This document shows, piece after piece, positions 1 to 64,000 of a DNA stretch of 64,000 nt. The first letter of the stretch is position 1. Every line of letters starts with the position of its first letter. The notes beneath the pieces are model-generated. The model was not told where the DNA came from. It made no database searches and worked only from the letters and a program-made list of their open reading frames with translations. The stretch lies in contig CAWBOC010000002.1 in the NCBI GenBank assembly GCA_963790305.1, positions 32,001 through 96,000 of the forward strand, written 5' to 3'. The stretch comes from an uncultured Gemmatimonadaceae bacterium. Lineage in GTDB: Bacteria; Gemmatimonadota; Gemmatimonadetes; Gemmatimonadales; Gemmatimonadaceae. Both the position numbers and the translations under genes were made by a program.

Positions 1-185
1 ACGCGCTCGATCTGGAGCGCGCGATCGCCCGCCTTCCGCGGGGGGCGCGAACGGTGTTCGTGCTCCATGACGTGGAAGGGTATCGGCACGGGGAGATCGC
101 CGCGATGACCGGCCTCGCTGAAGGAACCTTGCGTGCGCAGCTGTGTCGCGCGCGCCGACTACTGATGGAGATGCTCGACCGATGA
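1..185 (+). CDS. ECF RNA polymerase sigma factor, C-terminal part (truncated by window start)
   Basis: Frame 3 reads ALDLERAIARLPRGARTVFVLHDVEGYRHGEIAAMTGLAEGTLRAQLCRARRLL, a sigma-70 region 4 of ECF type; stop TGA 183-185 overlaps the next ATG (ATGA). Confidence 0.9.
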   Translation, partial: ALDLERAIARLPRGARTVFVLHDVEGYRHGEIAAMTGLAEGTLRAQLCRARRLLMEMLDR

Positions 186-835
186 CGCACCATCTCGATG
201 ACCAGCTGCTGAGTGATCTGCTCGACGACGGCCTCGACGCGTCGGCGCGTTCCGCGGTCGAGGAGCACGTGGCGGCCTGCGACGCGTGCTTCTCGCGCCT
301 GCAGCGCATGCGAATGCTCGTCGCGCACGCGGGATCACTGCCTCGCATGATGCCGGCCCCGGCCGGTGAGTGGCAGCGGATTCGCTCGCGGCTGCAGGCT
401 GGCGCCCGCCTGGGATCGGCACCCTGGTGGACGAACCGAAGTGCGCTGCTCGCGGCGGGACTGGCGCTCGTCATCGCCTCATCGGGCATCACGGCGCTGG
501 TGGTCGGCGGAAGGCGCGATGGCCCCGTACAGACAGTGGCCAGCTCGGCGACCACCGCCCCGTTGACGCCTCGGCTCGCGGCACTGGAGCACGAATACAC
601 GACGGTCACGCGCGATCTCGAGCGTCAATTGGCCGAGCGGAAGCATACGCTCGCGCCTGAAACAGTCGCGGCGGTCGAGCGTAGCCTGCGAACGATCGAA
701 GAGGCGATCGCGGAGGCTCGTGAGGCGCTCGCCCGTGACCCGGGAAGCGAAACGTTGGCACGGCTACTGGTGGCCGGCCACGATCAGAAGGTCGAGCTGC
801 TTCGGCACGCCACGCGGCTCGCGACGCAAAGTTGA
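182..835 (+). CDS. Zinc-finger (zf-HC2/ZAS) membrane anti-sigma factor
   Basis: HVAACDAC (HxxxCxxC) motif, one TM helix (LLAAGLALVIASSGITALVV), C-terminal helical domain; translationally coupled to the sigma gene. Confidence 0.85.
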   Translation: MTHHLDDQLLSDLLDDGLDASARSAVEEHVAACDACFSRLQRMRMLVAHAGSLPRMMPAPAGEWQRIRSRLQAGARLGSAPWWTNRSALLAAGLALVIASSGITALVVGGRRDGPVQTVASSATTAPLTPRLAALEHEYTTVTRDLERQLAERKHTLAPETVAAVERSLRTIEEAIAEAREALARDPGSETLARLLVAGHDQKVELLRHATRLATQS

Positions 836-846
836 GGGAGCATTCC

Positions 847-1746
847 ATGAGACGCACTTTGTTCTTTCTCGTCCTGGCGGCATGCCTGACGAGCACGGCA
901 GCGGCCCAGAGTCGCTTCAACCGACGACTTCCGCTCGCGCCCGACGGAACCATTCGCATCCACAACCTGGCGGGCATCGTGCGACTGCACGGCTGGGATC
1001 GGGACAGCATCGCCGCCACTGGTGAGGTCGGTCGCGGCAGCAAAGGCTTCTTCATGGGAGGCGACCGCACGGCGGTGAAGCTCGGCATCGACATTCCGAG
1101 CGACGATGTGACCACCGCCGAGCCGTCGACGCTCGACGTCTGGGTGCCGGCGGGGAGTCGAGTTCGCGTGAAGAGCACGCGCGGCGAGATCGTGGTCGAT
1201 GGCGTCACCGGCGCGCTCGATCTCGGATCGACGAGCGGCAACATCACCGTCACCGGGATCCCGCGTGAGCTCACGGTTGAGACAATGGACGGCGATATCG
1301 CGCTCGACGGCGCAATCGTCTGGCTCCGCGCCCGCTCGGCCGGAGGCGACATCACCGTGCGCGGGGGCGCCGAGGATCTGGTATCGGCGTCGGTGAGCGG
1401 TGCGGTGACTGTCACCGGTGGTCCGGTGCGCGCGGCACGGCTGGAGACGATGACGGGCAACATCGTATTCGAGGCGTCGATCGCGCGGGGCGCGGTGCTC
1501 GATCTCGGCACGCACTCGGGTGCCGTGCGAGTGCTTCTTCCAAAGGGGAGCACGCCCACGGTGGAAGCGACGACGGTCGCCGCTCCCATCGACAACAACC
1601 TCACACCGCAGCGCGCTCAGATTCGCGGCGATGGCCGCGAGCTCGCTCTGTCACTGGGCGGCGATGCCCGATTGACGGTCAGGTCGTTCAAGGGGGCGGT
1701 CACGTTGGGGTGGGGGGGACCGCCGCTTCGACTCGTAAAGCAATAG
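847..1746 (+). CDS. DUF4097 / putative adhesin beta-strand repeat protein, secreted
   Basis: Signal peptide; repeated STSGNIT/TMDGDI/SAGGDI/SVSGAV/TMTGNI/THSGAV units; third gene of the ECF operon. Confidence 0.8.
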   Translation: MRRTLFFLVLAACLTSTAAAQSRFNRRLPLAPDGTIRIHNLAGIVRLHGWDRDSIAATGEVGRGSKGFFMGGDRTAVKLGIDIPSDDVTTAEPSTLDVWVPAGSRVRVKSTRGEIVVDGVTGALDLGSTSGNITVTGIPRELTVETMDGDIALDGAIVWLRARSAGGDITVRGGAEDLVSASVSGAVTVTGGPVRAARLETMTGNIVFEASIARGAVLDLGTHSGAVRVLLPKGSTPTVEATTVAAPIDNNLTPQRAQIRGDGRELALSLGGDARLTVRSFKGAVTLGWGGPPLRLVKQ

Positions 1747-1819
1747 GGAACGGCGCGGCATTCAAGCACTGAGGGCACGACCGGCATCCGACCTATGAAC
1801 CCATTCGTGGAGCCTCAAT

Positions 1820-2356
1820 ATGGTACGCCGTTCTCTCAGTCTCGCCGCGCTCGCGCTCGTGACGCTCACCATCGCGGCCGCGGCGCCTGCACCGCTGGGA
1901 CCGCCGTGGATCTCGATCGAGTATCCGCCCAGCCCGTACGATGCCAACACGCGAGACGCCTTCCTGCTCGTACACACCTTCCACCATGCAACGCCGATCG
2001 GCGCGCCAGTGATTGGCAAGGCGGAAGGAATCGTCTCCGGCGAGCGGCGGACCGTGTCGCTCAAGTTCGGCGGCACGTCGCGCACGGGTGTGTATGCGCT
2101 CAACAAACAGTGGCCGTCGGAGGGAACGTGGGTGCTGTTCATCACCGCCAATCAGGGCCCTAACGACGACGTCACCGCGGTGGTCGAATTGGCGGCGGAT
2201 GGCCAGGTAGCCGCCGTGCGTGTCCCAACCGAGCGCCGCGGTTCCTGGAAGGTGCCGTCCGACGTGAGCGCCGCCGACCGTGAGAGCATCGTGAAGGCGC
2301 GGCTGGCGATGAATAGCGGGGAGAAGGGGGCAGTGGCGGCGAGGGCTCCCCGCTGA
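1820..2356 (+). CDS. Hypothetical secreted protein
   Basis: GGAG upstream of ATG, signal peptide, host-like codon usage; no family recognised. Confidence 0.75.
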   Translation: MVRRSLSLAALALVTLTIAAAAPAPLGPPWISIEYPPSPYDANTRDAFLLVHTFHHATPIGAPVIGKAEGIVSGERRTVSLKFGGTSRTGVYALNKQWPSEGTWVLFITANQGPNDDVTAVVELAADGQVAAVRVPTERRGSWKVPSDVSAADRESIVKARLAMNSGEKGAVAARAPR

Positions 2357-2369
2357 TGGGCCGACTGCA

Positions 2370-2459
2370 ATAACCACAGAGGCACAGAGGGCACTGAGGA
2401 CGGCAAACTACTAACCAGTAGTTTGCCGTCCTCAGTGCCCTCTGTGCCTCTGTGGTTAT
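2370..2459. repeat. Perfect 43-bp inverted repeat with CACAGAGG-type subunits (REP-like hairpin)
   Basis: ATAACCACAGAGGCACAGAGGGCACTGAGGACGGCAAACTACT (2370-2412), loop AACC, exact reverse complement at 2417-2459; lies between convergent genes. Confidence 0.95.
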
Positions 2460-3226
2460 GCAGTTCTGCCCAGGAGCACCGGAACTACCTCCGCAGCCTT
2501 CCCCCGCATCGACACCTCCGCGACCCTCGTAAGCGGCGTCTCCTCGGGATTCACCTCGATCACCACCCCGCCGCTGGCGCGCGTGCGCAGCGGCAGCGAC
2601 GCGGCCGGGTGGACCAGCGCGCTCGTTCCCACCACGAGGCACACGTCGGCGGCCGCGGCGGCCGCGTCAGCCCTCGCGAGCACGTTCTCGTCGAGCATCT
2701 CGCCGAACCACACCACGTCGGGACGCAGAGGTGCTCCACATCGCGCGCAGCGTGGAAGCGTCGCCAACGATGTGGCATCGACCGTCACGGGCTCGCTCCG
2801 CGCACCACAACCGGAGCACCGATCGCGAAGGAGGGAGCCGTGCACCTCGATGGGAAGCGCGGACGCAGGGTCCGCCTCGCCAGCCGCGTCACGAGCGGCC
2901 CGCGTGTGCAGTCCATCCACGTTCTGCGTCACGATGGTGACCTTCGCGCTGCGCAGCGCCCACTCGGCGAGCGCTCGGTGAGCGGCGTTAGGTACACAGG
3001 CGGCGACGAGCGTGCGACGCCACGAATACCACTCCCAGACCAATCGGGGATCGCGCGCAAAGGCCTCGGGCGTGGCCAGGTCTTCCGGGCGAAACTCCTT
3101 CCATAGCCCGCCAGCACCGCGAAAGGTCGGTACGCCCGATTCGGCGCTGACCCCGGCGCCCGTGAGGACGACGACGGCGCTGGCGTCGTGCAGCAGCTCG
3201 CCCGCGCGCGTGGTCGGGTCGATCAA
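2456..3226 (-). CDS. cobB: NAD-dependent protein deacylase (Sir2 family, class III)
   Basis: GAGVSAESGVPTFRG, TQNVDGLH, HGS, two CxxC, RPDVVWFGE, VGTS, VNPE; YxxR motif (YSWR) typical of desuccinylating sirtuins. Confidence 0.93.
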   Translation of the reverse strand: MIDPTTRAGELLHDASAVVVLTGAGVSAESGVPTFRGAGGLWKEFRPEDLATPEAFARDPRLVWEWYSWRRTLVAACVPNAAHRALAEWALRSAKVTIVTQNVDGLHTRAARDAAGEADPASALPIEVHGSLLRDRCSGCGARSEPVTVDATSLATLPRCARCGAPLRPDVVWFGEMLDENVLARADAAAAAADVCLVVGTSALVHPAASLPLRTRASGGVVIEVNPEETPLTRVAEVSMRGKAAEVVPVLLGRTA

Positions 3227-4128
3227 TCGCGGACGTGGCGCGTCACAAACGCCAGCACTCGCTCGAGAATCTCACGGGTTCGCGCGTCGTGATTGCGCTG
3301 ATCGAAGCCATGGTCACCGCGGCGGTGAAGCGCAAAGTCGATCTCCACGCGGTTGGCGACCGCCGCCCGCATGAACCGCTCGATCGATTCGTTGAGTCGT
3401 GGAATCGCGTCCGCTCCAGCCATCGCAAGAAAGATCGGCGGCTGATCCCCGGGCGCAACGGTCAGCAGCTGTGCGGGTGAATACCTCCGAGCCAGCGAGT
3501 CGACATGCGCGGCGGGGTGCGCCGGCCGGAAAGGAGACTGACTCCGCATGTGCTCGAGATCGAGATATGGATAAAAGAGCACCAGGCAGCGGACCCCGGG
3601 CATTCGCTCGCGCATGAACACGCTCGCCAGCGGTCCTCCAGCCGAATAGACAGCCACGCAGAGTCTCTCCGTATCGATCCCGAGCGTCGCCGCGTTCGCA
3701 CGCACGTAGTCCACGGCCGCGGTGACGTCGCTCGCGGCCTCGGCGATGTTCTCGTCCGTCGTCATCCGATGATTGAAGACAACGCCAACCAGCCCCGCCG
3801 CCGTGGCGAGCCGGCCCCACGATCGGTACGATGGCCAGGTCGTTGGCAGCGGGCCGGCCTGCCGCGCCACCAATCCACCGTGCACGAAGATGAGTCCGGG
3901 TCGCCGTCCCGGTGCCGCGCCGGGTGGTCGATAGACATCCATGGTGAGCGCGCGAGCCACACCGTTGTCCGTGACGGTGCGATACGTGAGGCCGCGCTGC
4001 ACGACGGCGTTCCGCATCCCCGGCAGCTCGTAGCCGAGCACGTTCGCGCTCGTGTCGGTCTGCCCGAGGGCGGGTGACACCAGGCCGAGGGTCAACGAGA
4101 AAATCGGAAGAAAAGTCCTGAATGACAC
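3223..4128 (-). CDS. Secreted alpha/beta hydrolase (esterase/lipase-like)
   Basis: Signal peptide from GTG 4128; HGG oxyanion motif, YSAGG nucleophile elbow, HGF near the C-terminus. Confidence 0.8.
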   Translation of the reverse strand: MSFRTFLPIFSLTLGLVSPALGQTDTSANVLGYELPGMRNAVVQRGLTYRTVTDNGVARALTMDVYRPPGAAPGRRPGLIFVHGGLVARQAGPLPTTWPSYRSWGRLATAAGLVGVVFNHRMTTDENIAEAASDVTAAVDYVRANAATLGIDTERLCVAVYSAGGPLASVFMRERMPGVRCLVLFYPYLDLEHMRSQSPFRPAHPAAHVDSLARRYSPAQLLTVAPGDQPPIFLAMAGADAIPRLNESIERFMRAAVANRVEIDFALHRRGDHGFDQRNHDARTREILERVLAFVTRHVRD

Positions 4129-4250
4129 GGGTCCCCCGCGGGTTGGTTGGCGCCACACAATGGCGCGCGGAACACGAGCCCGGGCCAAACCCACCAAATC
4201 CTGACAAATGCACGCTTGCGACCCTTCCCGAAGGGGCCCTAAGGTGTGAC

Positions 4251-5983
4251 ATGGCCTTGGGCATCTTCGCCAGCGCTCGCCGCTCGCGATCCACTCTGCT
4301 CGTCGCGCTCCTCCTCCTCACGCTTGGCCTCGCCGCCGTGCTCGCGCACCAGGCGTACGATGCCACGCGCGACCACCGCATCACGGCGGAGCGCACGCTG
4401 CGCGACTACGCCGCCACCGCGGCGTGGGAGTTCAACGCGCACGCCAAGGAGGAGCTCTGGCAGGCGCTCGCATACGCGTTCCGCCCGTGCAAGGCAATCG
4501 AAACGACGAACGCTCGCCACGCGTCGCTTCCACCACCCGAGATCCTCGCAGCGGAAGCGAAGAAGCTCGAAGCGTGCGCGTGCACGCTCGTGCTCGACAC
4601 GGACTACTACTTCCTGGTCGACTTCCGCGACGGTCGCACGACCTTCGCCGGCGCGAGTGCCCCGGCGATGGGCCCGGAGTGGCTGACGGATACCGTCACG
4701 GCCCACGCGTCGACGTCGTACGAGAAAGGGTGGGAGTTCGCGACGATCTTCCACGGCGGCGGCCCTCACGCGCGCGCCATCGTCTACACCCTCAAGCGCG
4801 ACGCCGCGGGTGCACCGGTTGCCGCGTACGGCTTCGTCATCGATCCGCAGCGGTTCGGCGAGGCGGCGTATACGCGCGTGATGAAGAAATGGCAGCTGCT
4901 TCCGTACGCGCTGACGCAGGGGATGCCCAACGACTAGCTGCTACGGCTTTCGGTGTTGTCCGCGAACGGCGACGAGATCTACGGCTCCGCCGCCGACTTC
5001 AACGATGCCATCAGTGGGACGGCCGAGTGGAAGCCGTTCTTCGGTGGGATGATGACGCACGTCTCCATGCGACCCGGAGGCGGCGGAGCGGCTCGTCATT
5101 GGCGGCCTTCCACGCTCACGTCTGCCCCTGCTGCTCGGCGTCCTCAGCCATGACGGCGGCCCTCATCGTCGTCGCCGTCGTACAGCTGCGCCGCGAGGCA
5201 GAGCTGGCGCGGCTGCGCTCCGACTTCGTCTCGAGCGTGTCGCACGAGCTGCGCACGCCGCTCGCACAGATCCGCATGTTCGCGGAAACACTTCTCCTCG
5301 GTCGCGTGCGGAGCGAGTCGGAACGGACGCGCTCGATGGAGATCATCGATCAGGAGGCACGACGCCTGGCGCATCTCGTCGAGAACGTGCTGCACTTCTC
5401 GCGTGCCGAGCGGCAATCGCTGCGACTGTGTCCGGTGCCGACGCTGCTTGCCCCGCAAGTGCAGGAAACCGCCGAGTCCTTCGCGCCGATCGCGCGTGCG
5501 CGCCGTGCCGAGGTCCGCCTTGCCCTCGACGAGACCGTCACTGTCCGCGTCGATCGCAATGCGTTGCGACAGATGCTGCTCAACCTGCTCGACAACGCGA
5601 TCAAGTATGGGCCGGTGGGGCAGACGGTCACCGTCGGCGTTCGCGCCATCGGAGATCGCGCGCGCCTCTGGGTCGAGGACGAAGGGCCCGGCATCGAGAT
5701 GACACAGCGCGAGCGCATCTTCGAGCCCTTCTTCCGGATCGATCGCGACGCGAACTCCGCGATCGGCGGGAGCGGCATCGGTTTGTCGGTGGTTCGGGAG
5801 CTCGCGGTGATGCATGGCGGGCGGGCCTTCGCCGAGGCCGGCGAGCGAGGGGCTCGGTTCGTCATCGAGCTGGATCGTGTGCCTGACGAGTCCGCCGCCC
5901 TCCCGACACCCGAGGGTGAGCCGGCGCGCCGCAACGGCGGAGCGCCGTCCGACGAGCCGTCCCGTCTCAACGTTCAGGTGTGA
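4251..5983 (+). pseudogene. Sensor histidine kinase, interrupted (in-frame TAG plus two +1 frameshifts; pseudogene or assembly error)
   Basis: N-terminal TM and periplasmic domain from ATG 4251; TAG at 4935-4937; frame changes near 5077 and 5146; HisKA (SVSHELRTPL) and HATPase (NLLDNAIKY, DEGPGI, GSGIGL) intact downstream. Confidence 0.8.
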
Positions 5984-5988
5984 CTTCC

Positions 5989-6696
5989 ATGGAGACCTTG
6001 ATTCGCGATGCGAGAGTCCTCGTCGTCGAGGACAACCCGGACCTGGCGTTCGGACTGCGCAACAACCTCGAGATCGAGGGTTACGAGGTCGACGTCGCCG
6101 AGAGCGGGCCCGGAGGCCTGGAGCGAGCGCGCGAGGGGAATCCCGATCTCGTGATCCTCGACCTCATGCTCCCCGGCTTCGACGGCTATCGCGTGCTGCG
6201 CGCCCTGCGCGAGGACGGGCTCGGCATGCCGGTGCTCATTCTCACCGCGCGCGGTGAAGAGGCCGACAAGGTTCGAGGCTTTCGTCTGGGTGCCGACGAC
6301 TACGTGACGAAGCCGTTCGGCGTGCTCGAGCTGTTGGCGCGCGTGGAAGCGCTGCTGCGGCGATCACCAAAGCATCGAGCCGAGAACGGCGCGGCGGTCC
6401 ACGAGCGATTTGGCGAGGTCGATGTCGATATCAGCGCGCGGGCGGTGCATCGCGACGGGCAGGCGGTGTCCCTTACCCCAATGGAGTTCGACCTTCTCCT
6501 CGCGCTGTTGCGGCGTCGCGGCGCGGTGGCGTCGCGCATCGAGCTGATGAAGGAAGTGTGGGGATACCACGCATCCGTCGTGAGCCGGACGGTCGATACG
6601 CACGTCGCGGAGCTGCGACGCAAGCTGGAGGATGACCCCGCGGCGCCGCGGCACATCCTGACGGTCCGCAAGGCGGGTTACCGTCTTCAAACCTGA
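5989..6696 (+). CDS. OmpR/PhoB-family response regulator
   Basis: VLVVEDN, LDLMLP, LTAR, GADDYVTKPF receiver domain plus winged helix (RTVDTHVAELRRKLE, TVRKAGYR). Confidence 0.95.
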   Translation: METLIRDARVLVVEDNPDLAFGLRNNLEIEGYEVDVAESGPGGLERAREGNPDLVILDLMLPGFDGYRVLRALREDGLGMPVLILTARGEEADKVRGFRLGADDYVTKPFGVLELLARVEALLRRSPKHRAENGAAVHERFGEVDVDISARAVHRDGQAVSLTPMEFDLLLALLRRRGAVASRIELMKEVWGYHASVVSRTVDTHVAELRRKLEDDPAAPRHILTVRKAGYRLQT

Positions 6697-6712
6697 TGTT
6701 AAGGAGATGCAG

Positions 6713-7150
6713 ATGAAGAGATCGATTCTCGCGGTCGCCGGCGCGATCGTGGCGTTGTCGGCGTTCGTCTCCGTGAACGCCGCGCGGGACGCGGCCGAGC
6801 GGGAGGCGGTCGAGAAGCCGCTGAAGATGTACCTGTCGGGCGAGCCGGAGCAGCTCAAGCAGGCGTTCCATCCCGGCGCGACAATGTTCTTCGCTCGCAA
6901 CGACTCGCTGATCGCGGTCCCGATTCCCGAGTACATCGCCCGCGTGGAAGAGTCACGCGCGAAGGGTCCGCCGCCGAAGCGCATCGAGCGCATCGCGCAG
7001 GTGGACATCTCCGGGACCTCGGCGGTCGCGCGGCTGGAGCTCGAGTACCCCCAGCAGAAGCTCACCGACTACATGTCGCTGGTGAAGTACGGCGGCGAGT
7101 GGCGGATCGTGAACAAGATCTTTTCGCGGGAGAGTGTGGCGGCGAAGTAG
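6713..7150 (+). CDS. NTF2-like / putative lumazine-binding family secreted protein
   Basis: AAGGAG RBS at 6701-6706; signal peptide; AFHPGA, TDYMSLVK, WRIVNKIF motifs. Confidence 0.8.
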   Translation: MKRSILAVAGAIVALSAFVSVNAARDAAEREAVEKPLKMYLSGEPEQLKQAFHPGATMFFARNDSLIAVPIPEYIARVEESRAKGPPPKRIERIAQVDISGTSAVARLELEYPQQKLTDYMSLVKYGGEWRIVNKIFSRESVAAK

Positions 7151-7154
7151 CGAA

Positions 7155-7214
7155 GAATGCGGAATGCGGAATGAAGTGTACATGCACTGCGTCCGCATTC
7201 CGTATTCCGCATTC
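7155..7214. repeat. Inverted repeat made of GAATGCG heptamers
   Basis: GAATGCG-GAATGCG-GAATG (7155-7173) and CATTC-CGTATTC-CGCATTC (7196-7214), starting 4 nt after a stop codon. Confidence 0.9.
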
Positions 7215-7319
7215 GTCCTTACAGGCGCCTGACCCACCGCTGGCCAAAGCCCCACTCGGCCCCCACCCAATCGTCATTTTCGCCGCCTAGCGTTTCGCGT
7301 CCCTCATGGGAGCGAAACA

Positions 7320-9987
7320 ATGGACGCACGCGCTCGACTGCTCGTCATCCTCGCCGCCGCCGGCGGTGTCTCGGTGGCGCGCGCGCAGGATTCGGCTCGC
7401 GTACTCACCGCGGTGCGATTTCAAGGCGTCGTTCGCATCGACGCAGTGCTCGACGACAGCGCCTGGACATCGGCGCAGGTCGCGACTGACTTTCGGCAGC
7501 GGGAGCCGAGCGAGGGCGCGCCAGCCACGTTGGCGACCGAGGTACGCGTGCTGTGGGATGACGAGGCGCTCTACGTCGCCGCGCGCATGCGCGACCCGTC
7601 CCCGGACTCGATCGTCGCTCTCCTCGCCCGGCGCGACGAGATGACGCCGTCCGACGAGTTCTTCATCGGCATCGACGGCGACCGGGACCGGCGCACGGCC
7701 TACGTCTTCAGTGTCACGCCTCGTGGGACGCGGACCGACGTGCTCATCTACAACGACAACATGCGCGACCCGTCGTGGGATGCGGTCTGGCAGGCGGCGA
7801 CGCGCATCGACGAGACCGGCTGGACCGCGGAGATCCGCATTCCGCTGACACAGCTGCGCGTCCGGGGGGATCGACCCTGGGGCGTCAACTTCTTTCGATG
7901 GATCGCGCGCCGGCGCGAGGATACGCAATGGGCGCTCATTCCGCGCGCGTCGCCAGCCTGGGTATCCCACTACGGGGAGCTGCGCGGTGTGACGCCGGCG
8001 TCCGCGCCGCGCCGGCTGGAGATCGTGCCGTACACGCTAGGACGCGTGACGCGGGCGCCTGGCGTGGAGGCGAACCCGTTCCATCGCCGCATGCAACCGG
8101 CGGCGGCGTTCGGCGCTGACCTCAAGGCGGGCGTCGGTCCTTTCACGTTGACCGCCGCCATCAACCCGGACTTCGGCCAGGTGGAGGCGGATCCGTCGGA
8201 GGTGAACCTGACGTCGATCGAGACCTTCCTCCCAGAGAAGCGCCCGTTCTTCGTCGAAGGGGTCGACCTGTTCGACTTCGAGCTCGGGTACTTCTTCGGC
8301 TCCGAGAAGCTGTTCTACTCGCGTCGGATCGGGCGGCGGCCGCAGGCATCGGTGCCGGGTGATCCGGCGTACGTCGATGAGCCGGATGTCACCACGATTC
8401 TCGCTGCCGCGAAGCTGACGGGGCGCACCTCGGGGGGATGGTCGGTGGGACTGCTCGATGCCGTCACCGGAGAGGAGCGCGCACGGCTCGACGGAGATCC
8501 GAGCGTACCATCGACCGTACCCGTCGAGCCGATGACGAATTACACCGTCGCGCGCGTGATGCGCGACTTCAACACCGGACGCACCGTACTCGGCGCCATC
8601 GGAACGGCGATGCATCGGCGATTGAATGGCGTCGAGACGTTCTCCGATCTGCGTTCCGCCTCCTACGCCGGCGGCGTCGACGTCCGCCATCGCTTTGGGC
8701 AAGGCGGTCAGTATCACATGAACGCGTACGTCCTGGGGACGCATGTGCAGGGGAGCGTCGAGTCGATCGACGAGACGCAGCGGTCGTCGGCGAGATACTT
8801 TCAGCGGCCCGACGCTTCGCATCTCCGACTACGACCCGTCCCGAACCTCACTTTCAGGCGCCGGCGCATTCACCGAGATCTGGAAGTCGGGCGGCAGCTG
8901 GAGGTGGGGCGCCTCGGGCCGTCTGGTCACTCCTGGGTTCGAGGCCAACGACATCGGCTATCAGCCGGGCTCCGACTTCGTCTCGCACGCCAACTGGATC
9001 GGCTACGAGTCATACCGTCAGACGCGACACTTCCGGCGGTGGTGGTGGTACCTGAACACGCTCGCCTGGTGGAATACGGCCGGAGAGCGCCACGGGCTGC
9101 GCTTCTACATCAATAGCGAAGCCGAGCTGCCTAACGGTCTCGGGATGTTCGTGAAGCTGCAGCGTGATCTGGCCGGCCTGTCACCGACGGAGCTGCGCGG
9201 CGGGCCGTCGCTCTTCCGGCCGGCACGATCGCTGGTCCTGGCAGAGGTGTGGACGAACAACGCGCGCCGACTGAGCGGTTGGGTGAACCTCATGGGCTCG
9301 AGTGAGGACGATGGCGGTGCGCGGTCGCTGACGGTCCAGCCGAACGTGACGGTGCGACCCTCCAGTCAGCTTCAGCTCACGCTGGCCCCCGCGGTCACGT
9401 GGATGCGCAACCCGTGGCAGTACGTGGACGATCCCGAGGAGGAGGGGAGCGCGCACTGGGTAGTGGCGCGCCTCGCGCAGCGCACCGCGTCGCTGACCGC
9501 GCGACTCAACTACACCTTCACACCGGATCTTTCTCTGCAGATGTACGCCCAGCCCTTCGTGAGTGGCGGGGGTTATCGCGACTTCCGGCAGGTCGTCGAC
9601 TCGCGCGCGCCGAACGAGGCTGAGCGATTCCGCGCCGTTGCGATCGAGACACCTCCCAATGCGCGCGGGGGCTCATACCTCGCGGATCTCAATCACAATG
9701 GAGGGGAATTCACCTCATTGGACGATCCCGACTTCAGCGCGCGGCAGTTCACGTCCAGTGCCGTGCTACGGTGGGAGTATCGCCCTGGCTCGACGCTCTT
9801 CGTAGCGTGGAGCCAGGCTCGGGATGCGGGCGATCCCGTTTCACCTTTCCGGTTAGGCAGTGACGTGAAGCGCCTGTTCGGGGAGCGGCCGACAAACGCC
9901 TTGCTCGTGAAAGTCAGTTATTGGATGGGCGTCTGTAACTTGTACGGGCGCTTTTCCAGCGCCTCAGTGGCGTACGATCGCGCCTGA
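7320..9987 (+). CDS. DUF5916 protein (CBM9-like N-terminus plus probable outer-membrane domain), split by a +1 frameshift near 8826
   Basis: WDDEALYVA, GWTAEIRIP, NPDFGQVEADP, EKRPFFVEG, FYSRRIGR in the first frame; VLRWEYRPGSTLFVAW and KVSYW in the second; removing one C at about 8826 gives continuous ...PDASHLDYDPSRTSLSG. Confidence 0.8.
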
Positions 9988-11073
9988 GGCCGCGTCAAAC
10001 AGGTGCACGCGACGTCCGTCAGCGACCAGCTGAATACGGTCGCCGACGTCCGGGAGATCGCGCGAGCGCGTCTTGGCAGTCAGCTCGTGCGTTCCCGCAC
10101 GTACGTGCACCAGGGCTTCGCCCCCGAGGGGCTCGACGAGATCGACGGTGGCGTCGAGCGCCGTCTGTTCGGTGGTCGCGGCAGCCTCGGTAGCGAGGTG
10201 TAAATGCTCCGGTCGAATGCCCAGGACGACTTCGCCGGATGCAGGTGCCTTCGCGACGAGCGACTTCGGCAGCACGATGGCTGGCGCGCCACCCTCGGCC
10301 ACGAAGCGGGGGGATCCGTTGGTCGTTAGGGTGCCCTTGAGGAACAGCATCGCCGGACTGCCGATGAAACCGGCCACGAAGCGATTCCCCGGCCGCTCAT
10401 AGAGCGCCTCGGGTGTGTCGACCTGCATCACGTGGCCTGCGCTCATGACGACGATGCGGTCGCCCATCGTCATCGCCTCGACCTGATCGTGCGTGACGTA
10501 GATCGTCGTCGCTCCGAGCCTGCGGTGCAGGGAGAGGATCTCTCGACGCATCTGCACGCGGAGCTTCGCGTCGAGATTCGAGAGCGGCTCGTCGAACAGG
10601 AAGACCGCCGGCTTGCGCACGATGGCTCGCCCCACCGCCACGCGCTGCCGCTGACCACCGGAGAGCTGCTTCGGCAACCGGTCGAGCTCAGTCGTCAGGC
10701 CGAGCACTTCCGCGGCTTCACGAACGCGCTGATCGATCTCGCTCTTCGGCATCTTGCGGAGCTTCAGAGCGAAGGCCATGTTGTCGCGCACTGACATGTG
10801 CGGGTACAGGGCGTAGTTCTGAAACACCATCGCGATGTCGCGGTCCTTCGGCGGAACGTCGTTCACTGCGCGGCCGCCGATGGAGAGCTTGCCCGCCGTG
10901 ATCGACTCCAGTCCGGCGATCATCCGCAGTGTCGTGCTCTTCCCACAGCCGGACGGTCCCACGAGCACGACGAACTCGCCATCGGCCACACTCAGATCGA
11001 CGCCGTGCACGGCCACGTGGCCTTGAGCGCCCTCGTATACTTTGCGCACGCCTTCCAGCGTCACTTGCGCCAT
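9964..11073 (-). CDS. Sugar ABC transporter ATPase (MalK/UgpC/MsmX family)
   Basis: GPSGCGKST, LSGGQRQR, FLFDEPLSNLDAKLR, YVTHDQVEAMT, C-terminal TOBE region; GGAGG RBS. Confidence 0.96.
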   Translation of the reverse strand: MAQVTLEGVRKVYEGAQGHVAVHGVDLSVADGEFVVLVGPSGCGKSTTLRMIAGLESITAGKLSIGGRAVNDVPPKDRDIAMVFQNYALYPHMSVRDNMAFALKLRKMPKSEIDQRVREAAEVLGLTTELDRLPKQLSGGQRQRVAVGRAIVRKPAVFLFDEPLSNLDAKLRVQMRREILSLHRRLGATTIYVTHDQVEAMTMGDRIVVMSAGHVMQVDTPEALYERPGNRFVAGFIGSPAMLFLKGTLTTNGSPRFVAEGGAPAIVLPKSLVAKAPASGEVVLGIRPEHLHLATEAAATTEQTALDATVDLVEPLGGEALVHVRAGTHELTAKTRSRDLPDVGDRIQLVADGRRVHLFDAASGAIVRH

Positions 11074-11090
11074 ACCGCGTCCTCCCCTCG

Positions 11091-12458
11091 ATGAACGGCA
11101 CGACTTCGCGAGACGACTTTCGCTTTCCCGACGGCTTCCTGTGGGGTGCGTCGACCTCCGCGTACCAGATCGAAGGGTCGCCGCTCGCCGATGGTGCCGG
11201 CTCGAACATTTGGCATCGATTCAGCCACACGCCCGGTCTCGTCAGGAATGACGACACTGGGGACGTCGCCTGCGATCACTATCGCCGGTGGCGAGACGAC
11301 ATCGGTCTCATGAAGGAGCTCGGTCTCGGCGCATATCGCTTCAGTATTGCGTGGAGTCGGATACTGCCTCAAGGCACGGGAGCGGTCAACACGCGCGGAC
11401 TCGATTTCTATGATCGGCTGGTGGACGGGCTCCTCGAGCAGGGCATTCAGCCCCTGGTGACGCTCTACCACTGGGACCTGCCGACCGCCCTCGATGACCG
11501 CGGCGGCTGGCTCAACCGCGACATTGGCGCATGGTTCGCCGAATACGCGAGCGTCGTCTTTCGCAAGCTCGATGGGCGTGTGAAGAAGTGGGTGACGCTC
11601 AACGAGCCATGGGTCGTGACCGACGGTGGATATCTCTTTGGCGTGCTCGCGCCCGGACACAAGAACCTCTATGAAGCACCCCTCGCCACTCACAACACGC
11701 TCCGTGCCCACGCGCTCGGCGTCCAGGCATACCGGGCCGAGGGAAAGCACGAGATCGGCCTGGTGGTGAACCTCGAGCCCAAGTATCCGGCGTCGGACAC
11801 CCCGCGCGACCTCGCCGCGACGGCGCGCGCCGACGCGTACATGAATCGCCAGTACCTCGATCCCCCCCTGCTCGGGACGTATCCTGAAGAGCTGCGAGAC
11901 GTCTTCGGCGACGCGTGGCCGGACTTCTCAGCCGACGACATGCGTCTGTTGAAGCAGCCGATCGATTTTCTCGGTATCAACTATTACACCCGCTCGGTGA
12001 CGCGCGACGATCCGGCGGCGCTGCCCGTGCGCGCGAGCCGCGTGCGTCAGTCGCGCCACGTGCACACGGAGCTCGATTGGGAGGTGTGGCCCGACGCGCT
12101 GATGGACGTGCTGCTCTGGGTGACGAAGCGCTATGGCCGCATTCCACTCTACGTGACCGAGAACGGCTCGGCGTTCTACGACCCGCCGTCGAGTGAAGAC
12201 CTGGCCGATGATCCTCTCCGTACCTGGTATCTGCGAAACCACCTGCGCGCGGTGCATCGCGCCATGCAGCAGGGCGCCGACATGCGCGGCTACTTCGCCT
12301 GGTCGCTGCTCGACAACTTCGAATGGAGCCAAGGGTACTCGAAGCGATTCGGTCTCGTGCACGTCGATTATGCGACGCAGAAGCGCACGGTGAAGGGGAG
12401 CGGGCGGTTCTATTCCGAGGTCATTCGGACGAATGGAGCTTGTCTGGCTGGTCGATAG
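11091..12458 (+). CDS. Beta-glucosidase, glycoside hydrolase family 1
   Basis: FPDGFLWGASTSAYQIEG, YRFSIAWSRI, TLNEP acid/base, VTENG nucleophile, WSLLDNFEW. Confidence 0.96.
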   Translation: MNGTTSRDDFRFPDGFLWGASTSAYQIEGSPLADGAGSNIWHRFSHTPGLVRNDDTGDVACDHYRRWRDDIGLMKELGLGAYRFSIAWSRILPQGTGAVNTRGLDFYDRLVDGLLEQGIQPLVTLYHWDLPTALDDRGGWLNRDIGAWFAEYASVVFRKLDGRVKKWVTLNEPWVVTDGGYLFGVLAPGHKNLYEAPLATHNTLRAHALGVQAYRAEGKHEIGLVVNLEPKYPASDTPRDLAATARADAYMNRQYLDPPLLGTYPEELRDVFGDAWPDFSADDMRLLKQPIDFLGINYYTRSVTRDDPAALPVRASRVRQSRHVHTELDWEVWPDALMDVLLWVTKRYGRIPLYVTENGSAFYDPPSSEDLADDPLRTWYLRNHLRAVHRAMQQGADMRGYFAWSLLDNFEWSQGYSKRFGLVHVDYATQKRTVKGSGRFYSEVIRTNGACLAGR

Positions 12459-12484
12459 TCTTGGTTATAGCGGCAAAATCATTA

Positions 12485-12687
12485 CTGGCATCCAGGTTCA
12501 AAGGGGGACGCGGATTTCGCGGATTCAGCGGATCAGGCGGATGGCTCCTGGCGCCTAGAACTCTCCTCGCGCAGGAAAAAACACTGCTTTTTGCTCCTGT
12601 AGGGGAGGGATCACGGCACAAAGGAGCGATCCGCCTGATCCGCTGAATCCGCGTAATCCGCGTCCCAACTTTGAACCTGGATGGCAG
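12485..12687. mobile_element. ~203-bp non-coding hairpin element, copy 1 (MITE/REPIN-like)
   Basis: Termini CTGGCATCCAGGTTCAAAG ... CTTTGAACCTGGATGGCAG, internal 9-nt CGGAT tandem units in inverted arms; second copy at 39622-39827. Mobility is inferred from the dispersed copies. Confidence 0.8.
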
Positions 12688-12698
12688 CCCAAAGCAGT

Positions 12699-15600
12699 TC
12701 AGTACTCGAACCGAACCTCACGAGCCGGCGCCAGCAGCACCAGATCACCGCTCGCATCCGGGCTCGCTGGTCGCCCGTCGACAGCAATCCGTCGCGCCGG
12801 TAGATCGCTCGGATTACGCACGACGATCCCTGCGGCCGGCATGCGGAATCCGGGGTCAAACGAAAAGACAATCGTATCGCCAACCGCGCGCGCATGATAT
12901 CCGACGCGGCCGAACCGCGTCGGCAGTGCGCGTACCCGCACGCCATCCCCCTCGCGAAGCCACTCGTCCTTTATTCCAGCACCAATGACCAGGATGCCTC
13001 CTGTCTCCTGCTCGTCCTCATAGGCGAAGAGATCGAGCACCGAGCGAATGAAGTCCGACGCCACCCAGCCATGTGGCAGATCGCCGAAGAAGCGCGGAAT
13101 GCGGGGATCGCGCCACACGACCTCGGGCCACTGATTCCACTCACGGGGGCGTGCGTCCTTGAACAGCCAGTCGAGCACTTCGAGTGCGCGGTCGCGCCAC
13201 CCGAGCCTCACGAGTGAACCGGGGACGCGAAATTCGTACGGGGTGTACGCCTCCCAGGTCTGCGGACCATCGCGCCGCTTGACGAACTCCTCGTAGTATC
13301 GGGCGAAGGTTCGCTCGACCGCCGCGCGCGGCAGGCGGTGCAGCTCGCCACCGGGCGCCAGGCCCACCGTCGTCGAGGTCGCGTCGAAGTCGCCGAGGTC
13401 GGCGGCACCGGGGATATAGTCGATGTTGTGCACGCGCATCGACGCCTCGATCGACGCGATGAGATCGACGCGGAACGTGTCGCTCAGCGCGCCAATGCGT
13501 CGTGCCTCATCGAGCTCGCCGAGCGTCGCCGCCAGCTCCGCGGCGTCCTTGAGGCCGCGCAACGCGAAAAAGTCGTCCCAGTACGAGTGCATCGGCTTCG
13601 CCGAGTACCCCTCGTGACTGATGGACGGGGGAAGAATGCCGCGGAAATGGCGTTTGTCCGGCGCGTCGTATTCAGGCGTCAACCGCTGCCGCCGCAACGT
13701 GTCGATGTAGCCTACGGCGTCGACGATCCTCGGCCAATTCGTCCGCGCGATGCTCGTGTCTCCCGTGAGGCGCACGTACTCGGCGATGAGATAGATCAGC
13801 TGGCCATGGCTGTCGTGCTCGGGCACCGGGTCAGCGCCGCGGTGATCGACGCAGCAGGGCACCTTGCCGTTGTCGTATTGGAAGGGCGCGTACCATTCGA
13901 TGAACTCACGCACTTCGCGCGTGCCGCCAATGCGTAGCAATGCGGCTGACGTCAGCGCCCCGTCGCGAATCCACGACCGCTCGTACGACCGCGATCCTGG
14001 CTGAATCCTCGGCCCATCGCGATTGAGGAGAATGTGCGCGAGCGAGCTTCGCATCGCGCGAATGATCGGGGCGCCCGAGGCGGGGAGCACGATCGGGATC
14101 GCGTCGAGCCGCGCCTGCCACTGCCGCCTGGTGACGTTGAAGCTCGCGTTGGCCTCGGCGCCCGTGCGCGGCGCCAGGGCGCGGGCCCGCCGTGACGGGA
14201 GCGCGATCCAGACATCGCGGTGCGAACGGGCGGGGATCGCCAGCGGAAAGGAGAGCGCACCGCTGGCGAACCCAAGGGAATCGCTGACGGTTGCTGCTGC
14301 CGGCAGGCGACCGGTCCGCAGATGATCGACAATGTCTCCGGCGTCGAGCGTCGTCGCACCGAAGGCGCTAGGTGCCTGCAGCGGCACCACGTGCGCGGTG
14401 TCGTTCACGTGCACGCGCCCGCTACGCCACACGATCGAGCGAATGGGTGAGAATCCGCCGGTCGTGTTGAGGAACTGCCACGCCGAGTTGACCTGGAAGG
14501 GGCGAACAGCGACGTAGAGCGTGGGACGCGCGGCTGAGTCCGAGGTGTTCGACACGCGATAGCGCGCGAGCACCGTCGCTGCCCCCGCGCGCCCCATCGC
14601 GAACGATGTTACGTCGAGGGTGAGATTCCCTGTCCGCCACTGTACGGTCGGAATTGGAAGGTCGCCGGCCTCGAGCGACCGCGTGATCTCGACGTCGTTC
14701 CAGCTGAGGAGTTGTCCTTCGGCGCGCAGAAACGGCTCGATGGTGAAGCTGCCTTTGTCGCTCTCGAGCGCACCGTCTTCGCTGAACAGCGATTCGCGGA
14801 AGTCGCCTTCGACGCCGACGAGCGTCCAGAAGGTCTGGCGGTCCGGCCAATATCGGGGAAAGCTCCCAGCGGGCGCTTCCCGTGCGATGTCGGCGAAGAA
14901 GGCGTTGTGCGTCGCCGACCACTCCAGCGGCTTCACGCGAATCTCGCGAATGCCGACGCCGCGGCCGCGGCTCGTCGTGCGCGCGAGAACACGGAGCCAC
15001 TGGGCTTCCGACTCGGGCATGTAGAGCCAGTCTCGCCCGCCGTTGCCCCGTGTCACTCGGTGTGCCACTCGCCACGTGCGTTGATCGCTGGACGCGAGCA
15101 CCTCGTATGAGCGTGCGTAGTCGACCGAATCCCAATCGATGACGAGGCCGCCGAACTCGCGCCGGTAGCCCAGGTCGACGGTGAGCGAAGGCATCGCCGT
15201 CACGCGAGACCGCCACGCCGTGGTGCTGTCGTTGTCGACGGCGGCCGGGCCCTCGGCGGCGACGAGCGGCGGCGGAGTCGCGGGAACGGGGGGAAGGGGA
15301 ATCACCCGCAGGTCATCGATCCAGACTGAGCCTTTCCCACCGGTTCCGGCGGTGACGGCGATCTCGATACCGGCGGCGCGCTTCAGGTCCCCTCCGCCTA
15401 ACGGCCCCCACGCAAACGAGACCTGGCGTCGTTTGATCCGATACGTCGTCCAGGTGGTCGGGAACGCAAAGTCGCGCCGGTTCAGCCACCAGACGTTCTC
15501 GCCGCTGGCGTCGCTGAGCTTGAACTCGAGGTTGTTCTTCGGGACGGTGGCGCGGACGCGAAAGGTGATCTCGTAGTTTTCCGGCAGCTCGAGGTCGACA

Positions 15601-15842
15601 GCCCGCCGAGCGACGGCGTACCCACCGCCGCCGTGGAAGTCGATGTCCATCCGCATCGTACCAGCGACGGGAACGAGCTGGAGCGACACGCCGTCCGATG
15701 GAACAGCGGTCCAGGCCGCCAGCGACGAGAAGTCGTCGATGACGCGCGGCTCCTGCGCCGAAACCGGCGACGCAAGGACGGTGATCAACACCGCCTGCGC
15801 AAAGGGCACAACCAGAATTCGCAGGCTCGAATCGACTTTCAT
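12699..15842 (-). CDS. Secreted discoidin (F5/8 type C)-domain protein with C-terminal six-hairpin glycosidase-like domain
   Basis: Signal peptide; AAVDNDSTTAWRS and LTVDLG discoidin motifs; YERSWIRDG, EHDSHGQ, SYWDDFF and WPE motifs resembling (alpha/alpha)6 inverting glycosidases. Confidence 0.8.
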   Translation of the reverse strand: MKVDSSLRILVVPFAQAVLITVLASPVSAQEPRVIDDFSSLAAWTAVPSDGVSLQLVPVAGTMRMDIDFHGGGGYAVARRAVDLELPENYEITFRVRATVPKNNLEFKLSDASGENVWWLNRRDFAFPTTWTTYRIKRRQVSFAWGPLGGGDLKRAAGIEIAVTAGTGGKGSVWIDDLRVIPLPPVPATPPPLVAAEGPAAVDNDSTTAWRSRVTAMPSLTVDLGYRREFGGLVIDWDSVDYARSYEVLASSDQRTWRVAHRVTRGNGGRDWLYMPESEAQWLRVLARTTSRGRGVGIREIRVKPLEWSATHNAFFADIAREAPAGSFPRYWPDRQTFWTLVGVEGDFRESLFSEDGALESDKGSFTIEPFLRAEGQLLSWNDVEITRSLEAGDLPIPTVQWRTGNLTLDVTSFAMGRAGAATVLARYRVSNTSDSAARPTLYVAVRPFQVNSAWQFLNTTGGFSPIRSIVWRSGRVHVNDTAHVVPLQAPSAFGATTLDAGDIVDHLRTGRLPAAATVSDSLGFASGALSFPLAIPARSHRDVWIALPSRRARALAPRTGAEANASFNVTRRQWQARLDAIPIVLPASGAPIIRAMRSSLAHILLNRDGPRIQPGSRSYERSWIRDGALTSAALLRIGGTREVREFIEWYAPFQYDNGKVPCCVDHRGADPVPEHDSHGQLIYLIAEYVRLTGDTSIARTNWPRIVDAVGYIDTLRRQRLTPEYDAPDKRHFRGILPPSISHEGYSAKPMHSYWDDFFALRGLKDAAELAATLGELDEARRIGALSDTFRVDLIASIEASMRVHNIDYIPGAADLGDFDATSTTVGLAPGGELHRLPRAAVERTFARYYEEFVKRRDGPQTWEAYTPYEFRVPGSLVRLGWRDRALEVLDWLFKDARPREWNQWPEVVWRDPRIPRFFGDLPHGWVASDFIRSVLDLFAYEDEQETGGILVIGAGIKDEWLREGDGVRVRALPTRFGRVGYHARAVGDTIVFSFDPGFRMPAAGIVVRNPSDLPARRIAVDGRPASPDASGDLVLLAPAREVRFEY

Positions 15843-15975
15843 GTCATTCCCTCGCCGTGTTACCGAGACGGTATCATGCTTTGCGCGTTGGGGAAAGGCT
15901 GTTTACGGACTCGCTTCCACGCTAGAATTGGCCGTCGAGAACCGCGTCAAACACCGGAGAGCAGTGGAGGAATGA

Positions 15976-16971
15976 ATGCTGTCGCAGCGCCGAAGAACGT
16001 TCGTGGCTTCACTCGTGTGGTCACTGATGCTGATGGGGACGCCGACCGTCGCGGCATTTGGGCAGGAGCCGGTCACCAAACCGACCACTCCGGCTCCGGG
16101 GACGGGTGACCGCCTTCCCCTCCCGCGAAATGTGAGAGCTGTTCAACAGGCTGATGGGAGGATCGTCGTCACATGGTCGCCGGTGCCCGGCGCAACCGCC
16201 TATGCGATCACGCGATCCGTGCCTCCAGATCCTGCCGCGCCAATCACGCCGAACGTGACCGATACGCTGTTCGTGGAACGCCAAGTTACCGCCGGCAAGA
16301 CCTACTACTACGTCATCTCCGGCGTGAACGACGTCGCGACGGGATTGAAGGCGGGCGCGTCGGTGAAGGCGACACGAAGCTTCGACCCGTCGGGAGCTCA
16401 GCTCACTCCCACCAACGTCGTCGCGCGATATGACTCGGCAGGCAACAGGGTCTACCTGACTTGGGTTGTGCCGGGCGATGTAAGCTTCTCCACCATTTAC
16501 CGATCCGGCGTGGAAGTCGGACGGGACTATACTCTGCCCCCAGATTTTTACATGCCTGCGCCCGCTCCAGGGACGCGAATCCAGTTTCAAGTCCGCACTC
16601 AGGATCAGTTCGGCAACGTGTCGCCCTTGGCGTCGTCCAATGAGTTGGTGATCCCGTCAACGGCCGCCCCCTCGAGCGGCGGGCCGACCGCGCCGTCGGG
16701 GCCTACCAGCACGACGGGCCCAGCGGGCACCATCGCTGTCACCATTGGAAGCGCGATCACGCTCCGGGTCGGGGGCTCCGCGTCGGCGGGATCCGCCCTC
16801 GGTGGAGCGAGCGCGAGCCGGTGGGTGTCACTCGACGAGGGCATCGCGACGGTCGACGGATCGGGAACGGTAACCGGGCGCACGTCCGGTCGGGCACGGC
16901 TGCTGGCAATGTCAGGCGCGACGGATGGGTCAGTGCGCGTGACGCTGGTTCAGGTCACGGTCTCGCCCTGA
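15976..16971 (+). CDS. Secreted protein with two fibronectin type III-like domains, Pro/Thr/Ser linker and C-terminal Ig-like (Big_2) domain
   Basis: GGAGG RBS; signal peptide; PRNVRA..VTWSPVPGATAYAI..GKTYYYVIS; second unit PTNVVA..LTW; WVSLDEGIATVDGSGTVTG. Confidence 0.8.
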   Translation: MLSQRRRTFVASLVWSLMLMGTPTVAAFGQEPVTKPTTPAPGTGDRLPLPRNVRAVQQADGRIVVTWSPVPGATAYAITRSVPPDPAAPITPNVTDTLFVERQVTAGKTYYYVISGVNDVATGLKAGASVKATRSFDPSGAQLTPTNVVARYDSAGNRVYLTWVVPGDVSFSTIYRSGVEVGRDYTLPPDFYMPAPAPGTRIQFQVRTQDQFGNVSPLASSNELVIPSTAAPSSGGPTAPSGPTSTTGPAGTIAVTIGSAITLRVGGSASAGSALGGASASRWVSLDEGIATVDGSGTVTGRTSGRARLLAMSGATDGSVRVTLVQVTVSP

Positions 16972-16975
16972 ACGG

Positions 16976-17060
16976 CGAGGTTATCAAGGTCGTCGAGGAT
17001 GTCGAGGTAATCGAGGTGAAGTCGCCTTGATCACCTCGACATCCTCGACATCCTCGATCA
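16976..17060. repeat. Imperfect palindrome of TCGAGG-containing 9-mers, copy 1
   Basis: About five CGAGGnnnT-type units followed by four CCTCGAnnn-type units; between convergent genes; same unit at 33896-34001. Confidence 0.9.
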
Positions 17061-17879
17061 CCCTTTGACACTCCCCGCCATGATCCCGCGGACATAGTAC
17101 CGCTGCAGGAAGAGGAAGACGACGAGCACGGGCATCACCGTCAGCACCGACCCGGCCATCATGAGCTCGACGTCCTGCACGTGCTCGCCTAACAGGTTCG
17201 CCAGCGCGACCGGGAGGGTGTAGCGGCGCTCATCGCTGAGCACGATCAGCGGCCACATGAAGTCGTTCCACGTCGTCAGGAACGTCCAGATCGCCAGGGT
17301 GGCGAGGATCGGCGTGATCACCGGGAGCACAACGGCGCGGAATATTCTTGCCTCGCTCGCGCCATCGATGCGCGCCGCATCGAGCAGATCGTCGGGAATC
17401 GCTGTCGCGTACTGCCGGATGAGAAAGATCGCGAAGATGCTGGCCATGCTCGGGATGATCACGCCCCAGTAGGTGTTGATCAGCCCGATCTGCTTGAAGA
17501 TGAGGAACAGCGGCAGCATCACGACCTGCACCGGCAGCATGAGGCCGGCGGCGAGCACGCGGAACGTCACGTCGCGCCCACGGAACCGGAGCTTCGCGAA
17601 CGCGTAGCCCGCCATCGCATTGATGATGAGCGATGTGCCGGTGACGGTGAACGCGACGAGGATGCTGTTGAGCAGATACCGTCCCATGTCGAGCCGGGTG
17701 AACACGGCGCGGTAGTGCTCGATCGTCGGGTCGCTCGGCACGAACTTCGGCGGCAGCGCCGTGGCCTCGCCCGTCGGCATGAACGACGCCGCCAGCATCC
17801 AGATGACCGGGATGAGCGCGAGCATCGCCCCGAGTATGAGCGCCAGGTGTAGCAGGATGCTCTGCCACCTTCTACTCAT
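17058..17879 (-). CDS. Carbohydrate ABC transporter permease (MalG-like)
   Basis: AGYAFAKLRFRG, DAARIDGA (EAA loop), WNDFMWPLI; ATG overlaps the upstream stop. Confidence 0.95.
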   Translation of the reverse strand: MSRRWQSILLHLALILGAMLALIPVIWMLAASFMPTGEATALPPKFVPSDPTIEHYRAVFTRLDMGRYLLNSILVAFTVTGTSLIINAMAGYAFAKLRFRGRDVTFRVLAAGLMLPVQVVMLPLFLIFKQIGLINTYWGVIIPSMASIFAIFLIRQYATAIPDDLLDAARIDGASEARIFRAVVLPVITPILATLAIWTFLTTWNDFMWPLIVLSDERRYTLPVALANLLGEHVQDVELMMAGSVLTVMPVLVVFLFLQRYYVRGIMAGSVKG

Positions 17880-18769
17880 GCGGCCTTCGGCTCCAGACGG
17901 CGCTGGATCAATGTCCAGATGAGGATGATGATGAACAGCACGAATGCGATGGCGGCCGCGAAGCCCATGCGCCACCAGCGGAACCCTTCTTCGTACATGA
18001 GCAGCACGAGACTGGTCGTGCTCCGCAGCGGACCGCCCTGCGTCATCACGTACGGCTCGGCGAACAGCTGGAAGTATCCGATCATGACGACGACGCCAAC
18101 GAACACCAGCGAAGGCCCGAGTTGAGGCACCGTCACGTGGATGAACCGCTTCCAGGCGCTCGCCCCATCGAGCTCCGCCGCCTCGTACAGCTCGCGCGGT
18201 ATCGCCTGAAGCCCGGCGATGAAGATCAGCATGTAGTAGCCGAAGTTCTTCCACACCGCCATGAGAATGATGGCCGGCATCGCCCACTTTGGATCGCCTA
18301 ACCAGTTCACGGGAGCGATTCCCATCGCGCCGAGCGCGTAGTTGAGGAGGCCGTACTCGGCGTGGTAGAGGTAGCGCCACACGATCGCAACGGCGACGAG
18401 CGTCGTGACGAACGGAATGAAGTAGGCCGTGCGAAAGAAGGTGCGAAAGCGCGTGAGCGGCGCGTTGACGAGGAGCGCCGCGACCAGCGCGACGAGCACG
18501 GTCAGCGGGCCGCAGCCGAGGGCGAAGTAGAAGGTGTTCTTGAGGGAGGTCCAGAAGAGCGGGTGATCGATGAGCCGCCCATAGTTGCCGAGGCCGACCA
18601 TTCGCGCATTGTCGGCGTCGGCGAGGGCGTAGATGTCGAAATCGGTGATGCTGAGCAGCAGCGCCGCGGCTGCGGGAAGAAAGAAGAAGAATCCAATGAG
18701 GAGGAGCGCCGGTGCCAGGAAGAGCCAGCCGGCTCGCGCAACCTGGCGCTCGATCGTCACCGGTCTCAC
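17876..18769 (-). CDS. Carbohydrate ABC transporter permease (MalF-like)
   Basis: FLAPALL, VGLGNY, GLQAIPRELYEAAELDGA, TQGGP; GTG start overlaps the binding-protein stop. Confidence 0.95.
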   Translation of the reverse strand: MRPVTIERQVARAGWLFLAPALLLIGFFFFLPAAAALLLSITDFDIYALADADNARMVGLGNYGRLIDHPLFWTSLKNTFYFALGCGPLTVLVALVAALLVNAPLTRFRTFFRTAYFIPFVTTLVAVAIVWRYLYHAEYGLLNYALGAMGIAPVNWLGDPKWAMPAIILMAVWKNFGYYMLIFIAGLQAIPRELYEAAELDGASAWKRFIHVTVPQLGPSLVFVGVVVMIGYFQLFAEPYVMTQGGPLRSTTSLVLLMYEEGFRWWRMGFAAAIAFVLFIIILIWTLIQRRLEPKAA

Positions 18770-20064
18770 GGCGCTCGCTCGGCCACGCGCTGCTCGAGCA
18801 TCCACCGGCGCTTCTCGAGAATGTTGTTCACCTCGGCGTCGAGGCGGCGCATCGCTTCGGCGGGCGGCACCCCGCCGCGAATCGACTGCTCCGCGTACTC
18901 GATGAGCTTCGCCATGATGAGCTCGATCTCCGGAACGAGCGGTACCGGCTGAACTCGCTCGAGCTGCGCGCGGAACGCGTGCGCCTTGTCATTGCGTGAC
19001 AGCACGGTGTCGTCCCACGCCTCGAGGCGCGGCGGGAGATCGCCTGTCAATTGATAAAAGCGCACCTGGATCTCGGGGCGCGACAGGAACTCGATGAACT
19101 TCCACGCCTCCTCGGGATGCTCGGATTCGCGGAAGACGACGAGACTCGATCCACCGGCGGTCGAGAGACCGCTCGCTGCGCCTGTAGGACCGGGAAGTGG
19201 CGCTGTGGCCCAATCATCCTGAAGCTCGGCCGGCAGGCGTCGGCCGAACTCGCCGATGTTCCACGGTCCGGTGATGTAAAACACGAAGAGCCCACGCTCG
19301 AATTCCTGAAACAGGTTGGCAACATCGGTGTTGCCGTACACGGGGGCGAGGCCATCGCGGTACAGGCTGAGATAGAAGTCGAAGCCGCGAAGGAATGCGG
19401 AATCCGCGAATGCGCCCCATCGGCCACCGTCCTTGAGCAGCGGTGAGCCCGCCTGCATGCCGAGGACTGCCGGTTGCGCCCATTCATTGGTGGGGAGGAA
19501 GATCGCCCAGCGGTCCTTGCCGACCGTACGCTTGACGTCCTCCATCGCGCGCCGCCAGTCCGCCCACGACGTCGGCATTTCGTTCCACCCCGCCTGCGCG
19601 AGCAGGTCTTTTCGATAGAACAGCACACGCGTGTCGACGTACCAGGGAATGCCGTAGACGGTGTCGTCGACGACGTTCGTTGCCCAGATGCCCGGGAAGA
19701 AGCTCTCCTGCCGAATAACCTTCGATTGAGCAATGGGCGGCGCGAGCGACCTCAGGGCGCCGAGCGCCTCGAATTCAGGAATCCAGGTATTGCCTAACTG
19801 CGCGACGTCCGGCGTCGACTTGCCCACGTGCGCGGTGAGGAGCTTCTCGTGCGCGGCGGTCCAGGGAATCTGCTGCACGCGCACGCGAATCCCCGGATTT
19901 TCGCGCTCGAATTGGGGGACGAGCTTGGCGACCTGTTCCCCCTCGGCGCCCATCGCCCAAAAGCGGATCTCGACCTCACGGGCGCCCTCAGCGTTCCCAC
20001 ATGCAGTGGTCAGCGCTCCGAGCGCGACGAGCGCCCAACGGGAGAGACGTTGTCTCCCTCGCAC
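18766..20064 (-). CDS. Sugar ABC transporter substrate-binding lipoprotein
   Basis: Lipobox LTTAC; FERENPGIRVRVQQIPW, PDVAQLG, YGIPWYVDTRVLFYRKD; start may be GTG 20064 or 20106. Confidence 0.93.
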   Translation of the reverse strand: MRGRQRLSRWALVALGALTTACGNAEGAREVEIRFWAMGAEGEQVAKLVPQFERENPGIRVRVQQIPWTAAHEKLLTAHVGKSTPDVAQLGNTWIPEFEALGALRSLAPPIAQSKVIRQESFFPGIWATNVVDDTVYGIPWYVDTRVLFYRKDLLAQAGWNEMPTSWADWRRAMEDVKRTVGKDRWAIFLPTNEWAQPAVLGMQAGSPLLKDGGRWGAFADSAFLRGFDFYLSLYRDGLAPVYGNTDVANLFQEFERGLFVFYITGPWNIGEFGRRLPAELQDDWATAPLPGPTGAASGLSTAGGSSLVVFRESEHPEEAWKFIEFLSRPEIQVRFYQLTGDLPPRLEAWDDTVLSRNDKAHAFRAQLERVQPVPLVPEIELIMAKLIEYAEQSIRGGVPPAEAMRRLDAEVNNILEKRRWMLEQRVAERAP

Positions 20065-20078
20065 CCCGAAGCCTTTGT

Positions 20079-21518
20079 TCAAGGTACCGGTGCGGAGCTC
20101 AGCCACCCGCCGGTGAATCCCGCCCGGCGAAGCCCCTGGATGATGTATGGGCTCTTCCGCATCAGTCGCCAGATGAGGTCGCTGCGCCAGTTCTCGATCA
20201 TGAGGAGGATCGGACCCTGGTCGATCCCGAGGTAGTCGCCGTCGACCCAGCCCACGTTGGGAACGACCTGCCCGTGCCGCAGCGGCAGATTCGTTAGGCG
20301 CAGCGTTGGATTGAACGCGTCGAGAAAGCCGTAGGTCGAGAACAAGGCGTCGCCAAAGGTACGGCGCATCGCCTTGAGCGCGGGGACGGTGATCTCGGGT
20401 GCGAACGGCACCGACCCACCGGCGGCCGTTGGCACCAGGGTACCGTCATCCAGGATGTACTCGGTGCCGGCGCCGCGGGCGGCGTAGGTCTGGAATTTCC
20501 GGCTTCGGCCCTCGTAGACAATGGTGGTATCGATCGGGCCGTCGGAGGCAGTGAGACCCCAGAGTGAGTCGGAGTACATGTGCCACTGACCGGGGTTGGC
20601 GATCGCATAGGTGCGCTGTGAGTAGGTGGCGCGCCGGGAGTTCTCGAAGTAGTCGATCCCGCGCCCGCGCATGTACTCGTCCTGGATCCTGTTGAAGTCG
20701 ATGAAGACGTGCGAGTACTGATGGCCGAAGAGGGGCGGGAAGCCGAGGTGCGCTTGCCCCTGGAACGTGGTCCACTTGTAGGTCGACGTCCACGCGGGCC
20801 AGGCGGTGGAGTCGACGGCGTGGGTCGGCGAGCCTAACGCGAGAATGTAGAGCAGCATCGCCTCGTTGTAGCCCTTCCAGTCGAAGGTGTGGAACCCGCG
20901 GTCGGGGTACCATCCCATCGACACGAGGGGCGGGCGCGGCGATGCCCAGCGCCAGTCGATGCGCCGGTAGAGCGAGTCGGCGAGCGCACGCACTTCGACG
21001 TCCCCGGCGTCGGCGCCATCGAAGTACTCCCGGCAAACGAGGGCACCGGCGATCAGGAGCGCCGTGTCGATCGTGGACAGCTCCACGTTCTCGAAGCGAT
21101 GTCCCGTCTGCATGTCGAGAAAGTGGTAGAAGAACCCCATGTGTCCCGTGATACCGGACGCTTGTGGCCCCTGGGGCGCGTTCCAGAGAAAGCGAAGCGT
21201 CGTAAGGACGCGGTCGCGCGCCTGCGTGCGGGTGATCCACCCGCGCTCGACGCCGACGGGATATGCGGCGAGCCCGAAGCCAATGGCGGCGACGCTGGAG
21301 AAGGATTGTCTCGGCGCGCGGTCAGGGACGAGCCCGTTCTGTGGATTCGCGAGCTGCCAGAAGAATCCGAACGTGCGCGTCTGCACGGTGTCGAGGAATG
21401 GGTCGTTGCGCGAGACGGTGGGCGGTACGACACCGGTGGGGGGCGGCGCGCAGGCGATGACGGCCGCGGCCAGAATCGGGATCCAACCGCGGGCGGGGTG
21501 GAGATGGGTAATGGTCAT
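20079..21518 (-). CDS. GH144-like ('glucoamylase'/DUF3131) lipoprotein, probable endo-beta-1,2-glucanase
   Basis: Lipobox AVIAC; GLVPDR, GFFYHFLDM, ELSTIDTALL, WKGYNEA, PLFGHQYSH, WGLTASDGP, YGFLDAFN, LGIDQGPILLMIEN motifs. Confidence 0.85.
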   Translation of the reverse strand: MTITHLHPARGWIPILAAAVIACAPPPTGVVPPTVSRNDPFLDTVQTRTFGFFWQLANPQNGLVPDRAPRQSFSSVAAIGFGLAAYPVGVERGWITRTQARDRVLTTLRFLWNAPQGPQASGITGHMGFFYHFLDMQTGHRFENVELSTIDTALLIAGALVCREYFDGADAGDVEVRALADSLYRRIDWRWASPRPPLVSMGWYPDRGFHTFDWKGYNEAMLLYILALGSPTHAVDSTAWPAWTSTYKWTTFQGQAHLGFPPLFGHQYSHVFIDFNRIQDEYMRGRGIDYFENSRRATYSQRTYAIANPGQWHMYSDSLWGLTASDGPIDTTIVYEGRSRKFQTYAARGAGTEYILDDGTLVPTAAGGSVPFAPEITVPALKAMRRTFGDALFSTYGFLDAFNPTLRLTNLPLRHGQVVPNVGWVDGDYLGIDQGPILLMIENWRSDLIWRLMRKSPYIIQGLRRAGFTGGWLSSAPVP

Positions 21519-21611
21519 GCCGTGATCCTGCTTCAAAAAGAGAGCCGGGCGGCGGCCGCGCCGTTTGCGCGTCCGCCACCCGGCGATCATCACCGTGATT
21601 CCTTCCTCAGG

Positions 21612-24575
21612 TCACGAGCGCGGCCTGGCAAAATCGAATTCTGCCCCGATTTGGAGCCGCCGCGGGTCACTGCTCACGCACCCCGCCTTGCCGAAGCTCG
21701 AGTCCTGCGGGTTGGTGTTGAAACAGCCAAGGTTCTGCCAGTTGAACACGTTGAACATGTCGATCGTCACGCCCATCCTCGACCCGCCGAACCGGGCGAA
21801 ATCCTTCCGCAGGCGCAGATCGAGGGTCTTGAACGTCGGTGGATCGAACCCGCCGGGGACGAAGTTGCGCTGGCACGTCGCCGCTGGGCCAACGCACGCA
21901 AACCGATCGCCCACGTCGACGCGAGCGCCGCTGCCGACAGTCAGCAATCCACTGAACTGAATCCCCCAGAGGTATGGGACGTCGAGGATCCAGTTCGTGA
22001 CCACGCGGTGGCGCTCATCATTGCGCTTCTGCCTGGGATAGTCGGCGGGATTCGGGAAGCTGAAGAGGTCGTTGAAGCCCTGCGTTTCCCGCTCGGCGAT
22101 CGTCCACGCAATGCCGCCGCCCCAACCAAAATTCTCACTCGAGCGCCGGTAGAATCGGTCGAGCTTGACCTGCACCGCGTTGTACCAGGTCTTGCCAGCG
22201 TTGTCCGCGAACAGGATCGTGCTGTATCCGGGGATCGTGTTATCCACGAAACACCCTGGTACGGCAAACGATCGTTGCGCGCAGGTGAAGTTCGCATCGG
22301 CCCAGTAGAACGTCAGCTGATTCTTGCTCTGGATGTTTGAATACGCTGCCTCGAGCAAGAACGTCCCCAGCGCCTGCCTGACGCCGAGTGTCCATTGGGT
22401 CGACCGCGGTGGGCGAAGGTCGTTGGGCAACAGCTTGACTTCGGGATTCAACGCATTGATCGCGGCCGCGGCCGCCTCGACGGCGGGCTTCCCTTGCGTC
22501 AGCAGAGCCGGGTTGAAGCGAATCTGATTCGGCCCCGGCGTTGAATCGGCCGGCACGATCTGGATGTTGTACCGCGGGTGCTGAAGCGCGAAGCGCTCTT
22601 CCAGGGTGAAGTCGTAAAGGGTGCGATCGTAGAAGATTCCCCAGGCGCCAAAGACCGTCGTCCGCTCCGCCTCGCCGATTCCATAGGCGAAGCCGACGCG
22701 TGGCTGGAACGCTCCGTAGAACTTGTCACGCTGGGAGCCGTCGGTGAAATAGCGGCTCTCATCGAGTGGGAGGAACAAGCGACTGCGATACTTGCGCAGC
22801 GAATCGACGATCGCGCGAGGCGTTACGTAGTCGTAATTCATCATCTTCGACTCGTAATCCCAGCGGACGCCCAGGTTGACCACCAGGCGCGATGTCGGAT
22901 TCCAGTCGTCCTGCAGATACAAACCGACCTGTGTGTTGTCGTCGCTGAAATTCGGATCTCCGGACTCGAACTCCACGCGTTGCGGAATGCGGAATCCGTA
23001 GTGCCAGGGCTCGTAGACGAACCGCGGGATCTCACTGTTCCGCTTGATGACGTCGTACTTCGCGAAGTCGACGTTGCCACCCACCTTGAAGACGTGCGAT
23101 CCGGCAACCTGGAGTCCGGAATACGTCACGTCGTTGCGGAGCGAGATCCGCTGCTGCGTGAAGTCCTGAACCGAGACGTTGCTCCCGATCTGCGCGCATC
23201 CGGCGTTGCAGAATCCGTAGAACCGATTGATCGGACCGGACTGATTCGGTATGGGGTTGTAGTGATACTTCTGATAGCTGAGCATTGCCTCGTTGAGGAT
23301 GGTTCCACCTGCGTACGTGTGTTTCAGCACGCCGGTGTTCACATCGTTGTTGAACCGTACCCCCGTCTCGAACGACCGCTGCAAGTCGGACCCTGGCGTC
23401 CCAAAATCGCGGACGTCATTCTCGGTCCGTAGGTTGTAGCTGAGCTCGAACGTTGAGCCGGGGGTGTGGAGGTAGGTCAGCTTCCCAAAGCCGAGCAGTG
23501 CGCGGAAGGGCTGGTCGAAGAGACCGTTGCGCGAGGCGAAATCGATCGAGTCGAGCGCGACCGAATCCGGCGGTGTGATGGTCACCCTCGCCGCGCGGTT
23601 CTGCCGGTTGAGCTCGAACGAGCCGAAGAACCGGAGATTTTCGGTCAGCGGTCCGCCGCCACTCGCGCCGAACTGGTAGCGTTCGAAATCCGGCTTCTGG
23701 AAGGTCGATCCTGGGGCGTTCTTGGACGCGCGCTGGAAGGAATCGAGCGCGACGAGATCCTTGTTGAGGATGTTGAAGAACGCGCTCCCTTCCCACACCG
23801 GGCCGCCCGTTTTCGTCGTGGCGGTAATGATCGCGCTGGACGCTTTCTGGTACTCGGCCTTGTAGTTCTGCGTGATCACGCGGAACTCCTGGACCGCGTT
23901 TCGGGGGAACGGGTTCCCGCGGCTGGCATCCTGCCCGACGACCCCGCCCTGCAGAATGTCATTCTTGTACGTCGCGCCATCGATGAAGACGTTGATCTGC
24001 TCGGCGTTTTGGGCGCCTGACGTCAGCGTCTTGCGCACCGCGTTCATGCGGTCGTTCTGCAGCTGCGTCCCGGGGGCAAGGACGGCCAGGTTGAGGAAGT
24101 TGCGCTCGGCGCTGGGAAGATCGTTGATCTGCTCCTGCGTGACGTTGGTGGCGACCTCCGACGTCTTCGTCTCGACCACCTGCTGTTGGGCCGTCACTTC
24201 GACCGCGGTCAGGGTCACAGCCGTCTCGTCCAGGCTGAAATCGATGTCGAGTGTCTGACCGATTTGAACGCGGATGGTGCGCGACTGAGGTGCCATGCCG
24301 AGGCGGCGTGCCGTGAGCTGATAGGGGCCGGGGCGCAATCCCGAGAGATTGTAGAAGCCCTGATCATTGGAATTCGTGGCACGCTCCTGACCGAGCTCTG
24401 TGTTCCGAGCGGCCACGATTGTTCCAGCTAGCGGTGTTCCGCCCGGTCCTCGCACGTAACCTCGGATGGCGCCGGTGGTCGTCTGTGCCATTCCCGCGCC
24501 CGCCGTTACGGTGAGCAACGCCAGAGCAAACACCGTCGCGCGCGGAAGCCACAGGGATACAACACGAGAAATCAT
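21612..24575 (-). CDS. TonB-dependent outer-membrane receptor (Oar-like, carboxypeptidase-regulatory N-domain)
   Basis: Signal peptide; GFYNLSGLRPGPY, AVQEFRVITQNYKAEY, TTKTGG, YLQDDW, LGVRWDY, FQPRVGFAY, PRRLQIG. Confidence 0.92.
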   Translation of the reverse strand: MISRVVSLWLPRATVFALALLTVTAGAGMAQTTTGAIRGYVRGPGGTPLAGTIVAARNTELGQERATNSNDQGFYNLSGLRPGPYQLTARRLGMAPQSRTIRVQIGQTLDIDFSLDETAVTLTAVEVTAQQQVVETKTSEVATNVTQEQINDLPSAERNFLNLAVLAPGTQLQNDRMNAVRKTLTSGAQNAEQINVFIDGATYKNDILQGGVVGQDASRGNPFPRNAVQEFRVITQNYKAEYQKASSAIITATTKTGGPVWEGSAFFNILNKDLVALDSFQRASKNAPGSTFQKPDFERYQFGASGGGPLTENLRFFGSFELNRQNRAARVTITPPDSVALDSIDFASRNGLFDQPFRALLGFGKLTYLHTPGSTFELSYNLRTENDVRDFGTPGSDLQRSFETGVRFNNDVNTGVLKHTYAGGTILNEAMLSYQKYHYNPIPNQSGPINRFYGFCNAGCAQIGSNVSVQDFTQQRISLRNDVTYSGLQVAGSHVFKVGGNVDFAKYDVIKRNSEIPRFVYEPWHYGFRIPQRVEFESGDPNFSDDNTQVGLYLQDDWNPTSRLVVNLGVRWDYESKMMNYDYVTPRAIVDSLRKYRSRLFLPLDESRYFTDGSQRDKFYGAFQPRVGFAYGIGEAERTTVFGAWGIFYDRTLYDFTLEERFALQHPRYNIQIVPADSTPGPNQIRFNPALLTQGKPAVEAAAAAINALNPEVKLLPNDLRPPRSTQWTLGVRQALGTFLLEAAYSNIQSKNQLTFYWADANFTCAQRSFAVPGCFVDNTIPGYSTILFADNAGKTWYNAVQVKLDRFYRRSSENFGWGGGIAWTIAERETQGFNDLFSFPNPADYPRQKRNDERHRVVTNWILDVPYLWGIQFSGLLTVGSGARVDVGDRFACVGPAATCQRNFVPGGFDPPTFKTLDLRLRKDFARFGGSRMGVTIDMFNVFNWQNLGCFNTNPQDSSFGKAGCVSSDPRRLQIGAEFDFARPRS

Positions 24576-24613
24576 GACGAAACCTCCTTCTACGTGACGA
24601 GCGGACGAACCGC

Positions 24614-25651
24614 TCAGGGTGAAGACTTCCGTATGACGAGAGTGGTGGGAAGCACGACGCGTCGTCCGGCGTCGGTCGCCGGATCAACGATCGCGTCGAG
24701 CAACAGTGCCATGGCCTGTTCTCCGAGCTGCGCGATCGGCACGTGGACGGAGGACAATGGCGGCGACACGTACCGAGCGATCGGAATGTCGTCGAAGCCC
24801 GCGACGGCAATGTCGTCGGGCACTCTCACATTCTCTTCGCGAAGCGCGGAGATGGCGCCGATCGCCATCGCATCGTTTGCGGCGAAAATCGCGGTGGGTC
24901 GTGGCTCGAGCTTGAGGGCAAGTCTTGCGGAGCGATATCCCGCCGATTCGGTGAAATCGCCGTTGAGCTCGAAGCGAGGATCGCGGGGCACGCCACACTC
25001 GTGCAGCGCATCGCGATAGCCGCGCAGCCGCTCGAGCGCGTCGTGATTGCCCTCCGCTCCCCGGAGGATGGCGATGCGCTCATGCCCCTTCCCAACGAGA
25101 TGCTTCACCATCTGATACGCGCCGCCGTGATTGTCGATGGTAATCACGCACGCGTCGTCGGACGTCACGGGCGAGTTAATGAACACGATTGACGTGCCAT
25201 CGCGGCGCTGCGCGAACATCTCGGCGAGCTCGACGTCGGGCGCCATGAGGATGAGTCCATCGACGCGTCCGTACATCGCGCGAAACGCGCCATGCATTTC
25301 ATCGCGGGCATTGCGTGCCGACGAGAGCAGCAACTGATATCCCGCGCGCTGGGCGCTGCGGTCAATGCCTCGAATAATCTCGGAGAAGAACTCGCCGTAG
25401 AGATCCGGAAGAAGCACGCCGAGCGTGTTCGTCCGGCTGGTGATCAGCGATCGTGCGCCGGCGTGAGGGGTGAAGCGGAGGTTTTCCGCGGCGTCGTGGA
25501 CACGCTGGCGCGTATCGTTGCGTACCGGTCCCGAGTCATTGAGGGCGCGCGAGACGGTGGCCACGGATACGCGCGCCTCGCGGGCGACATCACGAATCGT
25601 CGCCTGGCGGGGGCTTTCCGAATGTCGGCCGCGCGTGACCTTGGGGGGCAC
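24614..25651 (-). CDS. LacI-family transcriptional repressor
   Basis: TIRDVAREARVSVATVSRALN HTH; PTAIFAANDAMAIG, VPDDIAVAGFDD, PPLSSV. Confidence 0.96.
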   Translation of the reverse strand: MPPKVTRGRHSESPRQATIRDVAREARVSVATVSRALNDSGPVRNDTRQRVHDAAENLRFTPHAGARSLITSRTNTLGVLLPDLYGEFFSEIIRGIDRSAQRAGYQLLLSSARNARDEMHGAFRAMYGRVDGLILMAPDVELAEMFAQRRDGTSIVFINSPVTSDDACVITIDNHGGAYQMVKHLVGKGHERIAILRGAEGNHDALERLRGYRDALHECGVPRDPRFELNGDFTESAGYRSARLALKLEPRPTAIFAANDAMAIGAISALREENVRVPDDIAVAGFDDIPIARYVSPPLSSVHVPIAQLGEQAMALLLDAIVDPATDAGRRVVLPTTLVIRKSSP

Positions 25652-25673
25652 AGCTCGCCTCGGGCCGGAGTGG

Positions 25674-25709
25674 GTGTAAACGGTTACACTGACGAATTCG
25701 CCTTGTCAA
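25674..25709 (-). promoter_or_regulatory. LacI-type operator overlapping a sigma70-like promoter of the repressor/receptor operon
   Basis: Palindrome GTGTAAACGGTTACAC (25674-25689) with central CG; TTGACA on the minus strand at 25704-25709, 17 nt upstream of TAACCG, a weak -10 match. Confidence 0.75.
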
Positions 25710-25781
25710 GAAACCCACGGCGAAAGATCAACGGGATGCGCGGCAGCCCGGCAGCCCGTTCCTCCTCCGAGGCGCGGCCAC

Positions 25782-28700
25782 TTAGAAGCTGTAGCGCACC
25801 CCCAGCTGCAAGCGACGGGAACTCTCCGCCACCACGCCGTTAGGTGCCCCGAACGCCGGCTGCAGGTTCAACCGGTTGAGCGCCGGATCGCGGGGGTTGA
25901 GGTTCACGACACGCTGGTACGACGCGACGGTGCTGTTGAAGCCGCTGAAGTTGTCGAAGTCGAACACGTTGAAGACCTCGGCGACGATACTCAGCTGCTG
26001 TCCCTGAACAATGTTGAGGTCCTTTTGCAGGCGGATGTCGACGTCACGATACGCCCAGGCGTTGGGAATGATGAAGTCCTTTTTTGGCGGGCGCCCCATA
26101 TTCCGGCCGAGCCCAGGGGGGAAGTCGTCGGACAGGAAGTTCCCGGCGCAGGGCGCATTCGCGGGGGGGCCGCCGGGCTGACCGACGAGCTCGCACGCCG
26201 GGAGACGCGCGCCGCACGTCGAGCCGGGAAGGAAGGCCTGGCAGATCTCGGGCGGCGGGTCACCGCCGAGTACGACGTTGAATGGGCGTCCCGATCCCAG
26301 GTTGATGATCGTGCTGAATCTGATGTCGAATGGCAGCACGGTGATGAAGTTCGCGACTACGCGATGGCGCTCGTCGGTATCGTCGGGCTGCCACCGCAGA
26401 TCCGACGGCCGGTACACGTGAAGGCTGAAGTTCGAGTTCGTCGACGACGGGATGTTCGCCTCCGCTTTGCTGAGCGTGTAGTTCAGAGAGCCGCCCCAGC
26501 TCCATTTCCCCTGGTGCACGAATGGGCGCTCGAGCGTGACGTACATGCCGTTGTAGCGCGTCTTGCCGATCGGCTCGGCCAGCAGGAGGTTGCCGAAGTC
26601 GTCCGAGATCTGGCAACACGCGCCCCACGGCTGCCGGTTCCCGAAGAAGAACGTCAGCTTGTTGGAGCTGCGCACTCCGGTGTAGCTCAGGGTGGCCCGG
26701 TACGCACCGAACGCCTTGCGTACACCCCCACTCCATTGGTACGCCTTCGGCGGCTCCAGGTCGTTAGGCAGCATGGGAAGCTCGGGGCGCGCGGCCGACG
26801 TACCCGAGGCGACCAGCGCCAGCAATCCCTCCCGGCTGAGATACGCATCGTCCCACTGAATGGTGGGGTTGCCTGACCCGTCCGGCAGTCCGTCGGCCGA
26901 GAAGCGGAAGATGTAGCGCGGGTAGCTGATGTTGAGCTTCTCGCCGATGGCGATTCCGGCGTATTCGCGGTCGTAGTAAATGCCGACGCCTCCAAAGAGC
27001 GTCGCATCGGCGAGCTCAGGGACTTCCCACGAGAATCCTATGCGCGGCTGGAATGCGCCAAGGAACGGGCTCCGCTTGGCAGGGTCGGCGAAGAAGCGGT
27101 CGGTGGTTCGGCTCTCCCAGCCGGGAATCGGAAGCAGCCAGGGTGCTGCTTGCGTACGGACCGAGTCCGGGGTGCGCCAGTCCGCGTTGAGCATCGATGA
27201 TTCGTAGTCCCAACGGATGCCCAGGCTCAACAGAAAGCGCGGCGTGATGTTCCAGTCATCCTGCACGTACACGCCGATCTGTGTGTTGTCCGACTTCACC
27301 CTGGGATCGCCAATTCCCATCTCGGCCTGGAAGGGGAAGGCAAAGTTCTCCGTCGCTCTGAACCTGAATTCCGGGTTCCCGAACAGCTCACGCGTGATGT
27401 CGTATTTCGAGAATGCGACCGTCGCCCCCGCCTTGAACACGTGGGAGCCGTACCACTCCGGCATGGTGTACGTGAGATCGTTGCGAAGCGTCAGCTTGTC
27501 CTGAACGAAATCCTGCTCCGTCGAGCGTCCCCCGGTGGTGCCGACGCCGTCATACACACGCCCGACGTCGGTTCCCTCGAATCGAATGGGCTTCCACTGA
27601 TATCGCTGGATATCGGCATGCGCCTCGTTGAGCAGGTTGCCGCGCGCATACTGGTAACCGAGCACGCCAGTGTAGACATCGTTATTGAAGTACTCGCCGC
27701 GTGTACGAGCTGTGTTCCCCCCGAAGCCGCGAATCTCGTACTCATCCCGCACGTTCGCGCTCAGCTCCCACCGATGACGCTCAGCGGGCTGATACGTGAG
27801 CTTTCCAAAAAACAGGTTCGATCGCAGCGGAGAGGTAAACGTTCCGCCAATTCCCGTGAGATCGTCCACGACGTTTTGAGGCCGCCCGCTGAGATTCGGC
27901 TGGACGACGTCGACGGCGCGGTTCTGATGGTTGGCCTCGTACGACGCGAAGAAGAAGAGACGGTCGCGAGCGATCGGTCCGCCGAGGCTGGCGCCGAACT
28001 GGTTCTTCCCGAAGTCGACACGCCGGAAGTTCACATCGCGTCGCTGGAAATACGTCCGGCCGATCGAGCTCTCGTTCTGTCCGAAGTAGAACACCTCGCC
28101 CTGGAATTCATTGGTGCCCGACTTCGTCGTCGCCGTGACGATCGCGCTGGTGGCCTTCGCGTACTCCGCCTTGTATTGCTGCGAGATTACTCGGAATTCC
28201 CGGACGGCGCTCTGCGGGAACGGATTCCCACCGCTGGCGTCCTGTCCGGCGACCCCTCCGGTCAGAACCTCGTTCTTGTAGCTCGCTCCGTCAATGAAAA
28301 CGTTGACGAGGTTGGGGCTCAGGCCGCTGGCGGTAATGCTGTTCCGATTCCCGCTCGGGACGACACCGGGCGCGAGCGTGGCGAACTCGAGAAAGTCGCG
28401 GTCGTTGAGCGGAAGGTTCTCGATCTGCTCGACCGAGACGTTCGTCGCCACTTCCGGCGACCGCTGATCGGTCTCGACGGCACTCCCGACAATTTCGACG
28501 GCAGCGAGCTCCGTCGCCGCCGCAACGAGCCGAAAGTCGAACGTGAGCTGCTGCCCGATTTGCGCGCGCACCCGCCGTGTTTGCGGCTGGACACCGATGC
28601 GCCGGACGGTCAACTCGTACTCGTCGGGTGGGAGCCCGGCGAGAACATAGAATCCGCGCGCCGACGTGGTGGCGTTTCGGGTAAAGTTGGTGGCGAGACT

Positions 28701-28880
28701 CCGCGCGCTGACCAGCACATCGGACAGTGGCAGGCCGTCCTCACCGGTGGTGGTGCCGGAGATCCGCGCCGTGCTCGTCTGCGCCGTCGCCGTCACCGGG
28801 ATCATGGCAGTCGCGATACCGGCGAAAAGCAGCACGCCGGCCAGCAGTCGTGAGAGGGGCAATGCACCAGGCGTCGTCAT
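25782..28880 (-). CDS. TonB-dependent outer-membrane receptor (Oar-like), paralogue of 21612-24575
   Basis: Shared motifs NVFIDGASYKN, GGVAGQDASGGNPFP, AVREFRVISQQYKAEY, YVQDDW, FQPRIGF; terminal YSF. Confidence 0.92.
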   Translation of the reverse strand: MTTPGALPLSRLLAGVLLFAGIATAMIPVTATAQTSTARISGTTTGEDGLPLSDVLVSARSLATNFTRNATTSARGFYVLAGLPPDEYELTVRRIGVQPQTRRVRAQIGQQLTFDFRLVAAATELAAVEIVGSAVETDQRSPEVATNVSVEQIENLPLNDRDFLEFATLAPGVVPSGNRNSITASGLSPNLVNVFIDGASYKNEVLTGGVAGQDASGGNPFPQSAVREFRVISQQYKAEYAKATSAIVTATTKSGTNEFQGEVFYFGQNESSIGRTYFQRRDVNFRRVDFGKNQFGASLGGPIARDRLFFFASYEANHQNRAVDVVQPNLSGRPQNVVDDLTGIGGTFTSPLRSNLFFGKLTYQPAERHRWELSANVRDEYEIRGFGGNTARTRGEYFNNDVYTGVLGYQYARGNLLNEAHADIQRYQWKPIRFEGTDVGRVYDGVGTTGGRSTEQDFVQDKLTLRNDLTYTMPEWYGSHVFKAGATVAFSKYDITRELFGNPEFRFRATENFAFPFQAEMGIGDPRVKSDNTQIGVYVQDDWNITPRFLLSLGIRWDYESSMLNADWRTPDSVRTQAAPWLLPIPGWESRTTDRFFADPAKRSPFLGAFQPRIGFSWEVPELADATLFGGVGIYYDREYAGIAIGEKLNISYPRYIFRFSADGLPDGSGNPTIQWDDAYLSREGLLALVASGTSAARPELPMLPNDLEPPKAYQWSGGVRKAFGAYRATLSYTGVRSSNKLTFFFGNRQPWGACCQISDDFGNLLLAEPIGKTRYNGMYVTLERPFVHQGKWSWGGSLNYTLSKAEANIPSSTNSNFSLHVYRPSDLRWQPDDTDERHRVVANFITVLPFDIRFSTIINLGSGRPFNVVLGGDPPPEICQAFLPGSTCGARLPACELVGQPGGPPANAPCAGNFLSDDFPPGLGRNMGRPPKKDFIIPNAWAYRDVDIRLQKDLNIVQGQQLSIVAEVFNVFDFDNFSGFNSTVASYQRVVNLNPRDPALNRLNLQPAFGAPNGVVAESSRRLQLGVRYSF

Positions 28881-28949
28881 TGGAATGGTCCTCCATCATT
28901 GCCCAACATGCGGATCGCGCTAATCGGAAGAATCAGCGCGAACGACCGA

Positions 28950-29642
28950 TCAGGTGCAGGGATCCACGCGCACGGCTGTGGCACCGGCGGGCGTGCCGGC
29001 ATCGAGGAACACGACACTGGTCACCCGATTCGCGGGGAGTCCCGTCAGCGTGATGTTCGCGCGCGGCGTTCCCGTGGTCACCCCCGGATCGAACAGGCGG
29101 ATCTGCGTGTTCGCCTTCGGCAGGGTGATGAATGCGGGCGCGGTACCGGGGCCGAGCACCGGCAGATTGGCGACGGTGGGCGCTGCGATTGCGCCGTTAG
29201 GCACCGTCGCGTGGACGTCACCGGCCGTCGACGTCGCGTTGATGAATCGCACCAGGATGCTGGTGCTGGTGTCGGGCGGCGTAAAGACATCCTGAAGCGC
29301 GACCGCCGTCCGGGGTTGCCCGGTGCCAGCGACGACAATGGTGTACCGCCCACCGGCGACCAGCGTCGTGTCGAGCGTCGCGACGTTGGTCGTCGCGCGA
29401 ATCTGCCGAAAGCGAAAGTTCTGACGCTCGGCCGGGACCTGAATGCAGTCGGATGTGGTTCGGAAGCGCGCCGTCACGCGCGGTGTTTCGGCGCTGCCGA
29501 AGAGCAGACCGAGCGTGTCGACGCCAGCCGCGTCGAACATTCGCACGGCCGCGAACGGCCGGGATTCGACCACGTTCTCGTCGTCGCATGCGACGACCAC
29601 AGCCAGAATGCAGAGAAGAAGAACGCGCGCGGATTGAAGCAT
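28950..29642 (-). CDS. DUF4397-like lipoprotein
   Basis: Lipobox VVVAC; two repeats (AVRMFDAA..GGRYTIVVAG; VRFINATSTAGDV). Confidence 0.65.
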   Translation of the reverse strand: MLQSARVLLLCILAVVVACDDENVVESRPFAAVRMFDAAGVDTLGLLFGSAETPRVTARFRTTSDCIQVPAERQNFRFRQIRATTNVATLDTTLVAGGRYTIVVAGTGQPRTAVALQDVFTPPDTSTSILVRFINATSTAGDVHATVPNGAIAAPTVANLPVLGPGTAPAFITLPKANTQIRLFDPGVTTGTPRANITLTGLPANRVTSVVFLDAGTPAGATAVRVDPCT

Positions 29643-29710
29643 GTCGGCCTCGGCTCACGCAGGAGGAGACGACACGGCGTCGCGGCAGCAGCTCGATTCC
29701 GCGGCGCGGC

Positions 29711-29768
29711 CTGGAAACGTTTCCAGAGAAACGTGACTAGGATTACAGTCCGGCCCTGAGGCTGTCAA
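29711..29768 (-). promoter_or_regulatory. Perfect LacI-type operator just downstream of a sigma70-like promoter
   Basis: CTGGAAACGTTTCCAG perfect 16-bp palindrome (29711-29726); minus-strand TTGACA (29763-29768) - 17 nt - TAATCC. Confidence 0.78.
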
Positions 29769-29800
29769 GGAACTCGAACGCGGATGGCGGGCACCCGGAT

Positions 29801-29832
29801 AAAACGAAAGCCCCCCGAGACTCTCGGGGGGC
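29801..29832 (-). terminator. Rho-independent terminator downstream of the FHA gene
   Basis: GCCCCCCGAG/CTCGGGGGGC stem (29810-29832) followed on the minus strand by TTTCGTTTT. Confidence 0.8.
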
Positions 29833-29836
29833 GACT

Positions 29837-29862
29837 CAATCCGCATTCTGCATTCCGCAATC
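29837..29862. repeat. Solo arm of the GAATGCG heptamer repeat
   Basis: CAATCCG-CATTCTG-CATTCCG-CAATC, same unit as 7155-7214 but with no partner arm. Confidence 0.7.
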
Positions 29863-29874
29863 GTCTCTCCTTAC

Positions 29875-30936
29875 CTACCCATTCCGTCTCGGAATGAACA
29901 TCGCCTGGACGTTCCCGAACTGCAGCACCGTCGGCCCCTGGAGCTTCGTCTCCTTCTCGATCCGCTCGGCGCGCACGAAGGTCCCGTTCCGCGACGAGGC
30001 ATCGAGGATGAACCACTCCTCAGCACGCCGCTCCAGCGTCGCGTGTAATCCCGAGACGCTCTCATCGGGGACCACGACGTCGTTGTGTGGACCGCGTCCA
30101 ACGCGGACGAGCGATTTGGTGATCGGAACTCGCCGGCCCTGGAGTGCCCCACCGTTCATGAGCTCGAGCATCGCCAGCGCGCCATCCTCCATGCGCAGCG
30201 ACGGGAGCGGAGTGCTCTGCGGAGCCGCCGGCCGCGGTGGAACGGAAGCCACGAAGCCGGTGGCACCGAGCTGCGCCGCGCCCGGTGTCGAGCGGTCGAT
30301 CTCCGCCTCGAAGCGGAACTCCTCGGTGCCGATTCGGATCACATCGCCGACACCGAGCCAGCGCGTCTGCGAGACGCGCGCACCGTTGACGTAGATGCCG
30401 TTCATGCTCGAATCCTTGATCAGGTATCCGAGGCTGCCGGGGACGATGTCGGCGTGACGACGCGAGACCCCGGGAATGCCGAGCACGACGTCGCATCCCG
30501 GATCGCGACCGATGCTCAACCCGGCGTCGGGGATCGTGTACGTATGGTGATCGACGAGCCCGACGATACGGCCGCCCGTGCGCGCACCGGGCGTAGCTGG
30601 CGTCGAGGAATCGACGGCCGCCGAGTCGTCAGTGATCGAGGTGACGAAGTCGGTCCCACCGGCAAGGCGCTCGTCGCCGTAGACCATCTTCGCCTTGCCG
30701 ATCGAGATCTTCGACCCGTGCGGGACGGCGAGGGGAGCGGCACTCACCTCCTGCCCATCGAGCATCACGCGAACTGTTCCGGTGCGCCGTATCGTCGCGC
30801 CGCGCGGGCCGAGCACCACGATCGCCTGCGTGCCGCGGGGCATCGCAGGGATGATGATGTCCGATCCGTCGCTACCCAACGTGTTTTCGCCGGCCCGCAG
30901 CTCATGCTGCCGCGAGCCGATCGCGATATACGGCAT
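29875..30936 (-). CDS. Multi-FHA-domain protein (two canonical FHA plus one degenerate N-terminal FHA-like)
   Basis: IGRDPGCD..VSRRHA..SMNGIYVNG and VGRGPHND..VSGLHA..SRNGTFV; the N-terminal unit lacks GR and SxxH. Confidence 0.9.
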   Translation of the reverse strand: MPYIAIGSRQHELRAGENTLGSDGSDIIIPAMPRGTQAIVVLGPRGATIRRTGTVRVMLDGQEVSAAPLAVPHGSKISIGKAKMVYGDERLAGGTDFVTSITDDSAAVDSSTPATPGARTGGRIVGLVDHHTYTIPDAGLSIGRDPGCDVVLGIPGVSRRHADIVPGSLGYLIKDSSMNGIYVNGARVSQTRWLGVGDVIRIGTEEFRFEAEIDRSTPGAAQLGATGFVASVPPRPAAPQSTPLPSLRMEDGALAMLELMNGGALQGRRVPITKSLVRVGRGPHNDVVVPDESVSGLHATLERRAEEWFILDASSRNGTFVRAERIEKETKLQGPTVLQFGNVQAMFIPRRNG

Positions 30937-31071
30937 TCGGGGGTTCCTCGTGACGTCAACGTCTGATTAGAGACGACCGCCCATAAAGGGCGTGACAGCA
31001 CGCCGCGCTGCCTCGTCACTCTTGTGATGCCGGACCCCTCCGTGTGAGGGGCGTTCCCTGCCAAATCCGCC

Positions 31072-32577
31072 ATGACGAGAGCGACAAGAACCGGGGACCG
31101 CGATACGGCCTGCGCACGCTGCGGCTCGCTTCTCCCTGACAAGTCGGCGACCTGCGCCGCGTGTGGCCTCAATCAGAAGGCCACGACAGGTGTGTACGAC
31201 AGCGCGCCCTCCCAGCCCGACGATGCGGCTCTTGTTCGGGCAGCCCTGGCGGACGAATACGACATTCTCGAAGAGCTCGGCCGCGGCGGAATGGCCGTGG
31301 TCTTCCGCGCCCGCGAGCGCGCGCTCGACCGCGACGTCGCGATCAAGGTGCTCCCTCGGTCGCTCGCGTTCGATGCCGCGCTGGTCGAGCGCTTCCAGCG
31401 TGAAGCCCGGATCGCCGCCGCGCTCGAGCATCCGCACATCGTGCCGATCCACCGCGTCGGCCGGGCAGGCGACACGATCTTTTTCGTGATGAAGCACGTC
31501 AAGGGCGGCTCGCTCGCGGACCGCCTGCGCGACCGTCACCACCTTCCGGCCGAGGAGATTCACAAGATCCTGGTCGAGGTTGGCGGCGCGCTCGCATACG
31601 CCGCCGAGCGGGGCGTCGTGCACCGCGACATCAAGCCGGAGAACATCCTGTTCGACGAGAGCGGCCGCGCACTGGTGACCGACTTCGGCATCGCGCGCTC
31701 CGCGGACGCGACGGCGATGACCCGCGCCGGGACCTCGGTGGGAACGCCGCGCTACATGAGCCCCGAGCAGGCGCGCGGCAAGTCAGTCGATGGCCGGAGC
31801 GACGTCTATTCGCTGGGCGTCGTCGCCTACGAGTGCCTAACGGGGAGAGCGCCCTTCGAAGGGACGGATCACTACTCCCTCATGTACGCGCACGTCTCGC
31901 AGCCGATTCCCGCTCCCTCGCTCGACACGCCGGAGGAGCGCACGGTATTCGGCGTTCTCGAGAAGATGCTGCGGAAGGAGCCGGCGGACCGCCCGCAGAG
32001 TGGCGCCGAGCTCGAGGCGCTCCTCGAGGGACGGCAGCCCAATACGCCCAAGCCCTCGCGCATCCACCGGAGCTCGCGCGTCCCGCTATGGCAGCTCGCG
32101 ACCGCGGGCACGCTCGTCGTCGCGCTCGGCGCCGCCGCGCTCTTCTCGAGCCGCGGAAGTCTGCCGACCAAGACGGGACTCGCCGCGCAGCCGCCGGAGG
32201 CATACTCGCGCTGCCCGCGCGCTACGCAGGTCGCGACGGTGCCGTATCGCGTGATGGTCGATCCGGTCGGCGTGCGGAAGCGCGGTGCCGACATCAAGGT
32301 CGCGTACGACGTCTGCGGACTGAAGAAGGGGACGACCTACGAGGGCGTCATCGTCGCCAAGAAGCAGCAGAGCAAGGTCGGCCGCTTCCTCCGCGGCACC
32401 GAGCCGGTCGAGATCCGCTTCACCGAAGAGGCGCTCTCCGCCCGCTCACGCCAGGAGCGCACGATCGCCACCCGCAAGCTGCCGTCCGGCACCTACTCGC
32501 TGACGGTGAGCATCACCGATGGGAAGGATCGGGTGCGGAACGTGGCCACGACGTTCGAGATAGCGAAAGACAAATGA
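31072..32577 (+). CDS. Hanks-type Ser/Thr protein kinase with N-terminal zinc ribbon, one TM and an extracytoplasmic domain
   Basis: CARC..CAAC; LGRGGMAVV, VAIK, HRDIKPEN, DFGIAR, GTPRYMSPEQ, SDVYSLG; TM ATAGTLVVALGAAALF. Confidence 0.95.
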   Translation: MTRATRTGDRDTACARCGSLLPDKSATCAACGLNQKATTGVYDSAPSQPDDAALVRAALADEYDILEELGRGGMAVVFRARERALDRDVAIKVLPRSLAFDAALVERFQREARIAAALEHPHIVPIHRVGRAGDTIFFVMKHVKGGSLADRLRDRHHLPAEEIHKILVEVGGALAYAAERGVVHRDIKPENILFDESGRALVTDFGIARSADATAMTRAGTSVGTPRYMSPEQARGKSVDGRSDVYSLGVVAYECLTGRAPFEGTDHYSLMYAHVSQPIPAPSLDTPEERTVFGVLEKMLRKEPADRPQSGAELEALLEGRQPNTPKPSRIHRSSRVPLWQLATAGTLVVALGAAALFSSRGSLPTKTGLAAQPPEAYSRCPRATQVATVPYRVMVDPVGVRKRGADIKVAYDVCGLKKGTTYEGVIVAKKQQSKVGRFLRGTEPVEIRFTEEALSARSRQERTIATRKLPSGTYSLTVSITDGKDRVRNVATTFEIAKDK

Positions 32578-32675
32578 GGCGCTAGAGGCGCTAAAGGGCG
32601 CTAGAGGCGCTGAACTTGCGCACGCCTGTAGCGCCCTAGCGCCTTTAGCGCCCCTAGCGCCTCTAGCGCCTCTAG
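32576..32675. repeat. Imperfect palindrome of GAGGCGCTA 9-mers
   Basis: Four GAGGCGCTA-like units, a 16-nt spacer and five TAGCGCCTC-like units; overlaps the stop codons of both convergent neighbours. Confidence 0.92.
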
Positions 32676-33895
32676 GCCTCGTCCCTCGTTCGTCCCATGG
32701 CTATCCCGTCCGCCCCAAACCTTTCCCGAAGCTTGTCCACCGCCCGCACCAGCGCCCGGTCGCGGGCGGTTTCTTCTTCTCCAGAAGTCGCCGCCTCGAA
32801 CAGCGCCAGCTGATCGGCGTCCGGATCGGCGGCGAGCGACGACAGCGCGACACCGAGGAGCCGTGCCGGAACGCGGCGGCCAGACCGCAGCTTCGCGAGC
32901 AATCCCTTGGCGACGCCGTGAATCACGCGGTCGGCGATTACGCCGCGCGGAAGGGTACGGCTCGCCGAGCGTGTGCGAAAATCGAAGTCGCGAAGGCGAA
33001 CGGTGATCGTGCGCGCGGTCATGCCATCGGCGCGCAGGTCCGAGGCAGCGCGCGTCACGAGCGCGAGCAGCTCGTGACCCAGCGCGTCGTCGCTCCGAAT
33101 GTCCTCGGAGAACGTCTCATCGCGGGAGATGCTCTTCGCCTCGCCCCGCGATTCCACCTCCGAGCGATCAATGCCACGCACGCGCTCGTACAGCCACTCC
33201 CCCTCGCGATCGCCTAGCCAGCGGGAGAGCGTCACGGCGTCGTACGGGAGCACATCGCGCACGCTCTTCATCCCGAGCTTCGCCAGCCGCTCCTGGAACT
33301 TCGGACCCACCAGCGGCAGCTCGGCCAGCGCGAAGGTGGCGAGGAATTCGCCTTCGTGGCCGGGATCGACGACGTGTACCCCGGTGGCGCCCGTTCCCGG
33401 TTTCGGCTTGGCGCGCTCCACCGCGAGCTTGGCCACCAGCTTCGACGTTCCGCCGCCGATCGAGACCGAGAGCCCGATCGCTTCCATCACCGCATCGCGA
33501 ATGCGGCGAGCCGTCGTCTCGAGCGACTCGTTATGGTAGAGCGCCTCGGTGCCAGCGAGATCCATGTACCACTCATCGATGCTGGCGGACTCGACGACCG
33601 GAGCAAACCGATCGAGGACCGCGCGAATCTCACGGTGTTTTCGGGAGCACGCCTTGCCTGGCACAGGGACGCACATCGCCTGCGGACACAACCGAAGCGC
33701 TCGAGAAATTGGCATCGCGCTCCGAACCCCGAACTTTCGCGTCTCGTACGACGCGCTGCACACGACCCCTCGGCTCTCGCGAGTGCCCCCGACGATCAGC
33801 AGCTCGGCCTTGCCCGCTCCCTCGGGATCGACCATGCGCGCGACAGCGACGTAGAAGGCGTCGGCGTCGGCGAGGAGGATGCGCGGATGGGCCAT
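32672..33895 (-). CDS. dinB: DNA polymerase IV (Y family)
   Basis: LADADAFYVAV, SASYETRKFGVRSAMP, SIDEWYMDL, SKLVAKLA, KSISRDETF, RLLGV. Confidence 0.93.
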   Translation of the reverse strand: MAHPRILLADADAFYVAVARMVDPEGAGKAELLIVGGTRESRGVVCSASYETRKFGVRSAMPISRALRLCPQAMCVPVPGKACSRKHREIRAVLDRFAPVVESASIDEWYMDLAGTEALYHNESLETTARRIRDAVMEAIGLSVSIGGGTSKLVAKLAVERAKPKPGTGATGVHVVDPGHEGEFLATFALAELPLVGPKFQERLAKLGMKSVRDVLPYDAVTLSRWLGDREGEWLYERVRGIDRSEVESRGEAKSISRDETFSEDIRSDDALGHELLALVTRAASDLRADGMTARTITVRLRDFDFRTRSASRTLPRGVIADRVIHGVAKGLLAKLRSGRRVPARLLGVALSSLAADPDADQLALFEAATSGEEETARDRALVRAVDKLRERFGADGIAMGRTRDEA

Positions 33896-34001
33896 AGGTG
33901 GTCGAGGTGGTCGAGGTCGTCGAGGTTATCAAGGTAGCCATCGGTCGCGGAGATCTTGAAGGCCTCGATCACCTGGACCACCTTGACGACCTCGACAACC
34001 T
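33896..34001. repeat. Imperfect palindrome of TCGAGG-containing 9-mers, copy 2
   Basis: AGGTGGTCG x2, AGGTCGTCG, AGGTTATCA, a spacer, then CCTCGATCA, CCTGGACCA, CCTTGACGA, CCTCGACAA; fills almost the whole divergent intergenic region. Confidence 0.9.
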
Positions 34002-34011
34002 CCTTCTGCCC

Positions 34012-36039
34012 GTGGCCTTAACTCAAGAGCAGTTCGATACGCTCGTCGCCCGCCTGACCCGCGAGGCGGCGGCACAGCCGCTGTGGTACAAGATCCGGGT
34101 GTTCGTGTTCGCGATGCTCGGGTATGCGTACATCTTCGGCGTCCTCGCCCTCATCCTCGCGATTGTCGGCGGAGTCGCCGTTCTGGCTGCGCGCGGGCAT
34201 GCAGTCATTCTCCTAAAGAACATTGCCCTTCCGTTAGTGATCTTCGCGTGGGTGGTGGGCAAGGCGCTGTGGGTCAAGCTGAATCCGCCGACGGGCAGGC
34301 GGTTGGCGCGCGAGGAGGCGCCACGTCTGTTCGCCGCGATCGACGACATCTGCGCCAAGATCGATGCGCCTCGCGCCGATGTCGTTCTCCTCACCGATGA
34401 CTACAACGCCGCCGTCTCTCAGATTCCGCGCCTTGGGGTCTTCGGCCTGCATCGGAATTACCTGATCGTAGGACTGCCGCTCATGCAGGCGTTGCCGCCC
34501 AACGAATGGCGCGGCGTACTCGCTCACGAGTTCTCGCACCTCTCCCGTGCCCACGCGCGGTTCTCGAATTGGATCTACCGCGTGCGCAGGACGTGGTTTC
34601 AGCTCATGGATACGCTGGAGAACGAGCGGCAGAGCGGGGGCACCTGGATCTTCAAATGGTTCTTTCACTGGTATGCGCCGTACTTCGGTGCGTACTCCTT
34701 CGTGCTGGCGCGTCGTGATGAGTTCGAGGCCGACGCATTGGCCGCGCGCGTCGTAGGGCCGGACGCGATGGCTCGTGGCTTTCTGATGTCCAGCATTCGC
34801 GCGCGGCTTCTGTCGGAGGCGTTTTGGCCGCAGGTGCATCGCCAGATCATTACGCAGCCGACACCGCCCGAAGACCTGCACTCGCGCATGTCGAACATCC
34901 TTCGTGCGCCAGTCGAGCCGACGTCGGCGCGGCAGTGGGGGCTCGATGCTCTCGCGCTCGAGACGGGAAGCGCCGATACCCACCCATCGCCGCGGGACCG
35001 GATTGCGGCTCTCGGCGTCGACATCGAAGGGGAATTGCAGACCGGAGACGCTGCAGCCGCGCCTATCGACGAGACAGCTGCCGAGCATTTCCTCGGGCCA
35101 TTGGCAACGGAGGCGACCGAGTCGTTCGACGACGAATGGCAGAAGAACGCACTCGAGTCGTGGCAGCAACGGCACGAGGAAGAGGTGCGCGAGGAAGCGC
35201 GACTCAACGAGCTGGAGGAACGCCACGATGCGCTCGATGACGCGGAGCTCTGGGACCTGGCGCGGCTGATCGACGCGCGCCGCGGCGCCGACGCGGCAGA
35301 GCCTTACCTGCGGAAGGTGCTGACACGCGTTCCGCGGCACGCGGCGGCATCGTACGCGCTCGGCTACAACCTGCTCGCAGCCGATAACGAAGAGGGAATT
35401 CGGCACATCGAGACGGCGATGGAGGTCGATCCGGATGCGATCCCTCCCGGATCACGCACCATCGCCGCCTTTCTCCGCCGCCGCGGCCGTATCGAAGACG
35501 CCGTGCACTACGAAGGGCGCGCCGAGGAGCAGGAGACGATTCAAATGGCCGCCGCGAAGGAGCGTGAGTCGGTTTCCCGAAAGGACTCGATGATCGCCCA
35601 CGAGGTGGATAATGCGGTGCTGGATGAACTCCGCGCGGCGCTGTCCAGGTTCGATCGCATCAGAGCCGCGTGGCTGGTCCGCAAGGTCGTGACCCACCGC
35701 CCCGAGCATCCTCTCTATGTGCTCGGCATCGATCTGGGACCGGACCGGAAATCGTGGCTCCGCGCCCACGGCATATCGATAGGCGAGAAGGAGCGCGATC
35801 CACTCATCCAGGCGCTCGCGAATACGCTCCCGTTCCCTGGGGAGGCATTCGTCGTTCCCCTGAATGCCGAGAATGCGTGGTTGAAAAAGAAAATGAAGAA
35901 GATCGCCAGTGCGCGGTTCTATGAGCGAAGCGCGGAGGCACGCACTAGAAGACCCGCCGGAGAATCGCTCTTCCCGCGTAGCGCAGGCGATCGCGCCAGG
36001 GGAGTCGACCAAAGTTCGTCCTCACCACCCCGGACGTGA
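34012..36039 (+). CDS. M48-family (HtpX/Ste24-like) membrane zinc metallopeptidase with TPR-like C-terminal region
   Basis: Two N-terminal TMs, YNAA, VLAHEFSHL (HExxH), EFEADALA, DTHPSPRDRI; GTG start chosen downstream of the repeat. Confidence 0.88.
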   Translation: MALTQEQFDTLVARLTREAAAQPLWYKIRVFVFAMLGYAYIFGVLALILAIVGGVAVLAARGHAVILLKNIALPLVIFAWVVGKALWVKLNPPTGRRLAREEAPRLFAAIDDICAKIDAPRADVVLLTDDYNAAVSQIPRLGVFGLHRNYLIVGLPLMQALPPNEWRGVLAHEFSHLSRAHARFSNWIYRVRRTWFQLMDTLENERQSGGTWIFKWFFHWYAPYFGAYSFVLARRDEFEADALAARVVGPDAMARGFLMSSIRARLLSEAFWPQVHRQIITQPTPPEDLHSRMSNILRAPVEPTSARQWGLDALALETGSADTHPSPRDRIAALGVDIEGELQTGDAAAAPIDETAAEHFLGPLATEATESFDDEWQKNALESWQQRHEEEVREEARLNELEERHDALDDAELWDLARLIDARRGADAAEPYLRKVLTRVPRHAAASYALGYNLLAADNEEGIRHIETAMEVDPDAIPPGSRTIAAFLRRRGRIEDAVHYEGRAEEQETIQMAAAKERESVSRKDSMIAHEVDNAVLDELRAALSRFDRIRAAWLVRKVVTHRPEHPLYVLGIDLGPDRKSWLRAHGISIGEKERDPLIQALANTLPFPGEAFVVPLNAENAWLKKKMKKIASARFYERSAEARTRRPAGESLFPRSAGDRARGVDQSSSSPPRT

Positions 36040-37648
36040 AGAAGGTCTTTCGCGAGTAGTCGATCGCACAGTCGATCGTCACCGGGCGGCCTTCGCGCGT
36101 GATCTCGAGGGCGCGCGCAAGCACCGATTGGATCTCGGCGGAGTGACGAAGCTGCAGGCATTCGACGCCCACGCCGCGGCAGATCGCCTCGACGTCGTAG
36201 TCGCCGATGATGCTTGCCGTCTTCCGGTTCAGGGCGGTGTGCTGAAATTGCGCAATCTGCGCCAGCTCGCGGTCGCGCAGCACGACGACGACGACCGCTG
36301 CTCCCTGACTCGCCGCCGTCAGGAGCTCCAGCCCCGTCATGAGGAAGGCGCCGTCGCCCGCGAGCGCCACCACCGGCGCGCCGGGGCGCGCCAGCTTGGC
36401 GCCGATCGCCGCCGGCACCGCGTAGCCCATGCAGGAGTAGTCGATGGGACCGAGGAAGCGCCCGGGTGCATTCAGGCGCAGCATCTCCATGGCGATGAAC
36501 GTCCCATTGCCACTGTCGGTCGTGAAGATCGTCTCCTCGCCAAACGTTCGCTGGAGCGCTTCGAGGAGCGCGAAGGGCGGCACGCGACTGGTGTCGCCAG
36601 CGCCTAACCATTCCGTTCGCACGGCATCGTGACCTCGACGAATGCGCTCCCGGAGCCCGTCGTCGCGCGGGCGCTGGGTGAGTCGCCGCAGCAAGGACTC
36701 GACGAACCGGGCGGCGTCACTCTGAATCGCGAGCGCCGTCTTGTGATTGCGTCCGGGAACGCTGGCATCGATGTCGACGTGAATCAGTGGTCCCGGGGGC
36801 TCGAGCCCATAGCTCGCCGTCGCCACCTCGCCAAACCGGCATCCGATGGCGAGAGTTGCATCGCACTCGCGGGCGATCTCGCGGGCGAACGCCGGCGCGG
36901 CGGCGCCGAAACCGGGCCACAGGAAGAGCGGGTGCGTCTCGGGAACGACGCCCTTTCCTTGATAGGTCGTCGACACGGGCGACTCGAGTCGCTCGATGAG
37001 CTCGACCACTTTCGCGCTCGCGGCGCCCAACCCGAGATACACCAGCGGACGCTTCGCGCTATTGAGAATCGCGGCCGCTTGCGCGGTGTCCGCCTCGACG
37101 GCGGTCGCGGTGGGGACAAACGGCACTTCGTCGCTGACGTCGTGAGACAGCAGATAGAGCTCTGCCGGCACCTCCACGAACACCGGACCTGGCGCGCCCG
37201 CCCGTGCGATCTCGCACGCCTTACGAATCGTCGCGTACAGCTCGCGCGCGGTTCCCGGCCGGAACTGCGCCTTCGTGACCGGTGCGACCATCGCGGCCTG
37301 ATCGACGTCGTGCAGCTGAAACGCCCGCCCGGTGTCCCGACGAATCCCACAGCCGAGGACCAGCATTGGCACCGTGTCCATGAACGCTTCGGCGATGCCG
37401 GACATCGCATGTGTAAGTCCGGCGCCAGGCACCACGTTCACGCAGGCCATCCGCCCGGAGGCGCGCCATGCTCCGTCGGCCATGAACGACGCGCTCTGTT
37501 CGTCGGTGACGAGGATCGTGCGCACGCGCTTCGACTGGGCGAGCGCGTCGTACAATTCAATGTTGTGGGTGCCGGGAATGCCGAAGGCGAGCTCGATACC
37601 CTCATCCTCGAGCGCGCGCGCCACGAGGCGTCCGCCGATCTCAGCCAC
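35945..37648 (-). CDS. Thiamine-diphosphate-dependent enzyme (acetolactate synthase-like family)
   Basis: FGIPGTHN, DEQSASFMADG, PGAGLTH, PGPVFVEVP, MGYAVPAAIGA, GDGAFLM ThDP motif. Confidence 0.9.
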   Translation of the reverse strand: MAEIGGRLVARALEDEGIELAFGIPGTHNIELYDALAQSKRVRTILVTDEQSASFMADGAWRASGRMACVNVVPGAGLTHAMSGIAEAFMDTVPMLVLGCGIRRDTGRAFQLHDVDQAAMVAPVTKAQFRPGTARELYATIRKACEIARAGAPGPVFVEVPAELYLLSHDVSDEVPFVPTATAVEADTAQAAAILNSAKRPLVYLGLGAASAKVVELIERLESPVSTTYQGKGVVPETHPLFLWPGFGAAAPAFAREIARECDATLAIGCRFGEVATASYGLEPPGPLIHVDIDASVPGRNHKTALAIQSDAARFVESLLRRLTQRPRDDGLRERIRRGHDAVRTEWLGAGDTSRVPPFALLEALQRTFGEETIFTTDSGNGTFIAMEMLRLNAPGRFLGPIDYSCMGYAVPAAIGAKLARPGAPVVALAGDGAFLMTGLELLTAASQGAAVVVVVLRDRELAQIAQFQHTALNRKTASIIGDYDVEAICRGVGVECLQLRHSAEIQSVLARALEITREGRPVTIDCAIDYSRKTFFTSGVVRTNFGRLPWRDRLRYAGRAILRRVF

Positions 37649-39158
37649 GCGCGGCCGCCACCATCGAGCCCGCTTCGTCGCGTACCGCTTCGGCCACGCG
37701 GTCGGCGAGAGCCATCACCGTGACGTACGGATTGATCTCGAGCGCATCGGGGAACAGGCTCGAGTCGGCCACGCGGAGCCATGGAATGCCATGGACGCGC
37801 CCCCACGAGTCGGTGACCGAGTCGCGCGTGTCGCGCCCCATTGCGCATCCACCCATGAGGTGCGCCGCCGACACCGAGATCGTGCCGGGCAGGAAATGCC
37901 GCTCCGTCACGAGCTCATCGACGCGATTCGCGTCCTCGCGCTCGATCAGCGGCGGCCGCGCCGACGGCGCGTGCACGCGGAGGGCACCCGCGGCGAAAAA
38001 GATGCGGGCGGACATTTGCGTCGCGCGCACCAGGGACGCAATCGTCCCCCGCGCCAGCTTGTAATGAACCACCGGGCGTCCGTGCCGGTCGACCGCGATC
38101 CGATTGCCATCCGACGCACGGTCCACGGCGAGCACGAGAATCATCTGCAATCGAGGGAACGCGCGCATGAGTCGCGCGTGCGACTCGCCCAACCCAGTGA
38201 GGTTCTTCGCGGTCACGAAGGGGAAGTACATGCAGGTCTCGAGGACGTAGCCCTCCTCCGCCGAGCGGTCGAGGAAATAGCTCTTCGGGTGGCCGACGTC
38301 GTTCGTGATCTGATGGTCGTGTTCCGCCACGAGGATGTGGGCCGGGTGACACGTGAACCCCTGCCCGAGCGCGGGAAGTCGATCGCGGAAGCCCGACCGC
38401 AGCAGGAGCGCGCTCGAACCAATGGACCCGCCGCACAGCACGATCGTGCCCGCTCCGATGCGATATTCGCCCGGTCGCCACTCCGATGGCCGCCCCTTCT
38501 CCCCGGCGCGCTTCTCGCGGACGCGCACGACCACGGCGCGCTCTTCCACACGCAGCACCTCGGCCCGAGTCACGACTTCGACTCCCTGACGTTCCGCCGC
38601 GGGAAGCTGCACGCGATGCGTGCCCTGTTTGGCCAGGTTCGGGCAGCCAAGGTTGCATAACGACGAGCCGACGCAGCCGCGCAGGTTGAGTGGAAACTGC
38701 TCGGCATGAAGACCGATTCGCGCGCACCCCGTGACGAAGAGCCGGTTGTTCTCGTTGAGGTCAGCCTCCTCGAGCAGGTGAACGCCGTTCTCATCCATCA
38801 CGATCTGTGAGCGACGCGCGATGTCGTCGTGGGTGAGACCGGGAACGTCCCAGGCGCGAATCACGCGTTCGGGCGCGACGAGTGACGTGCCAGTGTATAC
38901 GACGGTGGAGCCGCCATACGCGCGGCCGAACGCGAGCGTCATCGTGCCGTCAGCGGTGAGAAACCCGCCACCATCCTCGTACAGCGCGTCGGCCATCTCG
39001 ATCTCGCGCCCGGTGAACTCGTGGTCATCGAGACGCGGGCCCTGCTCGAAGAGGAGGACGCGCAGTCCGTCGCGCGCGAGCGGCGCGAGTGCGCGCGCAA
39101 CGGTTCCTCCTCCGGCCCCGGAGCCGACGATGATGACGTCGGCGTCGACGGAGATCAT
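37641..39158 (-). CDS. GMC-family FAD oxidoreductase
   Basis: DVIIVGSGAGG, GRAYGGSTVV, CVGSSLCNLGC, AHLMGGCAMG, VADSSLFP..NPYVTVMALA. Confidence 0.9.
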   Translation of the reverse strand: MISVDADVIIVGSGAGGGTVARALAPLARDGLRVLLFEQGPRLDDHEFTGREIEMADALYEDGGGFLTADGTMTLAFGRAYGGSTVVYTGTSLVAPERVIRAWDVPGLTHDDIARRSQIVMDENGVHLLEEADLNENNRLFVTGCARIGLHAEQFPLNLRGCVGSSLCNLGCPNLAKQGTHRVQLPAAERQGVEVVTRAEVLRVEERAVVVRVREKRAGEKGRPSEWRPGEYRIGAGTIVLCGGSIGSSALLLRSGFRDRLPALGQGFTCHPAHILVAEHDHQITNDVGHPKSYFLDRSAEEGYVLETCMYFPFVTAKNLTGLGESHARLMRAFPRLQMILVLAVDRASDGNRIAVDRHGRPVVHYKLARGTIASLVRATQMSARIFFAAGALRVHAPSARPPLIEREDANRVDELVTERHFLPGTISVSAAHLMGGCAMGRDTRDSVTDSWGRVHGIPWLRVADSSLFPDALEINPYVTVMALADRVAEAVRDEAGSMVAAARG

Positions 39159-39559
39159 CGGCGCACCGCCCAGCCCCGAGCGCTGGCGCGGTAGCCGAGG
39201 GTGGTCTGCACTTCCGGCCGCGCGTAGTAGCCGAGGAAGATGAGGGTGCGCAGTCCCCAGACGCCGCGGCGCACGAGTGGAATCGGCGAGTACTGCATGG
39301 CGTCGAGGAAACGCGCTCGGCGGGCCGCACCGAGCGCGTGGAAGCGCCGCCCCCAGCGGAAAAGGGGAAGGGTGTCGAGTATTCGGACGAGCAGCGTCAG
39401 CTGCCGCCGCGCCGCGGGCGGTCGCTTGGCCAGCACCTGCGCGATGGATGCGTTGACCTCGCGCCACGCCGCTTCGTCGAGCGTGGCGGCGTCCGGCACC
39501 ATCGTTATGGCGAGAGCACGAAAGGGCGCCTGGAGCGAGCTCGGAAGGGCCGTGTCCAC
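39155..39559 (-). CDS. Gluconate 2-dehydrogenase subunit 3-like partner of the GMC enzyme
   Basis: RFHALGAARRARFL, LRTLIFLGYY, LGY motifs; stop overlaps the GMC start. Confidence 0.7.
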   Translation of the reverse strand: MDTALPSSLQAPFRALAITMVPDAATLDEAAWREVNASIAQVLAKRPPAARRQLTLLVRILDTLPLFRWGRRFHALGAARRARFLDAMQYSPIPLVRRGVWGLRTLIFLGYYARPEVQTTLGYRASARGWAVRR

Positions 39560-39621
39560 GTGCGCCAAGGTAGCCTTGGGCCCGGAGTCACGCGAGACGC
39601 CCTGCTGGCACAACAGCATTA

Positions 39622-39827
39622 CTGGCATCCAGGTTCAAAGGGGGGACGCGGATAACACGGATTTAGCGGATCAGGCGGATCGTTCTTGGAGCCGTGAACT
39701 CTCCTCGCGCAACAACAAAAACAACTGTCTTTGTGGCTGCAGAGGAAAGTTCAATGCGCCCAGGAACAATCCGCCTGATCCGCCAAATCCGTGTTATCCG
39801 CGTCCCAACTTTGAACCTGGATGCCAG
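39622..39827. mobile_element. ~206-bp non-coding hairpin element, copy 2
   Basis: Perfect 19-bp terminal inverted repeat CTGGCATCCAGGTTCAAAG/CTTTGAACCTGGATGCCAG, CGGAT tandem arms, core GAACTCTCCTCGCGCA shared with copy 1. Confidence 0.8.
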
Positions 39828-39843
39828 CGCTAAACTGTTAGGC

Positions 39844-40878
39844 TCAATGACAAACGCCACCGCCAGAATCGCGAGACGTACCGCCCTCGACCGGAATGAA
39901 AGACCACGCATACCGGTTGTTACCGAGCGCGAGTGCGAGCACGCCGTGCGTGTCGTTGATTCGCGCTTCGCTGTTCGGAAGAATGGTCGAAAACTCGTAA
40001 AACCCCGCGCCCCCGGTTCCGACGGTGAAGTGCCGAATGCCCCGTCGCGTATCGAGGTTCCCCTCGGGATCCTGCGGCGCGAACCGCTCGTAGAGATGGT
40101 CGTGTCCGGAGACGACGACGTCGACGCCTCTGGCGTACAGGATGTCCCAGAACTGCTGCATCTCGTATTGGCTCCCGTGCCGTCCGGAGCTGAAGCGCGG
40201 GTGGTGGAAGTACGCGATCGTGCACCGGGTTCGGTGGCGCGCGAGATCGGCGATGAGCCAGAGGCGTTGCGCGACGTCCCCAACGCAGGTGCGGCCATCC
40301 TCTGGAGAGGTTTTTGGCGGCGGGCAGGCGGACCACTGCGTCATGCTGTTCAACACGATGACGTGCCACCGGCCCAGGTCGTAGCTGTAGTAGCCGCCGG
40401 GCGGCGTACTCACCGGGAAGAAGTAGGCGAAGTAACCAGCGGCTCCCGGCGTCAGATACTCGTGGTTGCCGGGCGCCGGCCGCGTGCGCGCCTTGTGCCG
40501 GCCCCAGGTCGGCTCATAGCACAACAGATAATCCGACAGAGATCCGAACTCGTAGGCGTTGTCACCGACCGCCATGACGGTGCCCGGAATTCGGTCGAGT
40601 ATGCGCGCCGTCGATTCCGCTGGCGTTAGGTGTGGTGGCGTGATCTCGGCGGGATTCTCGGGGTCATAGCAGCGCGCAATGTCTCCCGCGCCGACCAGAA
40701 TTGGCGGTCCTCCTGGGGCGGCCCATGGATTCCGGGGCAGGTCGACGAGCCAACGGGCGAGATCGACGTCGGGGCTCTCTTCTGCGGGCGGTGCTGAAGG
40801 GGAATCGTTGCAGGCCGCGATGGCGAGTGCGCCAATCATCGCGGGAATGACGCCGCGAATTGGACGAAGGGCTCTCAT
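39844..40878 (-). CDS. Calcineurin-like metallophosphoesterase lipoprotein (purple acid phosphatase-like)
   Basis: Lipobox IAAC; GDIA, GDNAY, PGNHEY, FHHP, SGHDHLYER; GAGGAGG RBS. Confidence 0.9.
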   Translation of the reverse strand: MRALRPIRGVIPAMIGALAIAACNDSPSAPPAEESPDVDLARWLVDLPRNPWAAPGGPPILVGAGDIARCYDPENPAEITPPHLTPAESTARILDRIPGTVMAVGDNAYEFGSLSDYLLCYEPTWGRHKARTRPAPGNHEYLTPGAAGYFAYFFPVSTPPGGYYSYDLGRWHVIVLNSMTQWSACPPPKTSPEDGRTCVGDVAQRLWLIADLARHRTRCTIAYFHHPRFSSGRHGSQYEMQQFWDILYARGVDVVVSGHDHLYERFAPQDPEGNLDTRRGIRHFTVGTGGAGFYEFSTILPNSEARINDTHGVLALALGNNRYAWSFIPVEGGTSRDSGGGVCH

Positions 40879-41048
40879 GCTGACGGTCCTCCTCTGCGTC
40901 AAAATGATCTCTGGCCAGGTCACTCGGCAAAAGGCCGGCCGCCCGGCGACGCAGAACCCGAAACCTCCAATCAAACCCTCCGGTACGTCCTAATGTCCCA
41001 TCCCTCGCGAGCCGAACTGGCCCGCTCAAACCGTCGCTCGGGGGAACA

Positions 41049-42077
41049 ATGCTCAGGTTACGCTACTTCGCCGCGCTCGCCATCGCGGCGCCGCTCGTCG
41101 CGCAGACGCCGGAACGGCACACGCTGCGCGGCACTCGTGTCGCCGTCTACGATCTCGTTGGAGATGTTCGCGTCGTCGAAGGTACGGGACGCGATGTCGT
41201 GGTCGAGGTGACGCGTCGGGGCGCGGACGCCAGTCAATTGCGTGTCGAGACGGGCGACATCGGCGGGGTGCCGACGCTTCGCGTCATCTTCCCCTTTGAC
41301 CGCATCAGCTACCGCGACGAGCACGGCAACTACAGCATCTCCGACCTCCGCGTGCGCGACGACGGCACCTTCGGTCACGGAGGCGGCCGGCGCATCTCGA
41401 TCTCTTCTCGCTCGGGCGCCGAGGCGGCGGCCGACCTCGTCGTGCGCGTGCCCTCGGGTACCACGCTCGATCTCAAGGTCGGCGTCGGCAGCGTGTCCGC
41501 CGAGGGAACGGGTTCCGATCTCTCACTCGACGTCATCGCGGCCAATGTCACGCTCAGCGGGACGCGGGGTAACGTGCTCGTGGAGACGGCGTCCGGAAGC
41601 GTCGAGGCACGGGACACCCAGGGGAACCTCGACATCGACACCGGCTCCGGAAGCGTGGAGCTCAAGGGCGTCCGCGCGACCAGCCTTCGCGTCGATACCG
41701 GCTCGGGCTCGGTGCAATGCGAGAACGTGACCGCCGACGAGATCGACATCGACACGGGATCTGGCGCGGTCGACATCGGAACGGCGAGCGCGAGAACCGT
41801 TCGCGTGGATGTCGGCAGCGGCTCCGTCGACGTCGCGCTCTCTCGTGAGGCGAAGGATGTCTACGTCGACACCGGCTCCGGCAGCGTGACGTTACGCGTG
41901 CCGGAATCGATCGGCGCTGACGTCGACTTCTCCACCGGCAGCGGCGACATCGACAGCGACCTCCCGATCACGATTCAGGGGCGCGGCCGCGGCTCGCTCA
42001 AGGGACGCATTGGCGACGGTGCCGCGCACATCACGGTGTCGACGGGCTCGGGGGGGATCCGGATCCGTCGCGCGTAG
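41049..42077 (+). CDS. DUF4097 beta-strand repeat protein, secreted
   Basis: Signal peptide; about eight DTGSGSV-type repeats with ~19-20 aa period. Confidence 0.85.
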   Translation: MLRLRYFAALAIAAPLVAQTPERHTLRGTRVAVYDLVGDVRVVEGTGRDVVVEVTRRGADASQLRVETGDIGGVPTLRVIFPFDRISYRDEHGNYSISDLRVRDDGTFGHGGGRRISISSRSGAEAAADLVVRVPSGTTLDLKVGVGSVSAEGTGSDLSLDVIAANVTLSGTRGNVLVETASGSVEARDTQGNLDIDTGSGSVELKGVRATSLRVDTGSGSVQCENVTADEIDIDTGSGAVDIGTASARTVRVDVGSGSVDVALSREAKDVYVDTGSGSVTLRVPESIGADVDFSTGSGDIDSDLPITIQGRGRGSLKGRIGDGAAHITVSTGSGGIRIRRA

Positions 42078-42549
42078 GCAGGTGGTCGAAGCTGAGAACG
42101 CGCGGGATGATCCACCCGCCGTCCTTCTTCTGCCAGAGCGTTACGAACCGGGCGACCGTGTAGGTGGGTGCACCGCGCTCTCTGAATGTGTGCACCCCCA
42201 CCTGCACGGCGCCGAAATCCTTGATCGGGTAGACGCGCAGGGTGCCGGGGACGAGCTCTCGGCGTATGCCTCGCTCGCGAGGGCATGATTCGGTGAGCCG
42301 CCGGAAGGATTCGCGAACCTGCGGCCCGCGCTCGAGGCCTGTCTTGTCGTGATAGAACTCAATGTCGTCGGTGAACAGTGAGTTCGTCTTCTTGATGTCG
42401 CAGCTGACGAAGGCGGCATCGAAAAGGATGCTGTCCATGCGAGCGAGCTCATCGTACAGCGGGCCCGACGTCGAAGGATCGGACTGGGCCGCAGCGGACA
42501 CGGCGAGCATGGCCGACAGCGCGCCGGCGAGCCAGGTGGACGTGCGCAA
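42031..42549 (-). CDS. NTF2-like (DUF4440) secreted protein
   Basis: GGAGG RBS before TTG; signal peptide; DSILFDAAF..CD, EFYHDKTG, RRELVPG, GAVQVGVHTF, RVLSFDH. Confidence 0.8.
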   Translation of the reverse strand: MRTSTWLAGALSAMLAVSAAAQSDPSTSGPLYDELARMDSILFDAAFVSCDIKKTNSLFTDDIEFYHDKTGLERGPQVRESFRRLTESCPRERGIRRELVPGTLRVYPIKDFGAVQVGVHTFRERGAPTYTVARFVTLWQKKDGGWIIPRVLSFDHLPTRDGSGSPPSPSTP

Positions 42550-42582
42550 CGTTGCCTCCAGGTGGTCAGCGAGATACAGCCC

Positions 42583-43970
42583 CTACGCCGACGTACTGGA
42601 ATGGTTTCCCGCGAGCACCGGTGCGACGGGCGCAGCGATCGGAATGATGAGTCGCGCCTCGGCGCCGCGCGCCTCGGCACGATTGTGCAGCGTGAGTGTG
42701 CCGCCGTGCGCCTCCGCGATCTGCCGACTCAATACGAGACCAATGCCTGTACCGTCGGCCTTCGTGGTATAGAATGGCACGAACAGGTTCGCGCTGTGCG
42801 CGATCCCATGCCCATCGTCGATCACTCGGAGCTCGAGGGCATCGTCGTTGCGTTGCCACTCCACGCGTACCGAGCCTCCCGTCTCGATCGTCGCGTCGAC
42901 GGCGTTGCGCACCAGGTTGATCAGGAGCTGCTCGAGCTGATCGGCGTCGGCCTGAATGCGAAGCGCAGGGCCCTCGCGGACCTCGACGCGCGCTCGCTTC
43001 TCGAGCTCGGCCGCGCGATGCACCCACGCCGAGACATCGACGGTTGACATGCGCGGGCGCGGGAGTCTGGCGAGTCTCGTGTAGGACGTCATGAATCGAC
43101 CCAGCGATTCCGAGCGCGCGCCAATGATGGAGAGTCCCCGCTCGACGTCCTGCAGCCAGTCGTCAGGCCGTGGCGATCGGCGTAGCAGCTGTTGAATGCT
43201 TCCCACGATCGAGCGAATGGGCGCCAGCGAGTTGTTGATCTCGTGACCGAGCACACGCACGAGTCGCTGCCACGCCTGGCGCTCTTCATCGCGAAGCGCC
43301 CGGCTCAGGTCCGAGACGACGACCAGCTGGTGGGGAAGCCCTCCCTGCCGGAACGTGCTTCGCCGGATCTCGACGCGCCCTGACGGGCGCGTGCGATCGC
43401 CGCCAGGCAAAAAGGAGTCGACGACGCGGCGCGGCTCTCCGTCGAGAAAGGCTTGCAGCCCCAGGTCCGATGCCTGACGACCGAGCAGTCGCTCGGCCGA
43501 TTGCCCAACGAGTCGCCCGCCGGCGCGATTGACGAGACGGAGTGCGTTGTGGTCGTCGAACGCGAAGATGGCGACGTCGATCTCCTCCATGATCCGGCGA
43601 AGCAGCGCGGTCGCCTCGAGTGCGCCGAGCCGCTGGTCGCGGAGCGGATCGCGGAGCGCGTTGACCTCGTGCATTGCCTGACCGAGCGCGTCATCGAGGC
43701 GGCCGCCGCGCGCGCGGATGGAGTAGTCGCCCTCTCGTAAGGCAGCGATGAGATTCGCCAGCGTCTGCAGCGGCCGTACGACCCGTTCGCGCAGGGCGAT
43801 CGCGAAGAGCCACCAGAACAGGAGCACCAGCAGCGAGAGCGTCCACGAAAGCTTGAGCGAGTAGTTTCCCGTCCAGAGCAGGACGAGCGAGACGATAACG
43901 GCCGGAAGGCCGCCAGCGAGGGCGAGCCGTTGGACGTATTGGTCGTGATCGAGACGCTGGCGTCGTCGCT

Positions 43971-43974
<4 letters not shown>
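42583..43974 (-). CDS. Sensor histidine kinase (HAMP-PAS-HisKA-HATPase, NtrY-like)
   Basis: Two TMs; AWQRLVRVLGHEINNSLAPI, NLVRNAVDA, DDGHGI, FVPFYTTK, GTGIGL. Confidence 0.92.
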
Positions 43975-45341
<1,367 letters not shown>

Positions 45342-45400
45342 GTCCGGGAAGGTATTGCGGGGGTGGCGAGTGGGGGAGACGATGGTCTCCGACCGAAGCT

Positions 45401-47593
45401 TCACGCATTGTGGGGCACCTTGACCACGACGTTCGTGGTCGACGCGTTCCCAGAGACGTCGGTGCACCGCACGGTGATCGTGTAGATCCGCTCCGCACCC
45501 GGGCCCGACCGCTCGGCCCTGACGTTCAGCGTGAGGGCACCGGTGATCTCCCAATCCGGCTGCGTGTTGCCGTCACCAATGCCATTGGCGGGTTCATTGC
45601 TCGCAACCGACACGATGCGGCAGGTCGGGTTCGCGTCGCAGATATCGGTCACGTCGACCGTAATGACCGCCGGCCGCATCTTGTGATTCGGCGGCCAGAG
45701 CGTGTTCGGCGTCGCGATGGCGGAATGGATTTCGGGCGGAGTGGTGTCCACGACCTCGATCACGACCTCAGCGCGGCTCGCGCCGCCGAAGCCGTCGTCG
45801 GCAATGACGGTAATGACGTGTCGTCCGAGTGGAAGTGCCACGGTGGGCTGTACGCCAGTGACCGTCCCGAACGGCCCACTCCATTCGAGGTGGAGGGCGT
45901 CGCCGTCGGGATCACTCGAGAGGCGCCCGTCCAGCTGCAGCGTCGCTCCGTGATGGCGATTGCATTCGACCGTCCGGTCGCTGCCTGCACTCGCCACCGG
46001 GCGGCGGTTGATGATCCACTCGCCGTCGTGCTTGATGTCGTTGTAGTTGAGCCAGATGTCGCCGCGAGCGGGATCAGCGAGCCGCAGCCGGCCGTTCGCA
46101 TGTCCGTTCACCGGCACCGAGAAAACGAAGCCGTCATCGCCGAACTCCTCGAGGCAGGCGCGGCCCCCCTGGTGCCACTCCCCCTCACGCGCTGTGACGC
46201 GCCAGGTGTTGCTCACCCTGTCATTCCACTCCGACGCATTCCGGCTCGTCTCGGACCTGGGGCGGGCGCAGGCGAACCGATGACGTCCGGAGGGCTCAGC
46301 CGAGCTCCAGCGACCATCCGATCCTCGCAGCACCGCCGCGTTCCCACCAGTGCCTCGGTCGCCGGCTCGCCAGCTCCACACTGCGTACGGCTGCCGCTCC
46401 TCGTTGGGCTCGCGGTCCGCGAAATCGATTCCCGGATCGCGAGACGCGCCGAAGAGGTCGAAGCTGATCAACGGGATGTTGCACGCAGCGAGATTGACCA
46501 CGTCGGCCGGCTCGACCAGCCCCGGATGATCGGATGAAAGCCAGAGCAGCGCCGTCCGATCCTCGCCGATGACGCGAAACTGGTTGTTGGCGATGAGCAG
46601 CGTCTGCCGGGTTTGCGGCGTGTCGCCGTCCGTCTCTACGGTCGTGCAGATGTCGACGATACCGCCCGACTTCTCGACCTCGAAGTTCTTCACGTAGCGG
46701 ATGTCCTGGTTGGCCGGCATGTAGCCATTGTGCGTCAGTCCGCCGAACTCAATGCCGAGCGCGCCGATGATGACCTGCTTGTCCATGGCGAGCAGCTCGC
46801 GGCGTGACGGCCAGCGGTTTACCAGGTCCCCAACGCGATCGGCCCTGCTGAAGATCTTCGATCCGAAGAAGGCGTTCAGTGGCTGGACAACCTCGCTGGT
46901 GTGTCCCTCGACGTACGCCTCGAAGTCCAGAATCACGATCTCTTCGTCATTATCCTCGAGCCATTCCGAAATCTCCTGGATGCCAAACCCAAACGAGCGG
47001 TCGAGCGGGCTGCACCCGACGTGCTGCTCCTCCGGTTCTTCCCCCTCGTCTTCCTCGAGATCCGCGCCGTGACACAGCCGGACCAAGCCGTTGAACCAGT
47101 GCAGGTCGAGCCAGAGCATACGCGAGCCGAGATCGAGCTGGTCGCTCATCGACCACACCTGGTTCGGGTCGAGGACGTAGCCGTCAGCCCAGTTGTTGAA
47201 AGCGTTGTGCGTCGCGAGGTGCGTGACCCAGTTGATGGGCTCATCGATCGCGAGGGTCCGCTGATTCGCGAGCGCCCAGTCCGCCCACGTTCCCCGGAAG
47301 TCCGCGCCCACGAAATGACGATGGTCGTTGATGCAGCGGTCGTCGCTCGTGACGAGGGGTGTCCCGCGATTGTCCAACGCCAAGCCTCGATCGCACCGCG
47401 GACCGCTCTCCAACGGAGCACAAGCCGCCCCGCCCTCGAACCCACAGTCGGGAACAACCGAGTTGGCACTCAGCGCCACTTCCGGAGGGCTGCCACTGGG
47501 CTCGGGTGACGTCAGATCGTCTCTTCGATCCGAGCAGGCGATCGTTGCGAGGACGACGAACCCAATGGCGATACGACTCCGGAGCGTCTGCAT
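45401..47593 (-). CDS. PI-PLC-like phosphodiesterase lipoprotein with lectin-like, PKD and HYR-like C-terminal domains
   Basis: Lipobox TIAC; ATHNAFN, NQVWSMSDQLDLGSRMLWLDLHW, RLCHG; FACA..AC..FSVPVNG..IWLNY; LDGRLSSDPDGD; TLWPPNHKM. Confidence 0.75.
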   Translation of the reverse strand: MQTLRSRIAIGFVVLATIACSDRRDDLTSPEPSGSPPEVALSANSVVPDCGFEGGAACAPLESGPRCDRGLALDNRGTPLVTSDDRCINDHRHFVGADFRGTWADWALANQRTLAIDEPINWVTHLATHNAFNNWADGYVLDPNQVWSMSDQLDLGSRMLWLDLHWFNGLVRLCHGADLEEDEGEEPEEQHVGCSPLDRSFGFGIQEISEWLEDNDEEIVILDFEAYVEGHTSEVVQPLNAFFGSKIFSRADRVGDLVNRWPSRRELLAMDKQVIIGALGIEFGGLTHNGYMPANQDIRYVKNFEVEKSGGIVDICTTVETDGDTPQTRQTLLIANNQFRVIGEDRTALLWLSSDHPGLVEPADVVNLAACNIPLISFDLFGASRDPGIDFADREPNEERQPYAVWSWRAGDRGTGGNAAVLRGSDGRWSSAEPSGRHRFACARPRSETSRNASEWNDRVSNTWRVTAREGEWHQGGRACLEEFGDDGFVFSVPVNGHANGRLRLADPARGDIWLNYNDIKHDGEWIINRRPVASAGSDRTVECNRHHGATLQLDGRLSSDPDGDALHLEWSGPFGTVTGVQPTVALPLGRHVITVIADDGFGGASRAEVVIEVVDTTPPEIHSAIATPNTLWPPNHKMRPAVITVDVTDICDANPTCRIVSVASNEPANGIGDGNTQPDWEITGALTLNVRAERSGPGAERIYTITVRCTDVSGNASTTNVVVKVPHNA

Positions 47594-47896
47594 TGGCGCA
47601 CCTCGTCGAGAGGAAGCTCTGCGGCCGCGGACTTCTGTTTTGGACATCGAAGGGGAGTCGCTCGCGAGCCCCAGCGGAGCAGGGGAGCTCGCTGCACACG
47701 GTGCGACCGGACGTCAGCAGACCGGGTTGCGCTGAATGACTCTTCCGGGCCTAGGATACGCCGGGAGCTCGAGCGACGCAACCACAAGGTATCCGGGACC
47801 ACCGGGGTCTCATCGGTCGTCGTTAGGGTGTTGTGGCGCCACACCTCCCTCGCCTAACGCCTCATTGTGACCGACCGGAACCTCCTCCGCCCGGGT

Positions 47897-48691
47897 CTAA
47901 GCGATTCGCTCGGGTTCCAGAACTCTCTCCACGACCTTGCCATTGACGACGCTGACGTAGTACACCTTCGCGCCCGCGCGCGTCGACACCACGCGCTTGA
48001 CCTCGTTGTCCTCGAAGTAAATGCCTGCATCGTTGTCGCAGGCGTATCCGGGCTTCATTTCACCCGAGCCGATCAGCTTCTGATACAAGGGTCTGCGCCC
48101 GGGTTCACGATCGTAGTGCGGAGAATGGCTGCCCTTCAGAAATCCCAGCCCTTTGACCGTCGTGAGCTCCTTCGGCCTGGAATCCGTCGTTCCCTCCTCG
48201 AACCAGCAGAGCGAGCCCGCACTGGCGCCGCCGAGCACGATGCCTCGATCCCATGCTTGCCTGAGAACCACATCGATACCTTGCGCCTTCCAGATCGCCT
48301 GCTGATTCAGCGTGTTACCGCCTGAGGCGACGATCCCATCCATCGAGAGAAAGACCTCCTCCCAGCTCTGCGCTTGTCGTGTGCTGGCGATGAAGCTCTC
48401 CTGGACGAAGGGCCGAACATCGAGCTCCGCGCAGTTCTTGAACCAGGTGATGATCCCATCGGCGCGATCGGCCGAGGCGGTCGGCAGATAACAGAGCCGC
48501 GGCCACTTCTTTCCGGTGAGCTCCGCCATGTAGCGAATGAAGGCTTGGCCAAATCCGCCACCAGCGATCAGGATCTTCCGTGTCGCTGCGCCGCTGCGCG
48601 ACACGCCTTGCAGATCGGCGGCGCGAAGGTGACCGGTCCAGAGCGCCAGGGAGCCCGCGGCTGACGAGAGAACGAACTGTCGTCTCTTCAT
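47897..48691 (-). CDS. Peptidase E (family S51) with Tat signal peptide
   Basis: MKRRQFV twin-arginine signal; YLPTASAD, GGNTLN, GASAG nucleophile, PHYD; GGAGG RBS. Confidence 0.88.
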   Translation of the reverse strand: MKRRQFVLSSAAGSLALWTGHLRAADLQGVSRSGAATRKILIAGGGFGQAFIRYMAELTGKKWPRLCYLPTASADRADGIITWFKNCAELDVRPFVQESFIASTRQAQSWEEVFLSMDGIVASGGNTLNQQAIWKAQGIDVVLRQAWDRGIVLGGASAGSLCWFEEGTTDSRPKELTTVKGLGFLKGSHSPHYDREPGRRPLYQKLIGSGEMKPGYACDNDAGIYFEDNEVKRVVSTRAGAKVYYVSVVNGKVVERVLEPERIA

Positions 48692-48863
48692 GCTCCTCCC
48701 CGTGTGGGTGGGAATCTCGAGGCTTCAGAGTATGCGTCCGCCGGGCGACGTCGGCAACACGTGGACCTCGCTGCCTTGACGCGCGTCTCGCGGCAATCCA
48801 TGTAATGAGCAGCCGCTGACCGCTCGGCGGCCACCTGCCTGATAACCGCGGTGGAGGTGTGTT

Positions 48864-51800
48864 ATGGCAAGACGAGTGCGTTACCTCGCGGCGATTCTCC
48901 TCGCCGCGCTGGCCGCCGGCGCGGCGCACGCCCAGACGCAGCAAGACCGGACCGTCACCGGCCGCGTCACCGACATCGACACCGGCGAGCCACTCGTCGG
49001 CGCGCAGATCGCGGTGAAGGGCATGATCGGCCGAGGGACGGTGGCGGGTGATGACGGGGCATTCTCGCTGCAAGTCCCGGCAGTGGACGTCGTGCTGAAC
49101 ATCCGCCGCATCGGCTACCCGATGCGGGAGGTGCCGGTCCCCGTTGGCACTGGCGCCGTCACGGTCACGCTGCGGAAGGACGTCCTCAAGCTCGAGCAGG
49201 TGGTCATCACCGGCCCGGCCTCGGGGATCTCGCGGCGCCATCTCGCGAACTCGGTCGCGTCCATAGACGCTGAGGACCTGACGAGGGTTCCCGCGATCAG
49301 CATCGAGCAGGCGTTTCAAGGGAAGCTCGCTGGCGCGCAGATCCAGTCGAACACCGGCGCGCCCGGCGGAGGCAACCGGATCCGCATCCGCGGCATCTCG
49401 TCGATCCTCGGGAACTCCCAGCCCTTGTACGTCGTCGACGGCGTCATCGCCAGCGACGTCGCCATCGCCTCCGGAACGAACCGGATCACGAAGGCGTCCG
49501 GCTCGGTCACGATCGCGGTGCCGAGTCAGGAGAATCCCATCAATCGGATCGCCGACCTCAATCCGGACGACGTCGAGAACGTCGAGGTGCTCAAAGGCTC
49601 GGCGGCAGCCGCCATCTACGGCTCGAAGGCCTCCGGCGGCGTCGTGATGATCACGACCAAGCGCGGGCGCGCGGGCCGGCCCCAGTTCACGGTGCGGCAA
49701 GGTGTCGGTACCGCACGCCTCGCGTACAAGGAAGGCTCGCGTCGCTTCCAGAGCCTCGCGGCGGCGCGAGCCGCCTTCGACCCGAACAACACCCGCGGTG
49801 ACGCCTTTTGGGCGACCGCCTACAACCCGGCCAACAACTTCTCGTACGAAGATCTGCTGTTCGGAGAGAAGCCGATCAACTACGAGACCTCCTTCAGCGT
49901 CAGCGGCGGCTCGAACGTCACCCGGTACTTCGTCTCGGCACTCCTCCGACGCGACGAGGGGATCGTGAAGAACACGTTCGCGGACAAGAAGAGCCTCCGC
50001 GTCAATCTCGATCAGAACTTTGGCTCGCGCGTCACGCTGAGCGCCGGGTCCGAGCTCGTTCGCAACTCAGCCGACCGCGGACTGTTCGGCAACGACAACG
50101 CCGGCAACTCGATCTACTACACGGTCACCAAGCTCCCCAGCTTCTACGACTTTCGACCATCGGGCGGGACGTATCCCGTCAATCCGTTCTATGCCAGCAA
50201 TCCCTTCCAGACGATCGACATGCTCCAGAACCGCGAGGTCGTCTGGCGGAGCATGAGCAACGCGCGCGTGCAGTTCGAGGCGCTGAATGGAGCGACGCAT
50301 CAGCTGCGCTTCATGGCGATGGGCGGGGTGGACGTCTTCACCCAGCGCAACAACGTGTTCTCGCCGCCGGAGCTGTTTTACGAGGACGACGACGGCCGGC
50401 TCGGCACCGCGATCGCGTCGTACGCGCAGAACCTTCAGTACAACGCCAACTTCAACGCGGTCCACGTCTTCACTCCCCGCGCGTGGCTGTCGTTCACGTC
50501 TCAGCTCGGGACGCAATACGAGGTGCGGGACCTCGACCAGACGCGGACCGCGGGTGAGAACCTCCTCGGGGGATTGGCGGTTCCAGACGCCGGTACCGTG
50601 CGCGATCTCGACATCGAGCAGCTCAAGGTCAACGACTTCGGGTATTTCGTGCAGACCGAGGCGCTCGCGTGGGACAAACTGCTGCTGACCATGGGCGTGC
50701 GCGCTGACCGGAGCAGCAACAACGGCGACGTCGGGAAGTTCTACTTCTTCCCGAAGTATGCCGCGTCGTACCGCATGCCGGATCTCATTCCGGGAATGGT
50801 CGACGAGCTCAAGGTGCGAGCCGCGTACGGCACCACCGGAAACCAGCCGCAGTACGGACAGAAGTTCACGAACCTGACGTCGGGCAGCATTGGCGGTCTG
50901 GGCGGGTTCTCGTTCGGCACGACGCGTGGGTTCGCCCAGATCCGCCCGGAGCTACAGCGGGAGCTCGAAGGCGGCATCGATGCCTCGCTTCTCGGGAATC
51001 GCGCGCAGCTCGAGCTCACCGGCTTCCAGCGCAACATCTCGGATCTGCTCATTCAGCGCACGCTCGCTCCGACGACCGGCTTCTCGCAGGAGGTCTACAA
51101 CGGCGCTTCGATGCGCGTCCGTGGCTTCGAGGCGTCGCTGAATGCATTTCCCATCCAGACCGAGGCACTCGGCGGCATCAGCTGGAACGTGCGCATCAAC
51201 TTCGGCCTGAACCGCAGCAAGATCACCAGGCTTCCGGTGGCGGCGTTCCTCATCAGCACACCCCAGGTCGGCGCGATCCAGATCAAGGAAGGTCAGTCGG
51301 CGACCCGGCTCGTCGGCAACGACACGGTGGGCGTCGCCGGGACCTGCCCCCCCACCCGGTCGATCCGTCCGTCTGCTCGACGCGTGTGGTCGGTAACGTC
51401 GTCCCGGTCTACATGGGCGACGCGAGCCCCGACTACACCGGCGGCATCGGCAACGAGGTGCGCTGGAAGGGCCTCAGCCTGTACGGCCTGCTCGATCGCC
51501 AGAAGGGTGGGATGCTCGCCGCCGGCACATGGCGGCATTTCGACCTCGGTCAGAACTCCCGCGACTACGACGATCCGGGCCCGGATCCGACGAAGACGTT
51601 AGGCAAGTGGCGCACCGACACGTACCTCAAGGTCACCCGCATTTACTACCAGGACATTTCGTACTGGAAGTTGCGCGAGCTGACGCTCAGCTATGACGTC
51701 CCGCAGCGGTTCGTCAGCCGCGTTGCTGGCGCGAGGACGGCGCGGCTCTCGTTGAGCGGCCGCAATCTGAAATGGTGGACGAACTTCCGCGGCGGCGATC

Positions 51801-51910
51801 CGGACTTCGCGAACTTCGGCGGTACCCCGGAATCGGTGCAGCGGAACCGTGAGTTGGCCGCGTACCCCGCGAGCCGGCAATTCTGGGCCAACGTTCAGGT
51901 AGGGTTCTGA
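48864..51910 (+). CDS. SusC/RagA-family TonB-linked outer-membrane protein, frameshifted at a C7 run (51347-51353)
   Basis: TGEPLVGA, PLYVVDGV, DLNPDDVENVEVLKGSAAAAIYGSKASGGVVMITTKRG, GVRADRSS, LKVRAAYG; C-terminus (KLRELTLSY, YPASRQF..VGF) lies in another frame, and C8 would join the two. Confidence 0.9.
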
Positions 51911-51912
51911 CC

Positions 51913-53325
51913 ATGCGGCCATCAGCCATAGCCCGAGTCGTCGGCGTCGCCGCGGCCCTCAGCGCCTGCGAGCCAGTCACCGTTCCAAATCTCAACAACC
52001 CGAGTATTGAGTCGCTCACCGACAATCCCACGATTGGAGTGGTGAATACCGCGACCGTCGGGATGCTGATCAATCTGCGTGGCCGCGTCGGCGTCGAAGC
52101 GTCCGCAATGGGAATTCTCGGCAAGGAGTCGTACAACCTGGACCAGGCAGAGCCTCGCAACGTGCTCAGCTATCTCCAGGGCCCGATCGAGCCGGGCGGC
52201 TTCGTTCAGGATCTGGGCTGGACGGAAGGCTATCGCAACGTCATCCAGGGCCTCACGATCCTCGAGGCCGTCGATAGGATCGCCGAGACGCCGACGCCCA
52301 CGACTGCGTCGTACAGCCCGCAGCAGAAGGAAGGAATCCGCGGCTTCGTCAAGACGATCATGGCAATGGAGTTGCTCACCCAGGTCCGTATTCGCGACGC
52401 GGTGGGTATCGTCATCGACGTGTCGGCGAACCCGTCGGCACCGCTTGGGGCTGTCGTGTCCAAGGCGGAGGCGCTCACCAGGATCGTCGCCCTGCTGAAC
52501 GAGGCGAAGACGCACCTCCAGGCCGCCGGAACGGCATTCGCGTTTCCGCTTCACTCCGGCTTCGCGGGATTCAACGTTCCGTCCACGTTCCTTCAGGTGA
52601 ACCGCGGGATCGCGGCGCGCGCGGAAGTCTATCGCGAGCAGTGGGCGGCGGCCTTGACCGCCCTGGGCGAGTCCTTCATCAATGTCACGACGCCGACGCC
52701 CGCGAGGCTCGCGTTAGGCGCGTACCACGTTTTCAGCGCCTCCTCCGGTGACCTCCTCAACCCGTTGTTCGACCAGACGCCGACACGATTCTACGTGCAT
52801 CCGTCCATCCTGACTGGCGCACAGACTCGCGTCGGTGGAGCGCCGGACCTGCGGCTGTCCACGAAGACAGCGCCAGGAACGGCGCGCACGACCGTGACGG
52901 TGCAGGGCACGCACAAGTTCATGAACTATCCGACGAGTACATCCCCCGTGCCGATCATCAAGAACGAGGAGCTGATCCTGCTCCGGGCCGAGGCGCGGTA
53001 TTACAGCGCCGACCTCACGGGAGCGTTGGCGGACCTCAACTTCGTCCGGGTCAACTCCGGCGGGCTCGCTCCGCTCACCCTCGCAGACATCGCGACCGAG
53101 GCGGCATTCGTCACTGAGCTGCTGTACAACCGTACCTACTCGTTGCTGTTCGAAGGAGGTCATCGGTGGGTGGACTACCGGCGGTACGACCGCCTCGCAC
53201 AGCTGCCGAAGATCAACACGCAAATCAACGAGAAGACGTTTCCGTACGTGATGTTTCCGGCCGACGAGTGCAACCAGCGGGACCCGAAGCCTCAGCCTGG
53301 ATGCTCGGAGGTCGTCGGCCAGTAG
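51913..53325 (+). CDS. SusD/RagB-family nutrient-binding lipoprotein
   Basis: Lipobox LSAC; PIIKNEELILLRAEA, ALADLNFVR, LLFEGGHRWVDYRRY; directly follows SusC. Confidence 0.9.
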   Translation: MRPSAIARVVGVAAALSACEPVTVPNLNNPSIESLTDNPTIGVVNTATVGMLINLRGRVGVEASAMGILGKESYNLDQAEPRNVLSYLQGPIEPGGFVQDLGWTEGYRNVIQGLTILEAVDRIAETPTPTTASYSPQQKEGIRGFVKTIMAMELLTQVRIRDAVGIVIDVSANPSAPLGAVVSKAEALTRIVALLNEAKTHLQAAGTAFAFPLHSGFAGFNVPSTFLQVNRGIAARAEVYREQWAAALTALGESFINVTTPTPARLALGAYHVFSASSGDLLNPLFDQTPTRFYVHPSILTGAQTRVGGAPDLRLSTKTAPGTARTTVTVQGTHKFMNYPTSTSPVPIIKNEELILLRAEARYYSADLTGALADLNFVRVNSGGLAPLTLADIATEAAFVTELLYNRTYSLLFEGGHRWVDYRRYDRLAQLPKINTQINEKTFPYVMFPADECNQRDPKPQPGCSEVVGQ

Positions 53326-53497
53326 GGATGCGACTCCGGTACAGCTGCAACCGCGCGGTGCGGGCGCGTGCTCGCGGAGGTGGCCATGCAACTCCGGACC
53401 GTGTGCGTCGAGTTGGCGTCACAAAGCATCCCGGACGAGTAGCCTATGATTCCTGAACTTCCGGGCGCGGTAGCCCGAGAGCAATGCCGAGCTGAGC

Positions 53498-53989
53498 TCA
53501 GATCATCACTGCAGAAGCCCACGACGTTACTACCTGACTCGCGGATGTAGAACTCCGTGGTGCCGTAGAACGTGTCGTGCCGCGCCTTGACCACCGGGGC
53601 TCCCTGTGTCTGCCGCTCGATCGTGTCGAGGTCGCGAAGGACGGAACGGTGATGAAGAGCGCCGCGCTGCGGCCAGTCAGCTCCGTGCCGACGTCGGATC
53701 GTCGGCAATGACCTGGCGCGGGTCTGGTACATGATCTCGACGCCATCTTTCTTGACGCTGGCGAAGATGAGCTTTCTGGCCGGACCGGGCACCTCGTTCT
53801 CCTGGCAAAGCCCAGTCGGTCCGTCCAAAACTCCACCGAAGGACCAACGGCATTGACGATGAGGACCGGCGCGAGTGCAGTCAGGGCATATGAAGGGATT
53901 GGCATGGCTTCTCTCCTGACCGAGGGTTGAGCGATGAGTATCGCAGGAGCGAGCGAAAAAGCGATGATGGACAGTGCGGGCGTACGCAT
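53498..53989 (-). pseudogene. Glyoxalase/bleomycin-resistance (VOC) family gene, multiply frameshifted
   Basis: APVLIVNAVGPSVEFWTDRLGF in one frame; FASVKKDGVEIMYQ and VVKARHDTFYGTTEFYIRESGSNVVGF in another; AALFITV back in the first. Confidence 0.7.
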
Positions 53990-54143
53990 GGGTTTGTTGC
54001 CTCGGGGTAACCAGCGATATCTATACTCGACTGAACGGTGGATAATGCCATCCAGTCCCTGTGTGGAAACAGGATAGGGGCTCGGGACTCGTATTGGAAA
54101 AATCCGACGTGGAGCCGATCAATCGAATCAGAGGTATGTCGAA

Positions 54144-54938
54144 GTGCCGCCGCCGCCCTCCCTGGCGCACCTCGTCGCGTGCCTCTGGGAGATGCGCATT
54201 CCAACGATTGCGGAAAAGCGCGTGCGCATCCTTCCCAACGCCTGCATCGACATTGTGGTCTACGCCAGCGACACGTCGCACGGCGAGGGGACGGCCGGGA
54301 TCGTCGCGCCGCCGCATTGCAGCTTCGTCGTCGGATCGACCTTGCGGAGCTTGATCGTTCGCAGCGTAGGCTGGAGGCATATCGTGGGCGCGTCGCTGCT
54401 TCCGGCCGGCGTTCAACCGCTCCTTGGTGTACCGGCCCGCCTCATTGGTGAAAGCATCGCGCTACTAGACGACATCATCGGCTCGAGCGCGGTCGAAATG
54501 GAAGAGCGCATATTGTCGACGACCGGCGATCGCGCCCTCTCGCGGATGGCCGATGCCCTGGTCCGCCTGCGCGCGTCCCGAGAAGTTCACCCCGTGATTG
54601 CGCGCGCCGTCCACTCGGTCCGGACTGCGGGCGGTCAGAAGCGGATGGACGCGCTGGCGAACGAGACGAACCTCTCCACGCGGCAGCTCGAGCGCGCATT
54701 TCTCGAGCACGTCGGGCTCAGCCCGAAAACATATTCCCGGCTGGTGCGCTTCGATCGCGCCGTACGCGGGATCGGCGCTCGCGGCACGTTGCCCTGGTCG
54801 CAATTCGCACTGGCTCACGGGTACAGCGACCAGGCACATTCGATCAACGAGTTCAAAGAGTTCGCCGGGATCACGCCGGCGCAATTCGAGAGCGAGCTGG
54901 CGACAGGGGAGCTTCGGCCTGTAGTAGTTGACCTATAG
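54144..54938 (+). CDS. AraC-family transcriptional regulator (DUF6597-like N-terminus); start uncertain
   Basis: PPPSLAHLVACLW, RILPNACIDIV, LSTRQLERAFLEHVGLSPK, GYSDQAH..EFKEFAGITP. Confidence 0.85.
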   Translation: MPPPPSLAHLVACLWEMRIPTIAEKRVRILPNACIDIVVYASDTSHGEGTAGIVAPPHCSFVVGSTLRSLIVRSVGWRHIVGASLLPAGVQPLLGVPARLIGESIALLDDIIGSSAVEMEERILSTTGDRALSRMADALVRLRASREVHPVIARAVHSVRTAGGQKRMDALANETNLSTRQLERAFLEHVGLSPKTYSRLVRFDRAVRGIGARGTLPWSQFALAHGYSDQAHSINEFKEFAGITPAQFESELATGELRPVVVDL

Positions 54939-54987
54939 GCAACGGCCGAGGTTCGATGATCTAAACCCGTGATTCCGGAAACGGAAG

Positions 54988-55200
54988 GTGACCGAAACCC
55001 TCTGGCACGACGTCAAATTCGCTCGGCGCAAACTCGCGCGGGCGCCGCTGCTGGTCGCGGTCGGCGGCTGTCGATCGCACTCGGCATACCCGCGACGACG
55101 TCGGTGTTCACGATCGTCAATGCGGCCCCGCTCCGTCCGCCGCCGATCGACCACGCGGACCGGCTCGCCATTCACGAGATCACCGTACCGCGACCGACTT
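54988..55200 (+). pseudogene. N-terminal remnant of an ADOP/MacB-type ABC permease
   Basis: ETLWHDVKFARRKLARAP, then in another frame LSIALGIPATTSVFTIVNAAPLRPPPIDHADRL, matching the typical permease start; no continuation recognised. Confidence 0.65.
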
Positions 55201-55497
55201 CGGAGATTTTTTCATGTTCAGGCGCGCTGTTTCTACGATCGTCTCTTTCCACGAGTGCGCTGGCTGCTTCTGGATGCGCCGCAGGGAGAATATTTCATTG
55301 TCGGGATCGCGCGCGATCTGGGGCTTCGACCGCAACCTCGACGTGCGACCCGCCGTACTGCGATCCGACGCAGCTCAACTCGTGGCTCCCCTCACCGAGG
55401 CCCTCGCTCTCGCCGCAGTTCAACTGGCAAGCGGCCAACCCAGGTGAGAGTCGATGAGATCAACCGGGCCATCGCGGGAGCCCAGGATTGTGCAGCA

Positions 55498-56030
55498 TGA
55501 GCACTCCCGTTTCCTTTGAGTGGGATTGGCAGCGAGCCGAATACTTCGCGGCCGAGCGCGAATGCGGGCCACGCGCCGGCGCGGCCTCGAGCCGCACGTC
55601 GGCTCCTCGTGCTGTCGGCGATTGGTTTCGCCCTGTTCGTGTTCGCCTATTGGTCTCGCGGCATTCTGACGCCTCACACTGCGGTCGTCCTTGTCCTTCT
55701 CACTTTTGGACTTCCGTGGCTGGGCTCGTTTCGGGGAATGGATCGCGCCACGCATTCGCGCTCGGCGGTTTGCACGAAGCTGTTTACCCGCCTATGGACG
55801 TACCGCGGCAGCGCTCGATAACACTGGGCTCACGCTCCGGTGGCAGGATAGCAGCGTACAGCTTGGCTGGACGACGTTCACGAGATTCGCTGAGACGGTC
55901 GAGTTCATCCGCTTTATCAGTCGCCCAAGTCGGCCATTTTCCTGCCTAAGCGTGCTATGCAAGCGGACGAGGTCGACACGGTACGCGCACTCGCTCAAGG
56001 TGGAATGGCGGGGCGTGGAATCGAGGTGCC
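55498..56030 (+). pseudogene. YcxB-like membrane protein, multiply frameshifted
   Basis: Two TM segments (LLVLSAIGFALFVFAY, AVVLVLLTFGLPWL), then LDNTGLTLRWQDSSVQLGWTTFTRFAETVEF and HFLPKRAM spread over three frames. Confidence 0.55.
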
Positions 56031-56103
56031 AAAACCAGCTGGCGAACGTGGGCGTTAGACAACAGCCGGGCATCGTAGACCTGTAGCCCTTGCGCACGCT
56101 TCC

Positions 56104-56526
56104 GTGACCGCGTCTCCATTGATCTCCACACGCCTCTCCTGGCTCAGTGCGATACTGCTCCTGCTGGGTGGCCTCGCGCTCCTCTTCGCCTCGGACACCA
56201 TCCTCCCGCGCCTCATTCCGTCTTTTCCGGCGGCTGGTGCTTGGCTGGGGCAGGTCCTGGCCGCCACCTGGCTTGCCATCGCGACCCTCAACTGGCTGAG
56301 CCGCTCCGTGTTGCTCGGCGGGATCTACGGCCGCCCCGTTGTCCTGACCAATGCCGTGCTCTACTTCATCACCGCGATAGTGCTGCTCAAGATCGTCACG
56401 TGGGCCGCCGCTCCGGCCGCGCTCTGGCTGGTCGTCGTCCTGACCGTACTCCTCGCCGGGGCCTACGGCTGGCTCCTCTTTCGCGGCCCGCTTGAGCGCG
56501 ATTTCGAGGTTTCCCGTCGCTCGTAG
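56104..56526 (+). CDS. Hypothetical four-TM membrane protein
   Basis: Hydrophobic 140-aa ORF with GGIYGRPVVLTN loop; bracketed by attC-like sequences. Confidence 0.75.
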   Translation: MTASPLISTRLSWLSAILLLLGGLALLFASDTILPRLIPSFPAAGAWLGQVLAATWLAIATLNWLSRSVLLGGIYGRPVVLTNAVLYFITAIVLLKIVTWAAAPAALWLVVVLTVLLAGAYGWLLFRGPLERDFEVSRRS

Positions 56527-56585
56527 TGCGGCGAGAGGGGGGCGTGGACTGCCAGGCCTTCGCCGAAGCGCCTGTGGCCCCTGCT

Positions 56586-56664
56586 GTCTAACGTGCGGTG
56601 CAGCCAACGAGCACATTAAGGAGGCGGCTTCGCCGCTTGGTTATTGGTGCTCGTGCGGTTAGGC
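56586..56664 (+). other. attC-like integron cassette recombination site, apparently degenerate
   Basis: GTCTAAC (RYYYAAC) ... GTTAGGC (GTTRRRY) enclosing the hairpin ACGAGCAC..GCGGC-TTC-GCCGC..GTGCTCGT; a partner for the left TGCAGCC box is missing. Confidence 0.55.
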
Positions 56665-56737
56665 GGCGCCCCGAGCGTTGCGACGATCCAGCCTAGGCGG
56701 CAGCCCTCGCGCGCGTCTGTGCACCTCGGAGACTTTC

Positions 56738-57157
56738 ATGAAGCTCTACACGTACCTCAACTACGGCGGCAACTGTCGCCAGGCGTTCGAGTTCTACGTC
56801 CAGCACCTCGGCGGCAAAATCACGGAGATCACCACGCACGGCGAGATGCCGGAGGCGAGCAACCCGCCGCCAAACTGGAGGGACGCCGTCCTCCACGCGC
56901 GGATGACACTCGGCGAGACGGTCCTTCTCGGAGCGGACATCCCGCCGGACCGTTTTCAGCCCATGCGCAGTGCCTATCTCACGCTGATCGTGGATAGCAG
57001 CGCCGAAGCAGAACGCATTTACGACCTCCTGAAGGATGGCGGGCAGATCTTCATGCCCATGGAAGAAACCTTTTTTGCCCGCCGGTTCGCCATGCTCAGG
57101 GATCGGTTCGGGACATCGTGGATGTTGCTTCACGAGCACGCGCCGGCGAGCAAATAG
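56738..57157 (+). CDS. VOC-family protein (PhnB/YjdN-like)
   Basis: YLNYGGNCRQAFEFY, VLHARM, MPMEETFFARRFAMLRDRFGTSWML; GGAG RBS. Confidence 0.9.
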   Translation: MKLYTYLNYGGNCRQAFEFYVQHLGGKITEITTHGEMPEASNPPPNWRDAVLHARMTLGETVLLGADIPPDRFQPMRSAYLTLIVDSSAEAERIYDLLKDGGQIFMPMEETFFARRFAMLRDRFGTSWMLLHEHAPASK

Positions 57158-57163
57158 CGATTC

Positions 57164-58483
57164 GTGAGTGAGCTCCGCCGCACGATGCGCCTCCCCGACG
57201 CCACCGCGATGGTGGTGGGGATCATCATCGGCGCCTCGATCTTCGTGCAGCCGTCGGAGATCACACGGCTCGTGCCCGACGCAGGCGGCATTGCGCTCGT
57301 CTGGGCGCTCGCCGGCGTCCTCACGCTCGTCGGTGCCTTGATCTGCGCCGAGCTCTCCTCGGCGTTCCCGCGCACGGGCGGCGTGTACGTGTTCCTGCGC
57401 GACATCTTCGGGCCGCCCGTGGGATTCCTCTGGGGCTGGGCGATGTTCTGGAGCATGCACACCGGCATCATCGCGGCGATCGCCGTCGTATTCGCGCGGT
57501 ACGTCGGCTATTTCGTTCCGCTCGGCACGACCGGAATCAGGATCGTCGCGGTGGCTGCGATCCTCGGTCTATCGGCCTTCAACTGTCTCGGGATCCGGCA
57601 CGGCAGCCGGCTCCAGACCATCGTCACCGGCGCCAAGCTCGCCGCCATCGTGTTGCTGATCGTCGGCGGCCTAACGATTGCGCCCGGCGGCGCAGCCACC
57701 GTCAGTGCCCCCGCGGATTTCGGGACATCCGACATCCTGCTCGGACTGGTGGCTGGGCTCTTTGCCTTTGGCGGCTGGCACATGGTGACCTACACCGCCG
57801 GCGAGACGGTGCATCCCGAACGCACGATCCCACGATCTCTCGTGCTTGGCACGCTGATCGTCACCGTCTGTTACATCGCCCTGAACGCCATCTATCTGCG
57901 AGTGCTGTCGATCGACGGTGTCACCGCTTCCACCCGTATTGCGGCGGATGCCGCCGAAGCGCTCGTCGGTCCCGTCGGCGCGACGCTGGTCGCGATTCTG
58001 GTCATCCTCTCCACATTCGGTGCCGTCAACGGCATCATCCTCGCCGGCCCGCGTGTCTACTTTTCGATGGCCAATGACGGCCTGTTCCTCAAGTGGGCAG
58101 CGACGGTACATCCCGGTTTCGGCACGCCCGTCCGAGCCATCGCTCTCCAGGGCCTATGGGCGTGCGCATTGGTGATGACCGATACCTACCGCGGCCTGTT
58201 CACGCGCGTCGTGTACACCGAGTGGATTTTCTTTGGCCTGCTCGCCGTCGGCGTGATACTCCTTCGGAGACGGCCTGGCTACGCACCACCGTTCCGCATG
58301 CCGTGGGCTCCCGTGCTGGCGTTAGGCTTCGCCGCGTCGTGCATCGCAATCGTCGTCAATCAGGTTCTCTCGGACCCCGTGAATAGCTTCATCGGGCTGG
58401 CGGCGGTCGTGGCCGGCCTGCCCGTGTATTACTTCTGGGTTGCCCCGCGGATGCGCGACACACGAGGAGCCATCGCGACGTGA
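57164..58483 (+). CDS. APC-superfamily amino acid permease
   Basis: GIIIGASIF, AELSSAFPRTGGVY, FAFGGW, AGETVHPERTIPRS, GPRVYFSMANDG; about 12 TMs. Confidence 0.93.
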   Translation: MSELRRTMRLPDATAMVVGIIIGASIFVQPSEITRLVPDAGGIALVWALAGVLTLVGALICAELSSAFPRTGGVYVFLRDIFGPPVGFLWGWAMFWSMHTGIIAAIAVVFARYVGYFVPLGTTGIRIVAVAAILGLSAFNCLGIRHGSRLQTIVTGAKLAAIVLLIVGGLTIAPGGAATVSAPADFGTSDILLGLVAGLFAFGGWHMVTYTAGETVHPERTIPRSLVLGTLIVTVCYIALNAIYLRVLSIDGVTASTRIAADAAEALVGPVGATLVAILVILSTFGAVNGIILAGPRVYFSMANDGLFLKWAATVHPGFGTPVRAIALQGLWACALVMTDTYRGLFTRVVYTEWIFFGLLAVGVILLRRRPGYAPPFRMPWAPVLALGFAASCIAIVVNQVLSDPVNSFIGLAAVVAGLPVYYFWVAPRMRDTRGAIAT

Positions 58484-59457
58484 TCGTAGACTTTCACAAC
58501 CACTACTACCCTCCGGCTTACCTCGAGGCCATCAAGGCTGGCGGACTCAAGGTCAAGATGGACTACGACGCCGAGAAGAACCCGCGCCTCCATTACCCCG
58601 GCGACTACAACATCCTCGTCCCCGGCCATCGCGACCTCGACTTCCGCGAAGGGGTCCTCGACGACCAGGGGGTAACGCACCAGGTCCTGACGTTCACCAC
58701 CCCTGGCGTGCACTACGAAGAGCCGGCGACAGCCGTCCGCCTGGCGCGAATCGTCAACGATGCATTTGCGGCCGAAGTTTCGCGGCGAAAGCATTTCACG
58801 GCGCTCGCCACGCTTCCTCTCAACGACCCTCGAGCCTCGGTCGCGGAGCTCGAGCGGGCGATTCGCGAGCTCGGCCTTCGGGGCGCGATGGTATTCAGCA
58901 ACGTGAATGGCACCGGGCTCGACGAAGCCGTCTACATGCCGCTCTGGGAAAAAGCGAATGAGCTTGGCGCGGTCATCTACATCCACCCCGCGCATCCGCT
59001 GGGTGTCGAGGCAATGGAGAAGTACTGGCTCATGCCGCTCGTCGGCTTCCTGATGGACACCACGCTGGCGGCGGGGAAGCTCGTGTTCAGCGGAATCGTC
59101 GAGCGCTTCCCACGCATCACCTGGGTGCTCACGCACATGGGAGGCGCCGTGCCCTACCTCGCGGAGCGCATGGATCGAGGCTACGAGGCGTTCGCGGAGT
59201 GCCGTGCCAACATCAAGCAGAAGCCGAGCGCCTACCTGAAGCGCTTCTACTACGATACGGTCAACTTCGACAACGCGGCACAGCGACTGGCGCTCGAGTT
59301 CGCCGGCGTGGACCACATCGTGGCCGGCAGCGACTACCCACACCAGATCGGGAGCATCCCGAAGATGCTGTCGAGCATTCGCAATCTTTCCCTCACGGAC
59401 GCAGAGCGCGCGAAGATCCTCGGCGGGAACGCCGCGCGGCTCCTGGACCTCACATGA
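58480..59457 (+). CDS. Amidohydrolase_2 family protein (ACMSD-like decarboxylase/hydrolase)
   Basis: IVDFHNH, IYIHP, THMGGAVPY, FYYDTV, GSDYPH. Confidence 0.9.
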   Translation: MIVDFHNHYYPPAYLEAIKAGGLKVKMDYDAEKNPRLHYPGDYNILVPGHRDLDFREGVLDDQGVTHQVLTFTTPGVHYEEPATAVRLARIVNDAFAAEVSRRKHFTALATLPLNDPRASVAELERAIRELGLRGAMVFSNVNGTGLDEAVYMPLWEKANELGAVIYIHPAHPLGVEAMEKYWLMPLVGFLMDTTLAAGKLVFSGIVERFPRITWVLTHMGGAVPYLAERMDRGYEAFAECRANIKQKPSAYLKRFYYDTVNFDNAAQRLALEFAGVDHIVAGSDYPHQIGSIPKMLSSIRNLSLTDAERAKILGGNAARLLDLT

Positions 59458-60896
59458 AATGGCCCGCGCGAGCAGCAGTGCTCGTGGCGTTCTCGACACC
59501 CGCCGTCTCACTCGCTGCCCAAAACAGCAGGCTGTCGGCCGCCGACTCGGCACTCATTGGGCGCATCCTTCTCGCCGAGGATCGGCGCGATTCCACGGAT
59601 GGCGCGCTCGCGGAGGGATCGCGGCACGCGGATGGACGCGTGCGCCTCCTCGCACGCCGCGCTGAGGGCCGCATCCGGGATCCGCGATTCAGCGCGCGCG
59701 ATTCCCTCGCGCCGGGTCGCGCGCCCATGGTATGGCCCGAGCCCGCGTGGCGGCTGCGATATCGCGCCGTGACCGCTCGGCGTGGCGAGTGTGCGGTTCT
59801 CCGCTCGGCGCTTGCCGACAGCGCCTGGCCCGTTAGGCTTCACGCCGTCGGTCTGATCGGTCCGCAGTGCACGACGGACGACTCGCTTGCCTTGGTACTG
59901 CGCCAATGGGTCGACGCGCTCCCTGCCGCCCCCGCTCGGCGGTCAACGGGGGGAGTATCGTGGCACCCAGCGGCACACGCCATCGTTGCCCTCGCACGCG
60001 TGCGTCCGAACGAAGCGCGACCGCGCGTTCGCCGGCTCGCGAGGCATCGGCAGTGGCACGTGCGCAGCTACGCCGCGCGCGCGGCCGCGACGCTGTCGGA
60101 CACGCTCACCCTGCGAGCCCTCGCTCGCGACACGAGCGACAACGTAAAGGAAGTCGCTATTGAATCGTTGGCAAAGCTCACGGGTCACGTCGACGACGAG
60201 GCCTTCCTCGCCGCGCTGCGGGCCAATGGTGCGCAGGCGGTGCGAGCTGCCGCACTCGCGCTCAAGGGCTCTTCGCGCGCGGACGTCGCCGCGGCCGCCA
60301 ACGCTACGTTCGAGCGGTGGGTCGCTCGTGCCAACGCTTCCGAGCGGGACGTGCGCATCGCCCTGCTCGAGGCGGCTGGGCGTCCGGCGAGCGACGACCG
60401 CCCGCCTCCCGTTCGCGTCGAGCTTCCAGCACAGGCGGTCGCCCTCGCCCTCGGCGCCAATGTACGGTTGCGCGTGACGATGGCGCCGTCGAGCGGTGGC
60501 GGGTCGTTCCTGGTGCGACTGCGTGGCGACGTCGCGCCGATGATGGCCGCACGGATTCTCGCCCTGGCACGGGCACGGTACTACGACGGGCTCAGCTGGC
60601 ATCGCGTGGAGCACGATTTCGTGATTCAGGGAGGAAGTCCCGACGCCAACGAGTACGTGGGGTTGGCGCAGTATCTTCGCGACGAGCTTGGCACGGTGCC
60701 TCACGTGCGAGGCACCGTCGGAATGAGCACGCGCGGGCACGACACCGGGGATGCGCAGTGGTTCGTCAACCTGAAGGACAACCTGCGCCTCAACGCCGAC
60801 TACACGGTGTTTGCGGAGGTCGTCGACGGCATCGACGTCGTCGATGGCATTCTCGAGGGCGACGTGATGGCGAAGGTGACCGTAGCGAGACCGTGA
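59454..60896 (+). CDS. HEAT-repeat protein fused to a cyclophilin-type peptidyl-prolyl isomerase
   Basis: Signal peptide; LADSAWPVRLHA, WHVRSYAA, DNVKEVA repeats; YYDGLSWHRVEHDFVIQGG, GTVGMS, QWFVNL, YTVFAEVVDG. Confidence 0.85.
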   Translation: MKWPARAAVLVAFSTPAVSLAAQNSRLSAADSALIGRILLAEDRRDSTDGALAEGSRHADGRVRLLARRAEGRIRDPRFSARDSLAPGRAPMVWPEPAWRLRYRAVTARRGECAVLRSALADSAWPVRLHAVGLIGPQCTTDDSLALVLRQWVDALPAAPARRSTGGVSWHPAAHAIVALARVRPNEARPRVRRLARHRQWHVRSYAARAAATLSDTLTLRALARDTSDNVKEVAIESLAKLTGHVDDEAFLAALRANGAQAVRAAALALKGSSRADVAAAANATFERWVARANASERDVRIALLEAAGRPASDDRPPPVRVELPAQAVALALGANVRLRVTMAPSSGGGSFLVRLRGDVAPMMAARILALARARYYDGLSWHRVEHDFVIQGGSPDANEYVGLAQYLRDELGTVPHVRGTVGMSTRGHDTGDAQWFVNLKDNLRLNADYTVFAEVVDGIDVVDGILEGDVMAKVTVARP

Positions 60897-61432
60897 GCAG
60901 CAGCGTTGCCATTCTAGCGATTGTGGGCGCGTCTGGCGTCGGGAAGACGACGGTGCTCCACCTGCTGACAGCGCGTCGCCTTCCCGGCGTCGGGTGCTAT
61001 CACTTCGACAGTATCGGCGTGCCGTCTCCGGAGGCAATGAGCCGCGAATTCGGCGGTCCCGAGAACTGGCAGGCAGCGATGACCGACCGATGGATCGAGC
61101 GACTCGCGGCGAACGACGATGGCGTTGACGTCGCCGTTCTCGAAGGGCAGACTCGACCTTCATTCCTCGCGGCCGCGTTCACTCGCTGCGGCGTCGAACG
61201 CGGGGACATTGTGCTGCTCGATTGCTCACCCGACGAGCGGCATGTGCGGTTGCACGGTCCGCGGTCCCAGCCGGAGCTGGCAACGCCTCGGATGGATTCA
61301 TGGGCGGCGTACCTTCGCGGGCAGGCGGATGCGCTTGGCATTGCCGTCTACGATACCACCAGCACGGAGCCGGCAACGGTCGCGGATGCTCTCGCGAAAC
61401 ACGTCGAGACGCTGCGTCGCGTCGGGCGCTAA
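60893..61432 (+). CDS. Small P-loop NTPase (nucleotide/shikimate-kinase-like fold)
   Basis: IVGASGVGKTT Walker A; VLEGQTRP; GTG overlaps the upstream stop. Confidence 0.8.
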   Translation: MSSSVAILAIVGASGVGKTTVLHLLTARRLPGVGCYHFDSIGVPSPEAMSREFGGPENWQAAMTDRWIERLAANDDGVDVAVLEGQTRPSFLAAAFTRCGVERGDIVLLDCSPDERHVRLHGPRSQPELATPRMDSWAAYLRGQADALGIAVYDTTSTEPATVADALAKHVETLRRVGR

Positions 61433-61483
61433 CGCCTTCGACTCTCTCCACTCGGTATGAACCCTCATTATGGAGCTCTCGAT

Positions 61484-62140
61484 ATGTCGGAAGGTCTCAG
61501 GCGCAAACTGACCGTCGTGTCCCTGTGCGTGATCGCGATCGCCTGCTCGAAGGACTCGTCGCCGCCGCGATCCGATTCCGCCGCTCCTGCACCGTCGGAC
61601 GCGGCGCCCGCAGCGCCCGATTCGTTCCGAGTGGCTTTCGAGACGACGCGCGGCAACTTCGTCGTCGACGTCATCCGCGCATGGTCCCCTCGAGGAGCCG
61701 ACCGTTTCCATCAGCTCGTCGACGCCGGATACTTCACGGACGTTGCCTTCATCCGCGTTCTGCCGGGATTCGTCGCGCAGTTCGGAATGCATGGCGATCC
61801 GAACGTGAATCGCCGCTGGGAACGCCCAATCGCCGACGACCCGGTCGTCCAGAGCAACAAGCGAGGGACGATCGTCTTCGCCACCAGCGGTCCGAACACG
61901 CGTGGCAATCAGTTCTTCATCAACTTCTCCGACAACGCGAGGCTCGACGGGATGGGGTTCTCTCCATTCGGCCGCGTGGTGGAAGGCATGAGCGTCGTCG
62001 ACTCGATCTACGCCGGTTATGGTGAGACGCCCGACCAGTCCCGCGTTGGCGCGGAGGGCAACGCATACCTCAAGCGAGAATTCCCCCGGCTCGACTACAT
62101 CGAGTCGGCGAGAATCGTCAGTCCCGCACTGAACCCTTGA
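61484..62140 (+). CDS. Cyclophilin-type peptidyl-prolyl cis-trans isomerase, lipoprotein
   Basis: Lipobox AIAC; FETTRGNF, WSPRGADRF, RVLPGFVAQFG, NKRGTIVFA, QFFIN, FSPFGRVVEGM. Confidence 0.92.
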   Translation: MSEGLRRKLTVVSLCVIAIACSKDSSPPRSDSAAPAPSDAAPAAPDSFRVAFETTRGNFVVDVIRAWSPRGADRFHQLVDAGYFTDVAFIRVLPGFVAQFGMHGDPNVNRRWERPIADDPVVQSNKRGTIVFATSGPNTRGNQFFINFSDNARLDGMGFSPFGRVVEGMSVVDSIYAGYGETPDQSRVGAEGNAYLKREFPRLDYIESARIVSPALNP

Positions 62141-62162
62141 GTGCCGGGGCACGTAGGGTTCT

Positions 62163-62504
62163 ATGCAATCACCAGGACTTCTCATGGACCGACGCTCCAA
62201 GCTCTGGTTGGCGTTCGCTTCGCTCTTCAACCTCATTAACGCGGCCGGCGGGGGGTACGCCGTCGCGATGGGCGAGGAGCTCCATGGCGCGGTCCACGCC
62301 GGTCTGTTGATCGTCGGTTCCTTCTGGGCCTGGCGGCTCGCCACGCGCGCCGGGAAGCAGGATGCGCTGAGCCTGCCAAGTGGAGCGGCCCTGGAGCAGC
62401 TGCAGCAGTCGGTGGATGCGATCGCGCTCGAGGTCGAGCGTATCAGCGAGGCGCAGCGGTTTAGCGTGAAACTCCAGCAGCAGCGAGTCGAGCCGGACCG
62501 CTGA
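62163..62504 (+). CDS. Hypothetical two-TM membrane protein with C-terminal coiled coil
   Basis: Two hydrophobic helices, then LEQLQQSVDAIALEVERISEAQRF; start may be ATG 62184. Confidence 0.7.
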   Translation: MQSPGLLMDRRSKLWLAFASLFNLINAAGGGYAVAMGEELHGAVHAGLLIVGSFWAWRLATRAGKQDALSLPSGAALEQLQQSVDAIALEVERISEAQRFSVKLQQQRVEPDR

Positions 62505-62537
62505 ATCGTTGACGAGCGGCGTTTTAGAGGCGACATC

Positions 62538-64000
62538 ATGCGCATGCCCATCGTGTGCCGCACTCTCGCGCCGGTACTGAGCCTCGCCCTGTTCGGGGAC
62601 GTTCTCGGCGCCCAGAGTCCCGTCGGGATGTTCGAGGGGCAAACCGACATTGGCCGCCCACGGCGCTCGGGATCCGTGTCATACGACGCGCAGCGCCAGT
62701 CATATCTGATTGCCGGCTCGGGTCGGAACATGTGGGACGACCGCGACGAGTTCCGGTTCGCGTGGAAGCGGATGACGGGCAACTTCATCCTCTCCACCCG
62801 GGCGCGTTTCATCGGTGCCGGAGTCGAGGAGCATCGGAAGATCGGCTGGACCATCCGTCCGTCGCTCGCAACCAACAGCGCGCACGTGAGCGCGGCGCTG
62901 CACGGCGACGGGCTGATGTCGCTCCAGTTCCGTCGAATCACCGGTGGGTTGACGGAGGAGTCCAGGTCACCCAGGAGCGTTCCGGATTCGGACGCGGTGA
63001 TCCAGCTCGAGCGGCGCGACGGCGTTTATCTCATGTCGGTGGCGCGTTTCGGCGACACGCTGGTCACGCAGGAGCTCGCCGGCGTGTCGCTTCCCGATAC
63101 GGTGTACGTCGGCCTGTTCGTGTGCGCGCACAACGACACCGTGGTGGAGCGGGCCGCGTTCAGCAACGTGCGCATCACCACGCCGGCCAAGCGGGGGTTC
63201 GTCCCGTATCGCGAGTACATCGGCAGCAACCTGGAAATCCTCGATGTCGCGACTGGCAATGCGACGATCGTGCATCGATACCGCGGATCATTTCAGGCGC
63301 CGAACTGGACTGCCGATGGCAAGGCGCTGATCTACGCGCAGGAGGGGCGCCTCCACCGCTTTGACCTCGAGACACGGGCGTCGACGGTGATCAACACGGG
63401 GTTCGCGACGCGCAACAACAACGATCACGTCCTTTCGTTCGACGGCCGGATGATGGGCATCAGTCATCACGCCGTCGAGGACAGTGGTGCGTCGATCATC
63501 TACACGCTGGCGGCGACCGGGGGCACCCCAACGCGTGTAACCACCAAGGGTCCATCGTACCTGCATGGCTGGTCCCCCGATGGTCGCTGGCTGGTCTACA
63601 CCGGCATTCGAGGCGACGAAGCAGACGTCTACAAGATTCCCGTCACCGGTGGCGACGAGGTGCGCCTAACGGCTGCACCCGGACTGGACGATGGAGCGGA
63701 GTTCTCCCCCGACGGTGCGTACATCTACTTCAACTCGTCGCGCAGCGGCCGGATGCAGATCTGGCGGATGCGCCCCGACGGCAGCGCACAGGAACAGGTC
63801 ACGGACGACGGCTTCAACAACTGGTTCCCGCACATCTCGCCGGACGGTAAGATGGATCGCGTTCCTCTCCTATCCGGCGTCCGTCGCTGCGGACGATCAT
63901 CCGTTCTACCAGCGTGTGCTGCTCCGGTTGATGCCCGTCGGTGGCGGCCCGTCGCGAGTCATCGCCTATGTGTATGGTGGCCAGGGAACGATCAACGTAC
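62538..64000 (+). CDS. TolB-like beta-propeller protein (PD40 repeats), runs off the window end; +1 frameshift near 63852
   Basis: Absent from the ORF track because it has no stop in the window; GAGG RBS; reads MRMPIVCRTL..GRNMWDDRDEFRFAWK..QAPNWTADGK..NNDHVLSFDG..LHGWSPDG..EFSPDG..WFPHISPDGK, then WIAFLSY..GGQGTINV in the +1 frame. Confidence 0.85.
   Translation, partial: MRMPIVCRTLAPVLSLALFGDVLGAQSPVGMFEGQTDIGRPRRSGSVSYDAQRQSYLIAGSGRNMWDDRDEFRFAWKRMTGNFILSTRARFIGAGVEEHRKIGWTIRPSLATNSAHVSAALHGDGLMSLQFRRITGGLTEESRSPRSVPDSDAVIQLERRDGVYLMSVARFGDTLVTQELAGVSLPDTVYVGLFVCAHNDTVVERAAFSNVRITTPAKRGFVPYREYIGSNLEILDVATGNATIVHRYRGSFQAPNWTADGKALIYAQEGRLHRFDLETRASTVINTGFATRNNNDHVLSFDGRMMGISHHAVEDSGASIIYTLAATGGTPTRVTTKGPSYLHGWSPDGRWLVYTGIRGDEADVYKIPVTGGDEVRLTAAPGLDDGAEFSPDGAYIYFNSSRSGRMQIWRMRPDGSAQEQVTDDGFNNWFPHISPDGKMDRVPLLSGVRRCGRSSVLPACAAPVDARRWRPVASHRLCVWWPGNDQR

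Follow-up and report, generated by a model that had tools for sequence, protein, structure and literature searches.

The 64,000-nucleotide stretch of Gemmatimonadaceae DNA analyzed here, which we call the window, holds two near-perfect hairpins of about 200 nt. Copy 1 lies between convergent genes for a GH1 glycosidase (10929-12458, +) and an F5/8-type-C protein (12699-15842, -), and copy 2 lies between genes for a GMC oxidoreductase (37641-39467, -) and a metallophosphoesterase (39844-40974, -). No canonical terminator (no T-run) or promoter was detected at either window copy. The original prediction, made from the letters of the window, had described both copies, and its coordinates and features were correct at both sites. 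The parts of the two copies are as follows.

12485-12687: copy 1 hairpin, 203 nt, near-perfect (sequence inspection)
12474..12484, +: copy 1 outer left module CAAAATCATTA, which includes the "CATTA" of the original prediction
12485..12503, +: copy 1 left terminal inverted repeat CTGGCATCCAGGTTCAAAG (sequence and terminal 17-mer search)
12504..12545, +: copy 1 left arm, GGGGAC and then four 9-nt GCGGATNNN units at 12510-12545 (direct reading)
12546..12625, +: copy 1 asymmetric core AACTCTCCTCGCGCA ... GCTCCTGTAGGGGAGGGATCAC, imperfectly paired; sets the orientation of the element
12626..12668, +: copy 1 right arm, four NNNATCCGC units at 12626-12661 and then GTCCCAA (direct reading and fold)
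12669..12687, +: copy 1 right terminal inverted repeat CTTTGAACCTGGATGGCAG (sequence and terminal 17-mer search)
39622-39827: copy 2 hairpin, 206 nt, near-perfect (sequence inspection)
39611..39621, +: copy 2 outer left module CAACAGCATTA (flank alignment)
39622..39640, +: copy 2 left terminal inverted repeat CTGGCATCCAGGTTCAAAG (sequence and 17-mer search)
39641..39683, +: copy 2 left arm with four 9-nt units at 39648-39683 (direct reading and fold)
39684..39765, +: copy 2 asymmetric core (comparison with copy 1, fold, and arm alignment)
39766..39808, +: copy 2 right arm, four units at 39766-39801 and then GTCCCAA (direct reading and fold)
39809..39827, +: copy 2 right terminal inverted repeat (sequence and 17-mer search)

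Copies are thus built on a modular plan of a 19-bp terminal inverted repeat, four-unit GCGGATNNN arms, and an asymmetric core of about 80 nt, and some also carry an outer terminal module. The terminal inverted repeats of about 19 bp are present as predicted and pair at 18 of 19 positions in copy 1 (one G/C mismatch) and at all 19 in copy 2. Four 9-nt GCGGATNNN units per arm could be read directly in both copies, and sequence comparison confirmed that the copies have a common core. When the window was searched with the terminal-repeat 17-mer, allowing at most 3 mismatches, we obtained five matches against 0.09 expected. Four of these are the arms, and the fifth, at 27356 with 3 mismatches, is chance-like.

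Near-full-length foldback was also borne out. As RNA, each copy folds into a single rod, with an energy of -157.0 kcal/mol for copy 1 (z -18.5) and -156.3 kcal/mol for copy 2 (z -22.3), and none of the 200 shuffles of either copy was equally stable. The DNA fold of copy 1 has an energy of -92.5 kcal/mol (z -18.3), and the entire element folds as single-stranded DNA. By direct reading, each terminus forms only a 4-bp CTGG/CCAG stem, and the terminal 30 nt have no longer one.

The two copies are 80% identical. Over 73 arm columns, their left arms differ at 8 and their right arms at 9; five columns changed in both arms, four of which retain a Watson-Crick pair in both copies, and zero core columns changed on both sides. 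The compensatory pattern in the original prediction is therefore real, but the statement that the copies differ mostly in both arms together was too strong, as such changes make up a minority of the differences.

A dispersed repeat family in Gemmatimonadaceae

A genome-collection scan with the exact 20-base terminal pattern returned 19 loci, and the counts are lower bounds. Eighteen of the 19 are in five Gemmatimonadaceae MAGs, with L008 overlapping L007. The other locus, L019 (Deltaproteobacteria), was rejected as a chance match to the 20-nt pattern within coding sequence, with no hairpin. Using nhmmer and a profile of the two window copies, we found 20 full-length copies of 195 to 207 nt, the window's two included. 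Outside this full-length set there were two copies cut at contig ends (L010 and L013), one half copy (L006), and one insert-bearing copy (L011); other copies lie within a few hundred bases of a contig end. The original prediction had allowed for a case in which only two copies exist and show no covariation; what we found was 18 further full-length copies and significant covariation among them. In a plasmid blastn search with the element, the sole match was 42 nt of CGGAT units in Gemmatirosa.

All copies are intergenic, and the family is spread among housekeeping genes in at least six genomes, with ordinary neighbors by Pfam (rpoA/rpsD, ruvB, hrcA, accC, mdh, surE, and GH1). Over the 20 copies, the terminal repeat is the most conserved block and the interior is far less conserved; each 9-nt unit has an invariant GGAT and a variable triplet that differs freely between copies. 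Extra tandem terminal units of about 22 nt are found at one or both ends of L003 (2524-2545), L007a/b (1270-1340 and 3690-3740), L009a (2523-2565), and L012 (2430-2760, three per side). Tandem dimers occur at L001 143-581, L010 8-376, L013 2262-2635, and L009 2329-2757, and in the dimers of L001, L010, and L013 the spacer is conserved, 35 nt long, and includes a small palindrome of its own. The L001 and L013 contigs share a 524-nt overlap at 92% and possibly represent a single locus.

One MAG has the same dimer, 35-nt spacer included, at two of its loci, and copies group partly by genome, as with L007a, L007b, and L012, which are 88% identical at three sites in one MAG (JAICNG). This genome-wise clustering, together with the repeated dimer, argues for copying within lineages. 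Mobility as such is indicated by the dispersal of the copies rather than by observed events. The top identity between copies at different loci is 88%; since no pair exceeds it, activity may be ancient, or near-identical copies may have been lost at MAG contig breaks.

The 42 window ORFs and the 66 ORFs flanking other copies (108 total) contained no domain of a transposase, an integrase, or an HUH enzyme. Between the two inverted copies at L007, which are separated by about 2 kb, lie SurE and a diacylglycerol-kinase-like gene and no transposase. These results support the predicted repeated, ORF-less, nonautonomous element.

Gemmatimonadota are abundant soil bacteria, and to our knowledge almost no mobile or repetitive DNA has been described in them. 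A full-text literature search returned no report of miniature inverted-repeat or repetitive extragenic palindromic elements for Gemmatimonadetes or Gemmatimonas. As far as these searches show, the family is undescribed for the phylum Gemmatimonadota. The hairpins are a lineage-restricted, previously undescribed family of intergenic palindromic repeats of the familiar REPIN/ERIC/MITE kind. The family is also a marker that breaks MAG assemblies, as seen in the two copies cut by contig ends. On balance, we think that the window hairpins are probably members of an ORF-less REPIN- or MITE-like foldback repeat family of Gemmatimonadaceae, about 200 bp long, that is copied in trans and whose arms are made symmetric by exchange.

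Covariation and the symmetry of the arms

Covariation was examined in an alignment of the 20 copies, using the RNAalifold consensus of 46 pairs and 500 shuffles. Across the 20 copies, 95.0% of consensus-pair cells pair. There were 9 double-changed pairs, compared with 4.8 ± 1.3 in shuffles (2 of 500 shuffles reached this), and 27 double-changed cells, compared with 10.2 ± 2.7 (0 of 500). The covariation score was 0.122, against 0.075 when shuffled (0 of 500) and at most 0.052 in slid controls. The check for covariation proposed in the original prediction was thus positive in this shuffle test. Eight of the 9 double-changed pairs are in the CGGAT-unit helix (helix 2) and none is in the terminal repeat (helix 1), which hardly varies.

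The arms also match within copies. The complementarity of a copy's own left and right arms was 80.6%, versus 76.3% for arms of different copies, and 0 of 10,000 permutations reached this. The advantage is uneven, and many copies gain nothing in pairing from their own partner arm. In duplex energy, own arms averaged -116.1 and foreign arms -107.1 kcal/mol (standard deviation, 14.3); 7 of the 20 left arms had at least 9 foreign partners that pair at least as well as their own arm, and the window copies were among the best paired of the family. Of the 1374 arm cells, 1102 were Watson-Crick, 50 were G.U, 69 were A.C, 117 were transversion mismatches, and 36 were indels. An A.C cell is G.U on the other strand; wobble is favored on neither strand.

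Copy 1 has an ortholog, L004, in a related species, and this pair displays changes to the arms directly. Synteny between L004 and the window extends over 9984-15172, at 87.35% identity. The element is identical at 174 of 204 positions, with identical terminal blocks, compared with 7 of 15 and 7 of 22 in the nonelement spacers; its conservation between the orthologs is about equal to that of the coding flanks. Two mismatched pairs are swapped between copy 1 and L004 (T.T versus A.A and G.G versus C.C), a hallmark of segmental inversion within the palindrome. Among copies, a CAG/TCT bubble is found in both orientations relative to the core. The orthologs also differ at about 6 of 12 positions in one stretch of the right arm, with no change in its partner arm; these clustered one-arm changes look like a conversion tract and not like point mutations. 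It is established that inverted arms can recombine and that template switching occurs in quasi-palindromes, and each of these processes would give "compensatory" patterns with no RNA involved.

The missing wobble bias, the arm swaps, and the one-arm tract argue for DNA-level processes over RNA selection, and they point to a DNA palindrome kept symmetric via arm-to-arm exchange and not to a selected RNA. Recombination, or template switching inside the palindrome, would then maintain arm complementarity in the DNA itself, the "compensatory" changes would need no selection for an RNA fold, and any effects on adjacent transcripts would be a by-product.

We weighed this against an RNA-level feature, that is, a hairpin transcribed in 3' untranslated regions or as a rod-like ncRNA and selected for its fold (as a stabilizer, a terminator lacking a U tract, or an RNase III site), with dispersal being secondary. 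The extreme predicted RNA stability, the significant covariation, and the coding-like conservation between orthologs are in keeping with such a feature, the last of which could equally mean a host function. So is the placement of the element. Neighbor orientation was taken from GC3-heuristic gene calls and counted only where both neighbors were callable, and in all such cases at least one gene 3' end adjoins the element. There were five convergent contexts (four independent) and six or seven tandem ones, the left gene at L005 being ambiguous; the sole candidate for a divergent context is the L001/L013 dimer, provided that the overlapping contigs are one locus. However, orientation in the tandem contexts is mixed, with the element along transcription in one or two cases and opposite to it in five. 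No T-run terminator was detected at either window copy. No Rfam 15 match at gathering score was found in the window, where E-value mode gave only subthreshold hairpins resembling miRNA precursors (the best, MIR856, at 51.7 bits versus a gathering score of 297). Wobble bias is missing on either strand, transversion mismatches are as common as transition mismatches, and the arm swaps are signatures of DNA events. Given these results, we consider an RNA-level origin unlikely, and the ncRNA half of the original prediction finds no specific support, there being no Rfam family, a mixed orientation, and no wobble bias.

A symmetric DNA palindrome carries a caution with it, in that "compensatory" substitutions in a palindromic repeat alone are no evidence of a functional RNA. 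The family also offers a natural system for studying how long palindromes remain symmetric, with arm swaps and clustered one-arm changes visible directly in the copy 1/L004 pair.

Termini and a proposed route of mobility

The flank alignment suggested in the original prediction showed that CATTA closes an 11-nt block with the consensus CAACATCATTA. This left flank, with variants, is present in 5 of the 20 copies (copy 1, copy 2, L004, L005, and L015), two of which, copy 1 and L004, are orthologs. ATTAC or AATAC is at the left junction in 5 of 20 copies and unrelated bases are there in the other 15; in copy 1, copy 2, L004, and L005 the junction reads ATTAC followed directly by TGG. At L015, the reverse complement of the 11-nt flank also follows the right end, and because it recurs inverted there, the flank behaves as part of the element and not as a target. 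The 11-nt module is conserved at 10 of 11 positions between copy 1 and L004, versus 7 of 15 in the adjoining spacer. The left ends of L014 and L018 read GCAACGAGCCATCGGGC(C/T)GG, which L018 also carries inverted at its right, and by eye the 11-nt block looks like a shortened form of the longer L014/L018 outer module GCAACGAGCCATCGGGCC. The exact 10-mer GCAACGAGCC has six occurrences in the 141 kb examined, five of them at hairpin termini, and in L009 it stands at both ends of an unrelated hairpin family. Thus, the CATTA flank does precede both window copies, but it belongs to a modular outer layer of the element rather than to an insertion target.

As predicted, there is no target duplication. 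None was found at any of 196 boundary settings, the best scores being 7 of 21 copies with a 2-mer, 4 of 21 with a 3-mer, and at most 1 for k of 5 or more. If the family was copied as we think, the element is or was carried to new sites in trans, presumably by an enzyme that reads the conserved termini. A DDE transposase is disfavored because there are no target duplications; more likely candidates would be a recombinase or an enzyme of the single-strand or hairpin type, such as has been proposed for REPIN/RAYT.

The specific enzyme put forward in the original prediction was a transposase of the IS608 type (IS200/IS605, HUH), which would move the element as single-stranded DNA and insert it 3' of TTAC with no duplication. 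The missing duplications are consistent with this, as are the ATTAC-TGG junctions of both window copies, L004, and L005, the folding of the whole element as single-stranded DNA, and the left-only 11-nt extension, which makes an asymmetric unit as in IS200/IS605 ends. However, TTAC or ATAC is at the left junction in only 5 of 20 copies; the common flank is 11 nt and not 4, resembles GCAACGAGCCATCGGGCC of L014/L018, and is inverted at the L015 right end; each end can form only a 4-bp CTGG/CCAG stem, the dominant fold being one full-length hairpin; and no Y1 transposase domain (PF01797) or other HUH domain was found among the 108 ORFs. TTAC was accordingly rejected as an insertion target, and movement by an IS608-type enzyme seems very unlikely indeed.

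Compared with the IS200/IS605 PATEs, the element is similar in having no target duplication and in a plausible dependence on hairpins or single strands. It differs in having no conserved left tetranucleotide and in folding back over its full length, versus two subterminal hairpins, and no TnpA was found among the 108 ORFs. Correia/NEMIS MITEs are short, ORF-less, intergenic, and hairpin capable, with terminal inverted repeats, and the Gemmatimonadaceae element resembles them in all of these. MITEs derived from DDE elements carry target-site duplications (TA for Correia), whereas this element has none, and no parent insertion sequence with these termini was seen. ERIC/YPAL elements are whole-length imperfect palindromes that are intergenic and mostly transcribed, with size variants by internal insertion and no known mobilizing enzyme. 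Our element is like them in being a whole-length imperfect intergenic palindrome with size variants via internal insertions, but its sequence and phylum are unrelated, and it has periodic-unit arms and sharply conserved 19-bp termini. Integron attC sites are imperfect palindromes of 57 to 141 nt with RYYYAAC/GTTRRRY core sites, arrayed in one orientation. By eye, the element, at about 200 nt, occurs as dispersed singletons in both orientations, and its GTTGGGA/TCCCAAC agrees with 6 of the 7 positions of the core motif.

The closest described system is REPIN/RAYT. A REP is a short palindrome, imperfect and led by a conserved tetranucleotide. The Gemmatimonadaceae element, at about 200 nt, is longer than a REPIN (about 70 to 110 nt), its ends are not REP-type palindromes (4-bp stem only), its arms are 9-nt tandem units, and its host phylum is Gemmatimonadota. 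No RAYT gene was seen in the roughly 140 kb sampled, a scope at which one RAYT per genome is easily missed, and in a literature search for RAYT and Gemmatimonad the matches listed were all unrelated word matches. REPINs carry conserved ends around a variable spacer that forms a hairpin and shows compensatory changes; they also occur in tandem clusters and have an asymmetric 5' tail (PMC3116915). The Gemmatimonadaceae element and REPINs are alike in being extragenic, ORF-less, and symmetric, in having conserved ends and a variable spacer that form one long hairpin with compensatory changes, in their ordered tandem clusters, in an asymmetric 5' tail on the putative intermediate, and in having no conventional target duplication.

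GxxExxY genes and other periodic-unit hairpins

The original prediction had proposed a search for longer copies containing an ORF. One such copy, L011, does hold a gene, but the gene encodes a GxxExxY nuclease and no transposase. This copy and the related features from Gemmatirosa kalamazoonensis plasmids are listed here.

L011 1820-2524: element copy with a 486-nt insert, GxxExxY protein on the minus strand (TIGR04256, E 1.4e-32; PF13366)
L021 964-1743 (Gemmatirosa kalamazoonensis plasmid 1): GxxExxY gene at 1201-1566, with two similar hairpins of about 160 nt made of 11-nt GGACTGAAGAA units
L020 2447-2545 (Gemmatirosa kalamazoonensis plasmid 2): short CGGAT-unit hairpin immediately past a stop codon

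In L011, the outer arms still pair around the insert and the tail of the ORF is encoded by CGGAT units. In L021, a 127-nt outer inverted repeat brackets the gene and both hairpins. In both Gemmatimonadaceae cases (2 of 2), the GxxExxY gene sits within or next to hairpins of this kind. A PDB sequence search with the GxxExxY protein gave no relative at E of at most 0.1, and the literature searched held nothing on GxxExxY gene context, giving the function of PDDEXK_3 as "Unknown". The association between these genes and hairpins is a lead and not a conclusion, and with it the family gives a lead on the biology of the widespread GxxExxY proteins.

Taken further, the hairpins would be vehicles, targets, or remnants of GxxExxY PD-(D/E)XK nuclease cassettes, and the window copies would be empty derivatives. 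The pairing of the L011 outer arms around the 486-nt GxxExxY insert suggests this, as does the plasmid 1 gene of Gemmatirosa kalamazoonensis, which is 67% identical and lies between its two hairpins of about 160 nt; by direct reading, the ORF 3' end runs into hairpin units in both cases. However, the gene is in only 1 of about 24 family copies by tblastn, there are just two Gemmatimonadaceae examples, and no long hairpin lies within 700 nt of any of 4 GxxExxY genes from other phyla. Hairpins are also common in these genomes (the 141 kb examined contain about one every 20 kb), so that adjacency could be coincidence or nested insertion. We regard a cassette origin as quite improbable.

Simpler structures accompany the element. 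The Gemmatirosa kalamazoonensis megaplasmids carry, at 15 and 10 places, shorter hairpins made of GGAC and GCGGATNNN units only, which have neither the 19-bp termini nor the core. The window holds three more periodic-unit hairpins (2348-2481, 16973-17077, and 33885-34002), and further ones are found in the other loci. The studied element is one elaborate member of a broader hairpin habit of these genomes.

The units repeat strictly every 9 nt and each has an invariant GGAT, which could also fit a host-recruited, BIME-like DNA structure, that is, a 9-bp protein-binding array or a cruciform at nucleoid, replication, or transcription boundaries. The simpler CGGAT-unit hairpins at 25 places on the two Gemmatirosa megaplasmids and the conservation of the element at an orthologous site agree with this. 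However, there is no known binding protein, the unit's variable triplet differs freely among copies, and these genomes have other hairpin families with unrelated units of 7 to 13 nt, so that the periodicity may reflect slippage. In our judgment, recruitment by the host is a very improbable origin for the element.

A wider and decidedly doubtful proposal is that there is a Gemmatimonadaceae superfamily of modular "periodic-unit hairpins", in which CGGAT, CACAGAG, GGTNNTCGA, and GGACTGAAGAA interiors share termini such as GCAACGAGCC, nest at one another's centers, flip their arms through recombination inside the element, and serve as the habitat or mobilization substrate of GxxExxY PD-(D/E)XK nuclease genes. 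If this were true, periodic-unit hairpins would be an undescribed nuclease-associated mobile system targeted to cruciforms or hairpins.

Several further hairpins and repeats were observed. A second hairpin family, with CACAGAG-type units, is found at window 2348-2481, L006 468-617, and L009 620-810. The window member has an almost perfect stem of about 60 bp (-119.4 kcal/mol, z -14.8). The L009 hairpin is bounded by GCAACGAGCC and its complement, and the L006 and L009 hairpins have a common core, ..GAAGG(G)CTTTTC.CAAAAGCA... The z values of the hairpins at window 16973-17077 and 33885-34002, which consist of 9-nt GGTNNTCGA units, are -7.3 and -5.7; one is between convergent genes, and the other is directly upstream of a DinB/IMS-family polymerase gene (32672-33895, -).

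Two other kinds of repeat were seen in the window. Window 41629-41888 has three repeats with a spacing of 114 to 117 nt inside a DUF4097 ("toastrack") gene (41049-42077), and these are probably protein repeats. At 21612-24575 and 25782-28880, about 4.3 kb apart, are paralogous TonB-dependent receptor genes (CarboxypepD_reg and OMP beta-barrel) that are 72 to 78% identical in patches. The pair lies within a sugar utilization cluster with a LacI regulator, a glucoamylase, an ABC sugar transporter, and GH1.
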